Positions 1-63,375 of a DNA stretch of 63,375 nucleotides are shown piece by piece. Each line of letters begins with the position of its first letter. Position 1 is the first letter of the stretch. This DNA comes from Candidatus Limnocylindria bacterium (lineage in GTDB: Bacteria; Chloroflexota; Limnocylindria; P2-11E). The notes under the pieces were generated by a model. That model did no database searches. It saw only the letters and a list, made by a program, of their open reading frames with translations, and was not told where the DNA came from. The position numbers and the translations under genes are program-made. Location of the stretch: contig JBBRQB010000004.1 in the NCBI GenBank assembly GCA_038227105.1, positions 1 through 63,375 on the forward strand. The letters run 5' to 3'.

Positions 1-344
1 TCGAAGAGGAGATCGGTGAGGTCGGGCCGTTCCGGCCCGACGCCGAAGCGGCGCTGTACCGCGCGTCGGTCGAGGCGCTCCTCAACGCGAAGCGCCACGC
101 CGGCGCCCGCAAAGTGATCGTGAAGGTCCAGCAGGACGAGGCGTACGTCGAGGTCGTCGTTGCCGACGATGGGCAGGGCTTCGCAAGCGAGCAGTGGGGC
201 GAGGCCGCAGCCAAGCCGGGGCACTTCGGGCTCCTCGGGATGCGCGAGCGCATCGGCTTGCTCGGTGGGGTGTGCAAGATCGCGAGCAAGCCGGGTGGCG
301 GCACGACGGTGCGGATCACCGTGCCGAGAGACCGGATCAGCTAG
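1..344 (+). CDS. Sensor histidine kinase, NarX/UhpB-type, C-terminal HATPase domain (5' truncated by window edge)
   Basis: Open from position 3: EALLNAKRHA (N box), VADDGQGF (G1), GHFGLLGMRERI (G2), GGGTTV; stop at 344. Confidence 0.9.
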   Translation, partial: EEEIGEVGPFRPDAEAALYRASVEALLNAKRHAGARKVIVKVQQDEAYVEVVVADDGQGFASEQWGEAAAKPGHFGLLGMRERIGLLGGVCKIASKPGGGTTVRITVPRDRIS

Positions 345-508
345 AGCGCGGCGCGCTCCGCTTCATCGGCGAGCATCACGGGGATGCCGTCGCGGATCGG
401 GTAGCGGCGCCCGCAGGCCGTGCACACCAGGTGCGTCGTCGCGTCGGTGACGGGCGCGTGGTCGACCGGACAGGCCAGGATCTCGAGGAGGTCGCTAGCG
501 ATCGGCAT
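341..508 (-). CDS. Trm112/YcaR family small zinc-knuckle protein (55 aa)
   Basis: MPIASDLLEILACPVDH...LVCTACGRRYPIRDGIPVML matches the Trm112p-like signature; ATG at 508. The longer 185 aa ORF call is an upstream extension. Confidence 0.9.
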   Translation of the reverse strand: MPIASDLLEILACPVDHAPVTDATTHLVCTACGRRYPIRDGIPVMLADEAERAAL

Positions 509-535
509 CGCTCCACAGGGTAGCCCGGGAGCCTC

Positions 536-564
536 TTGACAGCGGTAGTCAATATATCGTTGAC
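536..564. promoter_or_regulatory. Candidate operator: TTGAC-N7-GTCAA-N7-TTGAC between divergent trm112 and S8 peptidase genes
   Basis: TTGAC 536-540, GTCAA 548-552, TTGAC 560-564, immediately before the ATG at 565, in an AT-rich patch. Confidence 0.45.
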
Positions 565-1791
565 ATGCTTGGGAACCCCACGGCCGACGCCCGGGCGATC
601 GCGACGCGCCTCGTCCTCGATTCGCCGAGGCCGGTCGCGGCGTCGGCCCTCCCCACTGGCGATCCGGAGCTCGCCGCGGCGAAGGCCACGGACGCGGGGA
701 TCCCGCCCGAGCTCCTTGCCCGTTTCGGCGCGACCGTTCGCCAGACGCACCGCCGCGCCCGGGTCGTCGTCGTTGACGTAGCGGCCGGTCGGCAAGCCGA
801 GCTCGCCGAGGCCCTCCGTGCGATCGGCATTCCCGCCCGTCCGCCGTTGCCGATCGGCCTTCTGCTCCACGAGAGCGTGCCGTTGCTGCACGTTCCACCG
901 CTCTGGGACGGCGGACTGAGCGGGTCCGGCGTGCGGATCGCGATCGTCGACACCGGGATCGACGCCGGCCATCCGGACCTCAAGGGACGGATCGCGGTGA
1001 GCGCCGATTTCAGCGGTGCCGGCGAGGGAGACGACGTCGGCCATGGCACGCACGTGGCGGGGATCGCCGCGGGCGCGGGCACGGTGTACCGGGGCGTCGC
1101 ACCCGGCGTCACGCTCGTCGTTGCCAAGGCGCTCTCGGCGGCCGGCGGCACGGAGGACGCGGTGCTCGCGGCGATGTCGTGGGCGAGCCAGCAGAGTGTG
1201 CAGGTGATGAATCTCTCCATCGGCGGTCCTGCGCATCCCGGATCGACGACGTCGCCGCTCGCACGCGAGGTCGACGCGCTGACGGCGGACGGCATCATCG
1301 TGTGCGTCGCCGCGGGTAATGGCGGACCCGGTGCCTCGACGATCAGCTCGCCGGGCGACGCACGCGGTGCGTTAACCGTCGGCGCAGCCGATAAGACCGG
1401 CGCGCTCGCCTTCTACAGCTCGCGCGGACCCGTCCCCGGCGTCCGGTATCGCAAGCCCGACGTCCTCGCGATCGGCGGCGGCGTGACCCGCGGTGTGGCG
1501 TGCGCCTATGGGACCGGCATCGCGAGCGCTCGCGCCTCAGTGCTCGCGAGCGACCCCTGCGCCGTGCCGCCGCGATACGTGCGGATGAGCGGGACATCGA
1601 TGGCGACGCCGCACGTCGCCGGCATCTGCGCGCTGCTGCTGGAAGCGCTCGGCGCGACAGGCACCGCTGCCACACGCGCCCGGCTCGTGCGGAACGCGAT
1701 CATCGGCTCGGGGCATGGCGGGATCGTCGACGCGGAGCACGCCCTCGCGAACCTGCGCCGCGGTCGGAACGCACGTACCACTGCGGCCTGA
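565..1791 (+). CDS. S8 (subtilisin-like) serine peptidase, no evident signal peptide
   Basis: Catalytic triad motifs IVDTGID, HGTHVAG and SGTSMATPHVAG; oxyanion AAGN. Confidence 0.95.
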   Translation: MLGNPTADARAIATRLVLDSPRPVAASALPTGDPELAAAKATDAGIPPELLARFGATVRQTHRRARVVVVDVAAGRQAELAEALRAIGIPARPPLPIGLLLHESVPLLHVPPLWDGGLSGSGVRIAIVDTGIDAGHPDLKGRIAVSADFSGAGEGDDVGHGTHVAGIAAGAGTVYRGVAPGVTLVVAKALSAAGGTEDAVLAAMSWASQQSVQVMNLSIGGPAHPGSTTSPLAREVDALTADGIIVCVAAGNGGPGASTISSPGDARGALTVGAADKTGALAFYSSRGPVPGVRYRKPDVLAIGGGVTRGVACAYGTGIASARASVLASDPCAVPPRYVRMSGTSMATPHVAGICALLLEALGATGTAATRARLVRNAIIGSGHGGIVDAEHALANLRRGRNARTTAA

Positions 1792-1838
1792 CGAATAGCG
1801 CCCCGGCCGGCGCTCGCGGATACGAGACACTTACTGCC

Positions 1839-3059
1839 GTGCGCATCGCCATCTTCCATCTCGGCTTCTTCTACGCCGGCGGCGGCGAAAAGCTCGTCCT
1901 CGAGCAGGCGCGCGCGCTCACGCGCCGCGGCCATGACGTGCGCGTGTACGCGCCGATCGTTTACTCCGCCGCATGCTTTCCCGAGCTCATGGCGGAGGTC
2001 CGCCCGCAGGCGCTCATGCGGCGGCTGCCGAACGTCGGCGGGGTGGGCGACGGGTTGACCCTGCTCGCAGCGTCGGCGTTCGCCGGGCGGCTCGTGCGCG
2101 GCATCGACGCGGATGTGTACCTCGGGGCGAACCAGCCAGGTGCCTGGCTCGCGCGGCGCGCCGCGAAGGCCCACGGCCGCCGCTATGTCGTGTACCTGAA
2201 CCAGCCGAACCGGCTGCTCGAGCCGCGCGCCGTCGACCGCGACCCGGGCGCGGTGATCGTGAAGCGCGACTTCTTCCTGCTCTCGGGTGCGACGCTCATC
2301 GGCCGCCCGGTGCTCAGCGTGCTCGACCGGGCGAGCGTGCGCGATGCGGCCATCCGGCTCGGCGACGGCGCGTACATGACTCGGGTCCTGCGCAGCTACT
2401 ACGGTCGAGAGTGGCGCGACTGCCCTGGCGCGGCGGCGCCCGCGGCAACGCCGCCGACGGATCTCGCGCGGAGACAGGACGCGACTGCCACCGTCCGCGG
2501 GATCACGCTCCGCGGTCCGCTCGTGCTCCTCACGAACCGGCATTACCCCCAGAAGCGCTTCGAGTGGATGTTCCCGGTCATCCGAAGGGTCCGCGAGGAG
2601 TTCCCGACGGCACTCCTCGTCATCACCGGCCAGCCGACGGTGTACACGGAGCAGCTGCAAGCGCAGCTGCGCGCGAACGGCCTCGAGGACAGCGTCCGGT
2701 TCCTCGGGCTGGTGAGCGAGGCGGACCTCCTCCAGCTGTACCGTTCCGCGGCCGCATATGTGTACCCGTCGCCGGAGGAGGACTTCGGCCTCGGCCTCGT
2801 GGAGGCGATGGGTCAGGGCACGCCGGTCGTCGCGTGGGATAACGCCGGGCCCTCGGGGATCGTGGAGGATGGCCGCTCCGGGCGGCTCATCCCGCTCGAC
2901 GACCACGCGGGCTTCGCCGCCGCGGTGCTCGAGCTCGTGCGCGACCCCGAGACCCGGACCCGGCTCGGGCTCGGCGGCTGGCGCCGCGTCCGAGAGCACT
3001 TCTCGTTCGACCGGCACACCGACATCCTCGAAGGGGCGCTCCGTGAAGCCGCAGGCTGA
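1839..3059 (+). CDS. Glycosyltransferase family 4 (GT-B)
   Basis: GTG at 1839; GGGEKLV N-terminal motif and EDFGLGLVEAMGQG (E-x7-E) motif. Confidence 0.9.
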   Translation: MRIAIFHLGFFYAGGGEKLVLEQARALTRRGHDVRVYAPIVYSAACFPELMAEVRPQALMRRLPNVGGVGDGLTLLAASAFAGRLVRGIDADVYLGANQPGAWLARRAAKAHGRRYVVYLNQPNRLLEPRAVDRDPGAVIVKRDFFLLSGATLIGRPVLSVLDRASVRDAAIRLGDGAYMTRVLRSYYGREWRDCPGAAAPAATPPTDLARRQDATATVRGITLRGPLVLLTNRHYPQKRFEWMFPVIRRVREEFPTALLVITGQPTVYTEQLQAQLRANGLEDSVRFLGLVSEADLLQLYRSAAAYVYPSPEEDFGLGLVEAMGQGTPVVAWDNAGPSGIVEDGRSGRLIPLDDHAGFAAAVLELVRDPETRTRLGLGGWRRVREHFSFDRHTDILEGALREAAG

Positions 3060-3864
3060 GCCGCGGACCACGTTCTTCGACGCGCAGCCCCCGCGCTCGC
3101 CGTTCAGCGACGCGCTTCGGGGCGACCCGCTCGCGCGGGCGTTCCGGATCCGCGACGCCGCCTGGCTGTCCGTCCTCCGCGCGCTGCCGCTCGCGCCGGA
3201 GGACTGGGTCCTGGACGTCGGCGGCGCGGATGGCGTGATCGCCGATCGCGTCCACGCGCTCCGCGGCACGCGCGGGGTCTGCGTGGACGTCGCGATGCGC
3301 GGTCTCGCGCAGGCGCGCGAGCGGGGAGTCGAGGTGCGTCCGGTCGCGGCGGACGGGCGGCACCTGCCGTTCCCGAGCGGCACATTCGCGGCGACGCTGT
3401 CGTTCGAGACGCTCGAGCATGTCGTTCCGTGGGCCGACGTCGTGGCCGAACTCGTCCGCGTGACGAAGCCCGGCGGTGCCATCGTGACGAGCGCGGTGAG
3501 CGCCCGATGGAAGGGGACATGGAACTGGTGTCTGGACCGGCTCGGCGTGGACATCCACTCGTACGCCGATCACGACCCGATCCGGTTCGTCGATCAGGAC
3601 GATCTGCGCGCCGCGTTCGCGGCGAACGGCGCGGAGGTCCGCGCGGTCCACGAATTGAACGCCTTCGCCACGCTCGCGTACGACCAGGGGGTGATGCTGG
3701 CCGCGGTCCTCGCCGACCGCGCGCCGGCGGGCGTCGGGAACGCGTTCCTCACGGCCGCGACGGCGACGCGCCGGTTCGTTGGACCGCCGCTCGTCCTGTC
3801 GGAGCTTCCCTGGCGCCTTCTTTCGCGATCGAACAGCATCCTCGTGGTGGCGCGGAAGCGATAG
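3043..3864 (+). CDS. Class I SAM-dependent methyltransferase
   Basis: VLDVGGADG (motif I), ADGRHLPF, LEHV, LVRVTKPGG; GTG start overlaps the end of the GT4 gene. Confidence 0.88.
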   Translation: MKPQAEPRTTFFDAQPPRSPFSDALRGDPLARAFRIRDAAWLSVLRALPLAPEDWVLDVGGADGVIADRVHALRGTRGVCVDVAMRGLAQARERGVEVRPVAADGRHLPFPSGTFAATLSFETLEHVVPWADVVAELVRVTKPGGAIVTSAVSARWKGTWNWCLDRLGVDIHSYADHDPIRFVDQDDLRAAFAANGAEVRAVHELNAFATLAYDQGVMLAAVLADRAPAGVGNAFLTAATATRRFVGPPLVLSELPWRLLSRSNSILVVARKR

Positions 3865-3866
3865 CG

Positions 3867-4487
3867 ATGCGCGGGGTCACCGACCGGCGCCCGTACACGG
3901 TCGTCTGGGAGAAGGAGCAGCTCCTCGCGTCGCTCGGTGCCGCCGGGCGCGTGCTCGACGCCGGCGCGGCGGACGGGCAGTACGTCCTGCCGTGGCGCGC
4001 GCAAGCCACGCAGGTCGTCGCGCTTGACATCGACGCGACGCGCGTCGCGCAGCTGCGCGAGCGCGTCGGCGGCGCGCCGGGCGTCTCGATCGTGCAGGCG
4101 TCGATCGAGCGGCTCCCCTTCGCCGACCGGACGTTCGACCTCGTCTGGGCCTCGGAGATCGTCGAACACCTGCGGTCGTTGCGTGTCATCGACGAGCTCG
4201 AGCGGATCAGCGCCGGGCGGATCGTCATCACCCTGCCGAACCCGCGCGGCCCGTACCGGTATCTCGACCGGACGCACGTGCTCCGGTACTCGATCGGCTC
4301 GTTGCAGGCCGCGTTCGCCGCTCGGCCGGGCTGGACGTACCGGGTCGAAGGGCTCGGTGGATGCCTCCCGGCATGGGCCGGTGCGCGACCGGTGCGCCGC
4401 GCGTGGCTCGCGCTCTCGCGGACCCATCCTGCGCTCGCCTGGACGCTCGTGATCGTCGGCACGCGCGCCAGCGCCCGGTCGGATTGA
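3867..4487 (+). CDS. Class I SAM-dependent methyltransferase
   Basis: VLDAGAADG, IERLPFADRTFDLV, EIVEHL. Confidence 0.88.
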   Translation: MRGVTDRRPYTVVWEKEQLLASLGAAGRVLDAGAADGQYVLPWRAQATQVVALDIDATRVAQLRERVGGAPGVSIVQASIERLPFADRTFDLVWASEIVEHLRSLRVIDELERISAGRIVITLPNPRGPYRYLDRTHVLRYSIGSLQAAFAARPGWTYRVEGLGGCLPAWAGARPVRRAWLALSRTHPALAWTLVIVGTRASARSD

Positions 4488-4494
4488 GCAGACG

Positions 4495-5724
4495 ATGCGC
4501 AAGGTGACGTTCGTCGCGCTCCTCCTCGTTCTCCTGGCCGATCTGCCGATGCTGATCCCACCGCCGTTCGGGCTGACCGATCACCTCGTCTTCTGGAAGG
4601 CGGGCGAGATCGTCGGCCAGGGCGGGTCGCCGTACGCGATGTCCGCTTGGGTGGAGGCGCAACGCGTGTACACGAGCGGCCACCTCGCGCCGTTCGTGGA
4701 CGCGAATCGGCCGGTGTGGGTGTACCCGGCGTGGACGGCATTCCTGTTCGTCCCCTTCGGCTGGCTCCCCTACCCGGCCGGACCGTGGGTCCTCTACCTG
4801 TCGTACCTTGTGATCGGCATCGCCGCGACCATCCTGTTCGTCCGCTCGCTCCCGGAACCCTGGCGGACCGCGGCGGAGCCGGCGATCCCGCTCGCGGCGC
4901 TGTTCCAGCCGCTCGTCATCGCCGACCGGTACGGCCAATTCGGCAGCTTCCTGCTCCTCGGCGTCGTGCTCGTGTATCTCGGCCTGCTGCGACGCCGCAC
5001 CGCGCTGCTCAGCGCGGGCGCCCTCCTCCTCTTCACGAAGCCCCAGCTATTCGGACTGCTCGTCCCCGTGGTGCTCTGGGTCCTCGTCCGGTGGACCGCA
5101 TGGCGGACGGTCGCGGTCGTCGGGTCGCTGCTCGCGGCCGTGGCGATCGTCACGACACTGCGGTACCCGGAGTCGCTCGCGTCCTTCTCGTACGGCGCCA
5201 ATGAACGTGTCACGACGTACCTCTCGTGGTACTCGACAACGTGGGGCTTCGCCATGCATATCTTGGGCGCAGCGTGGCTCCCGGCATCGCTCACGCTCAT
5301 CGCCCTGGCGGCAGCCGCCACAGCCGTCGCGGTCCGGCGGCTCCCAACGGAGCTGCGGCTCGCCGGGGCCGTCGCTGGCGCGTGCGCGCTGTCCCTTGCG
5401 GTCGCGCCGGTCGACTTCCACTACGACCAGTCGCCGCTCATCCTCATGATCGTCCTAGCGGTCGCCGTGGGCCGCGGGCCGCTCCAGATCGCCGCCACGT
5501 GGATCACCGCGGCGGTGGTCCCGTGGTTCGTCTTCTTCGTCGCGCTCAACATCGGCGGCACCGACTCGCAATCCCTGTCGGGCGTGGTGCCGCTCCTGTT
5601 CGGTCCGCTGCTGCTCCTCGCTACGGCGTCCGGTCGGGCAGCGCAGCCACCGGACCCGGCGCGTCCGGATCGCCCACGAGGATGGACTCGTCGGCGCTCA
5701 TCGCCAGCACCCCCGCAAAACTGA
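4495..5724 (+). CDS. GT-C fold glycosyltransferase (GT87/DUF2029-like), polytopic membrane protein
   Basis: About 10 hydrophobic segments; early D-containing loop (TDHLVFW), G-x-x-PY, YP-x-W-TAFLF, GQ and KPQ motifs typical of GT87. Confidence 0.75.
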   Translation: MRKVTFVALLLVLLADLPMLIPPPFGLTDHLVFWKAGEIVGQGGSPYAMSAWVEAQRVYTSGHLAPFVDANRPVWVYPAWTAFLFVPFGWLPYPAGPWVLYLSYLVIGIAATILFVRSLPEPWRTAAEPAIPLAALFQPLVIADRYGQFGSFLLLGVVLVYLGLLRRRTALLSAGALLLFTKPQLFGLLVPVVLWVLVRWTAWRTVAVVGSLLAAVAIVTTLRYPESLASFSYGANERVTTYLSWYSTTWGFAMHILGAAWLPASLTLIALAAAATAVAVRRLPTELRLAGAVAGACALSLAVAPVDFHYDQSPLILMIVLAVAVGRGPLQIAATWITAAVVPWFVFFVALNIGGTDSQSLSGVVPLLFGPLLLLATASGRAAQPPDPARPDRPRGWTRRRSSPAPPQN

Positions 5725-7273
5725 AATAGTTCTGTAGCGAGCGCCAGGCGAACCAGAGGATGAGGCTCGGGAACACGAGCGCGCCGTTCGGGAGCCTCCG
5801 CCAGAAGCGCCAGAGGAGCCGGAGCAGCACGAGCATCGCGACCGCCGAGAGCAGCCCGTACGCGGCGCGCGGCAGGAATGGGAGCTCGCCGTCGATCGCG
5901 AAGCGGATGAGCCCCACCCCGTACGGCTCGAGCGGACCGAGCAGCGGCGTCAGGACCCCAGCCACGTATGTGCCCGGCGACATGAGGATGAACGGGACAT
6001 TCGGCAGGAGCCCGGCGAACGCGGCGATCGCCGCGCGGCGGAGCGCCTCCGGCCGGCCCTCGCGCTTCCACACCGCGACGAGGTAGAACGGCACGAAGAA
6101 CCACGCTGGCTGCCGTGCCGCACAGGCGAGGCCGATGAGGATCGGCGAGAGCCGGCGCCGCCCGACAAAGATGAACGCGAGCACGGTAAGCACGGCCCAG
6201 AGCGGATCGACGCCGGCGAGGATGTTCTGCCGCATGATGACCCCGTTCCCCACGATTGCCGCCGTCACGAGGGGCCGCCACGGAACTCGGACCGCGCGTA
6301 TGAGCAGCAGGACGCAGAGGACGATCTCACCGAGGTAGAGGAAGCGGATGTCACGCAGTCCCGCCGCGACGAACGGCGCCGGTACGAGGAACGAGAGTGC
6401 CGGGTAGTTGTACGTGTGCACGTCCGAGCCGTCCTCGAAGTGCGTCGCGAGCGCCGGGTCGAGCCCGAAACGCCGGAGCGCCTGGATGAGGTCGAGGTCA
6501 CGGTACGGATCGCCACCCGCCACGACGACCTCAGCCGCGCTGTGCACCACGGCGACGCTATCGACGTGATAACCCTTACCGAGGATGAGGGCGAGCGCGA
6601 CGAGCACGTAGGCGCCGAGCGCCACCCCGGTCGCGAGGGCGTCACGCACCGGGCGGCGGATGTGGACGACCGCGAGGACCGGGAGCACCGCCACGACGAC
6701 GAGCGCCCACAGGTCGTCCGGCGCGATCGCCGCACCCGATGAGACGACATAGTGCCGCTCACTGATGCGCGCGAAGCACGCGACTGCGAGGAGCCCAAGG
6801 CCGATGCGGCGGACCCGCTCGTCATCGTCCACGCGGTCGCGGGCCAGGATCATCAGGACGAGGAAGAAGAGCGCGAGCACCCCGGCGATCGCGTTCGTCG
6901 CCGGGTAGTCGCCGACGAACGGATCGGGGCCGAAGAAGCGCAACGCTGGCGTCCAGCTCGCGAACGCCGCAACGGTGAGCGCGCGGAACGCGGGGGCGGT
7001 CATGAGGAACGCGAGGCCCGCCGCGATGACATAGAGCGCGAGTCCGGCGGCGTTCGCCGACACGTCGCTCGCGGTGAGATACATGGCAGCGAAGGCGAGG
7101 AACGCGAGGACCGGCGTGAAGCGGTGCGGTCGGCGTGGGACGGCCATGAGGATGACCGCGAGGTACAGCATGAAGCCGTAGGCGAAGACGACGTCCCCGC
7201 CCTCGTAGATCGCGTGCCGGACCGTCGCGGCGGAGACGATCCCCGTCGCGGCGAGGATGAGCCCCGCGCGCAC
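5621..7273 (-). CDS. Large polytopic membrane protein with C-terminal GT-C (GT87-like) domain; start codon uncertain
   Basis: Many TM helices; DSVAVVH, G-x-DPY, YNYPALSFL, AACAARQ. The first plausible start after the flippase stop is GTG 7273. Confidence 0.7.
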   Translation of the reverse strand: MRAGLILAATGIVSAATVRHAIYEGGDVVFAYGFMLYLAVILMAVPRRPHRFTPVLAFLAFAAMYLTASDVSANAAGLALYVIAAGLAFLMTAPAFRALTVAAFASWTPALRFFGPDPFVGDYPATNAIAGVLALFFLVLMILARDRVDDDERVRRIGLGLLAVACFARISERHYVVSSGAAIAPDDLWALVVVAVLPVLAVVHIRRPVRDALATGVALGAYVLVALALILGKGYHVDSVAVVHSAAEVVVAGGDPYRDLDLIQALRRFGLDPALATHFEDGSDVHTYNYPALSFLVPAPFVAAGLRDIRFLYLGEIVLCVLLLIRAVRVPWRPLVTAAIVGNGVIMRQNILAGVDPLWAVLTVLAFIFVGRRRLSPILIGLACAARQPAWFFVPFYLVAVWKREGRPEALRRAAIAAFAGLLPNVPFILMSPGTYVAGVLTPLLGPLEPYGVGLIRFAIDGELPFLPRAAYGLLSAVAMLVLLRLLWRFWRRLPNGALVFPSLILWFAWRSLQNYFSFAGVLAMSADESILVGDPDAPGPVAALPDRTP

Positions 7274-7307
7274 GAGGACCGGGTCGCCGTGGGCATCGGC
7301 AGTGCGA

Positions 7308-8567
7308 CTAACGATGGCGCCGCTCCCGGAGATACGTGAGCACGGCCGCGGTCTGTGTGACAGCGGCGACGGTGAGCACGACCCGGACCAGCGTCGCGGC
7401 GTCCCGGGCGAACAGCGTGATGAGCACGATCTCGGCGACCACCCCGAGCGCGAGGAGCAGACCGAAGCGCATCTCACCCCGGCCGATGAAGTGGGCGATC
7501 CACAGCGATAGGAGCGCGTTCAGCAGAGAGGCGATCGCGTACGGACCGATGAGGCGCGCCGTGGTCGGGTACTGATCCCCCACGACGATGCGGGTCAACG
7601 CGTCCGGCGCGATGAGAAAGGCGAGGGTCACGAGACCGCTCGTGAGGAGCACGAAGGCGAGCGCGACGAACAGCGCGCGGTCGGTGTCCTCACCCCGGGC
7701 GTGCGAGCGCGCAGTCCGCTCGAGGAGGATGAAGCCGACCGCGATCGGCGCGAACAACACGACCTTCGCCATCGTGATCGTGCCGGCATACGCACCGGCG
7801 TCGGCTGGAGGCAGGATCGCGCGCGCGACGATCGCATCCAGGTTCGTGAGCGCGGCGTACGCGAGCATGATCACCGACGCGAGGAGGAAGAAGCGCGTCT
7901 CGGCGCGGCCGAGCTCGACCCCGTGGACCGCGCCACGTGCGGCGCGGAACAGCGGGGCGAGCGGTACGAGCGAGAGGAGCAGGCCCGCGACGAGGGCGCA
8001 CATTGCGCCCACGAACGCGCCGGTGACGCCGAAGCCGAGCAAGACGAGCGCGACCCCGACCGCGAGCCGGGCGACGGCCTGGATGATGAAGTACCAGCCG
8101 AACCAGCTGAACCGGCCGAGGCCCTGCAGGAGCCCGCCGGTGAAGGTGAGTGGCGCGGCGATGAAGAGCGCGACGCCGAGCAGCACGACGCTCGCCACGG
8201 GCAGCGCGAGCCCGGCGCTGATGAGCGGCGCGGCGGCCACGATCGCGAGGGCCGGCAGACCTGCGCCTATGAGGATGCGGCGGGTCCACCGGCGCACGAA
8301 CACGTGCAGCGCGGCTTCCTCGCCACGGGCGCGGTACTGGGCGGCGAGCCGCGCGGTGGCCGACTGGATGACCTGCGCCGACAGCGATTCGAGGATCAAG
8401 ATCCCGAAGAGCGCGGTGAGGATCGCGTAGTCGGCCGGCTCTAAGAGACGCGCCATCACGACCTGGTAGCCGTAGCCGAAGACGTTCGCGATGGTCGTCG
8501 CGATGAGGACCCAGAGCACGCCGCGGGCCGCGACGATCCGGCCGAGGAGCGTGCCGGTGGTGCTCAC
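7308..8567 (-). CDS. Oligosaccharide flippase (Wzx/MOP superfamily)
   Basis: About 12 TM helices; NVFGYGYQVVMARLLEP-x-DY, LD-x-IVARAIL, AGAYAG. Candidate leaderless promoter TACGCT-N6-GTG. Confidence 0.85.
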   Translation of the reverse strand: MSTTGTLLGRIVAARGVLWVLIATTIANVFGYGYQVVMARLLEPADYAILTALFGILILESLSAQVIQSATARLAAQYRARGEEAALHVFVRRWTRRILIGAGLPALAIVAAAPLISAGLALPVASVVLLGVALFIAAPLTFTGGLLQGLGRFSWFGWYFIIQAVARLAVGVALVLLGFGVTGAFVGAMCALVAGLLLSLVPLAPLFRAARGAVHGVELGRAETRFFLLASVIMLAYAALTNLDAIVARAILPPADAGAYAGTITMAKVVLFAPIAVGFILLERTARSHARGEDTDRALFVALAFVLLTSGLVTLAFLIAPDALTRIVVGDQYPTTARLIGPYAIASLLNALLSLWIAHFIGRGEMRFGLLLALGVVAEIVLITLFARDAATLVRVVLTVAAVTQTAAVLTYLRERRHR

Positions 8568-8594
8568 GCGCGGAGCGTAGGTCAGGGCCGATCG

Positions 8595-9644
8595 CTACGC
8601 GGGCTGCGGGACCTTCGGCGCCACGGCCATGAAGTTCGCCATGAGCTCCTCGAACTCAGGCGAGACGTACTGCTCGATGCCGCCGGTGTCCGCCAGGTGC
8701 GCGATCTCCGGGTCGATCGGGATGCGCGCCATGAGCGGTGCGTTCGCCGCGATGACGAGCTTGAGGCCCTGCGACGGTCCGAAGACCTCGTTTCGCGAGC
8801 CGTCGGGCATCTGCACGTACGCCATGTTCTCGACGACCCCGAGGATGTCGCCGCCGAGCTGCTTCACGAGACGGACGGCCTTCGTCACGACCATCGTCGC
8901 GAGTGCTTGCGGCGTCGTCACGAGCACCACGCCGGCGATCGGCAGCGCCTGCATCACGGTGAGCGGCGCGTCGCTCGTGCCCGGCGGCAGGTCGACGATG
9001 AGGTAGTCGAGCTCGCCCCACGCGACGTCGCTGAAGAACTGACGGATCGCACCGGAGACCATCGGACCACGCCAGATCACGGCCTCCTCCTCACCAGGCA
9101 GCAGGAGGTTCATCGACATGATAGGGATGCCGCCCTTGGAGTACGACGGCTTCAGCGTGTTCGGCCCCGCAACGCCGGGCTTCTCGCGCACGCCGAACAT
9201 GCGCGGGATGCTCGGACCGGTGATGTCGCCGTCGAGGATGCCGACGGAGAGGCCGCGCCGCCGAAGGCCGACAGCGAGGAGTCCGGCGACGAGCGACTTG
9301 CCCACACCGCCCTTGCCGGACATGACCGCGATGACGCTCTTGATGCCCTTCTGCTCGATCATGCCCTTGACCTTCATGCCGCCCCCGCCGGAGGCGACAG
9401 CGGTGGCCTCGGGCAGGCCGGTCGGTAGCTTTCCGGTCGAGGCGAAGGTGTTGAGATCGCGCAGGAGCTCATCAACATTGACGCGTCCGCCGCCATGGCC
9501 GGTCGCGCCCTGGAGCACCGACTCGCTCTTGCTGATCGCGCATGACGCGCACCCCAGGCCGTACCGGGCGAAGATCCGCGCCGTGTCGGGCCAGCGTTCG
9601 GTGACGGACGCAATGGTCATGTCGGGAGTGACGAGGTCGGCCAA
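8595..9644 (-). CDS. Mrp/NBP35 (ApbC) P-loop ATPase with N-terminal DUF1858-like CxxC domain
   Basis: SGKGGVGKS, DGDITGPSIP, WRGP, DLPPGT, VTTPQ, ENM; N-terminal GLGCASC. TATACT -10 and GAAGGAG SD lie upstream on the minus strand. Confidence 0.9.
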   Translation of the reverse strand: MADLVTPDMTIASVTERWPDTARIFARYGLGCASCAISKSESVLQGATGHGGGRVNVDELLRDLNTFASTGKLPTGLPEATAVASGGGGMKVKGMIEQKGIKSVIAVMSGKGGVGKSLVAGLLAVGLRRRGLSVGILDGDITGPSIPRMFGVREKPGVAGPNTLKPSYSKGGIPIMSMNLLLPGEEEAVIWRGPMVSGAIRQFFSDVAWGELDYLIVDLPPGTSDAPLTVMQALPIAGVVLVTTPQALATMVVTKAVRLVKQLGGDILGVVENMAYVQMPDGSRNEVFGPSQGLKLVIAANAPLMARIPIDPEIAHLADTGGIEQYVSPEFEELMANFMAVAPKVPQPA

Positions 9645-9699
9645 GAGCGGGGCTCCTTCAGGGGTTCGCTGATAAGAAGTATAGGTGGCGACGCGCCAA

Positions 9700-10650
9700 C
9701 TATCCCTTGAGCGGAAGCATCACGACGAAGCGAAGCGCCTTGGAAGCTGCCTCGCGGCGGTGGTCGAGGCGGCCGCCATGTCCCTCGATGATCATCCGCG
9801 CGAGCTCGACGCCGACGCCGCTCGGATCGTCACCGGTCATCGCGAGGAACGGACCGGCGCCCGCCGAGATAGTGAGCTTCGCGTTCCCGCCCTCGCGCCG
9901 CAGATCGAGCGTGACCTCGGACGAGCCGGCGCTGTTGCGCGCAGCCGCCAGCAGGCTCGAGACGGCCTGCCGCAGTCGCGCGTCATCGCCCTCGACGTTG
10001 AACGCTCCGGTCGAGAGCGTGAGCGGCATGCGAGGGCCACCCGTGGCGCGAGCGCGCAGCTCCTCGACGACGGCACGGATGTCGACGCCGCGGTGCTGCA
10101 GCCAGAGCTCACCCGACTGCAGCTGGCCCAGCGATACGAAGTCGCGGCTGAGGAATTCGAGATCCTGCGCGCGCTCGATGAGCGGCTGCAGCTGCACCGC
10201 GGTCGCACCGCCGCCCTGCTGCAACGACCGAAGACCAGTCGCTAGGTCGTGTCCCGGGCCGGCGAGCTCGTGCTCGAGGACGCGCATGAAGTGGGAGCGG
10301 TCACGATCGACCTTGCGCAGCCGTTCCCGCTCGCGGTGCACCAGGTCGAGGAGCCACGCCGAGAGGACGAAGAGGAACAGTCGGCTCGACGCGTTCCAGA
10401 GGGTCGGCCAGATCGTGCTGAGACGTGATTGGGCCGCGTCGGCGCAGAGCCATGCAAGCCCGCTCGCTACGGCGACGATGAGCCCTGGCCCGCGTCCAAG
10501 GAGCCACGCCGCCGGGACGACGGCGATCAGGTAGAAGAATCCGAAGCCGTACTCCGGCCCCGTGTAGAGGTCGAGGATGAAGATCAGGAGCACGAGCGCG
10601 AGCCAGCCGAGTGTTCCGGTCACGACCCCCGACGTGATGCGTGCGCGCAC
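9700..10650 (-). CDS. DUF4118-like membrane sensor with degenerate histidine-kinase core
   Basis: Four N-terminal TM helices and the H-box His (VLEHELAGP); N-box Asn and G1 Asp are absent. Start GTG 10650 is inferred. Confidence 0.7.
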   Translation of the reverse strand: MRARITSGVVTGTLGWLALVLLIFILDLYTGPEYGFGFFYLIAVVPAAWLLGRGPGLIVAVASGLAWLCADAAQSRLSTIWPTLWNASSRLFLFVLSAWLLDLVHRERERLRKVDRDRSHFMRVLEHELAGPGHDLATGLRSLQQGGGATAVQLQPLIERAQDLEFLSRDFVSLGQLQSGELWLQHRGVDIRAVVEELRARATGGPRMPLTLSTGAFNVEGDDARLRQAVSSLLAAARNSAGSSEVTLDLRREGGNAKLTISAGAGPFLAMTGDDPSGVGVELARMIIEGHGGRLDHRREAASKALRFVVMLPLKG

Positions 10651-10792
10651 GGGATAATCGTGCCCACGTTGCCCATCGCGCACATCATCAAAATGGATGA
10701 GGCGCGGCGTCCGATGGTCCTCTGTGCTGAAGATCAACTCACGCGTGTCATGTCGATCGCGCGTTCAGCGAAGCTTGACGCTGCTGAGTCGC

Positions 10793-11515
10793 CTAGATCC
10801 CGGTCACCAGCCGCGTCACGATGAAGATGAAGGCTGCGCCGATGACCGTTCCCGCCATGACGAGATCACCACGACCCTTGCGGTGCGCCTCCGGCAAGAG
10901 CTCCGCAGCGCCGACGTAGAGGAAGAAGCCCACGAACGATCCGAGGATCGCGCCCAAGAGCGGGCCTTCGATGGTGAGGAAGAGCGCGACGATCGCGCCG
11001 ACGACCGGTGCGGCCGCGTCGATCAACAACCAGCGGAATGCAGTGGCCCGGGTCGCGCCGTTCGCGAGCAGAACGCTGACCGTGGCGATGCCGTCGGAGA
11101 AATCATGCAGGACAACGACGACGGCAACGATGATCCCGAGCTCGACGCTGGCGTGGAACGAGGCACCGACGGCGACGCCGTCGAGGAAGCTGTGGACGGA
11201 CATCCCTCCTGCGCCGAGCGCCCCCACGTGCTCGTGCCGCTCGACCGGGTGCCCGGCCTCGTGTCCGACGTGCAGGAGCGTGATGCGCTCCAGCAGGTAG
11301 AACGCGAGAAAGCCGATCCCGGCGAACAACATGGCGTTGTCGATCGAGCCGATCTCGCGCGCAGACTCCGGGGCGAGGTCGAAGAACGCCGCGCCGATGC
11401 GCACGCCGGCACCCAGCGCGATGACCAGACCGAGCTGCTTCGTGCTGCGCAGCGCGACGATGCCACCGGCCAGCGTCGAAAAGAAGGTCGCCGCGACGAC
11501 CGCAAAGACGGCCAT
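10793..11515 (-). CDS. ZIP (ZupT-like) zinc/divalent metal transporter
   Basis: HSFLDG and LHDFSDG TM4/TM5 motifs, His-rich loop (HVGHEAGHPVERHEH), ELLPEAH. Confidence 0.92.
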   Translation of the reverse strand: MAVFAVVAATFFSTLAGGIVALRSTKQLGLVIALGAGVRIGAAFFDLAPESAREIGSIDNAMLFAGIGFLAFYLLERITLLHVGHEAGHPVERHEHVGALGAGGMSVHSFLDGVAVGASFHASVELGIIVAVVVVLHDFSDGIATVSVLLANGATRATAFRWLLIDAAAPVVGAIVALFLTIEGPLLGAILGSFVGFFLYVGAAELLPEAHRKGRGDLVMAGTVIGAAFIFIVTRLVTGI

Positions 11516-11525
11516 TCCTGCCCCC

Positions 11526-11546
11526 TATCGAGAACTATTGTCAATC
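11526..11546. promoter_or_regulatory. Candidate Zur box
   Basis: Minus strand GATTGACAATAGTTCTCGATA, a 21-bp imperfect palindrome of the TTGAnAAT-N-RTTnTCnA type, 10 nt upstream of the ZIP ATG. Confidence 0.65.
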
Positions 11547-11567
11547 TATGGCGAAAGAGAGCGGTCT

Positions 11568-12068
11568 GTGCGGCAGCTGCCGGAAACGCGGGCGCTAGCG
11601 ACGGCGCTCGGGGCGCTCCTGCTGATCGGGATCGCCACGAGCTGCTCGGCCACTTCGGTATCCACACGGCCCTCCCGGACTGCGCCGACCGCCTTCGTGA
11701 TCCCGACCAGCCTGTCGAACGGCCGCATCGAGCTGACGATCGCGCCGGCCTATCCGATCGGCGCGACCCTCACCGTCCCGATCGCCATCGTCGCGACGCG
11801 TGGGTCGATCGCAGGCCCGCTGACGGCCCGGATCATGGCGAGCGGCATCAATGAGAAGGGCGCACCGGCCGAGGTGCTCGTGCGCGAGCTCAGCGTCACG
11901 CCGGCGACCGCGACCGCCGGCCGCGCATCGACCTCCGTCGCCTGGGATACGCGGGATCTCAAGGGTGTGCTCGTCCCCGCGGATGCGTACTCGCTCGTCC
12001 TCGAATTCCGTTCCACCGATGGCGCCGTGATGACCGCGATCGCCGGCGCGACGCTGGAGCTCCGCTAG
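11568..12068 (+). CDS. Putative lipoprotein with FlgD-Ig-like C-terminal motif
   Basis: Hydrophobic signal ending in the lipobox-like IATSC; VAWDTRDLKGVLVPADAYSLVL resembles the FlgD_Ig W-D-x-R-D...G...VP...Y motif. Confidence 0.65.
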   Translation: MRQLPETRALATALGALLLIGIATSCSATSVSTRPSRTAPTAFVIPTSLSNGRIELTIAPAYPIGATLTVPIAIVATRGSIAGPLTARIMASGINEKGAPAEVLVRELSVTPATATAGRASTSVAWDTRDLKGVLVPADAYSLVLEFRSTDGAVMTAIAGATLELR

Positions 12069-13168
12069 ACCGGCTTACGCCCCACGAGCCCCACCGCGAC
12101 TGCCGTCGTGATCGGCACACAAAGGACGAGTCCGATGCTGGCGACCAGCACCGCGATGATCGAGCCGACGATGGTCTCGCTGTTCAGGGACACCGAGAGC
12201 GGTAGGTTCCCGAGCGACAGCAACACGATCAGCGGCATCGAACCGCCGAAGTACGCGAGCGCGAGCGTGTTCACGAGCGAGCCGATGTGGTCGCGGCCGA
12301 CATTGAGCGCGCTCGCGTAGAGGCGCGCGCCGCGCATCTCCTCGTGCGCACCGGCGAGCTCGAATGTCGCTGAGGCCTGGCCGATGCCCATGTCGACGAG
12401 GGCCCCGAGCGATCCGACGACGATGCCGGCGAGGACCAGACGGTGCATGTCGATCCGCCCGCCCGAGCCGATCGCGAGGAAAACGGCTTCCTCGGATCCG
12501 AGCCCGGTGACGCGTGCGACCGCGAGCGTCACCGCTCCGAGGATCACCACCATGACCAGGCAGGTTGCTGTGCCGACAAGCGCCGCGAGGCTCTTGCGAT
12601 TGAGCCCGTGGACCACGAAGACGGTGACGCCGAGGACGGCGACCGCCCCGGCGAGCGTCGCCGCGAGCGGATCCTCGCCGCGCTGGACCGCGGGCACGAT
12701 CGCGAACAGGAACACCATGATGCTGCCGGCGAGGCCGGCGAGCGACGCCAGTCCCTTCCACCGCGCCACCGCGACGAGCGCGATCACGAGGATGACCGCG
12801 AATGGGGCGAGCGACGGGAGGCGCACGACCTCCTGGATCGCGTACTGGCGGACGTTGCCGTCACCCCGCGTCTGCGTCACGAGCACGCGGTCGCCCGCCG
12901 CGAGCAGACCGTTCGCGTTCAGCGCGTTCTGACCGCCCCACTCGAGCGTGACGCGGTCGCCGCGATAGAGGCCGCCGTCGAGCTCGATCTCGAGGACCTG
13001 GAACGGCTGACCCGGCAGGCCAGGCTGCCCGGCGCTCCGGACACCCTGCGACGAAACGCGCACGACGTGCGCGTCGATGACGCTCGACACCCTGCCGGTA
13101 TTCACGTCGGCGCAGCCCGAGAGCGACACGGCCGCGAGCAGCACGAACATCAGGCGCAGCACGCTCAT
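12065..13168 (-). CDS. YibE/F family membrane protein
   Basis: G-x-I-x-GSLGALVD-x-GIGQAS, GRDHIGSLVNTLALAYFG and E-x-IV motifs; N-terminal LSGC lipobox-like sequence. Confidence 0.9.
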   Translation of the reverse strand: MSVLRLMFVLLAAVSLSGCADVNTGRVSSVIDAHVVRVSSQGVRSAGQPGLPGQPFQVLEIELDGGLYRGDRVTLEWGGQNALNANGLLAAGDRVLVTQTRGDGNVRQYAIQEVVRLPSLAPFAVILVIALVAVARWKGLASLAGLAGSIMVFLFAIVPAVQRGEDPLAATLAGAVAVLGVTVFVVHGLNRKSLAALVGTATCLVMVVILGAVTLAVARVTGLGSEEAVFLAIGSGGRIDMHRLVLAGIVVGSLGALVDMGIGQASATFELAGAHEEMRGARLYASALNVGRDHIGSLVNTLALAYFGGSMPLIVLLSLGNLPLSVSLNSETIVGSIIAVLVASIGLVLCVPITTAVAVGLVGRKPV

Positions 13169-13992
13169 ACGCCGAGCAACCCTTGGGCCGCGAGCCGGAG
13201 CGCGACAATGACGAGGGCCACGGCAAGGATCCGCACGATCAGCGCTCCACGGACGCGGCGGCTAAGCCGCGCACCCACTTGAGCGCCACCGACGGCACCC
13301 AGACCGATGAGGACCGCGCGCGGCCACGTCGTGTCGAGGTCGCCCGCGAGGATGTGGGTCACCGTTCCCACGCTGGCCATGACGGCAAGGACGAAGTGCG
13401 AGGTGGCCGTCGCGATGTGCACCGGGAACCCGAGCACCGCAATGAGCGCGGGCACGTGGATGAAGCCGCCGCCGATCCCCAACAGGCTCGACGCGAAGCC
13501 GATGACGAATGAGATCGCAATGCCGAGCGGCAGCTCGACGTGGTACCGGTGCACCGTTCCCTCCGCGTCGGTGAGCTCCCGGTGGACCCGGCCCCAGGCG
13601 CGCCCCTCCGGGGCCGGCGGACCTGTATCCGGCCGGGTCCGGACGACGAGCAGCGCGAGGGCGAAGAGGACGAGTGCGAATGCCAGGTCGAACGGACCAC
13701 GAGGTATGGAACGCGCCAGGAGGGCGCCCGCAACGCTCCCGGGGAGGGTGGCGATCGCGAACAGGATCCCCGAACGCAGGTCGATGCGTCGCTGGCGGCC
13801 ATAGGCGATGGCGCCGCTCGTCGCATTCGCCGCGACGACCGCGAGCGAAGTGGCCGTCAGCGCGCCGGTGGGCTCGAGCGGATAGAGGATCGCGAGGACC
13901 GGCAGCAGGATGAATCCGCCGCCCGCGCCGATGAGCGTGCCGAGCGTTCCGATGGCGATGCCGAGCGCGATGAAGCCGGCCGACTCGAGCAC
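13165..13992 (-). CDS. TSUP (TauE/SafE sulfite-exporter family) membrane transporter
   Basis: Duplicated G-x-GGG motifs (GAGGGF, GIGGGF) and ATATS. Candidate leaderless promoter CATACT-N6-GTG. Confidence 0.9.
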   Translation of the reverse strand: MLESAGFIALGIAIGTLGTLIGAGGGFILLPVLAILYPLEPTGALTATSLAVVAANATSGAIAYGRQRRIDLRSGILFAIATLPGSVAGALLARSIPRGPFDLAFALVLFALALLVVRTRPDTGPPAPEGRAWGRVHRELTDAEGTVHRYHVELPLGIAISFVIGFASSLLGIGGGFIHVPALIAVLGFPVHIATATSHFVLAVMASVGTVTHILAGDLDTTWPRAVLIGLGAVGGAQVGARLSRRVRGALIVRILAVALVIVALRLAAQGLLGV

Positions 13993-14043
13993 CCCAGAAG
14001 TATGGGCAATGACGCGGTCATACGTGTCATGTCACGCGCGCCC

Positions 14044-14949
14044 CTAGCGCGCGCCGAAGAGCAGCTCCTGGAGATCGGGCAGTGCGCTGCCGATGCCGGC
14101 GATGAAGAACAGACCGATGACGAGGCTCGAAAGACCCGCGATCGCACCAACGACAACGTACACGGTGCGAAGGCGCTGCGCACCGATGAAACCGGTGGCG
14201 CTCACGACGGCGACGAGGGTGTTGGAGATCAGCAATCCGACGATGAATGCCATAAGGATCACGATCCCCTGCGTACCGGTGACGCCCGCGACGCCCGCGA
14301 GCAGGAGCGCCTGCGATCCGGTCTCCGCCCCGATCCCGTGGATCATGCCCACGCCGAACGCGGTCTTCGGACCGTACTGCGACGCGTGGGCGATCGGCTC
14401 GTGCTGGTGACCGTGGATCCGAGCCTGCAGCCGGTCCCACGCGTACCGCACACCATCGAAGACGAGCATCCAGCGGCTGCGCATGCGGAATTCACCGCTG
14501 CCGCGCACGTACTGGAAGACCGAGATGATGACCCAAACGCCGAGGAGCACGAGCGTGACGCCGACGACGCGCTGGAGGATCGCGTCGACCCACTCGGGCA
14601 GGATCGCGCCGAGGGCCAGCGCAAGGACGCCGAGGGCGAGCACGACGCTCGCGTGACCGAGCGCGTACAGGCTCGCGAGCGCGATCGCGTGACGCTGCTC
14701 GTGCGCGAAGCGCGACTCCGACAGGACGTGCATCGTGCTCGCGCTCGCGTGCGAGTGATCGTGCTCCGCCGGGCCTTCATCGTGGGCGTGCGGCGGCATC
14801 GGAGCGATGGCCGGTACATCCTCGTCGGCGTGCGACGCGGTCGTGGTGCTCGTGATGTCGGTGATCGCGGCGATGTGATCCCAGTCGAAGCCGTGCCGGA
14901 AGCCGAGCACGACCATGCCCGCAAGCAACCCGAGCAGCGTCAGATCCAT
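14044..14949 (-). CDS. NiCoT/HoxN-NixA-like nickel/cobalt transporter
   Basis: RHGFDWDH (variant of the NiCoT RHAFDADH motif), His-rich loop HAHDEGPAEHDHSH, LGH, G-x-IHGIGAET. Confidence 0.88.
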   Translation of the reverse strand: MDLTLLGLLAGMVVLGFRHGFDWDHIAAITDITSTTTASHADEDVPAIAPMPPHAHDEGPAEHDHSHASASTMHVLSESRFAHEQRHAIALASLYALGHASVVLALGVLALALGAILPEWVDAILQRVVGVTLVLLGVWVIISVFQYVRGSGEFRMRSRWMLVFDGVRYAWDRLQARIHGHQHEPIAHASQYGPKTAFGVGMIHGIGAETGSQALLLAGVAGVTGTQGIVILMAFIVGLLISNTLVAVVSATGFIGAQRLRTVYVVVGAIAGLSSLVIGLFFIAGIGSALPDLQELLFGAR

Positions 14950-14962
14950 TCCGCGTGCGAGC

Positions 14963-15008
14963 CTATCGCAACTTGTGGCGATAGCGGGCTGTTGCGATAC
15001 GTTCGCGA
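14963..15008. promoter_or_regulatory. Two candidate Nur/Fur-family operators between the NiCoT gene and the regulator
   Basis: Inverted repeat CTATCGC-N8-GCGATAG (14963-14984) and TTGCGA-N5-TCGCGA (14992-15008). Confidence 0.55.
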
Positions 15009-15026
15009 TTGCGGCAGGCTGGCGTC

Positions 15027-15449
15027 ATGACCCTGCAGGATGCGCTGCGGTCCAGCGGCAAGCGGATGACCGTGCAGCGCCGCCTCGTGCTCGATGCCGT
15101 GCGGCACGCGCGCCATCACGTCACGGCGGAGGAGATCGCGAAGCGCGTCCGCGCGAAACACCCGCAGATCGACGCCTCGACGGTGTATCGGAACCTCCAG
15201 GCGCTTGAGGAGCTGGGTGAAGTGATCCACACCCACCTCGATGACCGCGTGACGCGCTGGCACCGCGCCGACAGCCACCCGCACGGCCATCTCATCTGCC
15301 TCACCTGCGGCAGCGAGACGGAGGTGAAGCCGGTCGCGCTCGCGGCGATGGCCAAGCGCCTTCGGGACGAGCACGGGTTCGACGCCGACCTGGCACATTC
15401 GGCGATCGTGGGAATCTGCCGACAGTGCAGGCTCGTACCCTCTCAGTAG
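15027..15449 (+). CDS. nur: Fur-family regulator, Nur-like (nickel-responsive)
   Basis: STVYRNL HTH; H31, H68, H70, H84, H86, H88 and H124 match the spacing of Streptomyces Nur H33/H70/H72/H86/H88/H90/H126 as recalled; two CxxC motifs; divergent from NiCoT. Confidence 0.75.
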   Translation: MTLQDALRSSGKRMTVQRRLVLDAVRHARHHVTAEEIAKRVRAKHPQIDASTVYRNLQALEELGEVIHTHLDDRVTRWHRADSHPHGHLICLTCGSETEVKPVALAAMAKRLRDEHGFDADLAHSAIVGICRQCRLVPSQ

Positions 15450-15479
15450 TGCGCCGGGTGTGCGCGTGAGGAGGTCTCA

Positions 15480-16064
15480 ATGACACGCCTGCGATCGATC
15501 GCCGCGGCCATCGTCGTGGTCGTTGCGTCACTCGGCATCTTCGCGAGCCCCGCGGTGGCGCACGAGCGCCGCACCGTCGGCCCGTACACGTTCGTCGTCG
15601 GCTGGAGCGTTGAGCCGGCGTACGTGAACCAGCTCAACGCGCTCGCGCTCAAGGTGACCGAGACCGCGACGACGAAAGCGGTCGAGGGTCTCGACAAATC
15701 GCTGAAGATCGACGTCGTGTTCGGCGGGGCATCGGCGGTCAAGCCGCTCACGCTCGAGGCGCTGTTCGGACAGCCCGGCACATACGAAGCGCAGGTGGTG
15801 CCGACCAAGACCGGGGACTACGCGTTCCATATCACCGGAACGATCGGGACGACCCCGATCGACCAAAAGTTCGAGTCCGGCCCCGGCCGGTTCGACGGGG
15901 TCGAGGACATCACACCATTGCAGTTCCCGAACGCCATTCCATCGAGCAGCGACCTCGCAGCGAAGCTCGACGACGCGAACACGAAGCTGACGATCGCGAT
16001 CGTGATCGCCGGAGGCGCTCTCGTGCTCTCCGTCGTTTCGCTCGCCATGGCCCGGCGCCGTTGA
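15480..16064 (+). CDS. Secreted, C-terminally anchored protein with mature N-terminal His (candidate Cu-binding)
   Basis: GAGGAGG SD; signal peptide ending AVA then HERRTVG; C-terminal TM helix followed by RRR. Confidence 0.8.
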   Translation: MTRLRSIAAAIVVVVASLGIFASPAVAHERRTVGPYTFVVGWSVEPAYVNQLNALALKVTETATTKAVEGLDKSLKIDVVFGGASAVKPLTLEALFGQPGTYEAQVVPTKTGDYAFHITGTIGTTPIDQKFESGPGRFDGVEDITPLQFPNAIPSSSDLAAKLDDANTKLTIAIVIAGGALVLSVVSLAMARRR

Positions 16065-17944
16065 AGCGACTCCTGCTGGCCACCGCGCTCGCGATCGCGG
16101 GCGCGGCGGCCGGCGCGACACCGGTCAGCGCCCACGCGAACTACGTCCGGTCCAATCCGGCGGCCGACGCACGCCTCGTGCGGCCGCCGGCCGAGGTCCG
16201 CGTCGCGTTCAGTGAGCCACCCGATCCGAAGGGCAGCTCGATCCAGGTCCTCGACGAGAAAGGACAGCGCTGGGATCTCGGCAACACCGCGCCCTCGGAT
16301 GAATCGAACGGCCTGAAGGTCGGGCTCAAGCCCATCGGCAATGGCGGCTATCTCGTCTCCTGGACGGCCGTCTCGGCCGTGGACGGTCATGAGACGAGGG
16401 GCACATTCGCGTTCGTCGTCGGCGATGGCCCGCTTCCGGCCCTCGCCGACGTGCCGAACGCCGCGGCGCCGCCGACACCGCTCGAGGTCGCGGCGCGAGC
16501 GCTGTCCTACTCGGGCATCGCGCTGGCGCTCGGGACCGCGCTGTTCGGGCTCGTCGTCCAGGCGGCAGACGGTGCGTCCGAGGAGAAGCGGGAGCGGCAG
16601 CTGTTCATGGTCGCCGCCGGTCTGATCGTCGTCGGCTCCGCGGGAATGGTCTTCGCACAGGGCGACCGCATCCCTCCGCGACTGGAGCTGCTTCTCAGCA
16701 TCCGGCTGCTCGCGGGCCTTGGTGTCGCCGCGGCTCTCGCGCGCGCGGTTTCGGCCCCCCGGCGCCGCTACCTCGTGCTCGCCTGCGGTGGCGTCGCGGC
16801 CCTGACCGCGACGCTCGTGTCGCATGCGACGGCCCTCGGCGACGTCAAGTCCATGGCGCTCGATCTCGTCCATGTCCTGTCCATCTCGGCGTGGAGCGGT
16901 GGCGTCGTCGCGTTCCTCTGGATCCATCTGCGATCGACCACGGATGGGCCGGAGGCGCTGCGGCGCACCACCTGGCGCTTCTCGATCGTCGCGATGGCCT
17001 CGGTCGCGCTGCTCGTCACGGCCGGTGTGCTCCAGGCCCTCGATCGCCTCGTGCTCCTCGAGGACCTGTACGAGACGCCCTACGGCATCGCCCTGGCGGT
17101 GAAGATCGGGCTCCTGCTCATCGTCCTCGCGGTCGCGTCGTTCAATCTGCTGCGCTACGGGCCGCACGGCGACCGCCGCGCGCTCCGGCGCGGGACCGCC
17201 ATCGAGGCGGCGCTGTTCGTCGGGATCTTCGTCGCGGCAGGCGTGCTCACGGCGCTCGCGCCGCCGGCGCAGGCGACCGGCGCGGCGTTGGACCAGACCC
17301 AGCACGTCGGCGGCTACCGCGTGGAGCTTGTCGTGCCGGTGTCGATCCCCGGCCGCAATCGGTACGTCGTCCGCGTGCAGCAGGGACTCACACCGGTGAC
17401 GCACGCGGAGAAGGTCGCGCTGCGCTTCACGATGGTGGAGCACGACATGGGCGAGACCGAGCTCATCGCGACGGAACGCGCGCCGGGCGAGTACGTGGCG
17501 GAGGGCAGCCCGACCGCGATGTACGGGACGTGGAAGACGCAGGTCATCGTCCGATTGACCGGCAAGGACGACGTGCGCGCACTGTTCGTCGTCCCGATCT
17601 CGCAGCAGGGCGGCCAGGGCGCGACGGCGATGGCGCTCTCCGCGAACGTGTACAGCCTGGTCGTCTTCCCCGAGCCGAGCCTGCCGGTCGAGGGCGCGCC
17701 CATCGCCCTGAACGTCGTCGTCCTCGACAAGGCGGGTAGCCCCGCACTGGGTCTCAAGATCACGGGGAAGCTGTCGGCGAAGAGCCGGCAGCCCGCGCAG
17801 AACGACGCCCTGACCGCGACGGAGCTTGGCACGGGCCGCTACAAGATGGACATCGCCGGACTCCCGAAGGGCAGCTGGGGCGTGACATTGACCATCGGCG
17901 ATCCCGCCAACACGGCCGAGTACACGTTCACCGTGTCACCATGA
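16061..17944 (+). CDS. CopC-CopD fusion with C-terminal YtkA/FixH-like Ig domains
   Basis: SA-HANYVRSNP (CopC His1), W-x-x-VS-x-DGH, CopD motifs SHA and DLVHVLSISAWSGG, then M-x-x-HDMG and GRY...GSW beta domains. Confidence 0.88.
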   Translation: MKRLLLATALAIAGAAAGATPVSAHANYVRSNPAADARLVRPPAEVRVAFSEPPDPKGSSIQVLDEKGQRWDLGNTAPSDESNGLKVGLKPIGNGGYLVSWTAVSAVDGHETRGTFAFVVGDGPLPALADVPNAAAPPTPLEVAARALSYSGIALALGTALFGLVVQAADGASEEKRERQLFMVAAGLIVVGSAGMVFAQGDRIPPRLELLLSIRLLAGLGVAAALARAVSAPRRRYLVLACGGVAALTATLVSHATALGDVKSMALDLVHVLSISAWSGGVVAFLWIHLRSTTDGPEALRRTTWRFSIVAMASVALLVTAGVLQALDRLVLLEDLYETPYGIALAVKIGLLLIVLAVASFNLLRYGPHGDRRALRRGTAIEAALFVGIFVAAGVLTALAPPAQATGAALDQTQHVGGYRVELVVPVSIPGRNRYVVRVQQGLTPVTHAEKVALRFTMVEHDMGETELIATERAPGEYVAEGSPTAMYGTWKTQVIVRLTGKDDVRALFVVPISQQGGQGATAMALSANVYSLVVFPEPSLPVEGAPIALNVVVLDKAGSPALGLKITGKLSAKSRQPAQNDALTATELGTGRYKMDIAGLPKGSWGVTLTIGDPANTAEYTFTVSP

Positions 17945-18123
17945 GCGCGATGGACGTCGTGCTTCTGCACGGAGCGACCGGGTTGCTCGACGAGCTCATC
18001 ATGTTCGGCCTTCCACTGGTGATCTTCGGCGCCCTCTACCTGTGGTCGACCCGGCAGGAGAGGAAGCGGAAGAAGGACGAAGCCCGCGCGGCCGATGCAG
18101 CCGCCGGCCGGACCGAGAAGTGA
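17941..18123 (+). CDS. Small single-TM membrane protein (60 aa)
   Basis: Translationally coupled on both sides (ATGA and GTGA overlaps); one TM helix followed by a basic tail. Confidence 0.7.
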   Translation: MSAMDVVLLHGATGLLDELIMFGLPLVIFGALYLWSTRQERKRKKDEARAADAAAGRTEK

Positions 18124-18680
18124 CCTTCCCCGTCAGCCGCCAGGGTCTCGAGCAGATCGCGCTCGCGCTCGCGATCGGCGTCGTCCTGTTCAGTGCGCTC
18201 GCGCTCATCCGCTGGCGCCGGAAGGATGACTACCGCCGCTTCGCGATCTCGGCCGGCATCCTCGGCGGGCTTGCGGTGGCGGCGCTGATCATCGGATACA
18301 CGATCGCGCCGAACATCCCAACGCCGCCGGTCCCGCTGACCGCGCGGTTCCTCGCGAACCCGACGGCGAACACGCCGGAGACGGTCGCGAAGGGCAAGGC
18401 GCTCTACCAGTCGAACTGCGCGATCTGCCACGGCATCTCCGGACGAGGTGACGGTCCCGCGGCGTTCACCCTCGTCCCCCGCCCGGTGAACCTGCAGCTC
18501 CACGTGCCGCAGCACGCCACGGGCGAGGTCTTCTACTGGATCGCGAACGGCGTTCCGGGGACCGCGATGCCCGCATGGGGCGATGTCGATCCCGCCACCG
18601 GCAAGGCGAAGCTCTCCGACGAGGAGCGCTGGTCCGTCATTCGCTACCTCGACGCCCTTGCCAGAGGTGAGAACCCGTGA
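18120..18680 (+). CDS. Membrane-anchored monoheme cytochrome c
   Basis: Two TM helices, CAICH heme motif, GDGP, AMPAW distal Met; GTGA overlap with the upstream stop. Confidence 0.9.
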   Translation: MTFPVSRQGLEQIALALAIGVVLFSALALIRWRRKDDYRRFAISAGILGGLAVAALIIGYTIAPNIPTPPVPLTARFLANPTANTPETVAKGKALYQSNCAICHGISGRGDGPAAFTLVPRPVNLQLHVPQHATGEVFYWIANGVPGTAMPAWGDVDPATGKAKLSDEERWSVIRYLDALARGENP

Positions 18681-19192
18681 TCTTCAGCATGACGACGCCC
18701 TGGTACGAGATCCTGCTGCGTACCTTCGTCGTGTACTTCGCCGTGCTGATCCTCCTGCGCACTGCCGGCAAGCGTGAGCTCGGTCAGATGACCCCATTCG
18801 ATCTCGTCGTCATCCTCGTCATCGCGAACGCGGTGCAGAACGCGATGACCGGTGGCGACAACTCGCTGACCGGCGGCATCCTCGCGGCAGCGACCCTCAC
18901 GTTCGTGAACATCCTGGTCGGGCGCTTCGGATCGCGCATCCCGGTGTTCCGGCGCCTGGTCGCGAGCCAGCCGACGCTCCTGCTCCAAGACGGCGAGCCG
19001 ATCAAGGAAAACCTCGAGCAGGAGCACGTCGACATCGAAGAGCTCGAGATGGCTGCCCGCCAGCACGGGATCCCCGACCTCGCCGAGGTCGCCGCGGCGG
19101 TCCTCGAGGAGGACGGCTCCATCAGCATCATCCCGAAGAAGGGCGGCACCATGTACAAGGCGCGGCGGTTCCGCCAGTTCAAGAACCGCTGA
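18677..19192 (+). CDS. DUF421/YetF family membrane protein
   Basis: GKRELGQMTPFDLVV, G-x-PIKENL, AVLEEDGSISII. Confidence 0.92.
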   Translation: MIFSMTTPWYEILLRTFVVYFAVLILLRTAGKRELGQMTPFDLVVILVIANAVQNAMTGGDNSLTGGILAAATLTFVNILVGRFGSRIPVFRRLVASQPTLLLQDGEPIKENLEQEHVDIEELEMAARQHGIPDLAEVAAAVLEEDGSISIIPKKGGTMYKARRFRQFKNR

Positions 19193-19234
19193 GAGCGCGC
19201 GCGGCCGCCGAATGACCGCGCGCGCTCTCAGCGG
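19186..19234. terminator. Perfect 19-bp stem-loop between convergent genes (probable bidirectional terminator)
   Basis: CCGCTGAGAGCGCGCGCGG (19186-19204), 11-nt loop, CCGCGCGCGCTCTCAGCGG (19216-19234); no U tract. Confidence 0.7.
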
Positions 19235-19237
19235 GTC

Positions 19238-19498
19238 CTAGGTCGATCGACCCGCGGGTCGCATCCGCCGCCAGACCCAGAGCACGATGAGCGCGCCGAG
19301 GATCGAGCCCAGGATGCCGGCGGCGCTGAGCTCGAGGCCACCGCCAAAGAGCACGTTGAGCAGCGTGCCGCCGACGAGCGAACCGACGATGCCGAGGACC
19401 ATGGTGCCGAGCCAGCCCATCGGGTCGGGGCCAGGCATGAGCCAGCGCGCGATGGCGCCGGCGATGAGACCGATGACGATCCAGCCGATGATCCCCAT
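19238..19498 (-). CDS. GlsB/YeaQ/YmgE (transglycosylase-associated) stress membrane protein
   Basis: MGIIGWIVIGLIAGAIARWLMPG...LGIVGSLVGG...SILGALIVLWV. Confidence 0.93.
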   Translation of the reverse strand: MGIIGWIVIGLIAGAIARWLMPGPDPMGWLGTMVLGIVGSLVGGTLLNVLFGGGLELSAAGILGSILGALIVLWVWRRMRPAGRST

Positions 19499-19500
19499 GG

Positions 19501-19980
19501 CTAGAGCTCCACCTGGTCGCGCTCGGGCATCGCCTCTTCCGTCTGCTCGCGCTTCCGTTGCTCCATCCGCGTGCCGAGGTCCTCGAGCTCCTCCCGGGTG
19601 AAGTGCTGGCGCACGAGCTTGAACATGTCTTCCTCTTCTTCGCCGATGTGGTGCTCGACGTTCTCCTTGGTCACCTTGAACTTCGCGGCCCAGTGCTCGT
19701 CGTCGAACGGCGTGTGCTTGAGCTGCTCGACGATGTCGTCGACGAGGTGGTGCTCCTCGAGCGCCTCGAGGACGATCGCGTTGAGCGCCTTGACGTCCTT
19801 GGACTTGAGCTCGGGGTAGAAGATCTCCTCCTCGATGTTCTCGTGGATCGTCAGCTCCTTGAGGAGCTTCGTCCACTTCTCCTGGCGCGTCTTGACGCCA
19901 CGCTCGGTGGTCTTCTCGAGATCGTCCATCAGTGTCTTGGCCTTGTCGTGGTCTTCCTTCAGCAGGGTGAGTGCGTTCAT
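19501..19980 (-). CDS. Hemerythrin (HHE cation-binding) domain protein
   Basis: L-x-x-DH, HENIEEEIFYP, EEHH, HHIGEEEEDMF. Confidence 0.92.
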   Translation of the reverse strand: MNALTLLKEDHDKAKTLMDDLEKTTERGVKTRQEKWTKLLKELTIHENIEEEIFYPELKSKDVKALNAIVLEALEEHHLVDDIVEQLKHTPFDDEHWAAKFKVTKENVEHHIGEEEEDMFKLVRQHFTREELEDLGTRMEQRKREQTEEAMPERDQVEL

Positions 19981-20049
19981 GCAATCCCTCCGGCGCCGTG
20001 TCTCTAGGAGCCCGGCAAGTCGCCTGCCAGCCCGGCGTGTAACGGCGCT

Positions 20050-21417
20050 CTAGACCGGGCTCGATCCGGTGATCGTGGCGCGCGACACCTTCATCGCGGG
20101 GGCGAGGCAGACGATCGACCCCATCCCATTCGTGCTCCACCAGTCGCGTACGAGACGCTGGGGTCCGAGCAGGTCGATGCCGGCGAAGAGGTCGAGCGCG
20201 CTCATCGTGTAGCGCACGTTCGCGAGCGCGCGCGTGATCTTTCCGTCCTCGATGAGGAACGTGCCGTCGCGCGTCGTGCCGGTCATCGTCGCGCGTTTCG
20301 GATCCGGCGTGTTCGTGTAATGGAAGCGCGTGATGAGGATCCCCCGCTTCACCGCGCCGATGAGCTCGGCGTGTGTTGCGGTCCCCCCGGCCATCACGAG
20401 GTTGCCGGCGTGCCCGCCACGCCCGTACCGGCTGGGGTCCGCGGCGTGGCCGGTCGAGCGCGTGCCTGCTGCCTTGGCTGACCAGCGGTCGTAGACCGGA
20501 CCGACCGCGATGCCGCGGTCGACGAGCGTCATCCGCTGTTTCGGCGTGCCCTCAGGATCGAACGGAAGCGCGAGCTGGCCGGGGTGGAGCGCGTCGTCGT
20601 GCAGCGTGAACTTCGGACCGGTGACCTGCTGCCCGATCGCGCCCGCGAGGAACGAGCGGCCTTCCCGGACGGCCTGGCCGGAGAGGCCGGTGATCGACAT
20701 GATCCGCAGGATCTCCGCGACCGCGTCCTCCTCGAACACCGCCTCGTAGTCGCCTGGGTCGAGCTGCATGCGGTCGCGGTCGAGATCGCACTTCTCCATC
20801 GCGCGCCCGGCGATCCCATCCGGATCGAGATCGCTCGCGCGATGCGACAGGTCGTCGGCGTACCCGCTACCACCGTGGTCGCCAAGCACGAGGGCGCGCA
20901 GATACGCGACGGTCATCGGCGCGTGTGCCGCGACGCCGTTCGTGTTCGCGAGGGCATCCTCGATCACGTCCACGCTGTGCGTGCCGGCGGCCCGGAAACC
21001 CGTCGTTGCGGCGAGCTCCGCGATACGCCCGACCGGGCTCGCCTGCTCCGCCGCGGCGAACGCGGCGGTCGCGGCATCGAACGCGATCGGGTGCCGGAGC
21101 TCGGATGGCGTCGCCAGGCCGGGCCAGTCGGCGTTCGGCGCCTGCAGACGCGCGAGCTCGGCCGCGCGCGCGAGCAGGCCAGCGAGCGCATCCGGTTCCA
21201 GGGAGTTGCCGGAGGTCGCGCCGATCGCCGAGCCGATGACGGCGCGTGCGTGCACGTGGGTCTCGTCGGACACTGCGTTCTGGTGGATCGACGAGTGCGA
21301 ATAGCGCGTGATGGCCGCGCGGCGACGGTGGACCCAGAGGTCCGCCTCAGGAAGGCCGCTGTCCTTCAGCGCCTTCCGCAGCGGGGTGAGCAGCGCGTCC
21401 GAGCCGAGGAGAGTCAC
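20050..21417 (-). CDS. pmbA: TldE/PmbA family protein (non-catalytic partner)
   Basis: PFDPEGTP, TGHA, TGTTRDGTFLIEDG; no HExxxH motif; adjacent to tldD. Confidence 0.85.
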   Translation of the reverse strand: MTLLGSDALLTPLRKALKDSGLPEADLWVHRRRAAITRYSHSSIHQNAVSDETHVHARAVIGSAIGATSGNSLEPDALAGLLARAAELARLQAPNADWPGLATPSELRHPIAFDAATAAFAAAEQASPVGRIAELAATTGFRAAGTHSVDVIEDALANTNGVAAHAPMTVAYLRALVLGDHGGSGYADDLSHRASDLDPDGIAGRAMEKCDLDRDRMQLDPGDYEAVFEEDAVAEILRIMSITGLSGQAVREGRSFLAGAIGQQVTGPKFTLHDDALHPGQLALPFDPEGTPKQRMTLVDRGIAVGPVYDRWSAKAAGTRSTGHAADPSRYGRGGHAGNLVMAGGTATHAELIGAVKRGILITRFHYTNTPDPKRATMTGTTRDGTFLIEDGKITRALANVRYTMSALDLFAGIDLLGPQRLVRDWWSTNGMGSIVCLAPAMKVSRATITGSSPV

Positions 21418-22850
21418 GCCCGAACCTCTATCGGCCGGTCGCGGAACCGTGCGTGGGCGGCGCCGTGGCCGACGCGCATGAGCTGGAGCGGCTCACCCTT
21501 CGCGCAGGAGAGGAACCCGTGCAGCTCCCAATCGTCGGCGACGCCATCGCAGCTGCCCCAGAAGTGTGGCGTCAGTGACTGGAATGCGACCCCGCGCACG
21601 TATTCGCCGAACTCGCCGTTCCGGATGACGCGCGCCACCTGGGTGGAGAAGTGGAAGTTCTGGCGCTTGTCGTCCAGCGAGTAGGACGCGGGCGATTCGA
21701 GCAGCAGGCCGTCGTCGACGCCGCGCACGAGGTCCTCGTACGTCGCTGCCCCGGGCTCGAGGCTCACGTTGACCATCCGCACGATCGGGAAGTGCTGCCA
21801 ACCCTCGGCTCGCGCCGCGCCGCCGCTGCGCGCGATACCAAGGGCGCCCGCGGTCTCGCGGCTGCTCAGGTAGCCGGTGAAGATCCCCTGCTCGATGAGC
21901 GGCGTGCGGGTCGCGGCAACGCCGTCGTCGTCCCAGCCGAAGGTGCCCATGCCGCCGGGGACCGTCGCGTCGGCGGTCAGGCTGACATGCTCTGAGCCAT
22001 AGCGGAGCGTGCCGCGGTCTTTCGGCCACATGAACGTGGTGCCGGCGAACGCGACCTCGTGCTCGAGCACGCGATCCGACTCGGTGGGATGGCCGCAGGA
22101 CTCGTGGACCAGCAGCGCGAGGAACGGCTGGTCGATGACAAGCGTCGTGGGCCGCTCGTCCGCGGGCTTGGCGACGAGCATGGCCTCGACGTCCTTCGCG
22201 AACGTCCGCGCGTGCGCCAGCACGTCGAACTCGTCGACGAACTCCCACCCTGCCTGACGGACGTTGCGCATGTCGCTGCGTGTCGCGGGCTTGAAGCCCG
22301 CCGTGGTCGCCGTGACGGTCATCCCTGCGCCGCACTCGACGATCTCCTGGCGCACGTCGGTGCCCTCGCTCGTCACCAGCCGTTTCCGGGTGCGGTACGA
22401 GGCGACGGATGAGCGGCGCAGCGTTGCATTCGGCGTCGCGAGGATGGCGTCGGCCGCTCGAAGGAGATCGATGCGCTCGTGCAGTGGCACCGTGAACGGA
22501 TCCCGGCGGAGCGGGGTGCGGTACTCGCCGCGCTGCGGCTCCGCCGGCGCGAGCACGACCTTCCGTCGCTGTACCGAGGCCGCTGCCTCCGCCCGCTCGC
22601 GCGCCTCGCCGAACAGCGCGTCGAGCCCATCGACCGTCGCGACACGATCGGATGCGGCGAAGCCCCAGCTGCCATCGACGATGACGCGGACGCCGACGCC
22701 GCGATCGGCGTCGCGGTCCACGCTCTCGACCTGGCCGTCCTTCACCGCGACCGATTCGCTCTCGCGTTCGACGAAGCGCGCATCGGCGTACGTGGCACCG
22801 TCACGCGTCGCCCGTTCGACGGCCCCCGGAAGGCGGCTATCTTCCAGCAC
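21414..22850 (-). CDS. tldD: TldD metalloprotease
   Basis: HESCGHPTESDR zinc motif, WDDDG, RMVN, SCAKGEP. Start GTG 22850 lies 7 nt after a TAGCCT -10; the ORF-track start at 23108 is probably too long. Confidence 0.9.
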   Translation of the reverse strand: MLEDSRLPGAVERATRDGATYADARFVERESESVAVKDGQVESVDRDADRGVGVRVIVDGSWGFAASDRVATVDGLDALFGEARERAEAAASVQRRKVVLAPAEPQRGEYRTPLRRDPFTVPLHERIDLLRAADAILATPNATLRRSSVASYRTRKRLVTSEGTDVRQEIVECGAGMTVTATTAGFKPATRSDMRNVRQAGWEFVDEFDVLAHARTFAKDVEAMLVAKPADERPTTLVIDQPFLALLVHESCGHPTESDRVLEHEVAFAGTTFMWPKDRGTLRYGSEHVSLTADATVPGGMGTFGWDDDGVAATRTPLIEQGIFTGYLSSRETAGALGIARSGGAARAEGWQHFPIVRMVNVSLEPGAATYEDLVRGVDDGLLLESPASYSLDDKRQNFHFSTQVARVIRNGEFGEYVRGVAFQSLTPHFWGSCDGVADDWELHGFLSCAKGEPLQLMRVGHGAAHARFRDRPIEVRA

Positions 22851-22866
22851 TGCCTTCAGGCTAGAC

Positions 22867-23055
22867 TTGAGCGAAACGGCGCGCGTGCCGGTCGAAGAGT
22901 CCAACGAGCTGCTCGCGGACATCGTGTCCTTTGAAGTCCCTTTGAAGGATCCGGTGGTCGGGGAGAACATCGAGCGGATCTCGAGACGAGTCGGGTGGTA
23001 CGCGGAGCGCCTACATATCGGAGAAACCATTGCCCGACGTCGCCCTCCTAATTGA
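22867..23055 (+). CDS. Possible unannotated small ORF (62 aa) upstream of and overlapping the NYN gene
   Basis: TTG...TGA reading LSETARVPVEESNELLADIVSFEVPLKDPVVGENIERISRRVGWYAERLHIGETIARRRPPN; gene-like GC3 bias; no clear SD. Confidence 0.35.
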   Translation: MSETARVPVEESNELLADIVSFEVPLKDPVVGENIERISRRVGWYAERLHIGETIARRRPPN

Positions 23056-24730
23056 CTGGGAGAACGTCTACTACACCCTTCGGCAACACACTGAAGGTCC
23101 GCTTCCATCCTCGCTATCGATCCTGCAGGCGATCCTGCAAAAGGCCGCCGAGTTCGGCCCGGTCCGCGTCAAGCAGGCCATCTTCGGCTCCGAGGTCGTC
23201 TCGCAGGACGAGACCCTCCTCATGGCCCTCGAGTTCACCGGCATGGAGCCGGTGGCCGTCGCCCAGCGCATGAGCGGCCGGCTCCTCAAGGGCCGCTCGG
23301 ACGCGGTCCTCATCACCCGCACGATGAAGCTCCTCTACAAGGAGCGTCCCGACATCGACGTCTGGTTCATCGTCTCGGGCGACCGCGACCTGAACGCGCT
23401 CTGCAAGGCGCTCAAGGACGAGGACAAGGCCGTCTACCTCATCGCGGGTGACAAGGCCCTCGCGAACGAGCTGCGTGACTCCCCGTATCTCCGCGATGGC
23501 GTCTTCCTCCTCGAGGACCTCATCCCGGAAGCACGGTGGACCCGCACCGGCATCCTCCGCACCGACGACACCCAGGCGGGCAAGGACGAGATCCGCCCGC
23601 TCCGCACCCGCGGCACGCGTGGCGGCCGCGGCCGGAGCCCCGCAGCCGCGGGCCCGGTTGTCCCGGCCCGCGCAGCCCCGATCGCGAGCATCCCGGCCGT
23701 CGTGCCGACCGGCTCACCGGAATCCGAAAAGGAGCAGCGCCGCCTCGCGGTACTGCTCCTCGACCAGCTCGTCGCGCTCCGCGCCGACCAGATGCCCCGC
23801 GGCGACTTCGTCCGCAGCGTCGTGCCGCTGTCGCACAAGGAAGCGTCGAGCGTGCTCGACCAGCGCATCGACTTCGGCGTCGCCCAGCACCACATCCGTG
23901 CCGAGCAGCCGGCGCGCACCCGCCTCAAGGACAAACAGCTCCTGTCCCTCGAGTTCGGCGATCCGCTCGTCGCGGAGACGCTGTTCCACCTCGTGCGGGT
24001 GCTCCGTCGCATCGACTCGGTCACCAGTAAGGACACGCGGCGCATCCCGGCGGTCGAGGCCGTCCTCGATCCGCTGTCCCGCGCCGATCAGCCCGGCGGC
24101 CTCGCCAAGGGCCGTACCCAGCGCCGCCAGCTCCTCGAGACGCTGTTCAACATCGCCGAGGAGCGCGGCGCCATCGCCACCGAACAGGTCAGCCGGGACG
24201 GCCGGCAGGTCACGATGTGCTGGCTGGTCGAGGGGCACCCCCTCGTCCGGTACGCCCGTCAGCCCGGCGCCGCGATCGTCCACCTCTTCAACTTCGTCAA
24301 CAGCACCCGCTCGAAGGACGACAAGACCGAGTGGGTCAACACGGCGCTCTTCAGCGAGCTGCTCTCCCGTGTGGAGGGCGATGCGCTCGAGTCCAACATC
24401 AAGCGTGCGGTCGAGTCTGCCCTGATGCGGGCGGAGGAGCACGGCCGCAAGGCCGGATTCGTCATGGATAGGCAGCATTCGGACGCCCGCGCGATGCTCG
24501 GCGAATTCAGCCGCCTCAACGGTGTCGACCACGACGCTGAAGCCGCCCCACGTTCGGCGTTGGCGGCCGGTGACACGGACCACGATGACGACATGGAGGG
24601 CGGGGACAGCGCGACGCCACCGCTGGAGACGGGCGAGCCCGCGGCGGCCGGCGACATCATCAAGCCGAAGCGCAGACGCGGCCGCCGCGGCGGGCGGGGA
24701 CGGCACAAGCCGGCGACGCCGGCGGCTTAG
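23030..24730 (+). CDS. NYN (LabA/DUF88, PIN-like) domain ribonuclease with long C-terminal extension
   Basis: LIDWEN, KGRSD and SGDRDL acidic triad; GGAG SD before the TTG; Arg/Gly-rich tail. Confidence 0.85.
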   Translation: MPDVALLIDWENVYYTLRQHTEGPLPSSLSILQAILQKAAEFGPVRVKQAIFGSEVVSQDETLLMALEFTGMEPVAVAQRMSGRLLKGRSDAVLITRTMKLLYKERPDIDVWFIVSGDRDLNALCKALKDEDKAVYLIAGDKALANELRDSPYLRDGVFLLEDLIPEARWTRTGILRTDDTQAGKDEIRPLRTRGTRGGRGRSPAAAGPVVPARAAPIASIPAVVPTGSPESEKEQRRLAVLLLDQLVALRADQMPRGDFVRSVVPLSHKEASSVLDQRIDFGVAQHHIRAEQPARTRLKDKQLLSLEFGDPLVAETLFHLVRVLRRIDSVTSKDTRRIPAVEAVLDPLSRADQPGGLAKGRTQRRQLLETLFNIAEERGAIATEQVSRDGRQVTMCWLVEGHPLVRYARQPGAAIVHLFNFVNSTRSKDDKTEWVNTALFSELLSRVEGDALESNIKRAVESALMRAEEHGRKAGFVMDRQHSDARAMLGEFSRLNGVDHDAEAAPRSALAAGDTDHDDDMEGGDSATPPLETGEPAAAGDIIKPKRRRGRRGGRGRHKPATPAA

Positions 24731-25020
24731 CCCTCCAGGTCCACCACGAGGACCTGTGCGGTGGCTGCGCGGGTGCGCGCCGCCACCGCCACGTGCGCGG
24801 GATGCGTCAAGTACGCCTCGAGCCCTACCCGGTCGTCGAAGGTCCCGTGCAGAACGTGCGTGTAGCCCTGGGCCGCCGCGGGGCTGATGTTCTCGGCCAC
24901 CTCGAGCGAACGCAGCGAGGGCACGCTCGATCTCAACCCGCGCAGGTCGTCCAGGATCGCGGCGCGCTCGGCGAGCGGCACCTCATCTTTGAACGAGAAC
25001 AGGACGATGTGCCGGAGCAC
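24727..25020 (-). CDS. Dabb family stress-responsive alpha/beta barrel protein
   Basis: RHIVLFSFK, GYTH, F-x-D-x-x-GLEAYLTHPAH; CATCAT-N6-GTG. Confidence 0.9.
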   Translation of the reverse strand: MLRHIVLFSFKDEVPLAERAAILDDLRGLRSSVPSLRSLEVAENISPAAAQGYTHVLHGTFDDRVGLEAYLTHPAHVAVAARTRAATAQVLVVDLEG

Positions 25021-25096
25021 CGACCGATGATGACACGTCTCGGTAACGGCCCGACGCATGAGCATCCGTGGCACCCGTACTGCGGTCCGTATCGCC

Positions 25097-25501
25097 ATGG
25101 TGAAGGGTGCCCGCGCCCGAATGGTCCTGATCGTCGAGGATGACGAGCCCATCGGCGACGTGCTCGTGACGGCGATAAACGACGAGCGGGGCTACCGTGC
25201 CGTGCGCGTCGGCACCGCGGACGAAGCGCTCGAGGCGCTTGCGCGGACTCCCACCGATGTGCTGCTGCTCGACATCCAGCTCCACGGCATGTCCGGGCTC
25301 GAGCTGTACGACCGCCTTCGGGCCGACGCTCGCTTCAAAAAGCTTCCGGTCGTGTTCGAGACCGCCGGCGGTCGGGCCAACGCCGACGCGCTGCGCGAAC
25401 GCGGGATCGCGACCTACGTGAAGAAGCCGTTCGACATCGAGGAGCTCGTCCGCTTCGTGAAGTGTCTCGCTCCGCTGCCGCGGGCACAGGTCGGCGGCTA
25501 G
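25097..25501 (+). CDS. Stand-alone response-regulator receiver domain
   Basis: VLIVEDD, LLLDIQL, ETA, KKPF; the start could alternatively be 25121. Confidence 0.88.
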   Translation: MVKGARARMVLIVEDDEPIGDVLVTAINDERGYRAVRVGTADEALEALARTPTDVLLLDIQLHGMSGLELYDRLRADARFKKLPVVFETAGGRANADALRERGIATYVKKPFDIEELVRFVKCLAPLPRAQVGG

Positions 25502-26811
25502 GACTTCTTCGCGAGGCGGTCTTCCATCGAGGTCTGAACCCTTTGGCGCGTTTCGGTGCTGCTATCGATGAGCTCTTTGAACCCGTCCGCGTCGAGCTCG
25601 AGCACCTCGCTCGGTGCCATCGCGCGCACGGTCGCGTTGCGCGGCGCTCCGGTCAGGAGACCGATCTCGCCGAAGAAGTCTCCGGGCTTGAGCGTCGAGA
25701 CCTCACGCTCGCCATCAGGTCCGTTCTGGCGCACGCTCGCGGCGCCCTTCGTGAGGATCATGAACGAGCTGGCCGGATCGCCTTCGCGCATGATCGTCTG
25801 GCCAGCGAGGAACCGGCGGAGCTTCATGCGCTCGACCTCGCGCTCGAGCACCTCGCTCTTCGCTTCGGGGAAGCTGCGGCGCATGTGCTTGAGCTCTTCG
25901 ATGTATCGCTCAGCGTGGAGCACCGCGGTCGTGGCGTCGCCGACGGCCGTCGTCACCTGCTTCGCGAGCTGCGCCCGTGTGTCGCCACAGGCGTACACGC
26001 CGGGGATGTTCGTGCGCATGTACTGGTCCGTGAGGAGATACCCGTTCTCGTCGTGGTCGATGTGCTCGTCGAAGAGGTGCCGCCCCACGGGCTTGAAGCC
26101 AATGAAGACGAACACGCCACCCACGGGCACCCGTTCGATGGCGCCGTCACGCTCGACGTCCATCCAGCGCACCTGGGTGTCGCCGCCGATCTCCTTGACG
26201 GTCGCGGGCGTGATGGCGTTGACCGTGTCCATCCCGAGCAGCCGGTCCTGCAGCACACCTTGGGCGCGGAACTCGTTGCGGCGGTGGACGAGGCTCAGCT
26301 TCTTCGCGAAGCGCGTCAGGAAGAGGCCCTCCTGGAAGGCGGAGTCGCCCCCGCCGATCACCGCGAGGTCCTCGCCCTTGAAGAACGCGCCGTCGCAGAC
26401 CGCGCAGTACGAAACGCCCCTGCCGTGGAACTCCGCTTCGCCCGGTACGCCAAGCTTGATCGGCTCACCGCCGACGGTGACGATGACGGCGTACGTGCGA
26501 TAGGTCGTGCCATCGTCCATCACGATGACCTTCCAGTCGCCATCGCTGGTGATCTTCTTGACGGGCGAATAGGTCTGGATCTTCAGGCCGAACTTCGTCG
26601 CGTGCGCGCCCATTTTCTCGGCGAGCTCGCGGCCGGTCACCGACTCGAAGCCGGGGTAATCCTCAATGAGATCGGTATTTAGGAGCTCGCCACCGATATC
26701 CTTCGCCTCGAGCAGGACGGTCTTCATGTTGGCCCGTGCGGCGTAGAGCCCGGCGGTCAGGCCGGCGGGGCCTCCGCCGATGATGACGAGGTCGTAATCA
26801 GTGGTTGCCAT
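25498..26811 (-). CDS. trxB: Thioredoxin-disulfide reductase fused to a C-terminal cyclic-nucleotide-binding domain
   Basis: GGGPAG, CAVC redox motif, GGGDSA, HRRNEFRA, GD..Q-x-x-TA; C-terminal EGD...FFGEIGLL...PRNATVRA. Confidence 0.9.
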   Translation of the reverse strand: MATTDYDLVIIGGGPAGLTAGLYAARANMKTVLLEAKDIGGELLNTDLIEDYPGFESVTGRELAEKMGAHATKFGLKIQTYSPVKKITSDGDWKVIVMDDGTTYRTYAVIVTVGGEPIKLGVPGEAEFHGRGVSYCAVCDGAFFKGEDLAVIGGGDSAFQEGLFLTRFAKKLSLVHRRNEFRAQGVLQDRLLGMDTVNAITPATVKEIGGDTQVRWMDVERDGAIERVPVGGVFVFIGFKPVGRHLFDEHIDHDENGYLLTDQYMRTNIPGVYACGDTRAQLAKQVTTAVGDATTAVLHAERYIEELKHMRRSFPEAKSEVLEREVERMKLRRFLAGQTIMREGDPASSFMILTKGAASVRQNGPDGEREVSTLKPGDFFGEIGLLTGAPRNATVRAMAPSEVLELDADGFKELIDSSTETRQRVQTSMEDRLAKKS

Positions 26812-26834
26812 AGATAGACGACACTAGAACACCT

Positions 26835-27440
26835 ATGACCCCAACTTCTATTCGTTACCTCGCGCTTGGCGACTCCTTCACCATCGGAACGGGCATCCAG
26901 ACTGAGCGCGCGTTCCCCGCGGTGCTCGCCCAGAAGTGGCGCGACGCCGGTTACCAGGTCGAGCTCCTGAATCCGGCGAAGAACGGATACACGACGGACG
27001 ATCTCATCGTCCAGGTGCTGCCACACGCCGTCAGCTTCGCCCCGACCTTCGTGACGGTGCTGATCGGCGCGAACGACATCGTCCGCGGCAGCGACGACTC
27101 GCGCTTCCGGGAGCAGATCCGCCGGATCCACCGCGGCCTGCGCACAGCGTCGATCGACGCGAAGGCGGTCATCGTGCTGCCGCAGCCGGAGTGGTCGCGG
27201 TCGCCCGCGGCATCGCCCTACGGCACCCCCGAGTCGCTGCGGACCCGCATCGAGCACTTCAACGCGATCGTGGCCGAGGAGGCCGAGGTCGCCGGCAGCC
27301 GCTACCTCGACCTGTACCCGCTGATGAAACGTCAGGCCGCGGCCGAGATGCTCGCCACCGACGAGCTCCACCCGAACACCGAGGCCCACGCGGAGTGGGC
27401 TGCCGCGCTCGCGATCTATCTTCCCGCCGCCGTGGCGTAG
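26835..27440 (+). CDS. SGNH/GDSL hydrolase
   Basis: LGDSFT (block I), G-x-T-T, GAND (block III), DELHP (block V). Confidence 0.93.
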   Translation: MTPTSIRYLALGDSFTIGTGIQTERAFPAVLAQKWRDAGYQVELLNPAKNGYTTDDLIVQVLPHAVSFAPTFVTVLIGANDIVRGSDDSRFREQIRRIHRGLRTASIDAKAVIVLPQPEWSRSPAASPYGTPESLRTRIEHFNAIVAEEAEVAGSRYLDLYPLMKRQAAAEMLATDELHPNTEAHAEWAAALAIYLPAAVA

Positions 27441-27471
27441 GCTGCCCTCTTCGCACGAACAGGGAGGACCC

Positions 27472-27825
27472 ATGGACGCCAAGCGTGCACGTGAGCTGGT
27501 CGCTGCCGAGCGAAAGAGGATCGAAGACGGGCTGCGCCGGCTGAACGCCGATGTCGCCGGCGAAGCCGACCTCCATCAACAGCAGACCGGCGAGGCGAAC
27601 GAGGCAGGAACGGATCTCGACCGCGAGGAGGTCGACCTGGCGCTCCTCGAGGATCTGCGCGAGGAGCTGAAGACCGTCGCACGTGCCGAGGCGCGGATCA
27701 CGGCGGGGACCTACGGGAAGTCCGTCGAGAGCGGCGCCCCGATCGACGACGACCGACTCGAGGCGGCGCCGCTCGCCGAACGGACCGTCGAGGAGCAACG
27801 GCGATTCGAGAAGGAAGCGCGCTAG
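27472..27825 (+). CDS. DksA/TraR family protein lacking all four zinc-finger cysteines
   Basis: Coiled coil followed by A-x-x-RI-x-x-GTYGKSVESG-x-x-I-x-x-x-RLEA-x-P-x-A-x-RTVEEQ; GGAGG SD. Confidence 0.85.
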   Translation: MDAKRARELVAAERKRIEDGLRRLNADVAGEADLHQQQTGEANEAGTDLDREEVDLALLEDLREELKTVARAEARITAGTYGKSVESGAPIDDDRLEAAPLAERTVEEQRRFEKEAR

Positions 27826-27831
27826 CGCGCG

Positions 27832-28569
27832 TCAGACGCGCGCGGTCACCGGTATCGCGGCGCCGGTGATACCCGACGTCTCGGTGCTCGTGAGGAACAG
27901 GATCAACGCGGCCGCCTCGGAGGGCTGGACCCACGTCTTCGGATCCGCCTTCGGCATGTTCGCGCGATTCACCGGATGGTCGATGGTGCCGGGAAGGATC
28001 GCGTTCACGGTGATGCCCTGGTCCTTGGTCTCCGCGGCGAGCGCCTCGGTCCAGCGGACGACCGCGCTCTTCGCCATGGAGTAGCCGGCAGCGTTGCGGC
28101 CCCCCTTGAGCGCTGCGGCCGCGGACACCGACACGATGCGCCCGTACGCGCGGGCGCGCATCGGCACGAGGCAGGCGGCCGCGGGTACCACGACGGACGC
28201 GACGTTCTGCTCCCAGAGATCACGGATCCGATCGATGTCGTCGGCAAGGCCATTGCCGAATCCGCCGGCCAAGCTCGCGAGCACGTCGAGGCGACCCCAG
28301 GTCCGCATCACCCGCTCCACGAATGCATCCATGTGCGCGCGATCCGCGAGGGCCGCCTCCGCGACCAGGAGCCGCGGATCGTCCGCGGTGCCCGTCAGCT
28401 CGCCGAGCGACGCCCTGAGCGCGTCGGCCTTGCCCGCGTCCCGGACCGGGACGGCGACATGCGCGCCGGCCTCGAGATAGGCCCGCACCACGGCGTGGCC
28501 GAGGTTGCCCGTGGCGCCCGTGACGACCACGCTGCGCCGTTCGTAGTGCAGGGGTTCCGGTCGGGCCAC
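27832..28569 (-). CDS. Short-chain dehydrogenase/reductase (SDR)
   Basis: TGATGNLG, YSMAK (YxxxK), NAILPG; TAGTCT-N6-GTG. Confidence 0.93.
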   Translation of the reverse strand: MARPEPLHYERRSVVVTGATGNLGHAVVRAYLEAGAHVAVPVRDAGKADALRASLGELTGTADDPRLLVAEAALADRAHMDAFVERVMRTWGRLDVLASLAGGFGNGLADDIDRIRDLWEQNVASVVVPAAACLVPMRARAYGRIVSVSAAAALKGGRNAAGYSMAKSAVVRWTEALAAETKDQGITVNAILPGTIDHPVNRANMPKADPKTWVQPSEAAALILFLTSTETSGITGAAIPVTARV

Positions 28570-28588
28570 CCGCCTAGACTAGTCACGG

Positions 28589-30520
28589 ATGACCCTCCTC
28601 GAGCGGATCGAGGGCCCGGAGGATCTCCGTGGCCTCGACCGCGATCAGCTCACCCAGCTCTGCCGTGAGATCCGTGAGTTCACGGTCGACGCCGTCCAGA
28701 AGACCGGCGGCCACATCAGCTCGAGCCTCGGCGCCACCGAGCTGACCGTCGCACTGCACCGCGTGTTCAGCTCGCCGGCCGACAAGCTGGTCTGGGACAC
28801 CGGGCACCAGGGCTACGTGCACAAGCTCCTGACCGGACGGCGCGCCCGCTTCGACACGCTTCGGCAGTTCGGCGGCATCTCCGGCTTCCTCGCACGCAGC
28901 GAGTCCGAGCACGACCAGTTCGGAGCCGGCCACGCCGGCACGTCGATCTCCGCCGCGCAGGGTATGGCCGTGGCGCGCGATCTGAACGGGGGCCACGAGC
29001 ACGTCGTCGCGATCATCGGCGACGGGGCATTGACGGCGGGCATGGCCTGGGAGGCGATGAACGACATCGGCGCGCGGCGCACGCGGATGATCGTCGTCCT
29101 CAACGACAACGGCATGAGCATCGCTCCGAACGTGGGCGCGGTGTCGCGGATGCTCGAGAACGTGCGCACGGCGAGCCCGTATCGCGAGCTCAAGCATGTC
29201 GCGCGCAGCGTGCTCGAGCACATGCCCGCCGGCGACCTCGCCGAGGAGGCGCGCCGCCGGCTGTTCACCTCGCTCAAGGCGATCTTCATCCCGAACATCC
29301 TGTTCGAGCAGTTCGGCTTCACGTACTTCGGGCCGGTGAACGGGCATGACCTCGACGCGGTCGAGAGCGTCTTGAAGAAGGCGCGCGACTTCCGCGACGG
29401 CCCGGTGTTCGTGCACCTGCACACGCAGAAAGGCCATGGGTACGGTCCGGCCGAAGAGGACAACCAGAAGTGGCACGGCGTGGCCCCGCAGGGATCGGGT
29501 GTCCGGTCAGGCGCCGCCGAGAAGCATCCGCAGCCCGCGATCGCGCCCCAGTACACGAAGGTGTTCGCCGACGCGGTGGCCGAGGCGATGCGCCGCGAGC
29601 AGAAGGTCGTCGCGATCACCGCCGCGATGCCCGCGGGCACCGGCTTGACGCCCCTGTTCAAGGAGTTCCCCGCCCGACTCTTCGATGTCGGCATCTGCGA
29701 GCAGCACGCGGTGACGTTCGCTGCGGGGCTCGCGACCCAGGGCATCATCCCGATCGTCGCCATCTACTCGACGTTCCTGCAGCGCGGCTTCGATCAGGTC
29801 GTGCACGACGTCGCGATCCAGGAGCTTCCGGTGATCTTCGCGATGGACCGCGGCGGCATCGTCGGCGATGACGGGCGCACCCACCAGGGCCTGTTCGACA
29901 TCGCCTTCCTGCGTCCGCTGCCTGGCATGGTGCTCATGGCGCCGAAGGACGAAGCGGAGCTCCGTCAGATGGTGTGGACCGCGGTGGGGTACGCGCGATC
30001 CGGCGGCGGTCCGATCGCATTCCGGTACCCCCGCGGCAACGGCGTCGGCGCGTCACTCGAGGCGCCGCTCGCGGAGCTGCCGATCGGCATCTCCGAGACG
30101 CTCCGCGAGGGGAACGACGTCGCGATCCTGGCCTACGGCACGATCGTCGGCCCGGCGCTCGCGGCGGCCGAGGCGCTTGCCGCTGACGGCATCGAGGCGA
30201 CCGTCGTGAACGCGCGCTTCGCCAAGCCCCTGGACGCCGAGCGCTACCTGGCGCTCGCGGCGCGCGTCGGCCGCGTCCTCACGGTCGAGGAGCACGTGGC
30301 GGCCGGCGGATTCGGCAGCGCGGTGAGCGAGCTGTTCGTCGAACGCGGCGCGAAGGTCGAGCTCGAGATCCTGGGCGTGCCCGACGAATGGGTCGATCAC
30401 GGCGGGCAGAACCTCTGGCGCAAGCACTTCGGCCTGGATGCCGAGGGGATCGCCGCGGCGGTCCGCCGCCGCTGGCCGCAGCTCGCGCATCCCGTCGAGC
30501 AGCGTGAGAGCGCCGGCTAG
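28589..30520 (+). CDS. dxs: 1-deoxy-D-xylulose-5-phosphate synthase
   Basis: GGH, WDTGHQ, GHAGTSISA, GDGALTAG ThDP motif, NDNGMSI, ICEQHA, YSTFLQR, DRGGIVGDDG-x-TH. Confidence 0.98.
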   Translation: MTLLERIEGPEDLRGLDRDQLTQLCREIREFTVDAVQKTGGHISSSLGATELTVALHRVFSSPADKLVWDTGHQGYVHKLLTGRRARFDTLRQFGGISGFLARSESEHDQFGAGHAGTSISAAQGMAVARDLNGGHEHVVAIIGDGALTAGMAWEAMNDIGARRTRMIVVLNDNGMSIAPNVGAVSRMLENVRTASPYRELKHVARSVLEHMPAGDLAEEARRRLFTSLKAIFIPNILFEQFGFTYFGPVNGHDLDAVESVLKKARDFRDGPVFVHLHTQKGHGYGPAEEDNQKWHGVAPQGSGVRSGAAEKHPQPAIAPQYTKVFADAVAEAMRREQKVVAITAAMPAGTGLTPLFKEFPARLFDVGICEQHAVTFAAGLATQGIIPIVAIYSTFLQRGFDQVVHDVAIQELPVIFAMDRGGIVGDDGRTHQGLFDIAFLRPLPGMVLMAPKDEAELRQMVWTAVGYARSGGGPIAFRYPRGNGVGASLEAPLAELPIGISETLREGNDVAILAYGTIVGPALAAAEALAADGIEATVVNARFAKPLDAERYLALAARVGRVLTVEEHVAAGGFGSAVSELFVERGAKVELEILGVPDEWVDHGGQNLWRKHFGLDAEGIAAAVRRRWPQLAHPVEQRESAG

Positions 30521-30531
30521 ACCCGTTCGCG

Positions 30532-31089
30532 ATGCCTGACCCGCGCATCCTGCCGGTCAACGGCGACGACCTTCTCGCGCTGAAGGACGAGGTCAGCAGG
30601 GTGCACGCGGAGGTCTCCGGCACACCGCCCACGAGCGAAGGTCCCGCGGAGTTCGCTGCGTTCGAGGCCTCGCTGCCCGCGCACGTGCGCAAGCCGGGCT
30701 TCCGAGCGTGCACCGCGCGCGCGGACGACGGCCGGCTCGTGGCCTTCGCCTACGGCTGGGAGGGCGGCCCGGGAGACTGGTGGTGGGACATCGCCGCGGG
30801 CGCCGTCAACGAGGACGTGCGGCGCCGCTGGTTCGCGGACTGCTTCGAGCTCGCGGAGCTTGCGGTGCTGCCCGCGTTCCGGCGCGCCGGGCTTGGGGCG
30901 GCGCTGCATGACACGCTCCTCGCTGCGACCGATCGTCCGCACGCGGTGTTGTCGACGCGGAGCGAAGCCGGTGACGCGCTCGCCTTCTACGCGACGAAAG
31001 GCTGGAGGACGGTCGTAGCTGCGATGCGATTCCCCGGCAGCGACGCCTCGTTCGCGATCCTCGTGCGGGACCGCCCAGTAGAGGACTAG
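30532..31089 (+). CDS. GNAT family N-acetyltransferase
   Basis: LAELAVLP-x-FRRAGLG acetyl-CoA motif A; FY-x-x-x-GW. Confidence 0.9.
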   Translation: MPDPRILPVNGDDLLALKDEVSRVHAEVSGTPPTSEGPAEFAAFEASLPAHVRKPGFRACTARADDGRLVAFAYGWEGGPGDWWWDIAAGAVNEDVRRRWFADCFELAELAVLPAFRRAGLGAALHDTLLAATDRPHAVLSTRSEAGDALAFYATKGWRTVVAAMRFPGSDASFAILVRDRPVED

Positions 31090-31484
31090 CTGGCGATCGC
31101 GACCTCGGGCCGGCGGGGTGCCGAGGCGATCGCGGCGCTCACGGCCGCGGTGAGCTGCTCCAGATCGAACGGCTTCTCGAGCACGGCGACGTCCAGCTGC
31201 GCGAGCTTTCCGCGCGCGAAGGCGAGCGACGCAAGCGCTGCGGAGCAGATGATGACCGGGATGTCCCGGGTCCGCGGGTCGAGCGTGAGAATGTCGAGCT
31301 GCCTCCAGCCGGAGCTCTCGCCGTGGAGGAAGAGGTCGAGGATCACGACGTCGGCGCCGCTGTGCCGGACATCGCCGAATGCGTCCGCCGTTGCGCTGAC
31401 CGCATAGCCCTCTGCCTCGAGCGCGGCGACGATCGTCGTGCGCGTGTCGTCATCGTCCTCGATGACGAAGACCCGCCTCTGCAT
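31086..31484 (-). CDS. Stand-alone response-regulator receiver domain
   Basis: VIEDD, VILDLFL, CSA, EKPF; coupled to the DUF5667 gene. Confidence 0.88.
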   Translation of the reverse strand: MQRRVFVIEDDDDTRTTIVAALEAEGYAVSATADAFGDVRHSGADVVILDLFLHGESSGWRQLDILTLDPRTRDIPVIICSAALASLAFARGKLAQLDVAVLEKPFDLEQLTAAVSAAIASAPRRPEVAIAS

Positions 31485-32224
31485 CAGCGTCGGACCGAGG
31501 GCTGCGCCGAGCGTGTGGGTTCGGGCGTGCGGCCCGGCGTCGCGGTCTTCGTCGGCTGCGGCGTACGCGTGCGTTCCGGCTGATCGGTGGGCTCGGCCGT
31601 CCGCGCGGGCCTGCCGGACGCGTGCAGCTTCTCGGACTCATCCTTCGCCCGGTCGATGTCCCGCTGCTCGTCGTCGCTGCTCGTGACCTGCTGATCGAGC
31701 TGCTCGAGCACGGCGCTGTGCTTCAGGTGCGCCGCGTCGACGATGTCCTCGGCGGCGGTCCTCTTGTCCTCGCTGGCGGTCGGCTCCGCGCGCACGGCAT
31801 CGACCTGCTTCGTCAGCGTGGCGACAGCCTGCGCGTACTCGGCCTGCGCGATCGGCGTCGTGGTCGCGCGATGCGTCTCGATGGACACCGCGAGCTCAAC
31901 GAGACGGTGGTCGGAATGCTCGGCGAGGATCTGGAGACGCGTGGTGTCGTCGATGGCGAACGCGAGCTGGACCTGCTCGGCCGCGCGCTTGAGCGGGAAC
32001 GCGACGTCGCCCGGGAGGCTGTCGGCCGCCGCCTTGCCGGCCCCACCGAGGAGGAGGAGCACGACCGCGGCGACGGCGAGAGCCGGACGCATGAAGAGGC
32101 GCTGGAAGCGCGACCACGTCGTCTCGCGGCCGACGAGCGTCGTCGCGGCCTGAGACATGAGCTGGGAGCGAAGCGCGCGCTTGAACGCGTCGCGCGGCTC
32201 CGGGCGCTGAAGCATGTCGCTCAT
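31484..32224 (-). CDS. DUF5667-like single-TM protein, putative anti-sigma factor
   Basis: P-x-x-x-FK-x-x-LR cytoplasmic N-terminus, one TM helix, SLPGD-x-x-FPLKRAAEQ, Pro/Thr-rich tail; directly after the ECF sigma gene. Confidence 0.8.
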   Translation of the reverse strand: MSDMLQRPEPRDAFKRALRSQLMSQAATTLVGRETTWSRFQRLFMRPALAVAAVVLLLLGGAGKAAADSLPGDVAFPLKRAAEQVQLAFAIDDTTRLQILAEHSDHRLVELAVSIETHRATTTPIAQAEYAQAVATLTKQVDAVRAEPTASEDKRTAAEDIVDAAHLKHSAVLEQLDQQVTSSDDEQRDIDRAKDESEKLHASGRPARTAEPTDQPERTRTPQPTKTATPGRTPEPTRSAQPSVRR

Positions 32225-32826
32225 GACAGCGACTCCCGCGACGGGATGAGCGCACGAAGCGCGGCGAGGGCGCGGAACTCGATCCCGCGAATGGTGCCGT
32301 CGCGCTTGTTCACGAGCTTGGAGATGGTCTTGGTGTCATAGCCCTCGACGTAGCGCAGCACGAGGATCTCCTGCTGGAGCGGCGTGAGCTGATGCATCGC
32401 CGTGCGGACCACGCCCGCGTCCGAGCCGGCGAGCAGGCCCGCGTTCGGGTCGATGGTCTGGTCACCCATCGGGTGCGCGAGCGCGTCCTCGAAGCTCACC
32501 TGCGTGCGCGCCTTCTGGCGACGGCTGCGGTCGATGACGGCGTTGCGGGCGATGCGATAGAGCCAGGCAAGGAATGCCTGGCGCGGCTCGTACTTCGGGA
32601 TCGCCCGAAGGGCCCGCATGAACACATCGCTCGTCACGTCTTCCGCCTCTGCTTCATTTCGCACCCGGTAGAACACGTACCGGTACACCTGATCCATGTA
32701 GCGGTCGTACAGGATGCCGAAGGCCTCGGCCTCGCCGGAGCTGGCGCGCCGGGCGAGGACGGCGTCCTCTTCCTGCTCAGCGGAATTAACGGCGGCTCCC
32801 GACCGACTGTTAGGAAGGTCCCCCAT
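32221..32826 (-). CDS. ECF RNA polymerase sigma factor (start 32826 or further upstream)
   Basis: Region 2 AEDVTSDVF and FLAWLYRIARN; region 4 LTPLQQEILVLRY...GY...IS. Confidence 0.93.
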   Translation of the reverse strand: MGDLPNSRSGAAVNSAEQEEDAVLARRASSGEAEAFGILYDRYMDQVYRYVFYRVRNEAEAEDVTSDVFMRALRAIPKYEPRQAFLAWLYRIARNAVIDRSRRQKARTQVSFEDALAHPMGDQTIDPNAGLLAGSDAGVVRTAMHQLTPLQQEILVLRYVEGYDTKTISKLVNKRDGTIRGIEFRALAALRALIPSRESLS

Positions 32827-32920
32827 GCCCACAAAACGGTAGTCGCCGCGGTTCAGCGCGGCTTCACCGACGAACGACCGAGCGAGCAAGGTCGGGGGTA
32901 AGATTGAGGGCAGATTCATA

Positions 32921-33012
32921 CACGACAGGGGAGCGCCTCAAGAGAGGCGCTGAGAGTGCGGGTGACCGCAGACCCTTGAACCTGATCTGAGTCATATCAG
33001 CGTAGGGAGTCG
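32921..33012 (+). ncRNA. TPP (THI-box) riboswitch
   Basis: GGGGAGC...GCTGAGA...GACCC-TTGAACCTGATC-x-x-x-x-TCAT-x-x-CAGCGTAGGGAG; P1 CGAC/GTCG; immediately upstream of ykoE. Confidence 0.96.
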
Positions 33013-33017
33013 AGATC

Positions 33018-33617
33018 ATGAAAAGTCCGCGCGCGTCCACTTCCCCATTCGCCTGGCGCACCGTCGACATCGTCGTGGCGGGCGTGATCGCCGTCGCGTT
33101 CGGGGTCGTCTTCTGGGCCTGGAACGCAGTCTGGGCGGCGACCACGCCCGCCTTCGCCGCGCTGCCCGCGACGCAGTACCTCATCTCCGGTGTCTGGTTG
33201 ATCCCCGCCGTCCTCGGCGGTTTCGTGATCCGCAAGCCCGGAGCGGCGCTCTTCTGCGAGATCCTCGCCGCCACGGTGTCGGCCTTGATCGGTTCGCAAT
33301 GGGGCCTCGACACGCTCGTGTCAGGCGTCGTCCAGGGTGCCGGCGCGGAGATCGTGTTCGCTGCCGTCCGCTACCAGAACTGGTCGCTGACGGTCGCGAT
33401 CATCGCCGGACTCGCCAGCGCGCTCTTCGGATATGTCCACGACATGATCGTGTACTACCCCGACCTCGACCTTGGCGGGTGGGCGATCTTCCTGCCCTTC
33501 TACCTCGTCTCCGCCGCGGTCATCACCGGCATCGGCTCGTACTACCTCACCCGGTCGCTCGCGCAGACGGGCGTCCTCGCGTCGTTCCCCTCCGGGGGGA
33601 CGCAGAGCCGGATCTGA
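33018..33617 (+). CDS. ykoE: ECF transporter S component, thiamine/HMP-related
   Basis: WRTVDIVVA, G-x-W, RKPGAA-x-x-x-E, G-x-x-QG-x-GAE; downstream of a TPP riboswitch. Confidence 0.88.
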   Translation: MKSPRASTSPFAWRTVDIVVAGVIAVAFGVVFWAWNAVWAATTPAFAALPATQYLISGVWLIPAVLGGFVIRKPGAALFCEILAATVSALIGSQWGLDTLVSGVVQGAGAEIVFAAVRYQNWSLTVAIIAGLASALFGYVHDMIVYYPDLDLGGWAIFLPFYLVSAAVITGIGSYYLTRSLAQTGVLASFPSGGTQSRI

Positions 33618-34936
33618 CGGGCGTCATCCAGGCGCGCGGCTGGGGGTGGCGGCACCCCGGCCGCGCCGCGTGGGCCGTGCGCGGGCTCGACTTCGAGATC
33701 AGGCGGGGCGAGTCCGTGCTCCTGGTGGGTCCGTCCGGCTCCGGCAAGAGCACCCTGCTGCTTGCGATCGCGGGTCTCCTGGACCGATCAGGCGGCGGCG
33801 AAGCTGAGGGCGAGCTACGTGTGACCGGGCGCACCGGCAGCGTGTTCCAGGATCCTGAGACGCAGATCGTGATGGCCCGCTGCGGCGACGACGTCGCGTT
33901 CGGTCTCGAGAACCACTGCGTTTCCACGGCGATGATCTGGCCGCGCGTGGATGCGGCGCTCGGAGGCATTGGCTTCCCCTATCCGCGCGACCACCCGACC
34001 GCTGCGCTCTCCGGTGGTGAGAAGCAGCGGCTCGCGTTCGCCGGCGCCGGGGTGCTCGAGCCCGACATCCTCCTTCTCGACGAGCCCGCGGCGAACCTCG
34101 ATGCGGACGGCGCGCGCCTCGTGCGCGCGCTCATCGCGCGAACGCGCTCGTCCGGTCGGACGGTCGTCCTGGTCGATCACGACCTCGACGCGTCGCGGCC
34201 GCTCGTCGATCGCGTCATCGAGCTCGCGCCGGTCGGTCATCTCGACCTGCCGCCGCGCGGCGTGCAACGGAAGGCTGCGGCGGTCCTGGCCGCCGCCGAC
34301 CGAGTGGCGTTCCGCTACCCGGGCGCGGACACCTGGGCGGTCGACGGCGCAGACGTGCGCGTCCATGCGGGTGAGGCCGTCGCGCTCACCGGTCCCAACG
34401 GCTCCGGCAAGTCGACGCTGGCGCTGCTTCTCGCTGGTCTGCTCCGGCCCGCGCGCGGTCGGGCGACCGACGGAAGCGGGAACGACACGTGGCGCCTGAA
34501 GGCCCGCGATCTCGTGCGCACCATCGGCACGGTCTTCCAGGATCCGGAGCATCAGTTCGTCCGCGGCCGCGTCGACGACGAGCTCGCGGTCGGACCACTG
34601 GTCATGGGCACGACGGTCGAGGCGACCCGCGTCCGGGTGGCCGAGCTGCTCGCGCGGCTGCGCCTGGCGACGATCGCCGCAGCCAATCCATTCACGCTCT
34701 CGGGCGGCGAGAAGCGGCGACTCTCCGTCGGGACGGCGCTCGCGACCGATCCGCCACTCCTCGTCCTCGACGAGCCGACGTTCGGCCAGGACCGCGTGAC
34801 CTATGCGGAGCTGGTGGGGCTCCTTCGCGACGCTCGCGACGAGGGTCGCGGGATCCTCTTCGCCACGCACGACCGCGATCTCGTGAGCGCCCTCGCCGAC
34901 CGCGAGGTCCGGCTCGTCGCGGGCCGCCTCGCGTGA
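33614..34936 (+). CDS. ykoD: ECF transporter duplicated ATPase
   Basis: Two ABC domains (GPSGSGKS and GPNGSGKS; LSGGEKQR and LSGGEKRR). Start is possibly CTG 33614, otherwise GTG 33677. Confidence 0.88.
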   Translation: MTGVIQARGWGWRHPGRAAWAVRGLDFEIRRGESVLLVGPSGSGKSTLLLAIAGLLDRSGGGEAEGELRVTGRTGSVFQDPETQIVMARCGDDVAFGLENHCVSTAMIWPRVDAALGGIGFPYPRDHPTAALSGGEKQRLAFAGAGVLEPDILLLDEPAANLDADGARLVRALIARTRSSGRTVVLVDHDLDASRPLVDRVIELAPVGHLDLPPRGVQRKAAAVLAAADRVAFRYPGADTWAVDGADVRVHAGEAVALTGPNGSGKSTLALLLAGLLRPARGRATDGSGNDTWRLKARDLVRTIGTVFQDPEHQFVRGRVDDELAVGPLVMGTTVEATRVRVAELLARLRLATIAAANPFTLSGGEKRRLSVGTALATDPPLLVLDEPTFGQDRVTYAELVGLLRDARDEGRGILFATHDRDLVSALADREVRLVAGRLA

Positions 34937-35688
34937 TGCTGCTCACGCCGTTGCGGGCCGATCCGCGCGCGCCGCTTGCGCGGGCGAATCCGCTTGCGAA
35001 GCTCGGCGCCGCCGCGATCTTCATGCTCGTGCTCTTCCTCTCCGTCGATCTCCTCACGCCCGTGCTGCTGCTCACCGCCACCGCCGCTGCGATCCCGCTT
35101 TCCGGCATCCCGCTGCGCGCGCTCCTCACGCGGACGTGGCCCATCGCCGTCACCGCGCTCGGCGCTTCCGCGATCAACGGTCTCTTCGGGACCGGCGGGC
35201 CGTCGCTCGTCGCCGGCGTCGCGATCGGCCTCCGGCTTGTGGCGATCGCGATCGCCGGCGTCGTCGCGTTCATCACGATCGACCCGACCGATCTCGCCGA
35301 CAGCCTCATGCAGCACCTGCGCGCACCGCCGAGGTTCGCCGTGGGCGCACTCGCCGCATTCCGGCTCCTTCCGATCTTCACGGCCGAATGGGAGACGATC
35401 GGGATGGCTCGACGCGCGAGAGGCATCGACGACCGCGGCTGGCTGCGCGGGATCGGCTCATTCCGCGCCAGATCGTTCGCGCTGCTCGTGGCCGCGATCC
35501 GGCGCGGCGTTCGACTCGCTCTGGCAATGGATGCCCGCGGCTTTGCCGATATGACCTGTCGCTCGATCGCCCGACCGCAGCCCTTCACGGATCGGGATCG
35601 GGCTCTGCTCGCCTCGGCGCTTGTGATCGCGGTGGGCGCGGTGCTGCTGGGGATCGAGCTAGGGACCTGGCGCAGCTTGCTCCGCTAG
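34933..35688 (+). CDS. ykoC: ECF transporter T component
   Basis: NP-x-x-KL, ARRARG and AMDARGF motifs. Confidence 0.88.
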   Translation: MMLLTPLRADPRAPLARANPLAKLGAAAIFMLVLFLSVDLLTPVLLLTATAAAIPLSGIPLRALLTRTWPIAVTALGASAINGLFGTGGPSLVAGVAIGLRLVAIAIAGVVAFITIDPTDLADSLMQHLRAPPRFAVGALAAFRLLPIFTAEWETIGMARRARGIDDRGWLRGIGSFRARSFALLVAAIRRGVRLALAMDARGFADMTCRSIARPQPFTDRDRALLASALVIAVGAVLLGIELGTWRSLLR

Positions 35689-35709
35689 GAGGAGGCGTTG
35701 GCGGCCGTC

Positions 35710-36066
35710 TCACCGAAGCGTGAGCAGGTACTGCACCAGATCGTCGAAGTCCGCTTGGGTCATACCGCGCTCGAGGCCACGCGACATCGTGTCCGGATAG
35801 CCCGGCACGATGTACGCGCCGGGCTCGCGGATCGATTCGGCGAGATAGTCGGCGGCCGACGCGCCCGGCTTTCGGGTCTCGGCGACGATCCCGACGTGCG
35901 TAAGGTCCGGCCCGATCGTGCCGCCAGAGTCGCCGACGCGGTGACAGCTCCCGCAGTTCCGCTCCTGGAACACCTGCCTACCGCGCTGGATCGGATCGGT
36001 AACCTTCGGCTCAGCGCAGGCGCCGATGAGGAGCACCGAGAGCGCAAGGGCGAAAAGCCGCATCAT
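35710..36066 (-). CDS. Lipoprotein monoheme cytochrome c
   Basis: Lipobox IGAC, CGSCH, GPDLT, YL-x-ESI-x-x-P...GYPDTM. Confidence 0.9.
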   Translation of the reverse strand: MMRLFALALSVLLIGACAEPKVTDPIQRGRQVFQERNCGSCHRVGDSGGTIGPDLTHVGIVAETRKPGASAADYLAESIREPGAYIVPGYPDTMSRGLERGMTQADFDDLVQYLLTLR

Positions 36067-36072
36067 CCGCGG

Positions 36073-36650
<578 letters not shown>

Positions 36651-36654
<4 letters not shown>

Positions 36655-37316
36655 CCCTCACGCGGATCTGGCGCATCGCCGCCCGCGAGACGCTCGCCGA
36701 GCGCGGGCAGCCGGACGGACTCGTCGCCGCGGTCACGTTCGTGGCGACGCTCATCCTCGTCGAGAGCCTGGCCGTCGGACCACTCGCCGCCGGTCAGCCA
36801 CCGGTCGCCTCGGCGCTGTTCTGGATCGCGATGGCGTTCGCGGCGATCCTCGCCACGACGCGCTCGTTCGATCGCGAGCTCGAGGACGACGCGATCGACG
36901 CGGTGCTGGCGCTCCCCGGTGGCCGCGACGCGCTCTACGGGGGGAAGGTGCTCGCTCTGATGGCGCTCCTTGCGTTCGTCGCACTCATCGGCGGCCTGCT
37001 GTCGCTCGTGCTGCTGTCGCTCGCGATCGCGCTGCCCTTCCACCTGGTGTTCGTGATCGTGGCGGGCGTGCTCGGCCTCCCGCCGGTCGTCGTGCTGTTC
37101 GTCACGCTCTCGCTGCGTCTCCGCGCGCGCGGCGCGCTCGTCCCGATCCTTGCCCTGCCGGTCCTCGTGCCGCACCTCGTCGCGGCCACGAACGGTACCG
37201 CCGCGGCGATCACCGGCGACGCGTCCGGTGCCCTTGGCTGGGGCGGATTGCTCGTCGCGTTCGCGTTGGTGTATTCGGTGCTCGGCCTTACCATCGTCCC
37301 TACAGCACTCGAATGA
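36651..37316 (+). CDS. ccmB: Heme exporter protein CcmB
   Basis: Six TM helices, F-x-RE-x-EDD, GK, L-x-PILALP-x-x-VP. Confidence 0.88.
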
Positions 37317-38014
37317 TCAAGAGCATCGCGACACCCACGAGCACGGTCCGCGCGCGTCCCATCCTGGGAGCGGCGAGCATCGTCGCGCTCTTCGTGGCCC
37401 TCTGGATGGCGCTCATCTGGTCACCCCCCGATGCGGCGATGGGGAGCGTCGTGCGCATCCTGTACGTGCACGTCGCGAACGCCTGGCTCGCCTATCTCGC
37501 GTTCGTGGTCGTCTTCCTGGCGAGCATCGCGTACCTCTGGACCAAACGGACGGTGTTCGACGCGATCGCCGTGGCCTCAGCCGAGATCGGCGTTCTCTTC
37601 ACCGGCCTCACGCTCATCCTCGGCTCGATCTGGGCCCGTCCGACGTGGGGCGTGTGGTGGAGCTGGGAGCCGCGGGTCGTGACGACCGCGGTGATGTTCG
37701 CGATGTACGTGGGCTATCTCCTGCTCCGAAACCTCTCCGACGATCTGGAGCGGCGCGCGACGCGGGCCGCCGTGCTCGGCATCGTCCTCGTGGTCGACGT
37801 GCCCATCGTGCACCTCTCGGTCACGTGGATGAACGCACTCCATCAGCTGCCGACGGTCCTTCGTCCTGATCTGTCGCCGACCCTCGACCCACGCATGCTC
37901 GCGTCGTTGATCGCCATGACGATCGCGTTCACGATCGTCTACGCGTATCTGATGGTCGCGCGCGTCGAGATCGAGCGCCGGCGCCAGGCTCGGATCATCG
38001 AGGCACGCGGATGA
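37313..38014 (+). CDS. ccmC: Heme exporter/heme-transfer protein CcmC
   Basis: YVHV, WARPTWGVWWSWEPR (WWD motif), H-x-SV-x-W-x-x-x-LHQ. Confidence 0.95.
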   Translation: MIKSIATPTSTVRARPILGAASIVALFVALWMALIWSPPDAAMGSVVRILYVHVANAWLAYLAFVVVFLASIAYLWTKRTVFDAIAVASAEIGVLFTGLTLILGSIWARPTWGVWWSWEPRVVTTAVMFAMYVGYLLLRNLSDDLERRATRAAVLGIVLVVDVPIVHLSVTWMNALHQLPTVLRPDLSPTLDPRMLASLIAMTIAFTIVYAYLMVARVEIERRRQARIIEARG

Positions 38015-38118
38015 ACATCGACAACTTCGGATTCATCGCCGCCGGCTACATCGTCTGCTTCGGGGCGCTCGCGCTGTACCTGGCATCGCTCCGGTACCGC
38101 CGCCGTGACGGTGAGTGA
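38011..38118 (+). CDS. ccmD: CcmD-like small membrane protein (35 aa, below the ORF-track cutoff)
   Basis: MNIDNFGFIAAGYIVCFGALALYLASLRYRRRDGE; ATGA and GTGA overlaps with ccmC and ccmE; canonical operon position. Confidence 0.8.
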   Translation: MNIDNFGFIAAGYIVCFGALALYLASLRYRRRDGE

Positions 38119-38551
38119 GCGCGGGTAGCCGGATCGGCGGACGCCGCGTGCTCATCATCGCCGCGCTCGCGATCGCCGTGGTCATCGGGTATGTCGCGAC
38201 GCAATCCCTCCAGTCGTCGGCGGTCTACTACCTCACCCCGACGGAGGCGCGGAGCCGCTCCATCAACGTCGGCCAGGCCGCGCGTGTCGGCGGCCAGGTC
38301 CTTGCCGGCACGCTGGTGTACGAGCCCGCGACACGGGCGCTCACGTTCACCCTTTCCGACGGCCTGACGAAGCTCCGCGTGGTCGGGAACGGGGCGCCGC
38401 CGGGACTCCTCCGGGAGGGGGCGGGTGCGGTGGTCGAGGGCAGCTTCGCGGCCGACGGAACGTTCCGCGCGACGCAGGTCATCGCCAAGCACGACGAGGT
38501 CTATGCCGCGCCGACGGGCTCTGCCGTCCCGACCCACCAGACACCGGCGCC

Positions 38552-38555
<4 letters not shown>
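38115..38555 (+). CDS. ccmE: Heme chaperone CcmE
   Basis: YYLTP, RVGG-x-V, P-x-LLREG-x-G-x-VVEG, AKHDEVY (HxxxY). Confidence 0.95.
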
Positions 38556-40560
<2,005 letters not shown>

Positions 40561-40564
<4 letters not shown>

Positions 40565-41094
40565 AGCGCATCGCGCGGTACACCGCGGTCGCGCTCATTC
40601 TCGGGCTCGCCGTCGTGCTGACGCTCGCATTCCGTCGCGACCCGCACGACATCCGCACCGGCACGGTGGGCCAGCCGGCGCCGGCGTTCACCCTCGCGGA
40701 CCTCTCGGGCAACGGCTCGATCACGCTCGACCGCTACAAGGGCAAAGTCGTCGTCCTCAATTTCTGGGCATCGTGGTGCATCCCGTGCAAGGAGGAGAAC
40801 CCGGCGCTGACCGACGTCTGGGAGCGTTACCGCGGCACGGACGTCGTCCTCCTCGGGATCGTCTTTCAGGACTCGACGGCGGCGGCCCGCGAGTACACCG
40901 CGCGGCTCGGCAACACCTGGTCGAGCGCGGTCGATGACGCGGGCCAGGTGGCGCTGAGCTACGGGGTCTTCGGTCCGCCGGAGACGTACTTCATCGGTGC
41001 TGACGGCGTGATCGCCGGCCGCCACATCGGGCCGATCGACTCGGCGACGCTCATCAAGGGGATCGAAACGCTGCGGCGGGCGGTGAAGAAGTGA
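40561..41094 (+). CDS. ccmG: TlpA/CcmG thiol:disulfide oxidoreductase
   Basis: VVLNFWASWCIPC, YGV-x-GPPETYFI; N-terminal anchor. Confidence 0.9.
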
Positions 41095-41549
41095 CACCTG
41101 GCCGCTGGCTCATCGTCGTCGCCGTCCTCGCGACCGGCCTGGCGATCGCCTGGAGCGCGCGGCCGCAGCCGCTCACGGACGCGCAGCGCGTCGATCGCAT
41201 CGCCGCAGAGCTGCGCTGCCCGGTCTGCCAGGGGCTGTCGGTGCAGGACTCACCGTCCGAGACCGCGCGCGCGATGAAGGATCTGGTGGCGAAGCGCGTG
41301 GCCGAGGGCCGCACGGACGACGAGATCCGCGCCGACTTCCAGCGCAGCTACGGCGACTGGATCCTCCTCTCGCCGCCGCTGCTATCGCTGAGCGGTCTGG
41401 TCTGGCTCGCGCCGCTCGCCGCGCTCATTGCGGGCGTATTCCTGGCGCTCGGACGCGCGAGAGCACCGGCCGCCGCCGACGGGCCTGCCCCAACGCCCGA
41501 GCAGCGTGTCCAGCTAGCCGACATGCTCGCGGAAGAAGAACCGCAATAG
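41091..41549 (+). CDS. ccmH: Cytochrome c biogenesis protein CcmH
   Basis: LRCPVCQGLSV-x-DS, YG-x-x-IL-x-x-P. Confidence 0.93.
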   Translation: MTPGRWLIVVAVLATGLAIAWSARPQPLTDAQRVDRIAAELRCPVCQGLSVQDSPSETARAMKDLVAKRVAEGRTDDEIRADFQRSYGDWILLSPPLLSLSGLVWLAPLAALIAGVFLALGRARAPAAADGPAPTPEQRVQLADMLAEEEPQ

Positions 41550-41563
41550 AAGGCACGGCGGTC

Positions 41564-42361
41564 GTGTTCGGTGTGACCATCGCGGCGGGTGCGCTCGCGG
41601 CTTTCTGGCCGTGGCTCGCGCCGAAGACGCGCCTCTGGCCGGCGGAAGGGGCGACCGCCGGCGACGACGTCGCGCGTGCGGTGTCATCGCTGCGCGATCT
41701 CCAGTTCGCGGAGGCCGCGGGCACGATCGATCAGACCGACGCGACGCGGCTGCGCGGCGTGCTGGAGCGGAGCGCCTTCCAGCCGGAGCGGGCGGCTGGA
41801 GCGATCGGCCGCGCGCCGCTCCGGACGCTCGCGATCGCGGCGCTCCTGTTCGGCATCGCCGCGGCGCTCGTCGCGCAAAGCCTGCCGCAGGCCGCGGGCG
41901 ACCGAGCGCCCGGCGAGCCGGTCACGGGCACCGTGCCCGCCGCCGGCCCGAGCACCGCCGACCTGGAGGCGCGCGTGAAGGCAGCGCCGACCGACGTCCC
42001 GACGCAGCTCGCGCTCGCTGAGTCGTACCGGCAGGATGGCCGCGCGACCGATGCGGTCGCGACCTATCGCACGGTGCTCGGCATCGACCCGAGTAGCGTG
42101 CCGGCGCTGAACGGCCTGGCGTTGATCCTGACGCAAGCGGGACAGCCGGACGCGGCGATGATCGCGGTCGATCGGGTGCTGGCACTGCGGCCGAAGGATC
42201 CGGACGGGCTCTTCCTGAAGGGGCTCCTTCTCTACAAGAAGGAGCAGTGGTCAGCCGCGGTCGACGTCTGGGCGATCTACCTGGATGTCGGCGAGTTCCA
42301 TCCAGCCGCGCCGATGGTGCGGCCGCTCTACGAAGACGCGAAGCGGAAGGCCGGCCGGTAG
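41564..42361 (+). CDS. ccmI: CcmI/CycH-like TPR protein
   Basis: Two TM segments with L-x-DL...G-x-I, then TPR repeats; last gene of the ccm operon. Confidence 0.78.
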   Translation: MFGVTIAAGALAAFWPWLAPKTRLWPAEGATAGDDVARAVSSLRDLQFAEAAGTIDQTDATRLRGVLERSAFQPERAAGAIGRAPLRTLAIAALLFGIAAALVAQSLPQAAGDRAPGEPVTGTVPAAGPSTADLEARVKAAPTDVPTQLALAESYRQDGRATDAVATYRTVLGIDPSSVPALNGLALILTQAGQPDAAMIAVDRVLALRPKDPDGLFLKGLLLYKKEQWSAAVDVWAIYLDVGEFHPAAPMVRPLYEDAKRKAGR

Positions 42362-42395
42362 ATCCGGCGCAAGCGATCGTGTCCGACTGACGAGC

Positions 42396-43523
42396 TCAGC
42401 GCGCCTCATGATCCGCCGCCATGAGCGGCATGGAAAAGCAGAACACCGTCCCGCGCGGTCCACTCGACTCGAGAGCGAGCTCGCCGCCGAGCAGCCGCGC
42501 GATCTCGCGGCCCACGAAGAGACCAAGGCCGGTCCCCGGCTTCGATCTCGCCGCGCTCGTGCGGTAGAACCGCTCGAACAGGCGTCCGCGTTCCGCCTCA
42601 GGGATACCTTGCCCGTGGTCCCGCACGCGCACAACGGCTCGGCGGTCCTCGACGCTCAACGAAACGACGACATCGCCGCCGCCACCGTGACGTATCGCGT
42701 TCACGATCAGGTTGTCGAGCAGCTGCTCGAGCCGGCGACGATCGGCGCTGACCACGGCGACCTCATCCGGGAGCTCCACGCGCAACAACCGGTCTCCGGC
42801 GGTCGGACGCAGGGCCGCGACGCACGCACCCACCACTTCGGCGGGGTCGATCGGCGTGAGCACGACATCGAACTGCCCGAGGTCGATGCGCGCGGCATCG
42901 AGCAGATCGTCGATCAACGCAGCCATGCGGCTCGTCAGCTCGTCGCAGCGCTCCAGCGTGGATCCCACCAGGTCCCATTGGGCACGTCCGTGGAATCGCT
43001 GGGCGAGCTGCACCATGCCCCGGATGGCGGTCAGCGGCGTCTTCAGCTCGTGGCTCGCGGCCCCGAAGAACGCCGTCCGTTCCCGCTCGGCGTTTTCCAG
43101 CGCTGTCACGTCTTCGTACGCCGCGATCGCCCCAGCCACCGCACCGCTCGCGTCACGGATCGGCGCGCTGTTCGTCAAGAGGTCGTACTGCCGCCCATCC
43201 GGTCGCGCATAGCGGACCAGTTCTCCACGGACCTCTTCCCCGCGCAATGAGCGGGCGATCGGCACGTCGGCCAGGTCGTAGGGCGAGCCATCGGCTCGGC
43301 GAAGGGTGCCTTGGAGCTGCCCGGACAGGCCCGGTGCCGGCTGATCCCCGCGTTGGAACAGGTCACGCGTCATTCGGTTCTCGAGCGTGACCTTGCCGAG
43401 GCGATCCATCATCACGACGCCGACGGGCAATACGTCAACAAGCTGCGCCAGGCGGTCGCGCTCCGCCACGAGTGCGGCATTGAGCGCGCCGACGTCGGTC
43501 GGGTCAGGGTTGGTCACCGCCAT
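42396..43523 (-). CDS. Cytoplasmic PAS sensor histidine kinase
   Basis: PAS (LPVGVVMMD...NSAPIRD), SHELKTPL, NLIVNAIRH, DHGQGI, GTGLGL. Confidence 0.92.
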   Translation of the reverse strand: MAVTNPDPTDVGALNAALVAERDRLAQLVDVLPVGVVMMDRLGKVTLENRMTRDLFQRGDQPAPGLSGQLQGTLRRADGSPYDLADVPIARSLRGEEVRGELVRYARPDGRQYDLLTNSAPIRDASGAVAGAIAAYEDVTALENAERERTAFFGAASHELKTPLTAIRGMVQLAQRFHGRAQWDLVGSTLERCDELTSRMAALIDDLLDAARIDLGQFDVVLTPIDPAEVVGACVAALRPTAGDRLLRVELPDEVAVVSADRRRLEQLLDNLIVNAIRHGGGGDVVVSLSVEDRRAVVRVRDHGQGIPEAERGRLFERFYRTSAARSKPGTGLGLFVGREIARLLGGELALESSGPRGTVFCFSMPLMAADHEAR

Positions 43524-43621
43524 CGCCGCCGCAGGCTACGTGTTCGAGGCCCAGGGTCGCAACTGGTGTCGGTCGCCGCAGGTGACGTGCGCGCCGAGAC
43601 GCACACGATGCCGCATGGCGC

Positions 43622-44599
43622 CTAGGGCTGCTCGCCGACCTCGCTGCGGATCGCCGCGACCGAGCCGTCGCGATAGAGGCTGACGAAGGCCGCGACGACA
43701 CCCGGATCGAAGTGCTTGCCCGAGTCGGCCTCGATCGCGGCGAGCCCGCGCTCGGTGCTCCAGGCCTCCTTGTACGGGCGCTTCGAGGTGAGCGCGTCGA
43801 ACACGTCGGCGACCGCGACGATGCGCGCCGCGAGCGAGATCTCCTCGCCCTTCTTGCGGTCGGGGTAGCCAGTGCCATCCCAGCGCTCGTGGTGCTCGCG
43901 CGCGACGAGGCGCCCGGTGGCGAAGAACAGCGCATCCCCGAGCATGACCTCGCCGTCGATGCAGTGCTGCTTGATGGTCTCGAACTGGTCGACCGAGAGC
44001 TCGTGCGGCGCGCCGAGGATGTCGTCCGGCGTCTGGATCTTGCCCACGTCGTGCAGCACGCTCGAGTAGCCGTACTCCTCGATGGTCGCGGGCGGTAGCC
44101 CGAGCTTCGCGCAGATGGACTCGACGTACTTACGGACGCGCACGAGGTGCTGGCCGGTGGTCATGTCCTTGAGCGTCACCGCCATGAGGATGTGGCTCAC
44201 GCCCTGGAGGCCGGTGCGGCGCATCTCGACGTTCGCATTCTGCTCGGCGACGAGCGCACGCTCGAGCTCACGGCGCCGCTCGCGCTCGAGGCGCAGGAGC
44301 GTCGCGAGATCCTCGGCGTAGCGCGTGGCCTGGCGCTCGAGGAGCGCGAGCTCACCGAGCTTGGCGTCGAAGTCCTTGGCGAGGCGCTGCTCGCGGGCGT
44401 ATACGGCCGCGAAGTCTTGGGCCATGCGGAGCGCCTGCGAGTTCGCCTCCTCGGCGACGCGGATCGCCTGCTGGAGCAGCTGGCGGAAGACCTCCGGGGC
44501 CTTTGACTCCGTGTCGGTCGAGAGCGTCGGGCCGAGCTCGACCAGCTCGACGTTGCGGCCGAGGCCGGTGTGCAGGGCGGTGGTGCGCTCGGCCTCCAC
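43622..44599 (-). CDS. HD-GYP cyclic-dinucleotide phosphodiesterase with N-terminal coiled coil
   Basis: T-x-x-H, LHDVGK, HHERWDGTGYP, VADVFDALTSKRPYK all intact. Confidence 0.92.
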   Translation of the reverse strand: MEAERTTALHTGLGRNVELVELGPTLSTDTESKAPEVFRQLLQQAIRVAEEANSQALRMAQDFAAVYAREQRLAKDFDAKLGELALLERQATRYAEDLATLLRLERERRRELERALVAEQNANVEMRRTGLQGVSHILMAVTLKDMTTGQHLVRVRKYVESICAKLGLPPATIEEYGYSSVLHDVGKIQTPDDILGAPHELSVDQFETIKQHCIDGEVMLGDALFFATGRLVAREHHERWDGTGYPDRKKGEEISLAARIVAVADVFDALTSKRPYKEAWSTERGLAAIEADSGKHFDPGVVAAFVSLYRDGSVAAIRSEVGEQP

Positions 44600-44607
44600 G
44601 ACGGTCC

Positions 44608-44982
44608 CTATGTAGCCGGCGCGAGGATCGTGCGAATGGTGTCGATGAGCTCAAGCGGACCGAACGGCTTCGTGAGGTACTGCGCCGCGCCGGCCGCGAA
44701 GCCGACCGCGCGGTCGCTCTCACTATCGTGCGCGGTCAGCATCACGATCGGGATGTCCTTCGTCGCTTCGTCGCTCTTGAGCTCGCGACAGACGTCGAAT
44801 CCGTTCGGGCCGGTGCCCATGTCCACATCGAGCAGCATGAGGTCGGGCTTCTCGGAGCGGGCCATTTCGAGGGCCTTCGTCCCGTTCTCGGCCTCGACGA
44901 TGGTCCAGCCCTGCGTCGACAGGGTGATCCTGACCATCTGGCGGATCGGCACGAGATCGTCAGCGATGAGCAGCTTCGCCAT
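44608..44982 (-). CDS. Stand-alone response-regulator receiver domain
   Basis: LLIADD, LLDVDM, LTA, TKPF; AAGGAG SD and an upstream TACGAT -10. Confidence 0.93.
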   Translation of the reverse strand: MAKLLIADDLVPIRQMVRITLSTQGWTIVEAENGTKALEMARSEKPDLMLLDVDMGTGPNGFDVCRELKSDEATKDIPIVMLTAHDSESDRAVGFAAGAAQYLTKPFGPLELIDTIRTILAPAT

Positions 44983-45079
44983 GTCAGACTCCTTCAATCA
45001 CGTCATGCACTTCGTGCCGCTTGAACTGGAACGATGGCGGAATCGTAGGCGTGGCCCCTCCCCCGCCGGAGTGAACCGA

Positions 45080-45787
45080 TCAGACGGCCTCCCTTGGACG
45101 GGTTCCCGACCGGTCCCGGGTCCAAGCGTCGAGGGTGATGACCCCCAAACGGGCGGCTTCGGCGACCGCTTCGAGCCGGGAATGCGCCCCGAGCTTCCGG
45201 AGGATCGCCTGGACGTGCGCGCGGAGCGTGGCGCTCGAGATGCCGAGCTGGTCCGACGCCTGGGCTGTGGAGGACCCTTCGGCGAGGAGCTGGAGCACCT
45301 CGAGCTCGCGGGCCGTGAGGGGCTCGAGCGGCCGCGGACGCGACTCCCGCTCGAGGAGGAGCCGTTGGAGCTCACTCGGGGCGAAGAGGATCTCGCCGAG
45401 CGCGGCGGACCGCACGCCCTCGACGACCTCGTCGAACGGTCGGTCCTTCGTGAGATGCCCGACGGCACCCGAGCGCGCGACGTCGGAAAGGATCGACGCG
45501 GATTGGTCACCCGTCAGGATCAGGACGGAGGTATCGGGGAGCGTGGCGCGCACGGTGCGCGCGATGTCGGCGCCGGTGCCGTCCGGCAGGTGGTAGTCGG
45601 CGAGGACGACGTCCGGCCTGAGCTCGGTCATGCGGCGTACGCCAGTCGTGACGTCGTGGACGACGTCGACGACCTCGATCCCTGCCGCGGCGCGGAGCGC
45701 GACGCGCAGGAGCTCCGCGAACAGCCGCTCGTCGTCGACGATGAGCACCCTGATGGTGCCCGCACCTGTCTTCGTTTCTGTGGTCAT
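45080..45787 (-). CDS. NarL/LuxR-family DNA-binding response regulator
   Basis: IVDDE, LADYHLP, LT-x-RELEVL...H-x-x-x-ILRKLG-x-x-SR. Confidence 0.93.
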   Translation of the reverse strand: MTTETKTGAGTIRVLIVDDERLFAELLRVALRAAAGIEVVDVVHDVTTGVRRMTELRPDVVLADYHLPDGTGADIARTVRATLPDTSVLILTGDQSASILSDVARSGAVGHLTKDRPFDEVVEGVRSAALGEILFAPSELQRLLLERESRPRPLEPLTARELEVLQLLAEGSSTAQASDQLGISSATLRAHVQAILRKLGAHSRLEAVAEAARLGVITLDAWTRDRSGTRPREAV

Positions 45788-47097
45788 GATCCTGTCGCCT
45801 CCCCTCGGTCATTGCTGCGCGCGGTGCCCGCAAGCGCGGCGACGACCGCCGCATCGAGCTCACCGCGCTGGACTGCGTGCTGAAGGATCTGCACGGCCGC
45901 ATCCGAGGACATCGCCGGTCGGTCGGGCCGTGAGGTGCGGAGCGCCTCGAACCGGTCGGCCACCGCGACGATGCGGACCTCGAGTGGGATCTGCGGTGCC
46001 TTCAGGCCATCCGGGTACCCGCTGCCATCGAGGTGCTCGTGGTGCGAGCGCACGATCGGCAGGAGGCGCGCGAGCGGCCGGAACGCGGTGAGCAGCTCCT
46101 CACCGAGGACCGGATGCCGCTCGATCTGCGTGCGCTCGTCGGGCGAGAGCTCGCTGGCCTTGCGGACCAGGCCGAGCGGCAGCTTCGTGTTCCCGATGTC
46201 GCGAAGAAGGGCGCCGACGCGGATGTTGTTGGAGCTCGCGGCATCGAGCCCAAGCGCCTTGGCGATGGCGACCGCGCGGTTCGCCACCCGCTCGCTGTGT
46301 CCGGCGGTGGAGCGGTCGTGCGACTCGAAGGCCATCGCAAGCGCGATGAGCGCCTCCGAGGCGGCGTCGACGTCACGGCCCAGCGACCGCTCGCGGACTG
46401 CGAGGTCCGCGATACGGACGAGATCGTCGTTCAGCGCGACCATGTCGTTGCCCGCGGGCGCGCCCGCCGCCGCGACGCGGAGCACGGCAGGACCGTCGTT
46501 CCCCAGCTGCGCCGCGACCGTGGCATCGCCGTCGACGACAAGTAGATCGACCGCACGACCCTCGGCGCCGGCCGGGATGATCTCGAATTTCGAGGCGAGG
46601 ATGTGCTCCGCGCGCTCGCGGCGCGGCTGCTCGACAAGGGCCACGATGGCCGTGGGACGGCCGGTGCGCGTGATCTCGGCGGGCTTCGCGAGACGCGGGC
46701 CGCGCATGCGTCGCGACTGGCTCAGCACCGCATCGACGCGCGCGAGGAGCTCGGCCGGGTGGAACGGCTTCGTGAGGTAGTCAGACGCCCCGCAGGAGAG
46801 ACCGCGCACCTTGTCGAAGACATCGCCGCGCGCCGACAGGAAGATCACCGGGATATCCGAGGTCGCAGTGTCGCTCTTCACCTGGAGGCACACGTCGTAG
46901 CCATCGGTGTCGGGCAGCCCGACGTCGAGGAGCACGAGGTCCGGATGGGTCTCGCGGATCAGGGCGAGGCCGTCCGCTCCCGTGCGGCCGACGGATACGG
47001 ACATGCCGTTCGCCTGAAGGCGGCGCTGCAGCACGTCCGCCGACGCCGGGTCGTCCTCGACGACCACGACGTTCGTTTCGGTCTTCAGCACGCTCAA
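45784..47097 (-). CDS. Receiver plus degenerate HD-GYP domain protein
   Basis: N-terminal REC (VEDD, LLDV, LSA, TKPF); HD motif reads LLRDIGN; HHEHLDGSGYP retained. Confidence 0.88.
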   Translation of the reverse strand: MSVLKTETNVVVVEDDPASADVLQRRLQANGMSVSVGRTGADGLALIRETHPDLVLLDVGLPDTDGYDVCLQVKSDTATSDIPVIFLSARGDVFDKVRGLSCGASDYLTKPFHPAELLARVDAVLSQSRRMRGPRLAKPAEITRTGRPTAIVALVEQPRRERAEHILASKFEIIPAGAEGRAVDLLVVDGDATVAAQLGNDGPAVLRVAAAGAPAGNDMVALNDDLVRIADLAVRERSLGRDVDAASEALIALAMAFESHDRSTAGHSERVANRAVAIAKALGLDAASSNNIRVGALLRDIGNTKLPLGLVRKASELSPDERTQIERHPVLGEELLTAFRPLARLLPIVRSHHEHLDGSGYPDGLKAPQIPLEVRIVAVADRFEALRTSRPDRPAMSSDAAVQILQHAVQRGELDAAVVAALAGTARSNDRGEATGS

Positions 47098-47855
47098 GAC
47101 TTGGCCTCCCCGAGAAGATGGCGCATCCCGACGACGAACTTCGACGGACGGTCGGCGGGCGCGCGTTCACGAAGATAGCCGTGCAGCTCCTCGGCCCACG
47201 CCGGGAGGTCGCCGAACCACTTCATCTCCATGACGACGTCGGTCTCGCGGGCGAGGATCGGCCCGATGCGGACGGGCACCGCGTCGTCCGCGTTCGTGGT
47301 CCAGGGCACCGCGAGGTAGATGAGGTTGTGGTCCGCGGTGATGCGGATCCGGTCCTCCGGCGCCGCGTAGGCGAGGCGGTTGTACTGCGTCACCACGACC
47401 GGATGTGCTCCTTTCGTGACGAGCTCCTCGGCTTTCGCGCCGAGCGCCTGCGACGCCTCAGTGAGCGCCTCGGTCTCGCCGCGAAGGAAGGCGGGGACGA
47501 CGTCCCCGGCCATCTCGAACCGCTCCTTGCGCGAGGTGTCCTCGGTGTCCTCCTTGAGCTCCAGCCAGAGACGGGCGCTGGTGAACGCCTCGTCCGGACG
47601 CGTGCGGTGGTACTCGCGGAACCGCAGGCGGAGCGCGTGACCCTGCTCAGCGGCGCGGAAGATCTTCCAATCGTAGGTGTCGCAGTAGGTCGTCGTGGAC
47701 CACTGGTACAGACGGTCGTCGCGTGCCAGCTGGAGGTGCGAGCTCGCGGTGCGCATGACCAGGCGCGCGAGCTCTTCGCTCGCGATGAACCGGTCCTCGC
47801 GACGGGGCATGCTCTCCGGCTGCAGGAAGCTGTCGGCCATCTTCTCGGAGCTCAT
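47094..47855 (-). CDS. VTC / polyphosphate-polymerase domain (CYTH-like triphosphate tunnel) protein
   Basis: RRE-x-RF, TTYCDT, LRLRFREY, LELK...RKER, Y-x-R-x-AY, RITAD, MEMK, SKF. Confidence 0.85.
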   Translation of the reverse strand: MSSEKMADSFLQPESMPRREDRFIASEELARLVMRTASSHLQLARDDRLYQWSTTTYCDTYDWKIFRAAEQGHALRLRFREYHRTRPDEAFTSARLWLELKEDTEDTSRKERFEMAGDVVPAFLRGETEALTEASQALGAKAEELVTKGAHPVVVTQYNRLAYAAPEDRIRITADHNLIYLAVPWTTNADDAVPVRIGPILARETDVVMEMKWFGDLPAWAEELHGYLRERAPADRPSKFVVGMRHLLGEAKS

Positions 47856-49330
47856 TTCGCCTGCGCCTGTGGCACGAGCTTGCCCCGGCGCGTGAGCGCC
47901 AGCCGCACCCGTGCCTCGATGTCCGCACTGCCTTCGCCGAGCAGACCCTGCAGCTCGCTCGTCGGGACCGCACGGCCCTCGCCGTGGAGCATCTGGGACG
48001 CGTTGCGGCGCAGCTCCGGGTCCTCCGAGCGGAGGTTCTCGACGATGCGCCGGCCGAGCGCGCGGCGCACCGAGAACGTGTTGCCGACGAAGATCGCCGA
48101 GCAGATGGTCCCGAACCCGAGGACCACCTGCGGATTGGCGCTGATCGCGCCGGCGACGAGCACGACCGCCGCGCCGATCTCGGCGACGGCGTTGAGGCCG
48201 CCCGAGAAGAACGCGCGCGCCCGCGGCCGCACGCTCGATGCGATCTGGTTGTAGATGATCTGCGTCGCCGGGAGGTGCACGGCGGGGATGACGATCCGCT
48301 CGGCGCCCTGCAGGAGCACCGCGATGATGAGGCCCACGCCCGCCGTCAGCCCGAAGTACGTGCCGGCGCCGAACGTGACCAGGTACCAGAGCGGGAACGC
48401 GAAGATCACGACCGACACGCCAAGCCTGCGGATGAGGCCCCCGGTGAGGAACGTCTGGATGAGAAGCGCCACGACCGAACCGCTCGTGTACACGGACGCG
48501 TACAGCAGCGTGTAGTCATCCTGCGACTGCTGCAGCGTGCCGGCCTTGGTCGCGGTGTCGAGACCCGCAGCGAACAGGTAGTTCGCGATCTGCATCAGGA
48601 AGTACCAGAAGAAGATGTTGATGCCGAACGGGCGTAGCAGCTTGTCGCGCGACACGAGCTTGTAGCCGTTCAGCGAGCCCGCCATGCGCTGCCCGATGGT
48701 CTTTGGCTGGGCCTTCTCGACAAGGACCGCTCCCTCACCCTCCGGAAGATGCCGGCGGAAGAGTACAAGGATGACGAAGGCCAGCGCGAAGCCCACCGCC
48801 TCGACCGCCATGAACGATTCGGAGTGGATGACCGGCGTGAGGCCGGCGGCAAGCAGACCACCGACGATCTTTCCGACCAGGAGCGAGCCCGCGAACAGCG
48901 GGTAGATGCGCTTGCTCTGCTCGCTGTCGAACAGGTTGCCCGCGTAGACCCAGAAGATCAGGTAGATCGTGTCCTTCACGACCTGGGCCACGACATACGT
49001 GAACCAGTAGTCGCTCGACGTGACCGGGAGCGCGACCTGCGCGACGATCGACAGGAGCGTCACGATGCCGACGTACCAGATGAGCAGGTCTCGGCGGCGC
49101 ATTTTCCCGACGAGCGAGAAGATGATGCTCGACGCGACGAGCAGGACGAGCGGCGCGATGATGTACGCGATCGGCAGGTACGGCAGGCCGACGTTCTTGA
49201 TGAAGATCGAGTTCGAGCCCACCTTCCCGACCCAGTTCGCGATCACGGTGACCGAGAGGATCACGTAGAGCAGGGTCACGATCCCCCGCTCTTCGCGACG
49301 CACCGGGAAAAGACGGCGCAGCCAGGTCAC
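47852..49330 (-). CDS. Npt1/Npt2 (TLC ATP/ADP carrier-like) transporter with a short HEAT-like tail
   Basis: About 12 TM helices; FW-x-YA-x-x-LF-x-x-EQSKRIYPL, R-x-RARAF; C-terminal L-x-SEDPELR-x-NA HEAT-like repeat. Confidence 0.8.
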   Translation of the reverse strand: MTWLRRLFPVRREERGIVTLLYVILSVTVIANWVGKVGSNSIFIKNVGLPYLPIAYIIAPLVLLVASSIIFSLVGKMRRRDLLIWYVGIVTLLSIVAQVALPVTSSDYWFTYVVAQVVKDTIYLIFWVYAGNLFDSEQSKRIYPLFAGSLLVGKIVGGLLAAGLTPVIHSESFMAVEAVGFALAFVILVLFRRHLPEGEGAVLVEKAQPKTIGQRMAGSLNGYKLVSRDKLLRPFGINIFFWYFLMQIANYLFAAGLDTATKAGTLQQSQDDYTLLYASVYTSGSVVALLIQTFLTGGLIRRLGVSVVIFAFPLWYLVTFGAGTYFGLTAGVGLIIAVLLQGAERIVIPAVHLPATQIIYNQIASSVRPRARAFFSGGLNAVAEIGAAVVLVAGAISANPQVVLGFGTICSAIFVGNTFSVRRALGRRIVENLRSEDPELRRNASQMLHGEGRAVPTSELQGLLGEGSADIEARVRLALTRRGKLVPQAQAK

Positions 49331-50886
49331 GCGGGCACCGCCGCGGCCCCTCGCGACGCCGCCGGGATCGTGAACTCGACAATGGCGCCCGGCTGGCCGC
49401 CGTTGGCGACCCCGATCTTGCCGCCGTGGAGCTCGACCGCGAGCTTGCAGAATGCGAGGCCCAGGCCGGTGCCGCCGCGGCTACGGCCGGTGTCGGTCTG
49501 ATAGAAGCGATCGAAGACGTGCGCGGCATCGGCCTCCGGGATGCCCGGGCCCGTGTCCATGACGCGCACGATGATGCTGTCGGCGGAGGTCGCGCTCGGC
49601 GTCGCCTCGATGGTCACCGCGCCACCGCCCGGTGTGTGCTTGATGGCGTTAGAGACGAGGTTGGTCAGCACGCGGACCATCAGGCCCGGGTCGATGAAGG
49701 CCATCATGTCGTCGGGGATCTTCTCGTTGAGCGAGATGCCCTTGGCCATCGCCTCGGGGATGAGCTGCGCGAAGCTGCGGCGGACGACGTCCCCGAGCTT
49801 GTTCACGCCGGCGACCGCCTCGAGGCGGCCCTCTTCCATCTTGTAGACGTCGAGGAGCGCGTTGACCATGCGCAGGACCTCGGCGATGTTCGCCTCCGAC
49901 AGCCCGAGCAGCTGCGCGAACTCGGGGCGGTCAGGGGTCAGCTCCCCCATCCGCGCAAGCTGGAGGAACGCGACCACACTGTTCGCGAGATTGCGGATGT
50001 CGTGGCCGAGCATGCCGATGAGCTCCTGCCGGGAGCCCTCCAGCCGCTTCAGATCCTCGTTCTTGTTGCGGAGGTCATCCTGGAGGCGCTTCATGAAGAT
50101 CGCCTGGCGTACGCGCGCGAACAGCTCGACCGGCTCGACGGGCTTGTTCACGTACATGATCCCGCCGGCCTCGAAGCCCGCGGCGACGTCCTCCGGACGG
50201 TCGCGCGCAGTGACGAAGACGACCGGGATGTTCGCGGTCTTCGGGTCGGCCTTGAGGAGCTTCGTCGCCTGCCAGCCATCGAGGCCCGGCATCATGACGT
50301 CCATGAGGATCAAGTCTGGCTGCTCTTTGATCGCCGCCGCGATGGCCTCGTGCCCGTTGGTCGCGCTCACGGTCTCGTAGCCGTTCCCCGTGAGGCGCCG
50401 GACGATGAGCTCGACGTTCGCCGGCTCGTCGTCGACGACGAGGACACGACCGAGCTTCTCGGATGGCTCGACGCCCGACGCCGTGACAGCGGCAGGACGC
50501 GCGATCGGCTTCGGGGCTGAGCCGTCCGCGAAGTAGCGGTTGAGGACGGCACGCAGCTCGGCCGGCGCGTATGGCTTCGTGACGAAGTCATCGCACCCTG
50601 CCTCGCGCGCGCGCTCCCGGTCGGCGTCCATTGCGAGAGCGGACACGGCGATGATCGGGATCTCGGTGGCCCAGGCCTCGGCGCGGATCGCCCGCGTCAC
50701 GGCCCAGCCATCCAGCTTCGGCAGCAGCAGGTCGACGAGGATGGCGTCTGGGTGCTCCCGGCGAGCGACCTCGAGACCCATGGCGCCATCCGTCGCGATG
50801 AGCGCCTCGTGGCCCGCGCCGCGCACGATGCGCTGCGCGACGTCCAGGTTGTTCGCCTCGTCCTCGACGATCAGGATGCGGGCCAT
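49327..50886 (-). CDS. Hybrid REC-REC-HisKA-HATPase histidine kinase (cytoplasmic)
   Basis: Two intact receivers (VEDE/VDLLLP and VDDE/MDVMMP), GHDIRN, NLVSNAIK, DTGPGI, GTGLGL; ATG at 50886. Confidence 0.92.
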   Translation of the reverse strand: MARILIVEDEANNLDVAQRIVRGAGHEALIATDGAMGLEVARREHPDAILVDLLLPKLDGWAVTRAIRAEAWATEIPIIAVSALAMDADRERAREAGCDDFVTKPYAPAELRAVLNRYFADGSAPKPIARPAAVTASGVEPSEKLGRVLVVDDEPANVELIVRRLTGNGYETVSATNGHEAIAAAIKEQPDLILMDVMMPGLDGWQATKLLKADPKTANIPVVFVTARDRPEDVAAGFEAGGIMYVNKPVEPVELFARVRQAIFMKRLQDDLRNKNEDLKRLEGSRQELIGMLGHDIRNLANSVVAFLQLARMGELTPDRPEFAQLLGLSEANIAEVLRMVNALLDVYKMEEGRLEAVAGVNKLGDVVRRSFAQLIPEAMAKGISLNEKIPDDMMAFIDPGLMVRVLTNLVSNAIKHTPGGGAVTIEATPSATSADSIIVRVMDTGPGIPEADAAHVFDRFYQTDTGRSRGGTGLGLAFCKLAVELHGGKIGVANGGQPGAIVEFTIPAASRGAAAVPA

Positions 50887-53183
50887 CAGGCGACCCCAAC
50901 GACAGCGGCGATGGCCTTCACGTAGACCGGCATGGTGAAGCTGAAGACGCTCCCGCCGTTCGCGCCGCTCTCGACCCAGATGCGGCCACCGTGCAGCGCG
51001 ACGAGGCGCTTGCTGATCGCGAGGCCGAGGCCCGTGCCGCCGTACCGCCGGGTCGTCGACGCGTCGGCCTGCCTGAACTCGTCGAAGATGTAGGCCTGCG
51101 CCTCTTGACTGATACCGATGCCGGTGTCCGCCACGGACACCGTCACCCAACCGTCGCCGGTCGTCGCAGTGATCGTCACGGCGCCCGTGTCGGTGAACTT
51201 CACGGCGTTCGACACGAGGTTCACGACGACCTGGCGGAATCGCGCACGGTCGGCGAGGATCGTGGGCAGCTCCGCCGGGATGTTCGCGACGACCGCGAGC
51301 TCCTTCGCGTCGGACTGCGGCCGGATGAGCGCGATGACATCGTCCATGACCGGGCGGACGTCGAGCTCCTCGACATTGATCTCCATCCGGCCCGCCTCGA
51401 TCTTGGAGAGGTCAAGCAGGCCGTTGATCAGACCGAGCAGGTTGTCGGCGGCGGTCGTGACCCGCTGCAGGTCGGATTCCTGCTGCGAGTTCAACTCGCC
51501 GTCGAGCCCGTCGAGCATGAGCTTCGAGTACCCGATGATCGCATTCATCGGCGTCCGCAGCTCGTGCGACACGTTCGCAAGGAACTCGCTCTTCAAGCGG
51601 TTCGCACGCTCGAGCTGGAAGTTGTTGTCACGCAGCTCACCGACGAGATCGGCGTTCTCCTTCGCGACCGACACGAGTCGTGCGACCGTGCGCAGCGTCC
51701 GTGCCTCGGACTCGGTGATCTCGGCCTCGCCCTTGAAGTAGACGGAGAGTAGGCCGGTGATGAGGCCTCGCGTCGACAACGGCACGTGCGCAGCGCTGCG
51801 CAGCGAGCCGAATGGGATCTCGGAGCGCTGCACCACGTCGGGGTCGCCGGTCTTGGCGTTCAGCACGTCGGCGGCGACGCGTGTCGCCGTCTGATCCTCG
51901 ATGGTGACGGTGCTCGCGGCCACCAGATCCTCGCTCGCGCCATCGCGCAGAACGATCGCCGCGGCGTCAGCCTTGACCAGCGTGACCAGCCGCGTGAGGG
52001 ACTCGGCGAAGATCCGCTCGCGGTCGGTGACGCCGACGACGGCGTCGGATACGGCATTGACGGTGCGGACCTCGTCGAGGTACTCCTGCTGCGCGCGATC
52101 GCGCTCCTGGAGCGAGCGGGCCATGGTGTCGAAGGCGCGCTCCAGGGTGCCCACCTCGTACGGCGAGCGCCCGTCGATGCGCACCCCGAGGTCACCGGCC
52201 TCGATCTTCTGTGCGGCGTTCGCCAGGTTCGCGAGCGGCGCGGTGATCGTGCGCGCCGAGCGGTACGACACGAGGATGACGACGATGATCACGCCGACGA
52301 GCACGCCACCGAGGATGATGAACAGCGATCGCTGGGCCTGTTCGACCGGGGCCGCGGCTACGAGGACGCCCAGAAGCAGCGGATCCGAGTTGGCCGTGTG
52401 TGTCCGTTCCAGGGTGAAGATGCCGTAGTAGTTCGCACCGTCGACGACGATCGTCCGGGTGACGAGGTCGCTTGGCGACGCGTCGACCTCGGCGCTCGTG
52501 GGGAACTGCGCGACCTCGTCGGCGTCGATGGCGATGGTCGCGGCCCGTGGGGCGCCGCGCCAGAGCACGGCGAGCTGAGCGTCCGAGCTCGACTGCACAG
52601 ACTGGAGGAAGCCCACGTCGAGGACCGTCCCGACCATGACGTAGCCGAGGACCCGGGTGTTCGCGTCATCGCGGACGATCGACAGCGCGCGGACGGTGAC
52701 GCCGGCGGGCTCGTCATAGAGGACATACGCCTGCTCGGGGCTCGCATTGGCGCGCGCGAGGAGGTCCGTTCCGAGCTTCTCACCCGGCGCAATGTCCTGC
52801 CCACCAGTGATGACGGTGCCAGCCGCGTCGGCATAGCTGAGGATGTCCGCGCCGATGCTCGACTTGGCGAAGAGCAGGAAGCTCTGGACCTCGGCGAGCT
52901 TCGCAGCGCCGTGATCGGTAAGGAAATCTGTCGCAAGTCGCTTTGTCGTAGGCAGCCCGGCAACGAAGCGCGCGCCGCGCGTCGCGGTCACGACGCGCGC
53001 ATCGATCGCGGACGTCGCGTTGCCCGCGATGAGGCCTGCCTCGTCCTGGAAGCGCGATTGGACAAGGCCGTTGGACACGTACTGCGCGACGAACACGATC
53101 ACCAGAGCCGCGAGGACGCTGACCGTCGCCGTGCGAAGCACGAGGACGCGCAGCAGGCTCGGTGACGCGATCCGACTGAGCAT
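50886..53183 (-). CDS. Membrane sensor histidine kinase (TM, extracytoplasmic Cache-like domain, TM, HAMP, GAF, HisKA, HATPase)
   Basis: HAMP (ITAPL...[12 protein letters not shown]), GAF (HVPL...GLLSV), [23 protein letters not shown]. Confidence 0.92.
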
Positions 53184-53202
53184 CAGAGCGTTCTTTGGTT
53201 AC

Positions 53203-54042
53203 CTACTCGCCCGAGATGATCTTCTGGCCCTCGGGGCTCTTCACGAAGTCCACGAGTGCCTTGATCGCCGGTTTGACCTTGGCCGGGTCGCTGTTGGTCG
53301 TCATGTAGCTCGCCTTCGACATCTTCCAGGTGCCCGTGCCAAGGTTCGCGAGCGTCGGCTGGATCCCGTCCATACCGATGAACTTGATCGTCGTGTCCTT
53401 CAGGTTCTTCGCGTTGAGCGTGGCCATGCCGATCGATCCCTTGAATGCGCCTATCGCCTTGATCGTGTCGGTCGACTCGAAGATCTCCTGGACATCGGCG
53501 GGGTACTTCGGCGCGGTCGACCCGAAGACGTATCCCTCGATCGTGGTGCGGGTCGAGCTCGCCGCTTCGCGCACGAATGCTTTGACCGGTCCGGCCGTGC
53601 TGCCGATCTCCGACCAGTCCTTGATCGTAGCGGAGTACATCTTTGCGACCTGGTCCTTGGTCAGGTTCGTGATGGTGTTCGCGGGGTTGACCGCCAGGGC
53701 GCTGCCGGTGAAGCCGATCGGCGTGAGCACGATCTTGGCCTCGGTCGAGCGGAGCTCACGGCCGATGTAGCCGAAGTCAACGTCGCCGGTGCTCACATTG
53801 ACGTTGCTCGTCTCGGTGTCGATGTCGTTGAGCTTGAAGTTGACGCCGGGGTGCAGCTCGCTGAAGCGCTTGGTGAGCGCCGTCATTGCCGGGTTCGCGC
53901 CGTTCGCGCCTGATGCGGTGTATTCGCCCGCGAGCGGGTCCTTTGTCCTTACTGGCGTCGGCAGGACACTGCCACCGCCGCCTGTGCCGCAGGCGCCGAG
54001 CACGAGGATCGCTGTCATGAGGAGCCCGACTCCGCGTCCCAC
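53203..54042 (-). CDS. PstS-like (PBP_like_2) substrate-binding lipoprotein, divergent
   Basis: Lipobox LGAC; overall PstS-type motif order (G...P, D-x-G-x-x-GR, VNP-x-N, I-x-x-W-x-x-IG, RE-x-x-S-x-TR, DGI-x-PT); no pstCAB nearby. Start GTG 54042 or ATG 54018. Confidence 0.8.
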   Translation of the reverse strand: MGRGVGLLMTAILVLGACGTGGGGSVLPTPVRTKDPLAGEYTASGANGANPAMTALTKRFSELHPGVNFKLNDIDTETSNVNVSTGDVDFGYIGRELRSTEAKIVLTPIGFTGSALAVNPANTITNLTKDQVAKMYSATIKDWSEIGSTAGPVKAFVREAASSTRTTIEGYVFGSTAPKYPADVQEIFESTDTIKAIGAFKGSIGMATLNAKNLKDTTIKFIGMDGIQPTLANLGTGTWKMSKASYMTTNSDPAKVKPAIKALVDFVKSPEGQKIISGE

Positions 54043-54233
54043 CCGACGAATATCCAAAGATCGCCTCCACCCAATTACTTCGCTAGATTCGTCAGATGCT
54101 CCGTCAGGCGGTGTAGTCCGGCATCCCTCAATGGGGGGAAGCAGGGTGTCCGGGGACGGGCGGTTTGCGTACACGAGCACGACCGGGCTCGCTTGAATGG
54201 TCCGCTTCCCTAGAATGAGGTCTCCCCAAGCGC

Positions 54234-54305
54234 GGAGGCGTTGGTGTAGCGGTAACACTGGAGAATGTGGATCTCCCTTCGAGGGTTCAACTCCCTCACG
54301 CCTCC
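54234..54305 (+). tRNA. tRNA-His (GUG)
   Basis: G-1 (54234) pairs with C73 (54305); acceptor GAGGCGT/ACGCCTC; D stem GTGT/ACAC; anticodon arm GGAGA-ATGTGGA-TCTCC; T arm GAGGG-TTCAACT-CCCTC; TAGAAT -10 at 54211; CCA not fully encoded. Confidence 0.88.
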
Positions 54306-54330
54306 CAGATAGGTAACCCCAGGTAAACAA

Positions 54331-54355
54331 GAAGCGCGGCCACTGGCCGCGCTTC
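54331..54355. terminator. Bidirectional intrinsic terminator between tRNA-His and the FecR gene
   Basis: GAAGCGCGGCC-ACT-GGCCGCGCTTC, flanked by AAACAA and GTTGT. Confidence 0.8.
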
Positions 54356-54383
54356 GTTGTGTCTCCAACCGGTCCGGCTGAGG

Positions 54384-56042
54384 TCAGTCGCCCTCTTTGC
54401 TGTTGTTGTTCTTCGGCGCCGTCGGCACCTTGATCTGCGGGATCACGTTGAGCCTGGGCGCAGGCGTCTTCTCAGGGGTTTCGGTCTTGGTCGCCGGCTT
54501 TTCGGTGGCCGGTCTTTCGGTCGAGGGCCTTTCGGTCGAGGGCCTTTCAGTTGCGGGCTTCTCCGTGGCGGCTTTCTCGGTGGCGGGACGCTCTGTGACC
54601 GGCTTCGTCCTCTCGTTGTCGCCTGATGTCGTGCCGCTCGTGCTGCTGCCGCCGGTCACGGGTGTGATCGGAATGATGCCGCCCCCCGGATTGAAGAACC
54701 GGCTCGCGGGCGTCGCGGTCGGCTCGGTCTTCTCCGCGTCCTGCTTCTGCTTCGCAGGTTCCGCCGCTTGCGCGTCCTTCGCCTTCTCGGCCGCGTCGCT
54801 CGAGATATCCGGGGCTGGCGTCCGAGTAGCGGGCGTCGCAAGGATCCCGGTGCGACCACCCGTCGTTGTGTTGTCGTTGGACGACGTATTGCGGGTCGGG
54901 CTCGGCGTCTTGCCGCTGTCGTTCTGATCGGTGTTGCTGTTCTGCTCGGCGGCCTTCTTCTGCTCATCTTCGGTCGGCGTCTTCGGCGCTTCGCTGACCT
55001 TGATCGGCTTGGTCTCGGTGATCTTCTTCAGCTTGAGCGACGGCGTCGAGTCACCAGTGTCGGTCGAGCCCGTCGCACCACTCGCGCCCGTCGATCCGGT
55101 CTTGTGCAGCTCGACGCCGGTCACGGCGTTGTCCGACGGCTTGACCTTCTCGGTGACCTGGACGGGCGCCTTGCCCTTCTCCTCGACCTTCGTCGTGACC
55201 TCAACGTCGTCACTCTTGCTCGTGTTGAGGAAGTGCGTCGCGAGGTCGCCATCCGGGATGTTCGGCAGGGTCACGATGGTCTTCCCGTCGACGACCTTCA
55301 CCTGCGCACCCGGCGTCTGGATGATCGTCTTGCCATCCTTGACTCCGTTGGCGCGGCCGAAGGCGTCGACGACGAGCGTGTTCTGATCGCCGACGGTCAC
55401 GGTGACCTTGCGCTCGGGCTCCGGCGCGGGCTGCGGCGGAGTGGGCTTTTGACCATTCTTCGTGGTCGTGATGAGCCCCGGCGTGACCGCAACGGTCGTC
55501 GTGGCTGCCGTGTCACTCGTCGCGACATTGCCCTCGGTCGTCGCGACGGATGTCGTCTGCTCGGCATCGACTCCAACGATGAACTGCGTGCCACGAACGG
55601 ACGCGGTCGATGCGGTGGTGTGAACGTCGTACTTGGATCCGCCCTGCACGAGGTGTGTGACCACGTGCCACGTCGTGCCGAGCTGCTGCCGCATCTCGAT
55701 GACCGTGCTGCCGTCGGGGTTGCCGTGGGCGACCTCGATCGCGAGCTCGGACATCGGCTCGATCTCGACCGTGGATCCCTCGAAGTACGTCAGGACGGCG
55801 CGCGCGTCGGCACCAGTGCGGACGGAGTCGCCGGGGGCGAGGACCATGCCGTCATCGGCGGCGGTGTAGTTGCCGGTACCGTGCCGCACCTGGACGTCGC
55901 CGCTGATGATCGCAAGCGTCGTTGAGGCGCCGAGCGCGGTGCGCTGGTTCTTGGGCGTGAGCACACCCGTCGCGCCGAGCGCGATGGCGAGCACGAACGC
56001 GACACCCAGTGCCGCGGCGGCCAGACGCAGACGGTTGTTCAC
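54384..56042 (-). CDS. FecR-domain membrane protein with long low-complexity Thr/Lys/Pro/Glu tail
   Basis: N-terminal TM helix; GDSVRTG-x-D-x-RA-x-L-x-YFEGS, TASVRGT-x-F-x-V, V-x-T-x-EG-x-V FecR motifs; GTG at 56042. Confidence 0.85.
   Translation of the reverse strand: MNNRLRLAAAALGVAFVLAIALGATGVLTPKNQRTALGASTTLAIISGDVQVRHGTGNYTAADDGMVLAPGDSVRTGADARAVLTYFEGSTVEIEPMSELAIEVAHGNPDGSTVIEMRQQLGTTWHVVTHLVQGGSKYDVHTTASTASVRGTQFIVGVDAEQTTSVATTEGNVATSDTAATTTVAVTPGLITTTKNGQKPTPPQPAPEPERKVTVTVGDQNTLVVDAFGRANGVKDGKTIIQTPGAQVKVVDGKTIVTLPNIPDGDLATHFLNTSKSDDVEVTTKVEEKGKAPVQVTEKVKPSDNAVTGVELHKTGSTGASGATGSTDTGDSTPSLKLKKITETKPIKVSEAPKTPTEDEQKKAAEQNSNTDQNDSGKTPSPTRNTSSNDNTTTGGRTGILATPATRTPAPDISSDAAEKAKDAQAAEPAKQKQDAEKTEPTATPASRFFNPGGGIIPITPVTGGSSTSGTTSGDNERTKPVTERPATEKAATEKPATERPSTERPSTERPATEKPATKTETPEKTPAPRLNVIPQIKVPTAPKNNNSKEGD
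54496..54600 (-). repeat. Seven degenerate 15-nt coding tandem repeats (TE[RK]P[AS]-type pentapeptides)
   Basis: Units begin at 54496, 54511, 54526, 54541, 54556, 54571 and 54586; they encode VTERPATEKAATEKPATERPSTERPSTERPATEKP. Confidence 0.85.
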
Positions 56043-56202
56043 ACCCACCCCTGTACGCGCGCTCCCCGGCGGATAGCCTGCCGGCGACGCCTTGTCGCCT
56101 GCCAGCCGCACGAGTTAACGCCGTGGATGCGTAGATCGTCCTGGTATGGATGGCTGTTCGCGTATCGAACGGGTCGCAGTGCGCCGCTTTTCCGTGCCGT
56201 AG

Positions 56203-56661
56203 TCAATCGCGCGGCGGCGAGTACTCCGAAACGACTACGAGGAACGGACGGGTCCGTCCGGCCTGCACTGTCAGCGGCTCGGTGAGCCCGGGCTTGGCAA
56301 AGACCGGGACCCGGAGCCCGTGGAGCCGCTCCGTCCGCCGCACCCATTTCGTGCCGCAGACCGGGCACGAGAACGGACCGTCGGTCATACGGTCGCCGTG
56401 CTTGAGCAGGATCTTGGCGCAGCAGCGCTCGACATTCGGCTCGTGGCCGTCCTGCGCCGCGAGATATGGAAAGGAGGCGGCCGGCCCCTTCCGCTCGCGG
56501 CGCACGAATGAACGCCCATCCGCTCGCTGGAATGCCCCCTCGCCGCTCGCCGACCAAGAGGTCGCGCACTCTGGACAGCTGAACGCCGTGCCGGGCGCGT
56601 AGAAGCCACCCCACTCGATGATCCAGTCCTCGCAGCAGTCCGCCAGGATCACGCGATCCAT
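56203..56661 (-). CDS. Hypothetical protein with two tandem CC...CPxC zinc-binding repeats
   Basis: ADCCEDW...FSCPECATSW and ERCCAKI...FSCPVCGTKW; start overlaps the 3' end of argF. Confidence 0.75.
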   Translation of the reverse strand: MDRVILADCCEDWIIEWGGFYAPGTAFSCPECATSWSASGEGAFQRADGRSFVRRERKGPAASFPYLAAQDGHEPNVERCCAKILLKHGDRMTDGPFSCPVCGTKWVRRTERLHGLRVPVFAKPGLTEPLTVQAGRTRPFLVVVSEYSPPRD

Positions 56662-57578
56662 CGGAGCACCGCCTTCTGCGCATGGAGCCGATTCTCCGCC
56701 TGATCGAACACCGCGCTGTGTGCTCCATCGATCACTTCGTCTGTGATCTCCTCACCGCGATGCGCCGGAAGGTCGTGCAGGACGATGGCGTCCGGCTTGG
56801 CGTGCAACAGGAGCTCCCGATTCACCTGGAAACCCTGGAACGCGCGGCGGCGGCGCTCGTACTCCTGCTCCTGGCCCATGCTCGTCCAGACATCGGTATA
56901 GACGACATCGGCACCGGACACCGCCGCGACCGGATCGGTCCCGTACGTGATCCGCGCGCCGGTCGAGCGCGCGGCCTCGGCGGCGAGCTCCCGGTAGCGG
57001 GGCAGCGGCTCGAACCGCGCCGGCGACGCGACGCGGAGCGTCATGCCGGTCTTCGCGGCTCCGAGCATCAGCGAATGGGCCACGTTGTTGCCGTCCCCGA
57101 TGAACGCCGCGGTCACCTTCTCGAGCGCGCCCTTTCGTTCCCGGATCGTGAAGATGTCCGCCAGCCCCTGGCACGGATGGCTCAGATCCGAGAGGCCGTT
57201 GATCACCGGGATCGATGCGTACTTCGCGAACTCCTCGAGCGTCTCGTGCGAGTTCGTGCGCAGCACGACGATGTCGACGTACCGGCTCACCACTCGCGCC
57301 ACGTCGGAGACGCTCTCGCGCCGGCCGAGCCCGACCTCCTGCGGCGATAGATAGGAGCTGTGCCCGCCGAGGTCGCGCATCGCCACGTCGAAGCTCAAAC
57401 GGGTCCGCAGGCTCGGCTTCTCGAAGATCATCGCGAGGGCACGGCCGCGCAGCGGGGAGTCGCTGGGTACCGGATCGCGCTTCAGCGCCTCGGCGTCGTC
57501 GAGGAGCGCCCTGACCTCCGCGGTCGAGAGGTCGGCGATGGAGAGGAAGTGGCGCACGCGCGTCGCGACCGCGGTCAT
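56649..57578 (-). CDS. argF: Ornithine carbamoyltransferase
   Basis: FEKPSLRT, NGLSDLSHPCQ, GDGNN, DVWTSMGQE, HDLPAHRGEE, QAENR; ATG at 57578. Confidence 0.93.
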   Translation of the reverse strand: MTAVATRVRHFLSIADLSTAEVRALLDDAEALKRDPVPSDSPLRGRALAMIFEKPSLRTRLSFDVAMRDLGGHSSYLSPQEVGLGRRESVSDVARVVSRYVDIVVLRTNSHETLEEFAKYASIPVINGLSDLSHPCQGLADIFTIRERKGALEKVTAAFIGDGNNVAHSLMLGAAKTGMTLRVASPARFEPLPRYRELAAEAARSTGARITYGTDPVAAVSGADVVYTDVWTSMGQEQEYERRRRAFQGFQVNRELLLHAKPDAIVLHDLPAHRGEEITDEVIDGAHSAVFDQAENRLHAQKAVLRWIA

Positions 57579-58600
57579 CGCACGGCCCGCAGGCGCGGAC
57601 GCTGCGCATTCACGAGGCCCATGAGCGCTTCTGCCAGGCGCGAGCTGTCGTGCCGGATGGTGTCCTGCTTGTTCCAGAGCTCGCGTGGCCCGCTCCACTT
57701 GTCGATGATCGCGCCCTTCGCGACGCGCACGCCGAGCGCCTCGATCCGCGCGATCTCGTCCGCGACGGGCTCGAGGTACCGCATCCCCTGCTCCGCGTGA
57801 TGGTCGCGCAGGTGCGCAGGCGGCGGATCGTCGTTCACGAGCGCGACGTCGAGCCCCGATCCGCCGAGGTAGTCGAGGATCGTCGCCACATGACCGGACA
57901 GCGTCACGGCGTCGGTCTGCCCGGGCTGGGTCGTCGTGTTCGCGATGTAGACGACGAGGCCGCTGGCCTCGCTGATCGTTCGCGCGATCTCCGGCACCAG
58001 CAGGCACGCGGCGACCGTCGTATAGAGCGATCCGGGTCCGAGCGTGATGAGGTCCGCGGCCTCGATGGCCTCGCAGGTCCCCGCAGCGGCCTTCACGTCG
58101 GCGTCGCGAAGGTAGATGCGTTCGATCGGCGCCTTGCCGATCGCGCGGACGTTCACCTCTTCTTCGACGACGGTCCCGTCCGTGAGCTTCGCGCACAGGT
58201 GCGTGTTGTAGAGCGTCACCGGCAGGACCTTGCCGCGGATCTGCAGCAGCCGCGACGCCTCTTCGACGGCACGCAGGAACGAGCCCTCCTGCTGGGCGAG
58301 CGCGGCGAGGAAGAGGTTCCCGAAGGCCATCCCATTCAGCTCGTTGCTGTTCTCGGTCTCGAAACGGTGGCTGAACAGGCGGCGGAGGACGGGGTCGCCC
58401 TCGGCGAGCACGGCGAGCGCGTTGCGGATGTCGCCGGGCGCCGGCACGTCGAGCGCGACACGCACCTTGCCGGTGGACCGGCCCGAATCTGTCACCGCGA
58501 TGATCCCGGTGATGTCGTCCGTATGCGCCCGCAGGCCGGACATGACGGCGGGTGCCCCGAGCCCGCCCCCCAGGCAGACGACCTTCAACGGCGTTGGCAT
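57575..58600 (-). CDS. yvcK: YvcK/GlmR (UPF0052, CofD-like) protein
   Basis: GGG-x-G, VTDSGRSTG, PGDIRN, GN-x-FLAAL, GPGSLYT-x-V. Confidence 0.9.
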   Translation of the reverse strand: MPTPLKVVCLGGGLGAPAVMSGLRAHTDDITGIIAVTDSGRSTGKVRVALDVPAPGDIRNALAVLAEGDPVLRRLFSHRFETENSNELNGMAFGNLFLAALAQQEGSFLRAVEEASRLLQIRGKVLPVTLYNTHLCAKLTDGTVVEEEVNVRAIGKAPIERIYLRDADVKAAAGTCEAIEAADLITLGPGSLYTTVAACLLVPEIARTISEASGLVVYIANTTTQPGQTDAVTLSGHVATILDYLGGSGLDVALVNDDPPPAHLRDHHAEQGMRYLEPVADEIARIEALGVRVAKGAIIDKWSGPRELWNKQDTIRHDSSRLAEALMGLVNAQRPRLRAVR

Positions 58601-58699
58601 GCCGGGATTTTCGCAGGTATCCGAACGCTTTACCTCTATTCACGGTGTCACCCGCCGGAGTGAGGCGCGCGGTCCGGCCGGGCGCCATGCTCACCGCTC

Positions 58700-59644
58700 A
58701 TGCGACTGAGATCCGTCACCTCGACCATCCGGCAGGCGGCGCCGTGGCTGGCGCTCACCGGCGTCATCGGCATCGTGGACTACATCACGCCATCCTCCTA
58801 CGCCTTCGCATCCATTTACTTCATTCCGATCTTCCCCGCCGCGTGGCGCTCCCGCGCCGCCGGCTTCATCGTCGCCGCTGCCTCGGCCACGCTCTGGATC
58901 TTCGCCGACATCGCGCAGCGGCCGGTGACCGATGAGGCCGCGCAGTATTGGAACTACTCGACGCGCATCGTCGTCTTCGTGCTCGCTGTCATCCTTGCGT
59001 CCACGCTCCAGAAGGAGCGGTCGCGCATCGCCGAGCTCGACCGGCAGCGGCGTAGCCTCCTCACCCTCGTTGAGCACGAGGTCCCCGGTCCGCTCCGCGA
59101 GCTCGCGAACGAGCTCCGGACGATCGCCGGAATCGATGCTGTGGACGCGGAGCGCCTGACCAAGCGTGCCGAGCAGCTCGTGTTCTTGTCCGACGACCTC
59201 GCCTCGCTTGGCGAGCTCGAGGCCGGCACGCTAAAGCTCCAGAAGCGCCCGACGAACGTCGTCGAGATGGTCCACGAGCTCCGCGCGAACGCCGTCTCGA
59301 AGGCGCATGTCCTCCTCACCGTCCCCGTCGCGCCGGTGAACGTGAATGCCGATCCTGACCGGCTGCGCCAGGCGCTCGACGCGATGCTCCGCGAGGTCAG
59401 CGCCACCGCAGAGACCGTGAGCGTCGACTGCCGGTCGGCCAAGGGCTCCGTCTCGATCTCCATCGCGAGCGCCACCATGACGATGCCCGCGACCGCAGCC
59501 CAGCTCGTGAGCGGCGACGATCCGTCGATCGGCGCGCGCACCCAGCTCGCTCGCGTGCTCCTCGCGGCCCACGGTGGCACGCTCTCGAGCGTGCGCGAGT
59601 CCATGGGTCGCGGTCAGCGGCTCATCGCCCGACTCCCCGTCTAA
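58700..59644 (+). CDS. DUF4118-like membrane sensor with degenerate histidine-kinase core (paralog of 9700-10650)
   Basis: Same N-terminal TM pattern (D-x-x-T...PAAW...YWN-x-x-TR) and LVEHEVPGP; no N-box Asn or G1 box. Confidence 0.75.
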   Translation: MRLRSVTSTIRQAAPWLALTGVIGIVDYITPSSYAFASIYFIPIFPAAWRSRAAGFIVAAASATLWIFADIAQRPVTDEAAQYWNYSTRIVVFVLAVILASTLQKERSRIAELDRQRRSLLTLVEHEVPGPLRELANELRTIAGIDAVDAERLTKRAEQLVFLSDDLASLGELEAGTLKLQKRPTNVVEMVHELRANAVSKAHVLLTVPVAPVNVNADPDRLRQALDAMLREVSATAETVSVDCRSAKGSVSISIASATMTMPATAAQLVSGDDPSIGARTQLARVLLAAHGGTLSSVRESMGRGQRLIARLPV

Positions 59645-59710
59645 AGAAGCCGCGGCTTCGCCGGCCACTACCAGGACGCGGGAAGGGCGACGTCGTCCTA
59701 GGCTCTCGCG

Positions 59711-60151
59711 ATGCGCCGCCATATGCCCGCGTGGGCCGTCCAGTTCGCCGTCGGCATGGCTCTCGTCCTGGTGGCGATCGCCATCTTCGCGGCGCTCCTC
59801 GGTGCGGCCGTCCGGGGACCGACGGCGTTCTTCGATGAGCTCGGCAAGAACGTCGCGCGCCTTGCTCCCCAGGCGCAGCCCGACATCCGCGACGACGCGC
59901 AGCTGAAGGCGGCCATCCGGGCGATGCCTGACGGCAAGCTGCGCGTCGGGTCGGTCGTCGAGGACAAGGACCAGGTGGTGTTCACGATCACCGCGCCGCG
60001 CTCGGCGGTGCATGCGCTCGTGAAGCCGGGCGACGAGCTGCGGGTCGGGCGCGACGGGAACATCGAGATCGTGCCGACTGGGATCCCCGGCGTGCTCGAT
60101 CAGCTCCAGCGGAGCATCGAGGACCTCAAGAAGCGCTTCTTCGGGCCGTAG
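59711..60151 (+). CDS. Hypothetical membrane-anchored protein
   Basis: N-terminal TM helix and coding-like composition; TAGGCT-N6-ATG leaderless arrangement. Confidence 0.75.
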   Translation: MRRHMPAWAVQFAVGMALVLVAIAIFAALLGAAVRGPTAFFDELGKNVARLAPQAQPDIRDDAQLKAAIRAMPDGKLRVGSVVEDKDQVVFTITAPRSAVHALVKPGDELRVGRDGNIEIVPTGIPGVLDQLQRSIEDLKKRFFGP

Positions 60152-60176
60152 CGTCCCGGACCGTGGGGCCGGACGA

Positions 60177-60210
60177 ACAAAAGGGGCGCTCACCCGTGCG
60201 GGGAGCGCCC
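60177..60210 (-). terminator. Intrinsic terminator of the small minus-strand ORF
   Basis: Minus strand GGGCGCTCCCCG-CA-CGGG-T-GAGCGCCC followed by CTTTTGTT. Confidence 0.75.
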
Positions 60211-60236
60211 AATCTGTCCGACAAGGAAGCTTGTTG

Positions 60237-60431
60237 CTAGCTGGCGCGCTTGAGGGACGCGCCGTGCGCCTTGATCGCGGCGGTCTGGCGGGCGACGAGC
60301 TCGCCGCGCCACGCCTTGCGACGCTCGAGCGCCTCGCTGTAGCCGTGGTCGTAGGAACGGACCGCAAGGAAGCCGACAACGATGATGCCGAGGGCGGTGC
60401 CGACCATGATTCCGAGAGCGAAGATGAGCAT
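60237..60431 (-). CDS. Small single-TM hypothetical protein (64 aa)
   Basis: MLIFALGIMVGTALGIIVVGFLAVRSYDHGY...; has its own downstream terminator. Confidence 0.7.
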   Translation of the reverse strand: MLIFALGIMVGTALGIIVVGFLAVRSYDHGYSEALERRKAWRGELVARQTAAIKAHGASLKRAS

Positions 60432-60542
60432 TCTGTTTCTGCCTTTCCGCGCACCTGGCGCGGTCCGTAATTCCTGATCTTCTGAATGCACGGGTCGTGC
60501 CATATCGCTCGCCACGGCGGGCGTGACCCGGAACGTGGCAGC

Positions 60543-61280
60543 ATGGCGGGCGAAGTGACGATCGCAGCACCCGCCGTCGAGGCCCGCGACCTCCGGAAAT
60601 GTTTCGGCCCGGTAACGGCGCTCGACGGCCTGACCCTTTCGGTGAGCGCGGGCGAGATCTACGGGCTGCTCGGGCCGAACGGCTCCGGAAAGACGACCTT
60701 GATCCGCGCGCTCGCCGGACTGATCCGACCCGACGAGGGCGAGCTTTCCGTGTTCGGCGCGGCGCCGCGTGCCGCCGTCGCGAGCGGTGCGGTGGGCTAT
60801 ATGACCCAGGCGGCGGCGCTGTACGCCGACCTCACCATCGAGGAGAACCTGCGCTTCTTCGCCACGCTCGAAGGCGTGACCGACGTCCGGGCGCGAGTGG
60901 ACGAAGCGCTCGGCCACGTCGACCTGCTCGACCGGCGGTCCTCGATCGTCGGCACGCTCTCCGGCGGGATGAAGACGCGCGTGTCGCTGGCCGCGACGCT
61001 GCTGCATCAGCCGCGGCTGCTGCTCCTCGACGAGCCCACCGTGGGCGTGGATCCCGCGCTGCGCCGCGAGTTCTGGCAGCACTTCCGCTCGCTCGCGAGC
61101 GCGGGGACGACCATCCTCGTCTCAAGCCACGTCATGGACGAGGCGTCGCGCTGCGACCGCCTCGGCCTCATCCGCGCAGGTCGTCTGCTCGCGGAGGGCA
61201 GCGCGGCGGAGCTCATGTCACGGGCCGGCACAGCGGATCTCGAGTCCGCGTTCCTGGCACTCTCCGAGGCGCCGGCATGA
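60543..61280 (+). CDS. ABC-2 exporter ATP-binding subunit
   Basis: GPNGSGKT, LSGGMK, LLDEPT, SSH. Confidence 0.92.
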   Translation: MAGEVTIAAPAVEARDLRKCFGPVTALDGLTLSVSAGEIYGLLGPNGSGKTTLIRALAGLIRPDEGELSVFGAAPRAAVASGAVGYMTQAAALYADLTIEENLRFFATLEGVTDVRARVDEALGHVDLLDRRSSIVGTLSGGMKTRVSLAATLLHQPRLLLLDEPTVGVDPALRREFWQHFRSLASAGTTILVSSHVMDEASRCDRLGLIRAGRLLAEGSAAELMSRAGTADLESAFLALSEAPA

Positions 61281-62326
61281 ACCCACGCCGCGCCGGCGCC
61301 GTCGCCAGACGCATCGTGCTGCAGTTCCGCCGCGACCGGCGGTCGCTCGGACTCCTGTTCATCGCGCCCATGGTCGTGCTCACGCTCGTGGGCGCGCTCT
61401 GGGGCTCACCCACGCTGTCGAAGGTCCACGTCATCGCCGCCGGCAACGTCGATCCGCAGCTCTACGCGGCGCTGCAGGGCACGCAGATCGAGCTGAAGGC
61501 GCTCGACAAGGACGCCGCGATCGAGGAGCTGAAGGCCGGCCGCGCCGACGCGGTCATCGAGTTCGACCAAAGCGGCGCGACGGTCACGCTCGAGGGCTCC
61601 GATCCGTCTCGCACCAGCGCGATCGCCTCCACGATCCAGGCGGCGTTGACGGAGCTCATCATCGGCGCGCCATTGTCGGCGGCGGTGAAGATCGAGTATC
61701 TCTACGGCGGTCCCGACTACACGCTGCTCGATTACCTCGCGCCGGTGCTCATCGCGGTATTCGCGTTCTTCTTCATCTTCCTGCTCTCGACCGTCTCCTT
61801 CCTCCGCGAGCGCACCAGCGGAACGCTCGAGCGACTCATCGCGACCCCGATCACCAGGCTCGAGCTCGTCGTCGGGTACCTCGGCGGCTTCGCGCTCTTT
61901 GCGCTCGCGCAGGCAGTCGTCATTCTCCTGTTCACGGTGTTCGTGCTGAAGGTGCAGTACCGCGGCAACCTCCTGACGATCTTCGTCGTTGAGGCGGTAC
62001 TCGTGGTCGGCGCCGTGTCGCTCGGCCTCGCGATCTCCGCCTTCGCCCGGAACGAGCTCCAGGCCGTCCAGTTCGTGCCGCTCGTTCTCCTGCCCCAGGT
62101 TTTCCTCTCTGGACTTCTCGTGCCGGTGGATCAGCTCAACGACTGGCTGCGGCCCCTGTCAGCGATCTTCCCGCTCACCTACGCGAACGAGGCCCTGCGT
62201 TCGGTCATGGTCCGCGGCTACGCCATCACGGACCCGCTGATCCTGCGCGACATCGGCATCCTGACCGCGTTCGCCCTGGTCATGGCCGCCGCAGCGGTGG
62301 CGTCGATCCGCCGCGAAGTCGCCTGA
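61277..62326 (+). CDS. ABC-2 exporter permease
   Basis: RRDRRSL, RERTSGTLERL-x-x-TP, PQVFLSG-x-x-x-P, PLTYA. Confidence 0.92.
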   Translation: MNPRRAGAVARRIVLQFRRDRRSLGLLFIAPMVVLTLVGALWGSPTLSKVHVIAAGNVDPQLYAALQGTQIELKALDKDAAIEELKAGRADAVIEFDQSGATVTLEGSDPSRTSAIASTIQAALTELIIGAPLSAAVKIEYLYGGPDYTLLDYLAPVLIAVFAFFFIFLLSTVSFLRERTSGTLERLIATPITRLELVVGYLGGFALFALAQAVVILLFTVFVLKVQYRGNLLTIFVVEAVLVVGAVSLGLAISAFARNELQAVQFVPLVLLPQVFLSGLLVPVDQLNDWLRPLSAIFPLTYANEALRSVMVRGYAITDPLILRDIGILTAFALVMAAAAVASIRREVA

Positions 62327-62367
62327 CTCCCCCATTCAGGGGACGCCGTCGGACCGTCGCGGACGGG

Positions 62368-62521
62368 TATGCTGGTGTCGATTTGAGGAATGAGAATGGA
62401 CCCTGCGGGGTCCCGGTCCGCCGAGGCGGTCTGCCGTCTGTGCAACGTTTGGCCGCGCCGTTGGCGCGGCCTTTTTGTTGCCCACGCGGGTCTCAGACCG
62501 CGAACACGAAACGCTAGGAGG
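62368..62521 (+). promoter_or_regulatory. Promoter plus structured leader with intrinsic terminator (attenuator/riboswitch candidate) upstream of DUF47-pit
   Basis: TATGCT -10 (62368-62373); hairpins 62398-62413 and 62414-62433; terminator GGCCGCGCC-GTT-GGCGCGGCC-TTTTT (62451-62476); AGGAGG SD at 62516. Confidence 0.75.
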
Positions 62522-62526
62522 ATCGC

Positions 62527-63144
62527 ATGCGAATCTCGCTCATGCCCAAGAAGAGCATCTTCTTCACGCTATTCAGCCAGCACGCGCAGAACGCCCTCGA
62601 GGCGACCCAGGCGCTCGAAAAGCTCTTTTCCGACTTCACCGATGTCGACAACAAGGCCCGCGACATCCACGCGATCGAGCACTACGGAGACAAGCTGACG
62701 CATCAGATCATGCGGGAGCTGAACGAGACGTTCGTTACACCGCTCGATCGCGAGGACATTTTTGGGCTCGCATCGAAGCTGGACGACGTGACCGACGTCT
62801 GCCACGACGTCGCTGAGATGGTCGTCCTCTACAAGGTCCGCAGCATCCGCCCGCTCGCGGTGCAACAGGCGAAGGTCCTGGTGGCTGCCGCGACGCATCT
62901 CGTGACAGCGATCAAGGACCTCGAGAAGCTGGACGGGCTGGAGCCGCACTGGATCAAGATCCACACGCTCGAGAACGAGGGCGACTCCCTGTTCCGCTCC
63001 GCCGTCGGCGAGCTTTTTGCCCAGACCACGGACGCGATCGAGATCATCAAGTGGAAGGACCTGCACGCCCTCATTGAGGTCGCGATCGACCGCTGCGAAG
63101 ACGTCGCGAACATCGTTGAGACCATCGTGGTGAAGCACAAGTAA
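62527..63144 (+). CDS. DUF47 (PhoU-like) phosphate transport regulator
   Basis: IEH-x-GD, F-x-TPLDREDI, LDDV-x-D, LENEGD, DRCEDVAN. Confidence 0.93.
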   Translation: MRISLMPKKSIFFTLFSQHAQNALEATQALEKLFSDFTDVDNKARDIHAIEHYGDKLTHQIMRELNETFVTPLDREDIFGLASKLDDVTDVCHDVAEMVVLYKVRSIRPLAVQQAKVLVAAATHLVTAIKDLEKLDGLEPHWIKIHTLENEGDSLFRSAVGELFAQTTDAIEIIKWKDLHALIEVAIDRCEDVANIVETIVVKHK

Positions 63145-63375
63145 TGGACAGCGGCACATGGATCGTCATCGCGGTCGTCGTTCTCGGGCTGGTGTTCGAG
63201 TTCGTCAACGGCTTCCACGACGCCGCCAATGCGATCGCGACGGTCGTCGCGACGCGTGTGCTGACACCGTTCCAGGCGCTGGCCATGGCCGGCACGCTGA
63301 ACCTTGCCGGCGCGCTTGCCGGCACCGCGGTAGCCGTCACCGTCGCCAAGGGCATCGTCGACAGCACCAAGGTCA
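63144..63375 (+). CDS. pit: PiT family inorganic phosphate transporter (3' truncated by window edge)
   Basis: NGFHDAANAIAT signature; TAATG overlap with the DUF47 stop. Confidence 0.93.
   Translation, partial: MDSGTWIVIAVVVLGLVFEFVNGFHDAANAIATVVATRVLTPFQALAMAGTLNLAGALAGTAVAVTVAKGIVDSTKV

What the first reader, a model, noticed from the sequence alone, without database searches (positions are those of the whole stretch)
53203..54042. PstS-fold lipoprotein with phosphate-ligating motifs replaced, dedicated to a kinase rather than a transporter
Seen: GANGANP where PstS typically has GS(S/T)(T/S)V-x-P, DTETS where the GS-x-x-G motif is expected, GYIGR for (A/M)SSR, and EAASSTR for the SGT motif. 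The gene sits 19 nt upstream of the sensor HK and no pstCAB is present. Known: these Ser/Thr/Gly residues hydrogen-bond phosphate in PstS. Inference: it is an accessory receptor for the HK and binds a different ligand (another oxyanion, phosphonate or nucleotide).
Basis: partly seen in the sequence, partly recalled or inferred. Interest (0 to 1): 0.55.

Follow-up and report, generated by a model that had tools for sequence, protein, structure and literature searches.

The report
PstS-derived lipoprotein co-sensor for a kinase
An uncultured soil and sediment Chloroflexota lineage (Limnocylindria) has turned a phosphate-binding-protein fold into a membrane-tethered outside receptor that is always encoded just ahead of a sensor kinase rather than a transporter. 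Half of its phosphate-gripping residues have been replaced and then frozen by selection, so it probably reports a signal other than ordinary high-affinity phosphate.

Summary
AlphaFold gives pLDDT 91 and a PstS fold (Z 26 to 1TWY).

Mapped on the nine phosphate ligands of C. perfringens PBP-1:
- The four N-lobe hydroxyls are gone (S11A, T12N, S13G, S59G).
- S41 becomes Thr, flanked by new Asp and Glu.
- The C-lobe R-x3-S-x-T clamp is kept (G130S).

These residues are 98-100% invariant in 121 orthologue clusters (dN/dS about 0.2).

The gene lies 19 nt upstream of a dCache-HAMP-GAF histidine kinase in every orthologous locus read. Paralogous binding-protein/kinase pairs were duplicated together, and their trees mirror each other. 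None of 37 subfamily loci has an ABC permease beside it. Relatives that have pstB carry their own D-type PstS. This genome has no pstB or pstC; it has pitA.

The subfamily was found only in the window's order.

Best reading (about 0.6): a LuxP/LuxQ- or HptA/HptS-like co-sensor with an unknown, probably anionic, ligand. Binding and interaction are untested.

The scan has already flagged the same operon in other Limnocylindria genomes.

Verdict: a new variant of a known kind, of moderate interest.

The parts
53203..54057 (-). Gene for the PstS-fold lipoprotein.
   Evidence: ORF and translation. PF12849 scores 87.6 bits. TIGR02136 scores 113.9 bits, below its 206.6 cut-off. AlphaFold2 pLDDT is 91.4. 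Best fold matches are 1TWY, 4GD5/4Q8R and 9L8J.
54064..54068 (-). GGAGG ribosome-binding site, 6 nt before TTG 54057
   Evidence: Read from the sequence. The homologue length of 283-284 aa agrees with this start.
53989..54057 (-). Lipoprotein signal peptide ending in the lipobox L-G-A-C. A roughly 20-aa low-confidence tether follows it.
   Evidence: Translation. The Cys is invariant in the subfamily alignment A4. pLDDT is 54-64 over the first 30 residues.
53890..53910 (-). G45-A-N-G-A-N-P51, which replaces G-S-T-S-V-x-P (ligands S11, T12 and S13 of PBP-1)
   Evidence: G45 to N50 are 99-100% invariant and P51 is 92% conserved in 121 orthologue clusters.
53806..53820 (-). D75-T-E-T-S79, which replaces G-S-S-A-G. 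Ligand S41 becomes T76, now flanked by two acidic residues at the start of helix 76-85.
53758..53772 (-). G91-Y-I-G-R95, which replaces G-M-A-S-R. Ligand S59, the Ser that defines S-type PstS, becomes G94; R95 is kept.
53548..53571 (-). R158-E-A-A-S-S-T-R165, the retained C-lobe anion clamp (R125, S129 and T131 kept; G130 becomes S163)
53184..53202 (-). 19-nt spacer between the lipoprotein stop codon and the kinase ATG
50886..53183 (-). Membrane histidine kinase, 765 aa: TM, outside domain, TM, HAMP, GAF, HisKA, HATPase_c
   Evidence: Pfam and translation
52329..53078 (-). Extracytoplasmic dCache-fold sensor domain of the kinase (about residues 36-285)
   Evidence: AlphaFold2 pLDDT 79. Foldseek matches DctB, Tlp3 and the LuxQ periplasmic domain at probability 1.0, with TM-scores normalised by target length of 0.5-0.6. 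Paralogues carry precomputed dCache_3 hits.
42396..50889 (-). Rest of the conserved co-directional signalling cluster: REC-REC-HK, TLC/MFS-like 492-aa carrier, VTC domain protein, REC-HD-GYP, NarL-type regulator, lone REC, HD-GYP, PAS-HK
   Evidence: Pfam and Atlas. The order is conserved in G004 and G007 and, up to the contig end, in another family, G026.
54235..54306 (+). tRNA-His on the opposite strand. Together with the bidirectional hairpin at 54331-54355 it separates the cluster from the upstream FecR-domain gene.

Best explanation
The gene encodes a lipid-anchored extracytoplasmic solute-binding protein that descends from S-type PstS (the PBP_like_2 family). It no longer serves a phosphate ABC transporter. 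It acts instead as the ligand-binding co-sensor of the dCache-HAMP-GAF histidine kinase encoded 19 nt downstream.

Proposed working (inferred):
1. The lipoprotein is tethered to the outer face of the membrane by a roughly 20-residue linker, next to the kinase's dCache domain.
2. It closes around a small ligand.
3. The closed or open form docks on the dCache dimer and shifts the kinase/phosphatase balance, as LuxP does for LuxQ and HptA for HptS.
4. The signal then passes through the REC-REC-HK relay to HD-GYP enzymes and a NarL-type regulator. The same operon holds a VTC (polyphosphate-polymerase-like) protein and a TLC-like carrier.

The ligand is probably not phosphate bound in the canonical high-affinity mode. 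The C-lobe half-site (R158, S162, S163, T164) still looks like an anion clamp. The N-lobe half-site has lost four hydroxyl side chains and gained D75, E77, N47 and N50. This suggests either a larger ligand or a zwitterionic ligand with an anionic head, or only weak phosphate binding.

Shown here: fold, residue changes, selection, gene linkage, co-duplication, and absence of a transporter. Inferred: physical interaction, direction of control, and ligand.
For: Fold:
- AlphaFold2 pLDDT is 91.4.
- The best matches are phosphate-binding proteins: 1TWY at Z 26.2 and rmsd 2.8 over 236 residues, and 4GD5/4Q8R at Z 24.
- PF12849 scores 87.6 bits, but the PstS-family model TIGR02136 scores only 113.9 against a cut-off of 206.6.

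Pocket:
- Four of the nine published PBP-1 ligands are lost, one is changed conservatively and one goes Gly->Ser.
- Removing the hydroxyl equivalent to S13 (SphX T17A) abolished phosphate binding (PMC13614923).
- The variant residues are 98-100% invariant in 121 orthologue clusters.
- dN/dS is 0.17-0.31 against genus relatives at 75-89% protein identity (0.49 against the 62%-identical L025), similar to the kinase sensor domain.

Linkage:
- The kinase homologue, including its outside domain, lies directly downstream in every orthologous locus with sequence.
- Clade B, including a second pair in this genome with a 4-nt overlap, and the pairs of family f2 are linked to a kinase in the same way.
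- Every orthogroup in the binding-protein tree is either all kinase-linked or all orphan, and the kinase-sensor tree mirrors it.

Kinase sensor: it has a dCache fold, as in LuxQ.

No transporter:
- No TM-rich permease or ABC gene sits next to any of 37 subfamily loci.
- The own genome has no pstB or pstC but does have pitA.
- Relatives with pstB have their own D-type PstS beside it.

Canonical PstS genes elsewhere in the phylum keep GSTTVQP, GGGSxxG, ASR and REEGSGTR, and most (19 of the 29 loci read) are followed by pstC/pstA-like membrane genes.
Against: - No binding or interaction data exist. No multimer prediction and no model coordinates were available, so the pocket was judged from alignment only.
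- The C-lobe clamp, R95 and the main-chain NH donors remain, so micromolar-to-millimolar phosphate binding is possible.
- dCache domains usually bind ligands themselves, so the kinase may not need a partner.
- Eleven of 20 paralogue loci are orphans with unrelated neighbours, so the subfamily is not strictly tied to kinases.
- Mirrored trees are expected for any two neighbouring genes inherited together, so they do not prove contact.
- No fusion of this domain to a kinase was found.
- The positional orthologue in family f2 has different pocket motifs (GGGGALP, GSDAS, FVSR, SATR). The ligand may therefore differ even within the same operon type, or the pocket may matter less than assumed.
Confidence: 0.6

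Rival explanations
1. It is a low-affinity phosphate sensor. It is still the kinase's co-sensor, but the ligand is inorganic phosphate bound weakly (micromolar to millimolar). The system would then report ambient phosphate sufficiency and control the VTC/polyphosphate and c-di-GMP genes of the operon.
For: - R158, S162, T164, R95 and T76 are kept.
- Sll0540, a PstS paralogue encoded away from both pst gene clusters, binds phosphate weakly (PMC13614923).
- The operon holds a VTC domain protein, and the window ends in pitA.
- Kinase-linked PstS-like genes with intact phosphate motifs exist in three other Chloroflexota families.
- Earlier scan reports read the same operon as phosphate-sensing.
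Against: - Four hydroxyl ligands are lost, including the one whose loss abolished binding in SphX.
- Two acidic residues now cap the N-lobe helix that points at the anion.
- Invariance of N47, N50, D75 and E77 suggests a new specific contact rather than mere weakening.
Confidence: 0.2
2. It is a transport protein after all. It would deliver a substrate to a transporter encoded elsewhere, or to the TLC/MFS-like 492-aa carrier three genes downstream, and its position beside the kinase only reflects co-regulation.
For: - Most PBP_like_2 proteins serve ABC importers.
- The operon contains a 12-TM-type carrier that is conserved with it.
- Orphan paralogues exist.
Against: - No ABC permease or ATPase sits next to any subfamily locus.
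- pstB and pstC were not found in this genome.
- No TLC- or MFS-type carrier is known to use a binding protein (my own knowledge).
- The clade-B pair in this genome has no such carrier downstream. The weak MFS-like ORF upstream of it is unrelated to the 492-aa protein.
Confidence: 0.1
3. It is a ligand-independent accessory lipoprotein. The PstS fold would be kept only as a scaffold that modulates the kinase (as YycH/YycI do for WalK), and the pocket changes would reflect loss of binding.
For: - The N-lobe loop is reduced to small residues across the subfamily (GGGGA, GAAAAS).
- N47 and N50 are not kept in the most basal orthologue, L025.
Against: - The pocket-lining motifs are the most conserved parts of the protein, at 98-100% against a 0.89 mean.
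- A decaying site would drift, yet the C-lobe clamp is invariant across the whole subfamily.
Confidence: 0.1

Closest known systems
S-type PstS phosphate-binding proteins (C. perfringens PBP-1 4Q8R/4GD5, V. cholerae VCA0807 1TWY, Synechocystis Sll0540 9L8J)
   Same: - The same two-lobe fold (Z 22-26).
- The same Pfam family, PF12849.
- The same C-lobe R-x3-S-x-T clamp and the conserved Arg of the 'SR' motif.
- It is a lipoprotein, like the Borrelia PstS lipoprotein BB0215 (title cited in PMC5381212) and, from my own knowledge, PstS of Gram-positive bacteria.
   Different: - Ligands S11, T12, S13 and S59 are replaced by A, N, G and G.
- Acidic residues flank the S41 equivalent.
- It scores below the NCBIfam PstS cut-off.
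- There is no pstCAB next to it.
- It is encoded with a kinase.
LuxP-LuxQ (Vibrio) and HptA-HptS (S. aureus) binding-protein-dependent sensor kinases
   Same: - The solute-binding protein has no transporter of its own.
- Its gene lies beside a membrane kinase whose outside domain is a double-PAS/dCache module.
- Foldseek matches the kinase sensor here to the LuxQ periplasmic domain (1ZHH, 2HJ9).
   Different: - The binding protein belongs to another family: LuxP is Peripla_BP_4 and HptA is SBP_bac_11.
- The ligands differ (AI-2, glucose-6-phosphate).
- Interaction here is inferred only.
- The kinase carries an extra cytoplasmic GAF domain and feeds a REC-REC-HK relay.
PstS-CtpL of Pseudomonas aeruginosa (phosphate chemotaxis)
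   Same: It is the only PBP_like_2 protein listed as a stimulator of a signalling receptor in the review PMC8050422.
   Different: There the transporter's own, fully canonical PstS moonlights on a chemoreceptor. Here a dedicated, re-tuned paralogue is paired with a kinase.
AioX-AioS (arsenite sensing)
   Same: A periplasmic binding protein of an oxyanion/phosphonate-type family is encoded with a sensor kinase and used only for signalling (Table 1 of PMC8050422 lists the pair; the Phosphonate_bd assignment of AioX is from my own knowledge).
   Different: - The Pfam family differs.
- The kinase sensor is sCache-like.
- The ligand is known for AioX and unknown here.

Membership tests
PBP_like_2 (PF12849) superfamily domain | Score above Pfam's gathering threshold over the full domain | tested here: met
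   87.6 bits against a cut-off of 27, covering profile positions 3-267 of 267
PstS family phosphate ABC transporter substrate-binding protein (NCBIfam TIGR02136) | Score above the curated cut-off | tested here: not met
   113.9 bits against a cut-off of 206.6
PstS family phosphate ABC transporter substrate-binding protein | Two-lobe PstS fold | tested here: met
   pLDDT 91.4. Matches: 1TWY at Z 26.2 and rmsd 2.8 over 236 aligned residues; 4Q8R at Z 24.1.
PstS family phosphate ABC transporter substrate-binding protein | The set of phosphate-ligating residues (PBP-1: S11, T12, S13, S41, S59, R125, S129, G130, T131) | tested here: not met
   Here these are A46, N47, G48, T76, G94, R158, S162, S163 and T164. 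Four side-chain donors are lost.
PstS family phosphate ABC transporter substrate-binding protein | Encoded with, or serving, pstC, pstA and pstB | tested here: not met
   There is no permease beside it in any locus. The 92%-complete genome has no pstB or pstC. Relatives' pst operons have their own D-type PstS.
PstS family phosphate ABC transporter substrate-binding protein | High-affinity phosphate binding | not testable with these tools
   Needs ITC or thermal shift on purified protein
Binding-protein-dependent sensor kinase systems (LuxPQ, HptAS, TorTS type) | The binding-protein gene is adjacent to the kinase gene, in the same direction, and this is conserved | tested here: met
   The gap is 19 nt here. 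Adjacency holds in all orthologous loci read, and clade B and the f2 pairs are linked in the same way.
Binding-protein-dependent sensor kinase systems (LuxPQ, HptAS, TorTS type) | The kinase has an extracytoplasmic sensor domain able to dock a binding protein (dCache/double PAS in LuxQ and HptS) | tested here: met
   The dCache fold matches DctB, Tlp3 and the LuxQ periplasmic domain at Foldseek probability 1.0.
Binding-protein-dependent sensor kinase systems (LuxPQ, HptAS, TorTS type) | Physical contact between binding protein and sensor domain, and ligand-dependent change of kinase activity | not testable with these tools
TupA/ModA-type tungstate or molybdate binding proteins | Closest structural and sequence kinship to TupA/ModA, and a neighbouring Tup/Mod permease | tested here: inconclusive
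   TupA (5MY5) reaches Z 15.7, against 22-26 for PstS proteins. There is no permease beside the gene. The genome's likely Tup/Mod-type protein is a different gene on contig C64. The TupA ligand motif itself was not aligned.

The most novel reading that the evidence does not exclude
PstS-derived lipoproteins paired with dCache kinases may form an undescribed class of outside three-component sensors in Chloroflexota.
- Some keep an intact phosphate pocket. Three other families have such a gene directly downstream of a membrane kinase, away from the pst operon.
- In Limnocylindria the family has radiated into several co-duplicated receptor/kinase pairs whose pockets were re-tuned. In the window's orthogroup the pocket combines an anion clamp with new acidic and amide residues.
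- This would fit a condensed phosphate, an aminophosphonate or phospho-amine, or another zwitterion.
- The signal would control a bacterial VTC-type polyphosphate enzyme and c-di-GMP turnover.
Probability: 0.25. Interest if true: 0.65.

Novelty: new variant of a known kind. Interest (0 to 1): 0.45.

Why it matters
Phosphate sensing in bacteria is normally read indirectly, through the activity of the PstSCAB transporter and PhoU. A PstS-fold protein wired directly to a kinase would be a different and simpler input route.

The re-tuned pocket would also be a natural example of how a very selective anion site is converted to a new specificity.

It gives a concrete handle, in the form of a soluble and easily expressed 26-kDa protein, on the signal that controls an operon containing two families whose bacterial roles are unknown: VTC domain proteins and TLC-like carriers.

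The lineage is uncultured and the mechanism is a variant of known binding-protein-dependent kinases, so the general interest is moderate.

Tried and rejected
I took contexts from the genome search and the fetch from genomes instead.
- The search for related loci with the subfamily alignment failed because no stretch was conserved enough.
- I looked for fusions of this domain to signalling domains. The 'longer' search gave nothing. Ten long representatives are only tandem binding-protein repeats.
- No RNA holder was listed among public runs, so expression and co-transcription could not be examined.
- The sigma-70 promoter scan found nothing in 52900-54500.
- Model coordinates are not exposed, so no pocket geometry or electrostatics could be computed. 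Residue roles rest on alignment to 4Q8R.
- I considered that the 492-aa carrier and the MFS-like ORF upstream of the paralogous pair might be a shared partner. They are unrelated.
- I considered the upstream FecR-domain gene as part of the unit and rejected it. A tRNA on the other strand and a hairpin separate it, and it was found upstream in only one of three relatives checked.
- I tested homology between this kinase's sensor domain and those of kinases next to canonical PstS genes in other families. hhalign gave probability 0.5%.
- The Atlas search on the lipoprotein added nothing beyond PBP_like_2.
- Literature searches found no described PBP_like_2 protein dedicated to a kinase. This search covers open-access text only.
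Full report
**The gene.** The finding sits on the minus strand. The open frame runs from 54330 to the stop at 53203-53205. Its upstream part overlaps a tRNA-His on the plus strand (54235-54306) and a bidirectional hairpin (54331-54355) that ends the preceding FecR-domain gene. However, TTG 54057 is preceded at 6 nt by GGAGG (54064-54068) and gives 284 aa, the length of nearly all database homologues (283-284 aa). I take 54057 as the start. The N-terminus is a lipoprotein signal peptide ending in L-G-A-C. The Cys is invariant in the subfamily. A roughly 20-residue low-confidence tether follows it. Source names for close homologues place the organism in Candidatus Limnocylindria, Chloroflexota. 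Residue numbers below use the 279-aa numbering from GTG 54042.

**Family and fold.** Pfam gives PBP_like_2 at 87.6 bits. The NCBIfam PstS-family model reaches only 113.9 bits against a cut-off of 206.6. An AlphaFold2 model built on 73 sequences has pLDDT 91.4. Its best structural matches are all phosphate-binding proteins of the short 'S-type': V. cholerae 1TWY (Z 26.2, rmsd 2.8 over 236 residues), C. perfringens 4GD5/4Q8R (Z 24) and Synechocystis Sll0540 9L8J (Z 22). TupA and ModA follow at Z 15. The fold claim is confirmed.

**The pocket.** The crystal-structure paper on C. perfringens PBP-1 lists nine phosphate ligands: S11, T12, S13, S41, S59, R125, S129, G130 and T131 (PMC5381212). The HMMER alignment of the window protein to that chain has no gaps over these stretches. 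It gives these equivalents:

| PBP-1 ligand | Window residue | Change |
|---|---|---|
| S11 | A46 | hydroxyl lost |
| T12 | N47 | hydroxyl lost |
| S13 | G48 | hydroxyl lost |
| S41 | T76 | conservative; now flanked by D75 and E77 |
| S59 | G94 | hydroxyl lost |
| R125 | R158 | kept |
| S129 | S162 | kept |
| G130 | S163 | main-chain contact; side chain added |
| T131 | T164 | kept |

So the four N-lobe hydroxyl donors are gone. The S41 equivalent sits at the first turn of helix 76-85 between two new acidic residues. The C-lobe clamp is essentially intact.

The SphX study reports that T17, the equivalent of PBP-1 S13, is the likely proton acceptor, and that T17A abolished phosphate binding (PMC13614923). 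That position is Gly here. By inference only, two further residues conserved in canonical sequences are changed: the Asp of the 'DG' motif is T112, and the Arg of the 'RP' motif is K243. I suspect, but could not verify, that these are the Asp-Arg pair of that paper's triad.

**Selection.** The new residues are fixed rather than drifting.
- In 121 orthologue clusters at 79-89% identity, G45-A-N-G-A-N50, D75-T-E-T-S79, D89-F-G-Y-I-G-R95 and R158-E-A-A-S-S-T-R165 are 98-100% invariant. Mean column conservation is 0.89.
- Pairwise dN/dS against genus relatives at 75-89% protein identity is 0.17-0.31 (0.49 against the 62%-identical L025). This is close to the values for the kinase's sensor domain (Nei-Gojobori, rough at this divergence).

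**A lineage-specific subfamily.**
- A full HMMER scan of 1.8 billion representatives found only 32 clusters at E <= 1e-30.
- The closest 20 or so full-length representatives nearly all lack the Ser/Thr-rich first motif. They read GGGGA-like, GSDxG, xSR and RExxS(A/S)TR. More distant hits read GSTSVQP, GGGSxxG, xSSREL and REEGSGTR.
- A profile of the subfamily scores 340-400 bits on most members from the window's order (three orphan paralogues, L072, L076 and L091, score 289-297). It scores at most 210 bits in 300 other genomes of the phylum.
- Those other hits have canonical motifs, and most (19 of 29 loci read) are followed by multi-TM pstC/pstA-like genes.
- Within the subfamily the window's orthogroup is the most derived (GANGAN, DTETS, YIGR).
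- An acidic residue after the S41 equivalent (D or E at position 77) recurs in most of the subfamily (17 of 22 rows of alignment A4).

**Link to the kinase.** The next gene, 19 nt downstream, encodes a 765-aa kinase: TM, about 250 outside residues, TM, HAMP, GAF, HisKA and HATPase. A model of residues 1-310 (pLDDT 79) shows one long helix followed by two alpha/beta modules. It matches dCache domains: DctB, Tlp3, and the periplasmic domain of LuxQ both alone and in complex with LuxP. Paralogous kinases carry precomputed dCache_3 hits.
- In every orthologous locus with sequence on that side, the kinase homologue, including its sensor domain, lies directly downstream.
- The same genome holds a second pair on contig C1. 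There the binding protein is 41% identical, the kinase sensor 39% identical, and the genes overlap by 4 nt.
- Of 20 further paralogue loci, nine have such a kinase directly downstream and eleven do not.
- In a maximum-likelihood tree every well-supported orthogroup is either entirely kinase-linked or entirely orphan. The linked groups are the window's clade (14 rows), clade B (9 rows) and two groups from the sister family.
- The tree of the kinase sensor domains reproduces the same groups and most inner branches.

Pairs were therefore duplicated and inherited as units. This is what a cognate receptor/kinase pair predicts. Linkage alone would also produce it, so I count it as support, not proof.

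**No transporter.**
- None of the 37 subfamily loci read has an ABC permease or ATPase next to it. The orphans' neighbours are unrelated: a PEMT-like methyltransferase, an acyltransferase, RelA/SpoT, CARDB, MOSC, TPR, xanthine-dehydrogenase subunits, and single REC or HD-GYP genes.
- The window's genome (92% complete) has no pstB or pstC near their cut-offs. It has a pitA gene split between the window's end (63207-63365) and contig C6.
- Its third PBP_like_2 gene (C64) sits with a TOBE/MerR regulator and a permease, and is probably a Tup/Mod-type protein.
- PstB is over its cut-off in 14 of 31 genomes of the order. In the two examined, a classical D-type PstS (GAGATFP, GSGGG, DFGASD) lies beside it.

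So the subfamily is not the Pst system's binding protein.

**Operon context.** The kinase is followed by REC-REC-HK, a 492-aa membrane protein, a VTC domain protein, REC-HD-GYP, a NarL-type regulator, a lone REC, HD-GYP and a PAS kinase. The 492-aa protein has no Pfam hit, but Atlas features place it among TLC/MFS-like clusters at 0.97-0.98. The order is conserved in two genus relatives and, up to the contig end, in another family. There the binding protein is the least conserved member: 43% identity against 48-72% for the others. Its pocket motifs are of the GGGGALP/GSDAS type. Either specificity has shifted within one operon type or the pocket is less constrained between lineages than within them.

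**Interpretation.** The best-supported reading is a lipid-anchored, PstS-derived co-sensor for the dCache kinase. It would work like LuxP-LuxQ or HptA-HptS (review PMC8050422).

On the ligand, the evidence argues against canonical high-affinity phosphate binding. It favours an anionic group held by the retained C-lobe clamp. The remodelled N-lobe side has small residues plus Asn, Asp and Glu, which would either enlarge the site or add contacts for a cationic or polar moiety.

Candidates include a condensed phosphate, a phosphonate or phospho-amine, another oxyanion, and even an amino-acid-like zwitterion. I cannot rank them with the tools at hand. Weak phosphate binding remains a live rival at about 0.2.

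**What is new.** Binding-protein-dependent kinases are well known. The only PBP_like_2 example in the review tables is the transporter's own PstS acting on the chemoreceptor CtpL. I found no description of a dedicated, re-tuned PstS paralogue paired with a kinase (open-access text only).

The scan itself has already reported the same operon in other Limnocylindria genomes and read its first gene as a 'phosphate-type outside sensor'. My residue mapping qualifies that wording.

In passing, I found that three other Chloroflexota families have a PstS-like gene with fully canonical motifs directly downstream of a membrane HAMP-GAF or HAMP-PAS kinase, away from their pst operons. Kinase-linked PstS paralogues may therefore be a broader theme of which this is the derived form.

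**Limits.**
- Unpublished genomes: G006 and G010 are included in the tallies and in two rows (L011, L014), and G341 is in the tally. I left them out of all alignments, models and trees, and no conclusion depends on them.
- No RNA data, no multimer prediction and no model coordinates were available.

Noticed in passing
L092 (G042:C212), L093 (G202:C22), L094 (G305:C1): In three other Chloroflexota families a PstS-like gene with fully canonical phosphate motifs lies directly downstream of a 708-802 aa membrane kinase (outside domain, HAMP, GAF or PAS). No pstC or pstA is beside it, and pstB sits on other contigs. Kinase-linked PstS paralogues therefore also exist with intact pockets.
   Followed up: partly
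L029 (own genome, contig C1) 1988-6949: This is a second, paralogous binding-protein/dCache-kinase pair in the same genome. The genes overlap by 4 nt, the kinase lacks GAF, and the pocket reads GGGTIP, GSDAA, GVSR and AATR. A FIST-domain protein and an AstE/AspA-like hydrolase follow it, instead of the relay/VTC genes.
   Followed up: partly
L072, L074, L076, L079, L082, L084, L085, L088-L091: Eleven subfamily paralogues are orphans with neither a kinase nor a transporter beside them. They form their own orthogroups in the tree. One group (L088-L090) includes the second PstS-like gene that lies about 10 kb from the cluster's first gene, on the same contig, in G003 (L089).
   Followed up: partly
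window 63207-63365, and contig C6 10-723 (L065, L066): A PitA/PHO4 phosphate transporter gene is cut by the contig end at the end of the window. Together with the missing pstB and pstC, this suggests the genome relies on Pit for phosphate uptake, or that the pst operon lies in the unassembled 8%.
   Followed up: partly
L001 (own genome, contig C64) 87-2074: The best PBP_like_2 hit in the genome (163 bits) sits between a TOBE/MerR-type regulator and an ABC permease. It is probably a tungstate/molybdate-type uptake system, not PstS.
   Followed up: no
L030 (G026:C80) 6799-13999 versus window 45784-54057: Between the two families of the order, the binding protein is the fastest-diverging gene of the conserved cluster: 43% identity against 48-72% for the other five genes. 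It also carries a different pocket motif set.
   Followed up: partly
window 47852-49330 (-): The 492-aa membrane protein has no Pfam or NCBIfam hit at E < 0.01. Only language-model features place it among TLC/MFS-like clusters, so its 'nucleotide transporter-like' label rests on weak evidence.
   Followed up: partly

What the first reader, a model, noticed from the sequence alone, without database searches (positions are those of the whole stretch)
62368..62521. Switch-like leader with terminator and alternative antiterminator upstream of DUF47-pit
Seen: a -10 (TATGCT) followed by an approximately 145-nt leader. It holds hairpin 1 GGACCC/GGGTCC (62398-62413), hairpin 2 CCGC-CGAG-GCGG (62418-62429, extendable to 62414-62433) and a 9-bp terminator with a U5 tract (62451-62476). 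The 3' arm of hairpin 2, GCGGTC (62426-62431), can instead pair with the terminator 5' arm GGCCGC (62451-62456), a mutually exclusive antiterminator. A GAGGA SD precedes ATGs at 62390 and 62396, opening a uORF (MDPAGSRSAEAVCRLCNVW...) that runs through the hairpins. I recognise no known riboswitch class here. Inference: a ligand- or ribosome-coupled attenuator controls a phosphate/metal-phosphate transporter operon.
Basis: partly seen in the sequence, partly recalled or inferred. Interest (0 to 1): 0.72.

Follow-up and report, generated by a model that had tools for sequence, protein, structure and literature searches.

The report
Terminator-bearing leader before phosphate-transporter operon

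Summary
Comparison with 45 related loci (38 distinct sequences, all Candidatus Limnocylindria-like) shows a real, conserved module. It has a TAnnnT -10 box, a purine-rich 5' segment, hairpin H1 (almost invariant), hairpin H2 (covaries), a variable linker, and a 9-bp G+C terminator with a U tract whose 7-bp core never changes.

The module occurs only directly upstream of DUF47(PhoU_div)-pit. It persists where the upstream gene is divergent. In one clade only 23 nt separate its U tract from the start codon, so the terminator lies inside the operon's 5' leader and is not the ABC-2 operon terminator. Many close relatives have lost it, some leaving terminator remnants. No Rfam family matches.

The best reading is a cis-acting transcription attenuator that terminates by default, with an unidentified effector. 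The uORF start is not conserved and its frame shifts between close relatives. There is no evidence for ligand binding. Transcript data are limited to one metatranscriptome contig that crosses the U tract. I rate it a new member of a known kind, of moderate interest.

The parts
62328..62343 (+). H0: C-rich/G-rich hairpin (TCCCC-CATTCA-GGGGA) 2 nt after the ABC-2 stop codon, with no U tract. It is a likely 3' end structure of the ABC operon and lies upstream of the leader promoter.
   Evidence: It is present in nearly all 38 relatives, with a compensated variant in L110 (CCCTC...GAGGG). It is also kept in L006, which lacks the ABC genes.
62368..62373 (+). -10-like box TATGCT (TAnnnT), the inferred promoter of the leader and of DUF47-pit.
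   Evidence: T, A and the final T are invariant in all 38 distinct elements while flanking bases vary. The spacing to the conserved 5' segment is fixed at 8-9 nt. A TAnnnT box stands about 30-40 nt upstream of the ATG in most relatives that lack the element. The sigma-70 consensus scan finds no -35/-10 pair. The TSS has not been measured.
62381..62397 (+). Predicted 5' end of the RNA (about 62380-62381, inferred) and a purine-rich single-stranded segment, UUGAGGAAUGAGAAU.
Evidence: It is conserved within clades: GGAAUGAG in clades A and A3, GAAGUCUGAU in clade B. It is unpaired in the MFE and centroid folds.
62398..62413 (+). H1: hairpin GGACCC-UGCG-GGGUCC.
   Evidence: Across 38 sequences, 4 pairs are invariant, the basal pair is G-C in 31 and G.U in 7, and pair 3 is A-U in 34 and A.C in 4 (subclade A3). 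There are no compensatory changes. In 20 metagenome hits the invariance follows from the search pattern; it also holds in the sequences retrieved by protein.
62414..62433 (+). H2: hairpin CGG-U-CCGC-CGAG-GCGG-U-CUG (core 62418-62429).
   Evidence: It covaries. Three pairs are swapped between clades A and B (C-G/G-C, G-C/C-G, C-G/G-C). Within clade B, pair 1 runs G-C/G.U/A-U and pair 6 runs G-C/G.U/A-U. Subclade A3 turns the U.U mismatch into G.U.
62434..62450 (+). Variable linker between H2 and the terminator.
   Evidence: Its sequence and length (16-26 nt) are not conserved between clades.
62451..62476 (+). T: intrinsic terminator, a 9-bp G+C stem with loop GUU, followed by U5.
   Evidence: Terminator scan. 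The 7-bp core CCGCGCC/GGCGCGG is invariant in 38 sequences. The flanking pairs show double changes (G-C/A-U in 14 sequences; closing C-G/U-A twice independently), 98.9% of cells are paired and 0 of 500 shuffles reach this. A U tract is present in every full element. Predicted stability is -15 to -19.5 kcal/mol.
62477..62526 (+). Post-terminator part of the leader, with the Shine-Dalgarno AGGAGG at 62516-62521.
   Evidence: It contains no conserved TAnnnT. It is 50 nt in clade A, about 85 nt in A3 and only 23 nt in clade B.
62527..63144 (+). DUF47 / PhoU_div gene, the first gene of the controlled operon.
   Evidence: PF01865, E = 8e-28. There are 1591 homologues, the closest from Ca. Limnocylindria MAGs.
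63144..63375 (+). pit (PiT/PHO4 family phosphate transporter). Its start overlaps the DUF47 stop (TAATG) and the gene runs off the end of the window.
   Evidence: The full-length orthologue in L001 hits PF01384, E = 5e-85. The window's N-terminus, read directly, matches the start of the L001 protein, MDSGTWIVIAVVVLGL.

Best explanation
The region is the 5' leader of the DUF47-pit operon and works as a cis-acting transcription attenuator. Transcription starts a few nucleotides downstream of a TAnnnT -10 box (about 62380; inferred). The nascent RNA forms H1 and H2. The polymerase then meets a strong intrinsic terminator (62451-62476) 50 nt before the DUF47 start codon.

The default outcome is premature termination, giving an RNA of about 96 nt. 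The operon is expressed only by read-through. Read-through is presumably modulated by an effector that acts on the sequence-conserved parts: the 5' segment, H1 and the terminator core. I favour a trans-acting factor such as an RNA-binding protein over a ribosome or a directly bound small molecule. The reason is that the most conserved parts are helix sequences, not junctions or loops, and no covarying antiterminator exists.

Shown here: the anatomy, its conservation, the covariation of H2 and T, the exclusive linkage to DUF47-pit, and the position of T inside the transcription unit. Inferred: the TSS, termination itself, regulated read-through and the nature of the effector.
For: 1) There are 38 distinct copies in 45 loci, all immediately upstream of DUF47-pit and never elsewhere. 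An element-centred metagenome scan gave 20 true hits, all in this context. The covariance model finds one copy per locus and none elsewhere in 518 kb. The window holds a single copy.
2) The TAnnnT box is invariant at fixed spacing. Most relatives without the element carry a TAnnnT box about 30-40 nt before the ATG.
3) T lies inside the transcription unit. Clade B has 23 nt from U tract to ATG and no promoter-like box. L006 and L053 have a divergent upstream gene. The ABC-2 gene has its own hairpin H0 right after its stop codon. A metatranscriptome contig, 100% identical to L093, runs from DUF47 across the SD and U tract into the 3' arm of T.
4) The RNA structure is supported. H2 and T covary. 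Non-Watson-Crick cells are mostly G.U (about 28 cells in roughly 10 events) against one A.C event, which points to a plus-strand RNA rather than a DNA palindrome. Folding z = -3.7.
5) Canonical terminators are rare in this genome, 3 in 63 kb, so one placed between a promoter and its gene is unlikely to be incidental.
6) Independent deletions (L029, L049, probably L004) remove the 5' arm of T but keep its 3' arm, the U tract and the SD. This is as expected if T is a barrier to expression.
Against: There is no direct measurement of a TSS, of termination or of condition-dependent read-through. The only RNA evidence is one contig at depth 3 from a relative, and DNA carry-over cannot be excluded.

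No conserved, covarying antiterminator was found. Thermodynamically the H1+H2+T state dominates.

H1 shows no compensatory change, and one subclade carries an A.C mismatch. The invariant terminator core is not what a freely evolving expression platform looks like, and it is retained, with a weak U tract, in relatives that lack H1 and H2 (L047, L052).

The element is dispensable. Only 15 of 59 close genome loci have it in full, and 6 have it in part. No candidate regulator gene co-occurs with it.
Confidence: 0.45

Rival explanations
1. Independent small RNA gene. The promoter, the ~96-nt RNA with a single-stranded 5' seed and two hairpins, and the terminator form a trans-acting sRNA. DUF47-pit is expressed by leakage through its terminator, or the two functions coexist, as with riboswitch-derived sRNAs.
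For: The anatomy (promoter, 5' single strand, hairpins, strong terminator) is that of a typical sRNA. Presence or absence among close relatives with otherwise identical gene order looks like gain or loss of a small gene. The helix sequences, rather than only the pairing, are conserved.
Against: It is always glued to DUF47-pit in the same orientation, also when the upstream gene changes. In clade B the operon has no room for its own promoter, so the two cannot be independent units. The putative seed differs strongly between clades. No complementary site was found in the 63-kb window beyond chance, though that is a very limited target space.
Confidence: 0.17
2. Metabolite- or ion-sensing riboswitch. 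The 5' segment, H1, H2 and linker form an aptamer (for Pi, a metal-phosphate, a divalent cation or a nucleotide) that controls the terminator directly.
For: It has the position and layout of a transcriptional riboswitch. H2 covaries. The H2 3' arm is complementary to the 5' arm of T in every sequence, and is somewhat better than shuffled or helix-flipped controls, with p of 0.01-0.3 per sequence. No protein partner was identified. No riboswitch class commonly associated with phosphate transporters is known, so this niche is unfilled (PMC9971707).
Against: The structure is very simple, two plain hairpins with no multi-helix junction and no supported pseudoknot. Few unpaired nucleotides are conserved between clades. 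The linker is not conserved. The expression platform is more conserved than the putative aptamer. The element has a single gene context and is confined to one bacterial class. The antiterminator does not covary. There is no Rfam hit, including the ykkC, mini-ykkC and ion classes.
Confidence: 0.12
3. Unregulated barrier or dampener. T simply sets a low constitutive level of the operon, and/or insulates it from read-through from the ABC operon. H1 and H2 are stabilising 5' structures.
For: Full elements are found almost only where a co-directional ABC-2 gene lies upstream, 15 of 16 genome loci. No antiterminator is evident. T-like hairpins without a good U tract persist as 5'-UTR stem-loops in L047 and L052.
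Against: The link with ABC-2 is confounded by phylogeny. L006 and L053 lack a co-directional neighbour. H0 already follows the ABC-2 stop codon. A strong terminator placed after the operon's own promoter is an odd way to set a constant level. The conserved sequences of the 5' segment and H1 are left unexplained.
Confidence: 0.1
4. Ribosome-coupled (leader-peptide) attenuation. Translation of a uORF through H1 and H2 (and T) decides whether T forms.
For: A start-like NTG (TTG, GTG or ATG) sits at a fixed position (62383 in the window). Its frame has no stop codon up to the end of T in the 31 sequences tested, whereas the other two frames acquire stops in 9 and 4 sequences. In clade A that frame ends at a TAG overlapping the DUF47 SD. 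An ORF that reads through the terminator recalls the pyrBI leader (from my own knowledge).
Against: The NTG frame has no SD, lies 1-3 nt from the predicted 5' end and is the weak codon TTG throughout clade A. Peptides are unrelated beyond about 10 codons and shift frame between the window/L001 and their closest relatives. Open frames are expected at 67% G+C. The stop-codon contrast rests on about 3 independent events per frame. There is no run of regulatory codons.
Confidence: 0.08
5. DNA-level operators. The palindromes GGACCC-N4-GGGTCC and CCGCGCC-N3-GGCGCGG are binding sites for dimeric repressors downstream of the promoter, not RNA structures.
For: Both helices are conserved in sequence rather than only in pairing. 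The double changes in T also preserve DNA symmetry. In the partial forms the T palindrome lies about +15 to +40 from the predicted start, a typical operator position.
Against: A U tract follows T in all 38 full elements. Departures from Watson-Crick pairing are overwhelmingly G.U (strand-specific, tolerated in RNA) rather than A.C. H2 covaries freely.
Confidence: 0.04
6. T is only the terminator of the ABC-2 operon, and DUF47-pit is transcribed from a promoter downstream of it.
For: T lies 125 nt after the ABC-2 stop codon, on the same strand.
Against: See the best explanation, point 3: clade B spacing, L006 and L053, H0, the conserved TAnnnT upstream of T with none downstream, and the RNA contig crossing the U tract.
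Confidence: 0.03

Closest known systems
Terminator-based 5' leaders (transcription attenuators, and riboswitch expression platforms of Firmicutes and Actinobacteria)
   Same: A promoter-proximal structured leader and a canonical intrinsic terminator, followed by the SD and the regulated transporter operon. The element is gained and lost between relatives without change to the genes.
   Different: No recognisable aptamer, no covarying antiterminator, and the terminator core is sequence-invariant. The effector is unknown. There is no Rfam match.
ANTAR-regulated leaders (EutV, NasR, AmiR targets)
   Same: Two small hairpins upstream of a terminator in a leader. These are protein-dependent antitermination systems, the kind of effector I favour here.
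   Different: ANTAR substrates, from my own knowledge, have hexaloops with conserved A1 and G4, and the second hairpin overlaps the terminator. Here the loops are 4-5 nt (UGCG; CGAG or GGAAG) and 16-26 nt separate H2 from T. The element is therefore not a member.
Leader-peptide attenuators (trp type; pyrBI type, where the leader ORF reads through the terminator)
   Same: An open frame from a conserved NTG runs through H1, H2 and T and, in clade A, ends at the SD of the first gene.
   Different: No SD, TTG as the start in clade A, no conserved peptide or regulatory codons, and frame shifts between close relatives.
Guanidine-II (mini-ykkC) and other two-hairpin riboswitches
   Same: A small leader built of two hairpins upstream of a transporter gene.
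   Different: The ACGR loops that define mini-ykkC (from my own knowledge) are absent. There is no Rfam hit even at E <= 10. The gene context also differs.
sRNAs produced by premature termination in 5' UTRs (for example the riboswitch-derived SreA and SreB of Listeria)
   Same: The terminated product of about 96 nt would look like an sRNA, with a 5' single strand, hairpins and a terminator.
   Different: No evidence of a stable product or of targets.
Cis-acting processive antitermination RNAs (HK022 put, Bacillus EAR)
   Same: Two hairpins immediately downstream of a promoter and upstream of a terminator.
   Different: No sequence or structural similarity was tested or found. I considered this only as an analogy. 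It would predict constitutive read-through.

Membership tests
Any Rfam 15 family | Covariance-model match at or near the family's gathering score | tested here: not met
   In the window 61800-63000, the best hit has E = 1.3 and 17.7 bits against a gathering score of 70. In five relatives from both clades, the only hit is Leu_leader at 23 bits against 50, E = 0.43.
Intrinsic (Rho-independent) terminator | G+C-rich stem, short loop and an immediately following U tract | tested here: met
   9 G-C pairs, a 3-nt loop and U5. It is conserved with a U tract in 38 sequences and with compensatory changes at three pairs.
Intrinsic (Rho-independent) terminator | Transcripts actually end at the U tract | not testable with these tools
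   No raw RNA reads were available. The metatranscriptome contigs show only a molecule that crosses the U tract.
Riboswitch | Conserved aptamer whose helices covary and whose junctions or loops are conserved | tested here: inconclusive
   H2 covaries. H1 does not, showing only G.U and one A.C. The linker and most unpaired positions differ between clades.
Riboswitch | Mutually exclusive antiterminator and terminator supported by conservation | tested here: not met
Only the invariant GCGG:CCGC core remains. No other conserved alternative helix carrying information was found.
Riboswitch | Direct ligand binding | not testable with these tools
   This needs in-line probing or in vitro transcription.
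Leader-peptide attenuator | Conserved, translatable uORF (SD plus start) with conserved regulatory codons | tested here: not met
   The ATG at 62396 is replaced by ACG or AGC in most sequences. The NTG frame lacks an SD. Peptides are not conserved and shift frame.
ANTAR target RNA | Two hairpins with hexaloops (A at position 1, G at position 4), the second overlapping the terminator | tested here: not met
   The loops are UGCG/CGCG and CGAG/GGAAG, and a 16-26 nt linker precedes T. The defining features are taken from my own knowledge of the family.
Guanidine-II (mini-ykkC) | Two hairpins with ACGR tetraloops | tested here: not met
   The loop sequences differ and there is no Rfam hit.
Trans-acting sRNA gene | Own promoter and own terminator | tested here: met
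   This is met by sequence features only: an invariant TAnnnT and a canonical terminator.
Trans-acting sRNA gene | A transcription unit independent of the downstream gene | tested here: not met
   Clade B has no space or box for a second promoter. The element is always in the same orientation directly before DUF47.

The most novel reading that the evidence does not exclude
The leader is a direct RNA sensor, a new riboswitch class, for inorganic phosphate, a metal-phosphate complex or a divalent cation. It would gate a PiT-family transporter and so be the first riboswitch class dedicated to phosphate uptake.
Probability: 0.1. Interest if true: 0.85.

Novelty: new member of a known kind. Interest (0 to 1): 0.48.

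Why it matters
Control of phosphate uptake in bacteria is known almost entirely at the protein level (PhoR-PhoB/PhoP, PhoU). A 2022 survey of riboswitch ligands states that no riboswitch class commonly associated with phosphate transporters has been found (PMC9971707). A conserved RNA leader with a built-in terminator in front of a DUF47-pit operon would therefore add an RNA layer to phosphate or metal-phosphate homeostasis, whatever its effector. It would do so in Limnocylindria, an abundant and uncultured soil and freshwater lineage whose gene regulation is essentially unstudied.

The natural set of full, partial and deleted versions gives ready-made mutants for testing. If the effector is a protein, the two sequence-invariant helices are a handle for finding it.

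The expected importance is limited by several facts. The element is confined to one class, it is built of simple hairpins, and many close relatives do without it.

Tried and rejected
- Rfam searches of the window and of five relatives at permissive E-values found nothing.
- RNA-seq support was sought. The runs holding the window sequence appear to be DNA metagenomes, with contigs up to 137 kb. Soil metatranscriptomes hold a relative (L093) only at depth 2-3, and only as contigs. No contig covers the leader itself.
- I looked for a P1-like helix between the 5' segment and the sequence just before T. It is present in a few sequences (L033, L016, L141) but not conserved.
- A conserved-complementarity scan of all column pairs found extra 4-6 bp matches. 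These include the H1 loop and 3' arm with the 5' arm of T, the H1 3' arm with the end of T, and purine runs with the U tract. All involve invariant G+C or U-tract columns, so they carry no information.
- I found no consistent SD-sequestering helix in the post-terminator region by inspection of the alignment.
- A search for a co-occurring regulator gene, by clustering ORFs in 59 loci, found no family specific to loci that carry the element.
- A search of the window for sRNA targets complementary to the 5' segment found nothing beyond chance.
- MAFFT could not place the 16-nt and 17-nt forms of H2 in register, even with an N placeholder. I therefore counted H2 pairs with my own parser, and the covariance model uses only H1 and T as structure.
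- Literature searches for DUF47 or pitA with riboswitch found nothing relevant.
Full report
**Observation**

These are the -10-like TATGCT (62368-62373), the GAGGA with ATGs at 62390 and 62396, and hairpin H1 GGACCC-TGCG-GGGTCC (62398-62413). They also include hairpin H2 (core 62418-62429, extendable to 62414-62433 across a U.U mismatch) and a 9-bp all-G-C hairpin with a U5 tail (62451-62476). GCGGTC (62426-62431) is complementary to GGCCGC (62451-62456).

The terminator is picked up by the consensus scan. In my own stricter scan it is the strongest of only three canonical terminators in the 63-kb window. The predicted 102-nt leader folds into H1, H2 and T at -51.7 kcal/mol, z = -3.7 against dinucleotide shuffles.

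The neighbours are as stated. An ABC ATPase and an ABC-2 permease (stop codon at 62326) lie upstream. A PhoU_div/DUF47 gene (62527-63144) lies downstream, followed by a PiT/PHO4 transporter whose ATG (63144) overlaps the DUF47 stop codon.

**Origin and relatives**

The DUF47 protein has more than 1500 homologues. The closest, at 73-98% identity, come from Candidatus Limnocylindria (Chloroflexota) MAGs and from soil and sediment metagenomes. I collected 80 genome loci by protein similarity and 73 metagenome loci with an element-centred DNA pattern. I added 11 further loci by looking up the exact proteins of homologues.

**The key comparative finding**

The spacer between the upstream gene and DUF47 is dimorphic. 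It is either about 175-230 nt or about 36-76 nt. Every long spacer contains the same module:
- a TAnnnT box, invariant in all 38 distinct sequences;
- 8-9 nt later, a purine-rich 15-nt segment;
- H1;
- 2-3 nt;
- H2;
- a linker of 16-26 nt that is unconserved between clades;
- the terminator with its U tract;
- then 23 nt (clade B), 50 nt (clade A, which includes the window) or about 85 nt (subclade A3) to the DUF47 start codon.

Most short spacers keep a TAnnnT box about 30-40 nt before the ATG. In effect the module is a cassette inserted between the operon's promoter and its ribosome-binding site.

**Specificity**

The pattern scan did not require any gene context. All 20 true elements among its 73 hits lie directly before DUF47, and the other 53 hits are unrelated coding sequence or generic terminators.

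A covariance model built from 31 sequences scores the window copy at 99.7 bits. It finds exactly one full copy in each of 16 sources, at 87-104 bits. It finds partial copies in L032, L053 and L050 (28-31 bits) and the terminator alone in L047 and L052. It finds nothing convincing elsewhere in 518 kb. The window has a single copy. No Rfam family matches the window or the relatives.

**Is the terminator just the end of the ABC-2 operon?**

The evidence says no, for six reasons.
- L006 has the full module although the ABC genes are absent and the upstream neighbour is a divergently transcribed small gene. L053 has a partial module next to a divergent EamA-like gene.
- Subclade A3 has a different, 253-residue ABC-2 gene upstream and still carries the module.
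- In clade B only 23 nt separate the U tract from the start codon. They contain the SD but no TAnnnT, so DUF47-pit must be transcribed through the terminator.
- The ABC-2 gene has its own conserved hairpin H0 (62328-62343), two nucleotides after its stop codon and upstream of the leader promoter. One relative (L110) has a compensated stem there.
- A soil metatranscriptome contig, 100% identical to relative L093, runs from inside DUF47 across the SD and the U tract into the 3' arm of the terminator. This is weak evidence: depth 3, contigs only, and DNA carry-over is possible.
- Some relatives retain only the 3' arm of the terminator, the U tract and the following GUGUCC (L029, L049, probably L004). 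These deletions destroy the hairpin but keep the ribosome-binding site.

**RNA structure**

T is 98.9% paired over 31 sequences, and three of its pairs show changes on both sides. G-C becomes A-U between clades. The closing C-G becomes U-A twice independently, in L005 and L136, with U.G in L120. No shuffle out of 500 reaches the observed values, and slid controls collapse to 34-53% paired.

H2 changes sequence between clades while keeping its pairing, with three swapped pairs. Within clade B it runs through G-C, G.U and A-U at two positions. In subclade A3 the U.U mismatch of clade A becomes G.U.

H1 is different. Four of its six pairs never vary, the basal pair alternates between G-C and G.U, and subclade A3 has an uncompensated A.C. 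One caveat applies: in the 20 pattern-derived sequences H1 identity is imposed by the search. It also holds in the sequences retrieved by protein.

Across all three helices, departures from Watson-Crick pairing are mostly G.U (about 28 cells, roughly ten events) against a single A.C event. This asymmetry points to a plus-strand RNA rather than DNA palindromes. The 7-bp core of T (CCGCGCC/GGCGCGG) is unchanged in 38 sequences, although the adjacent linker has diverged beyond alignment. Both H1 and the T core are therefore constrained in sequence, not only in pairing.

On the alignment, the six proposed pairs (columns 49-54 with 82-87) are 81% paired and show no compensatory change. All 500 shuffles do at least as well. 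The two outer pairs simply break in clade B, and one of them also breaks in subclade A2. What remains is GCGG:CCGC, four invariant pairs.

Some complementarity between the H2 3' arm and the 5' arm of T exists in every sequence, in a different register in clade B. It is modestly better than shuffled or helix-flipped controls, with p of 0.01-0.3 per sequence, and the sequences are not independent. However, the duplex (-8 to -17 kcal/mol before loop closure) would have to displace H2 (-8 to -15) and T (-15 to -19.5). Folding the RNA up to the T loop gives no consistent alternative structure. A scan for conserved complementarity finds only matches between invariant G+C or U-tract segments.

The default state is therefore termination. 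An antiterminator remains possible but is not supported.

**The uORF**

ATG 62396 is ACG in nine clade-A sequences and AGC in most of clade B. ATG 62390 is conserved only in clade A and directly abuts the GAGGA.

A different frame starts at a conserved NTG (62383; TTG in clade A, GTG or ATG in clade B). It is open through T in all 31 sequences tested. The other two frames pick up stops in 9 and 4 sequences, which corresponds to about three independent events each. In clade A this frame ends at a TAG overlapping the DUF47 SD.

That frame, however, has no SD and sits 1-3 nt from the predicted 5' end. It uses TTG in the window's clade and encodes peptides unrelated beyond about ten codons. It also shifts frame between the window/L001 and their nearest relatives. 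At 67% G+C, open frames of 44 codons are expected about a third of the time. Ribosome-coupled attenuation is therefore not excluded but has no positive support.

**Mechanism**

The best-supported reading is a cis-acting attenuator. The polymerase starts near 62380, transcribes a leader that folds into H1 and H2, and by default stops at 62472-62476. DUF47-pit is made only by read-through.

The effector is not identified. I favour a trans-acting factor for three reasons. The strongest constraints lie on helix sequences (H1 and the T core). The T-like hairpin persists as a 5'-UTR stem-loop in more distant relatives that have lost H1, H2 and a good U tract (L047, L052). The features expected of an aptamer are missing.

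A search for a co-occurring regulator gene found none. Rivals are listed with their weights in the Rival explanations section:
- an sRNA gene whose terminator leaks;
- a true riboswitch;
- an unregulated barrier;
- leader-peptide attenuation;
- DNA operators;
- a plain ABC-2 operon terminator.

**Comparison with known systems**

The module works like the terminator-containing leaders of Gram-positive bacteria. It is not a member of any catalogued family. It fails the defining features of several candidates:
- ANTAR targets, which need hexaloops and a second hairpin overlapping the terminator;
- mini-ykkC, which needs ACGR loops;
- leader-peptide attenuators, which need a conserved translatable uORF.

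The definitions of ANTAR targets and mini-ykkC come from my own knowledge.

A review of riboswitch ligands states that no riboswitch class commonly associated with phosphate transporters has been found (PMC9971707). Literature searches for DUF47 or pitA with riboswitch returned nothing relevant.

**Verdict**

The general idea of a terminator-containing regulatory leader of DUF47-pit is supported. The specific antiterminator and uORF are not, and ligand sensing is untested.

It is a new member of a known kind, namely a new leader/attenuator RNA motif. It is restricted to Limnocylindria and dispensable in many relatives: 15 of 59 close genome loci carry it in full and 6 in part. Interest is moderate, at 0.48. 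The most novel reading still open is a phosphate- or metal-phosphate-sensing riboswitch, to which I give about 10%.

Noticed in passing
window 62328-62343; the same position in L001-L048 and most metagenome loci: A conserved hairpin H0 (UCCCC-loop-GGGGA, no U tract) lies 2 nt after the ABC-2 stop codon, upstream of the leader promoter. L110 has a compensated stem (CCCUC/GAGGG), and L006 keeps the hairpin although it lacks the ABC genes. It may be a terminator without a U tract or a 3'-end stabiliser.
   Followed up: partly
L029 2008-2054; L049 2939-3001; L004 2924-3001: Short spacers retain the 3' arm of the terminator plus the U tract and GUGUCC (for example GGCGCGGTCTCTTTTGTGTCC). This indicates independent deletions of the module that specifically remove the 5' arm of the terminator.
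   Followed up: partly
L053 2894-2981; L032 2870-2978; L050 2868-2985; L047 and L052 about 2930-2980; L056: There are graded partial versions. L053 has the 5' segment, an H2-like hairpin and T, but no H1. L032 and L050 have the promoter, a short 5' segment and T. L047, L052 and L056 have a T-like hairpin followed by ACUCUUUGG rather than a U tract.
   Followed up: partly
L156-L159, positions 972-1200: Subclade A3 has a different, shorter ABC-2 permease (253 aa) upstream. Its H1 carries an A.C mismatch (GGACCC...GGGCCC), its H2 is GGCCGC-UGUG-GCGGUUC, and about 85 nt separate the terminator from the ATG.
   Followed up: partly
window 54334-54352 (minus strand): This is the second of only three canonical terminators in the window (GCGCGGCC-AGT-GGCCGCGC followed by TTCTTGTT). 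It lies 30 nt after the stop codon of a 575-codon minus-strand ORF. Canonical terminators are rare in this genome.
   Followed up: no
L011 45-92; L013 824-871 (equivalent to window about 60150-60240): The hairpin between the convergent 146-aa gene and the small minus-strand membrane-protein gene uses the same stem sequence as T in some relatives (GGCCGCGCC...GGCGCGGCC). There the U-rich tail is on the minus strand. The window has a different G+C hairpin at that place.
   Followed up: no
window 63142-63146: The DUF47 stop codon and the pit start codon overlap (TAATG), which suggests translational coupling of the two genes.
   Followed up: no
L013, L031, L036, L062 (record titles): Loci with typical Limnocylindria-like DUF47-pit genes sit in MAGs labelled Saccharimonadales, Udaeobacter, Bathyarchaeia and Patescibacteria. 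These contigs were probably mis-binned.
   Followed up: no
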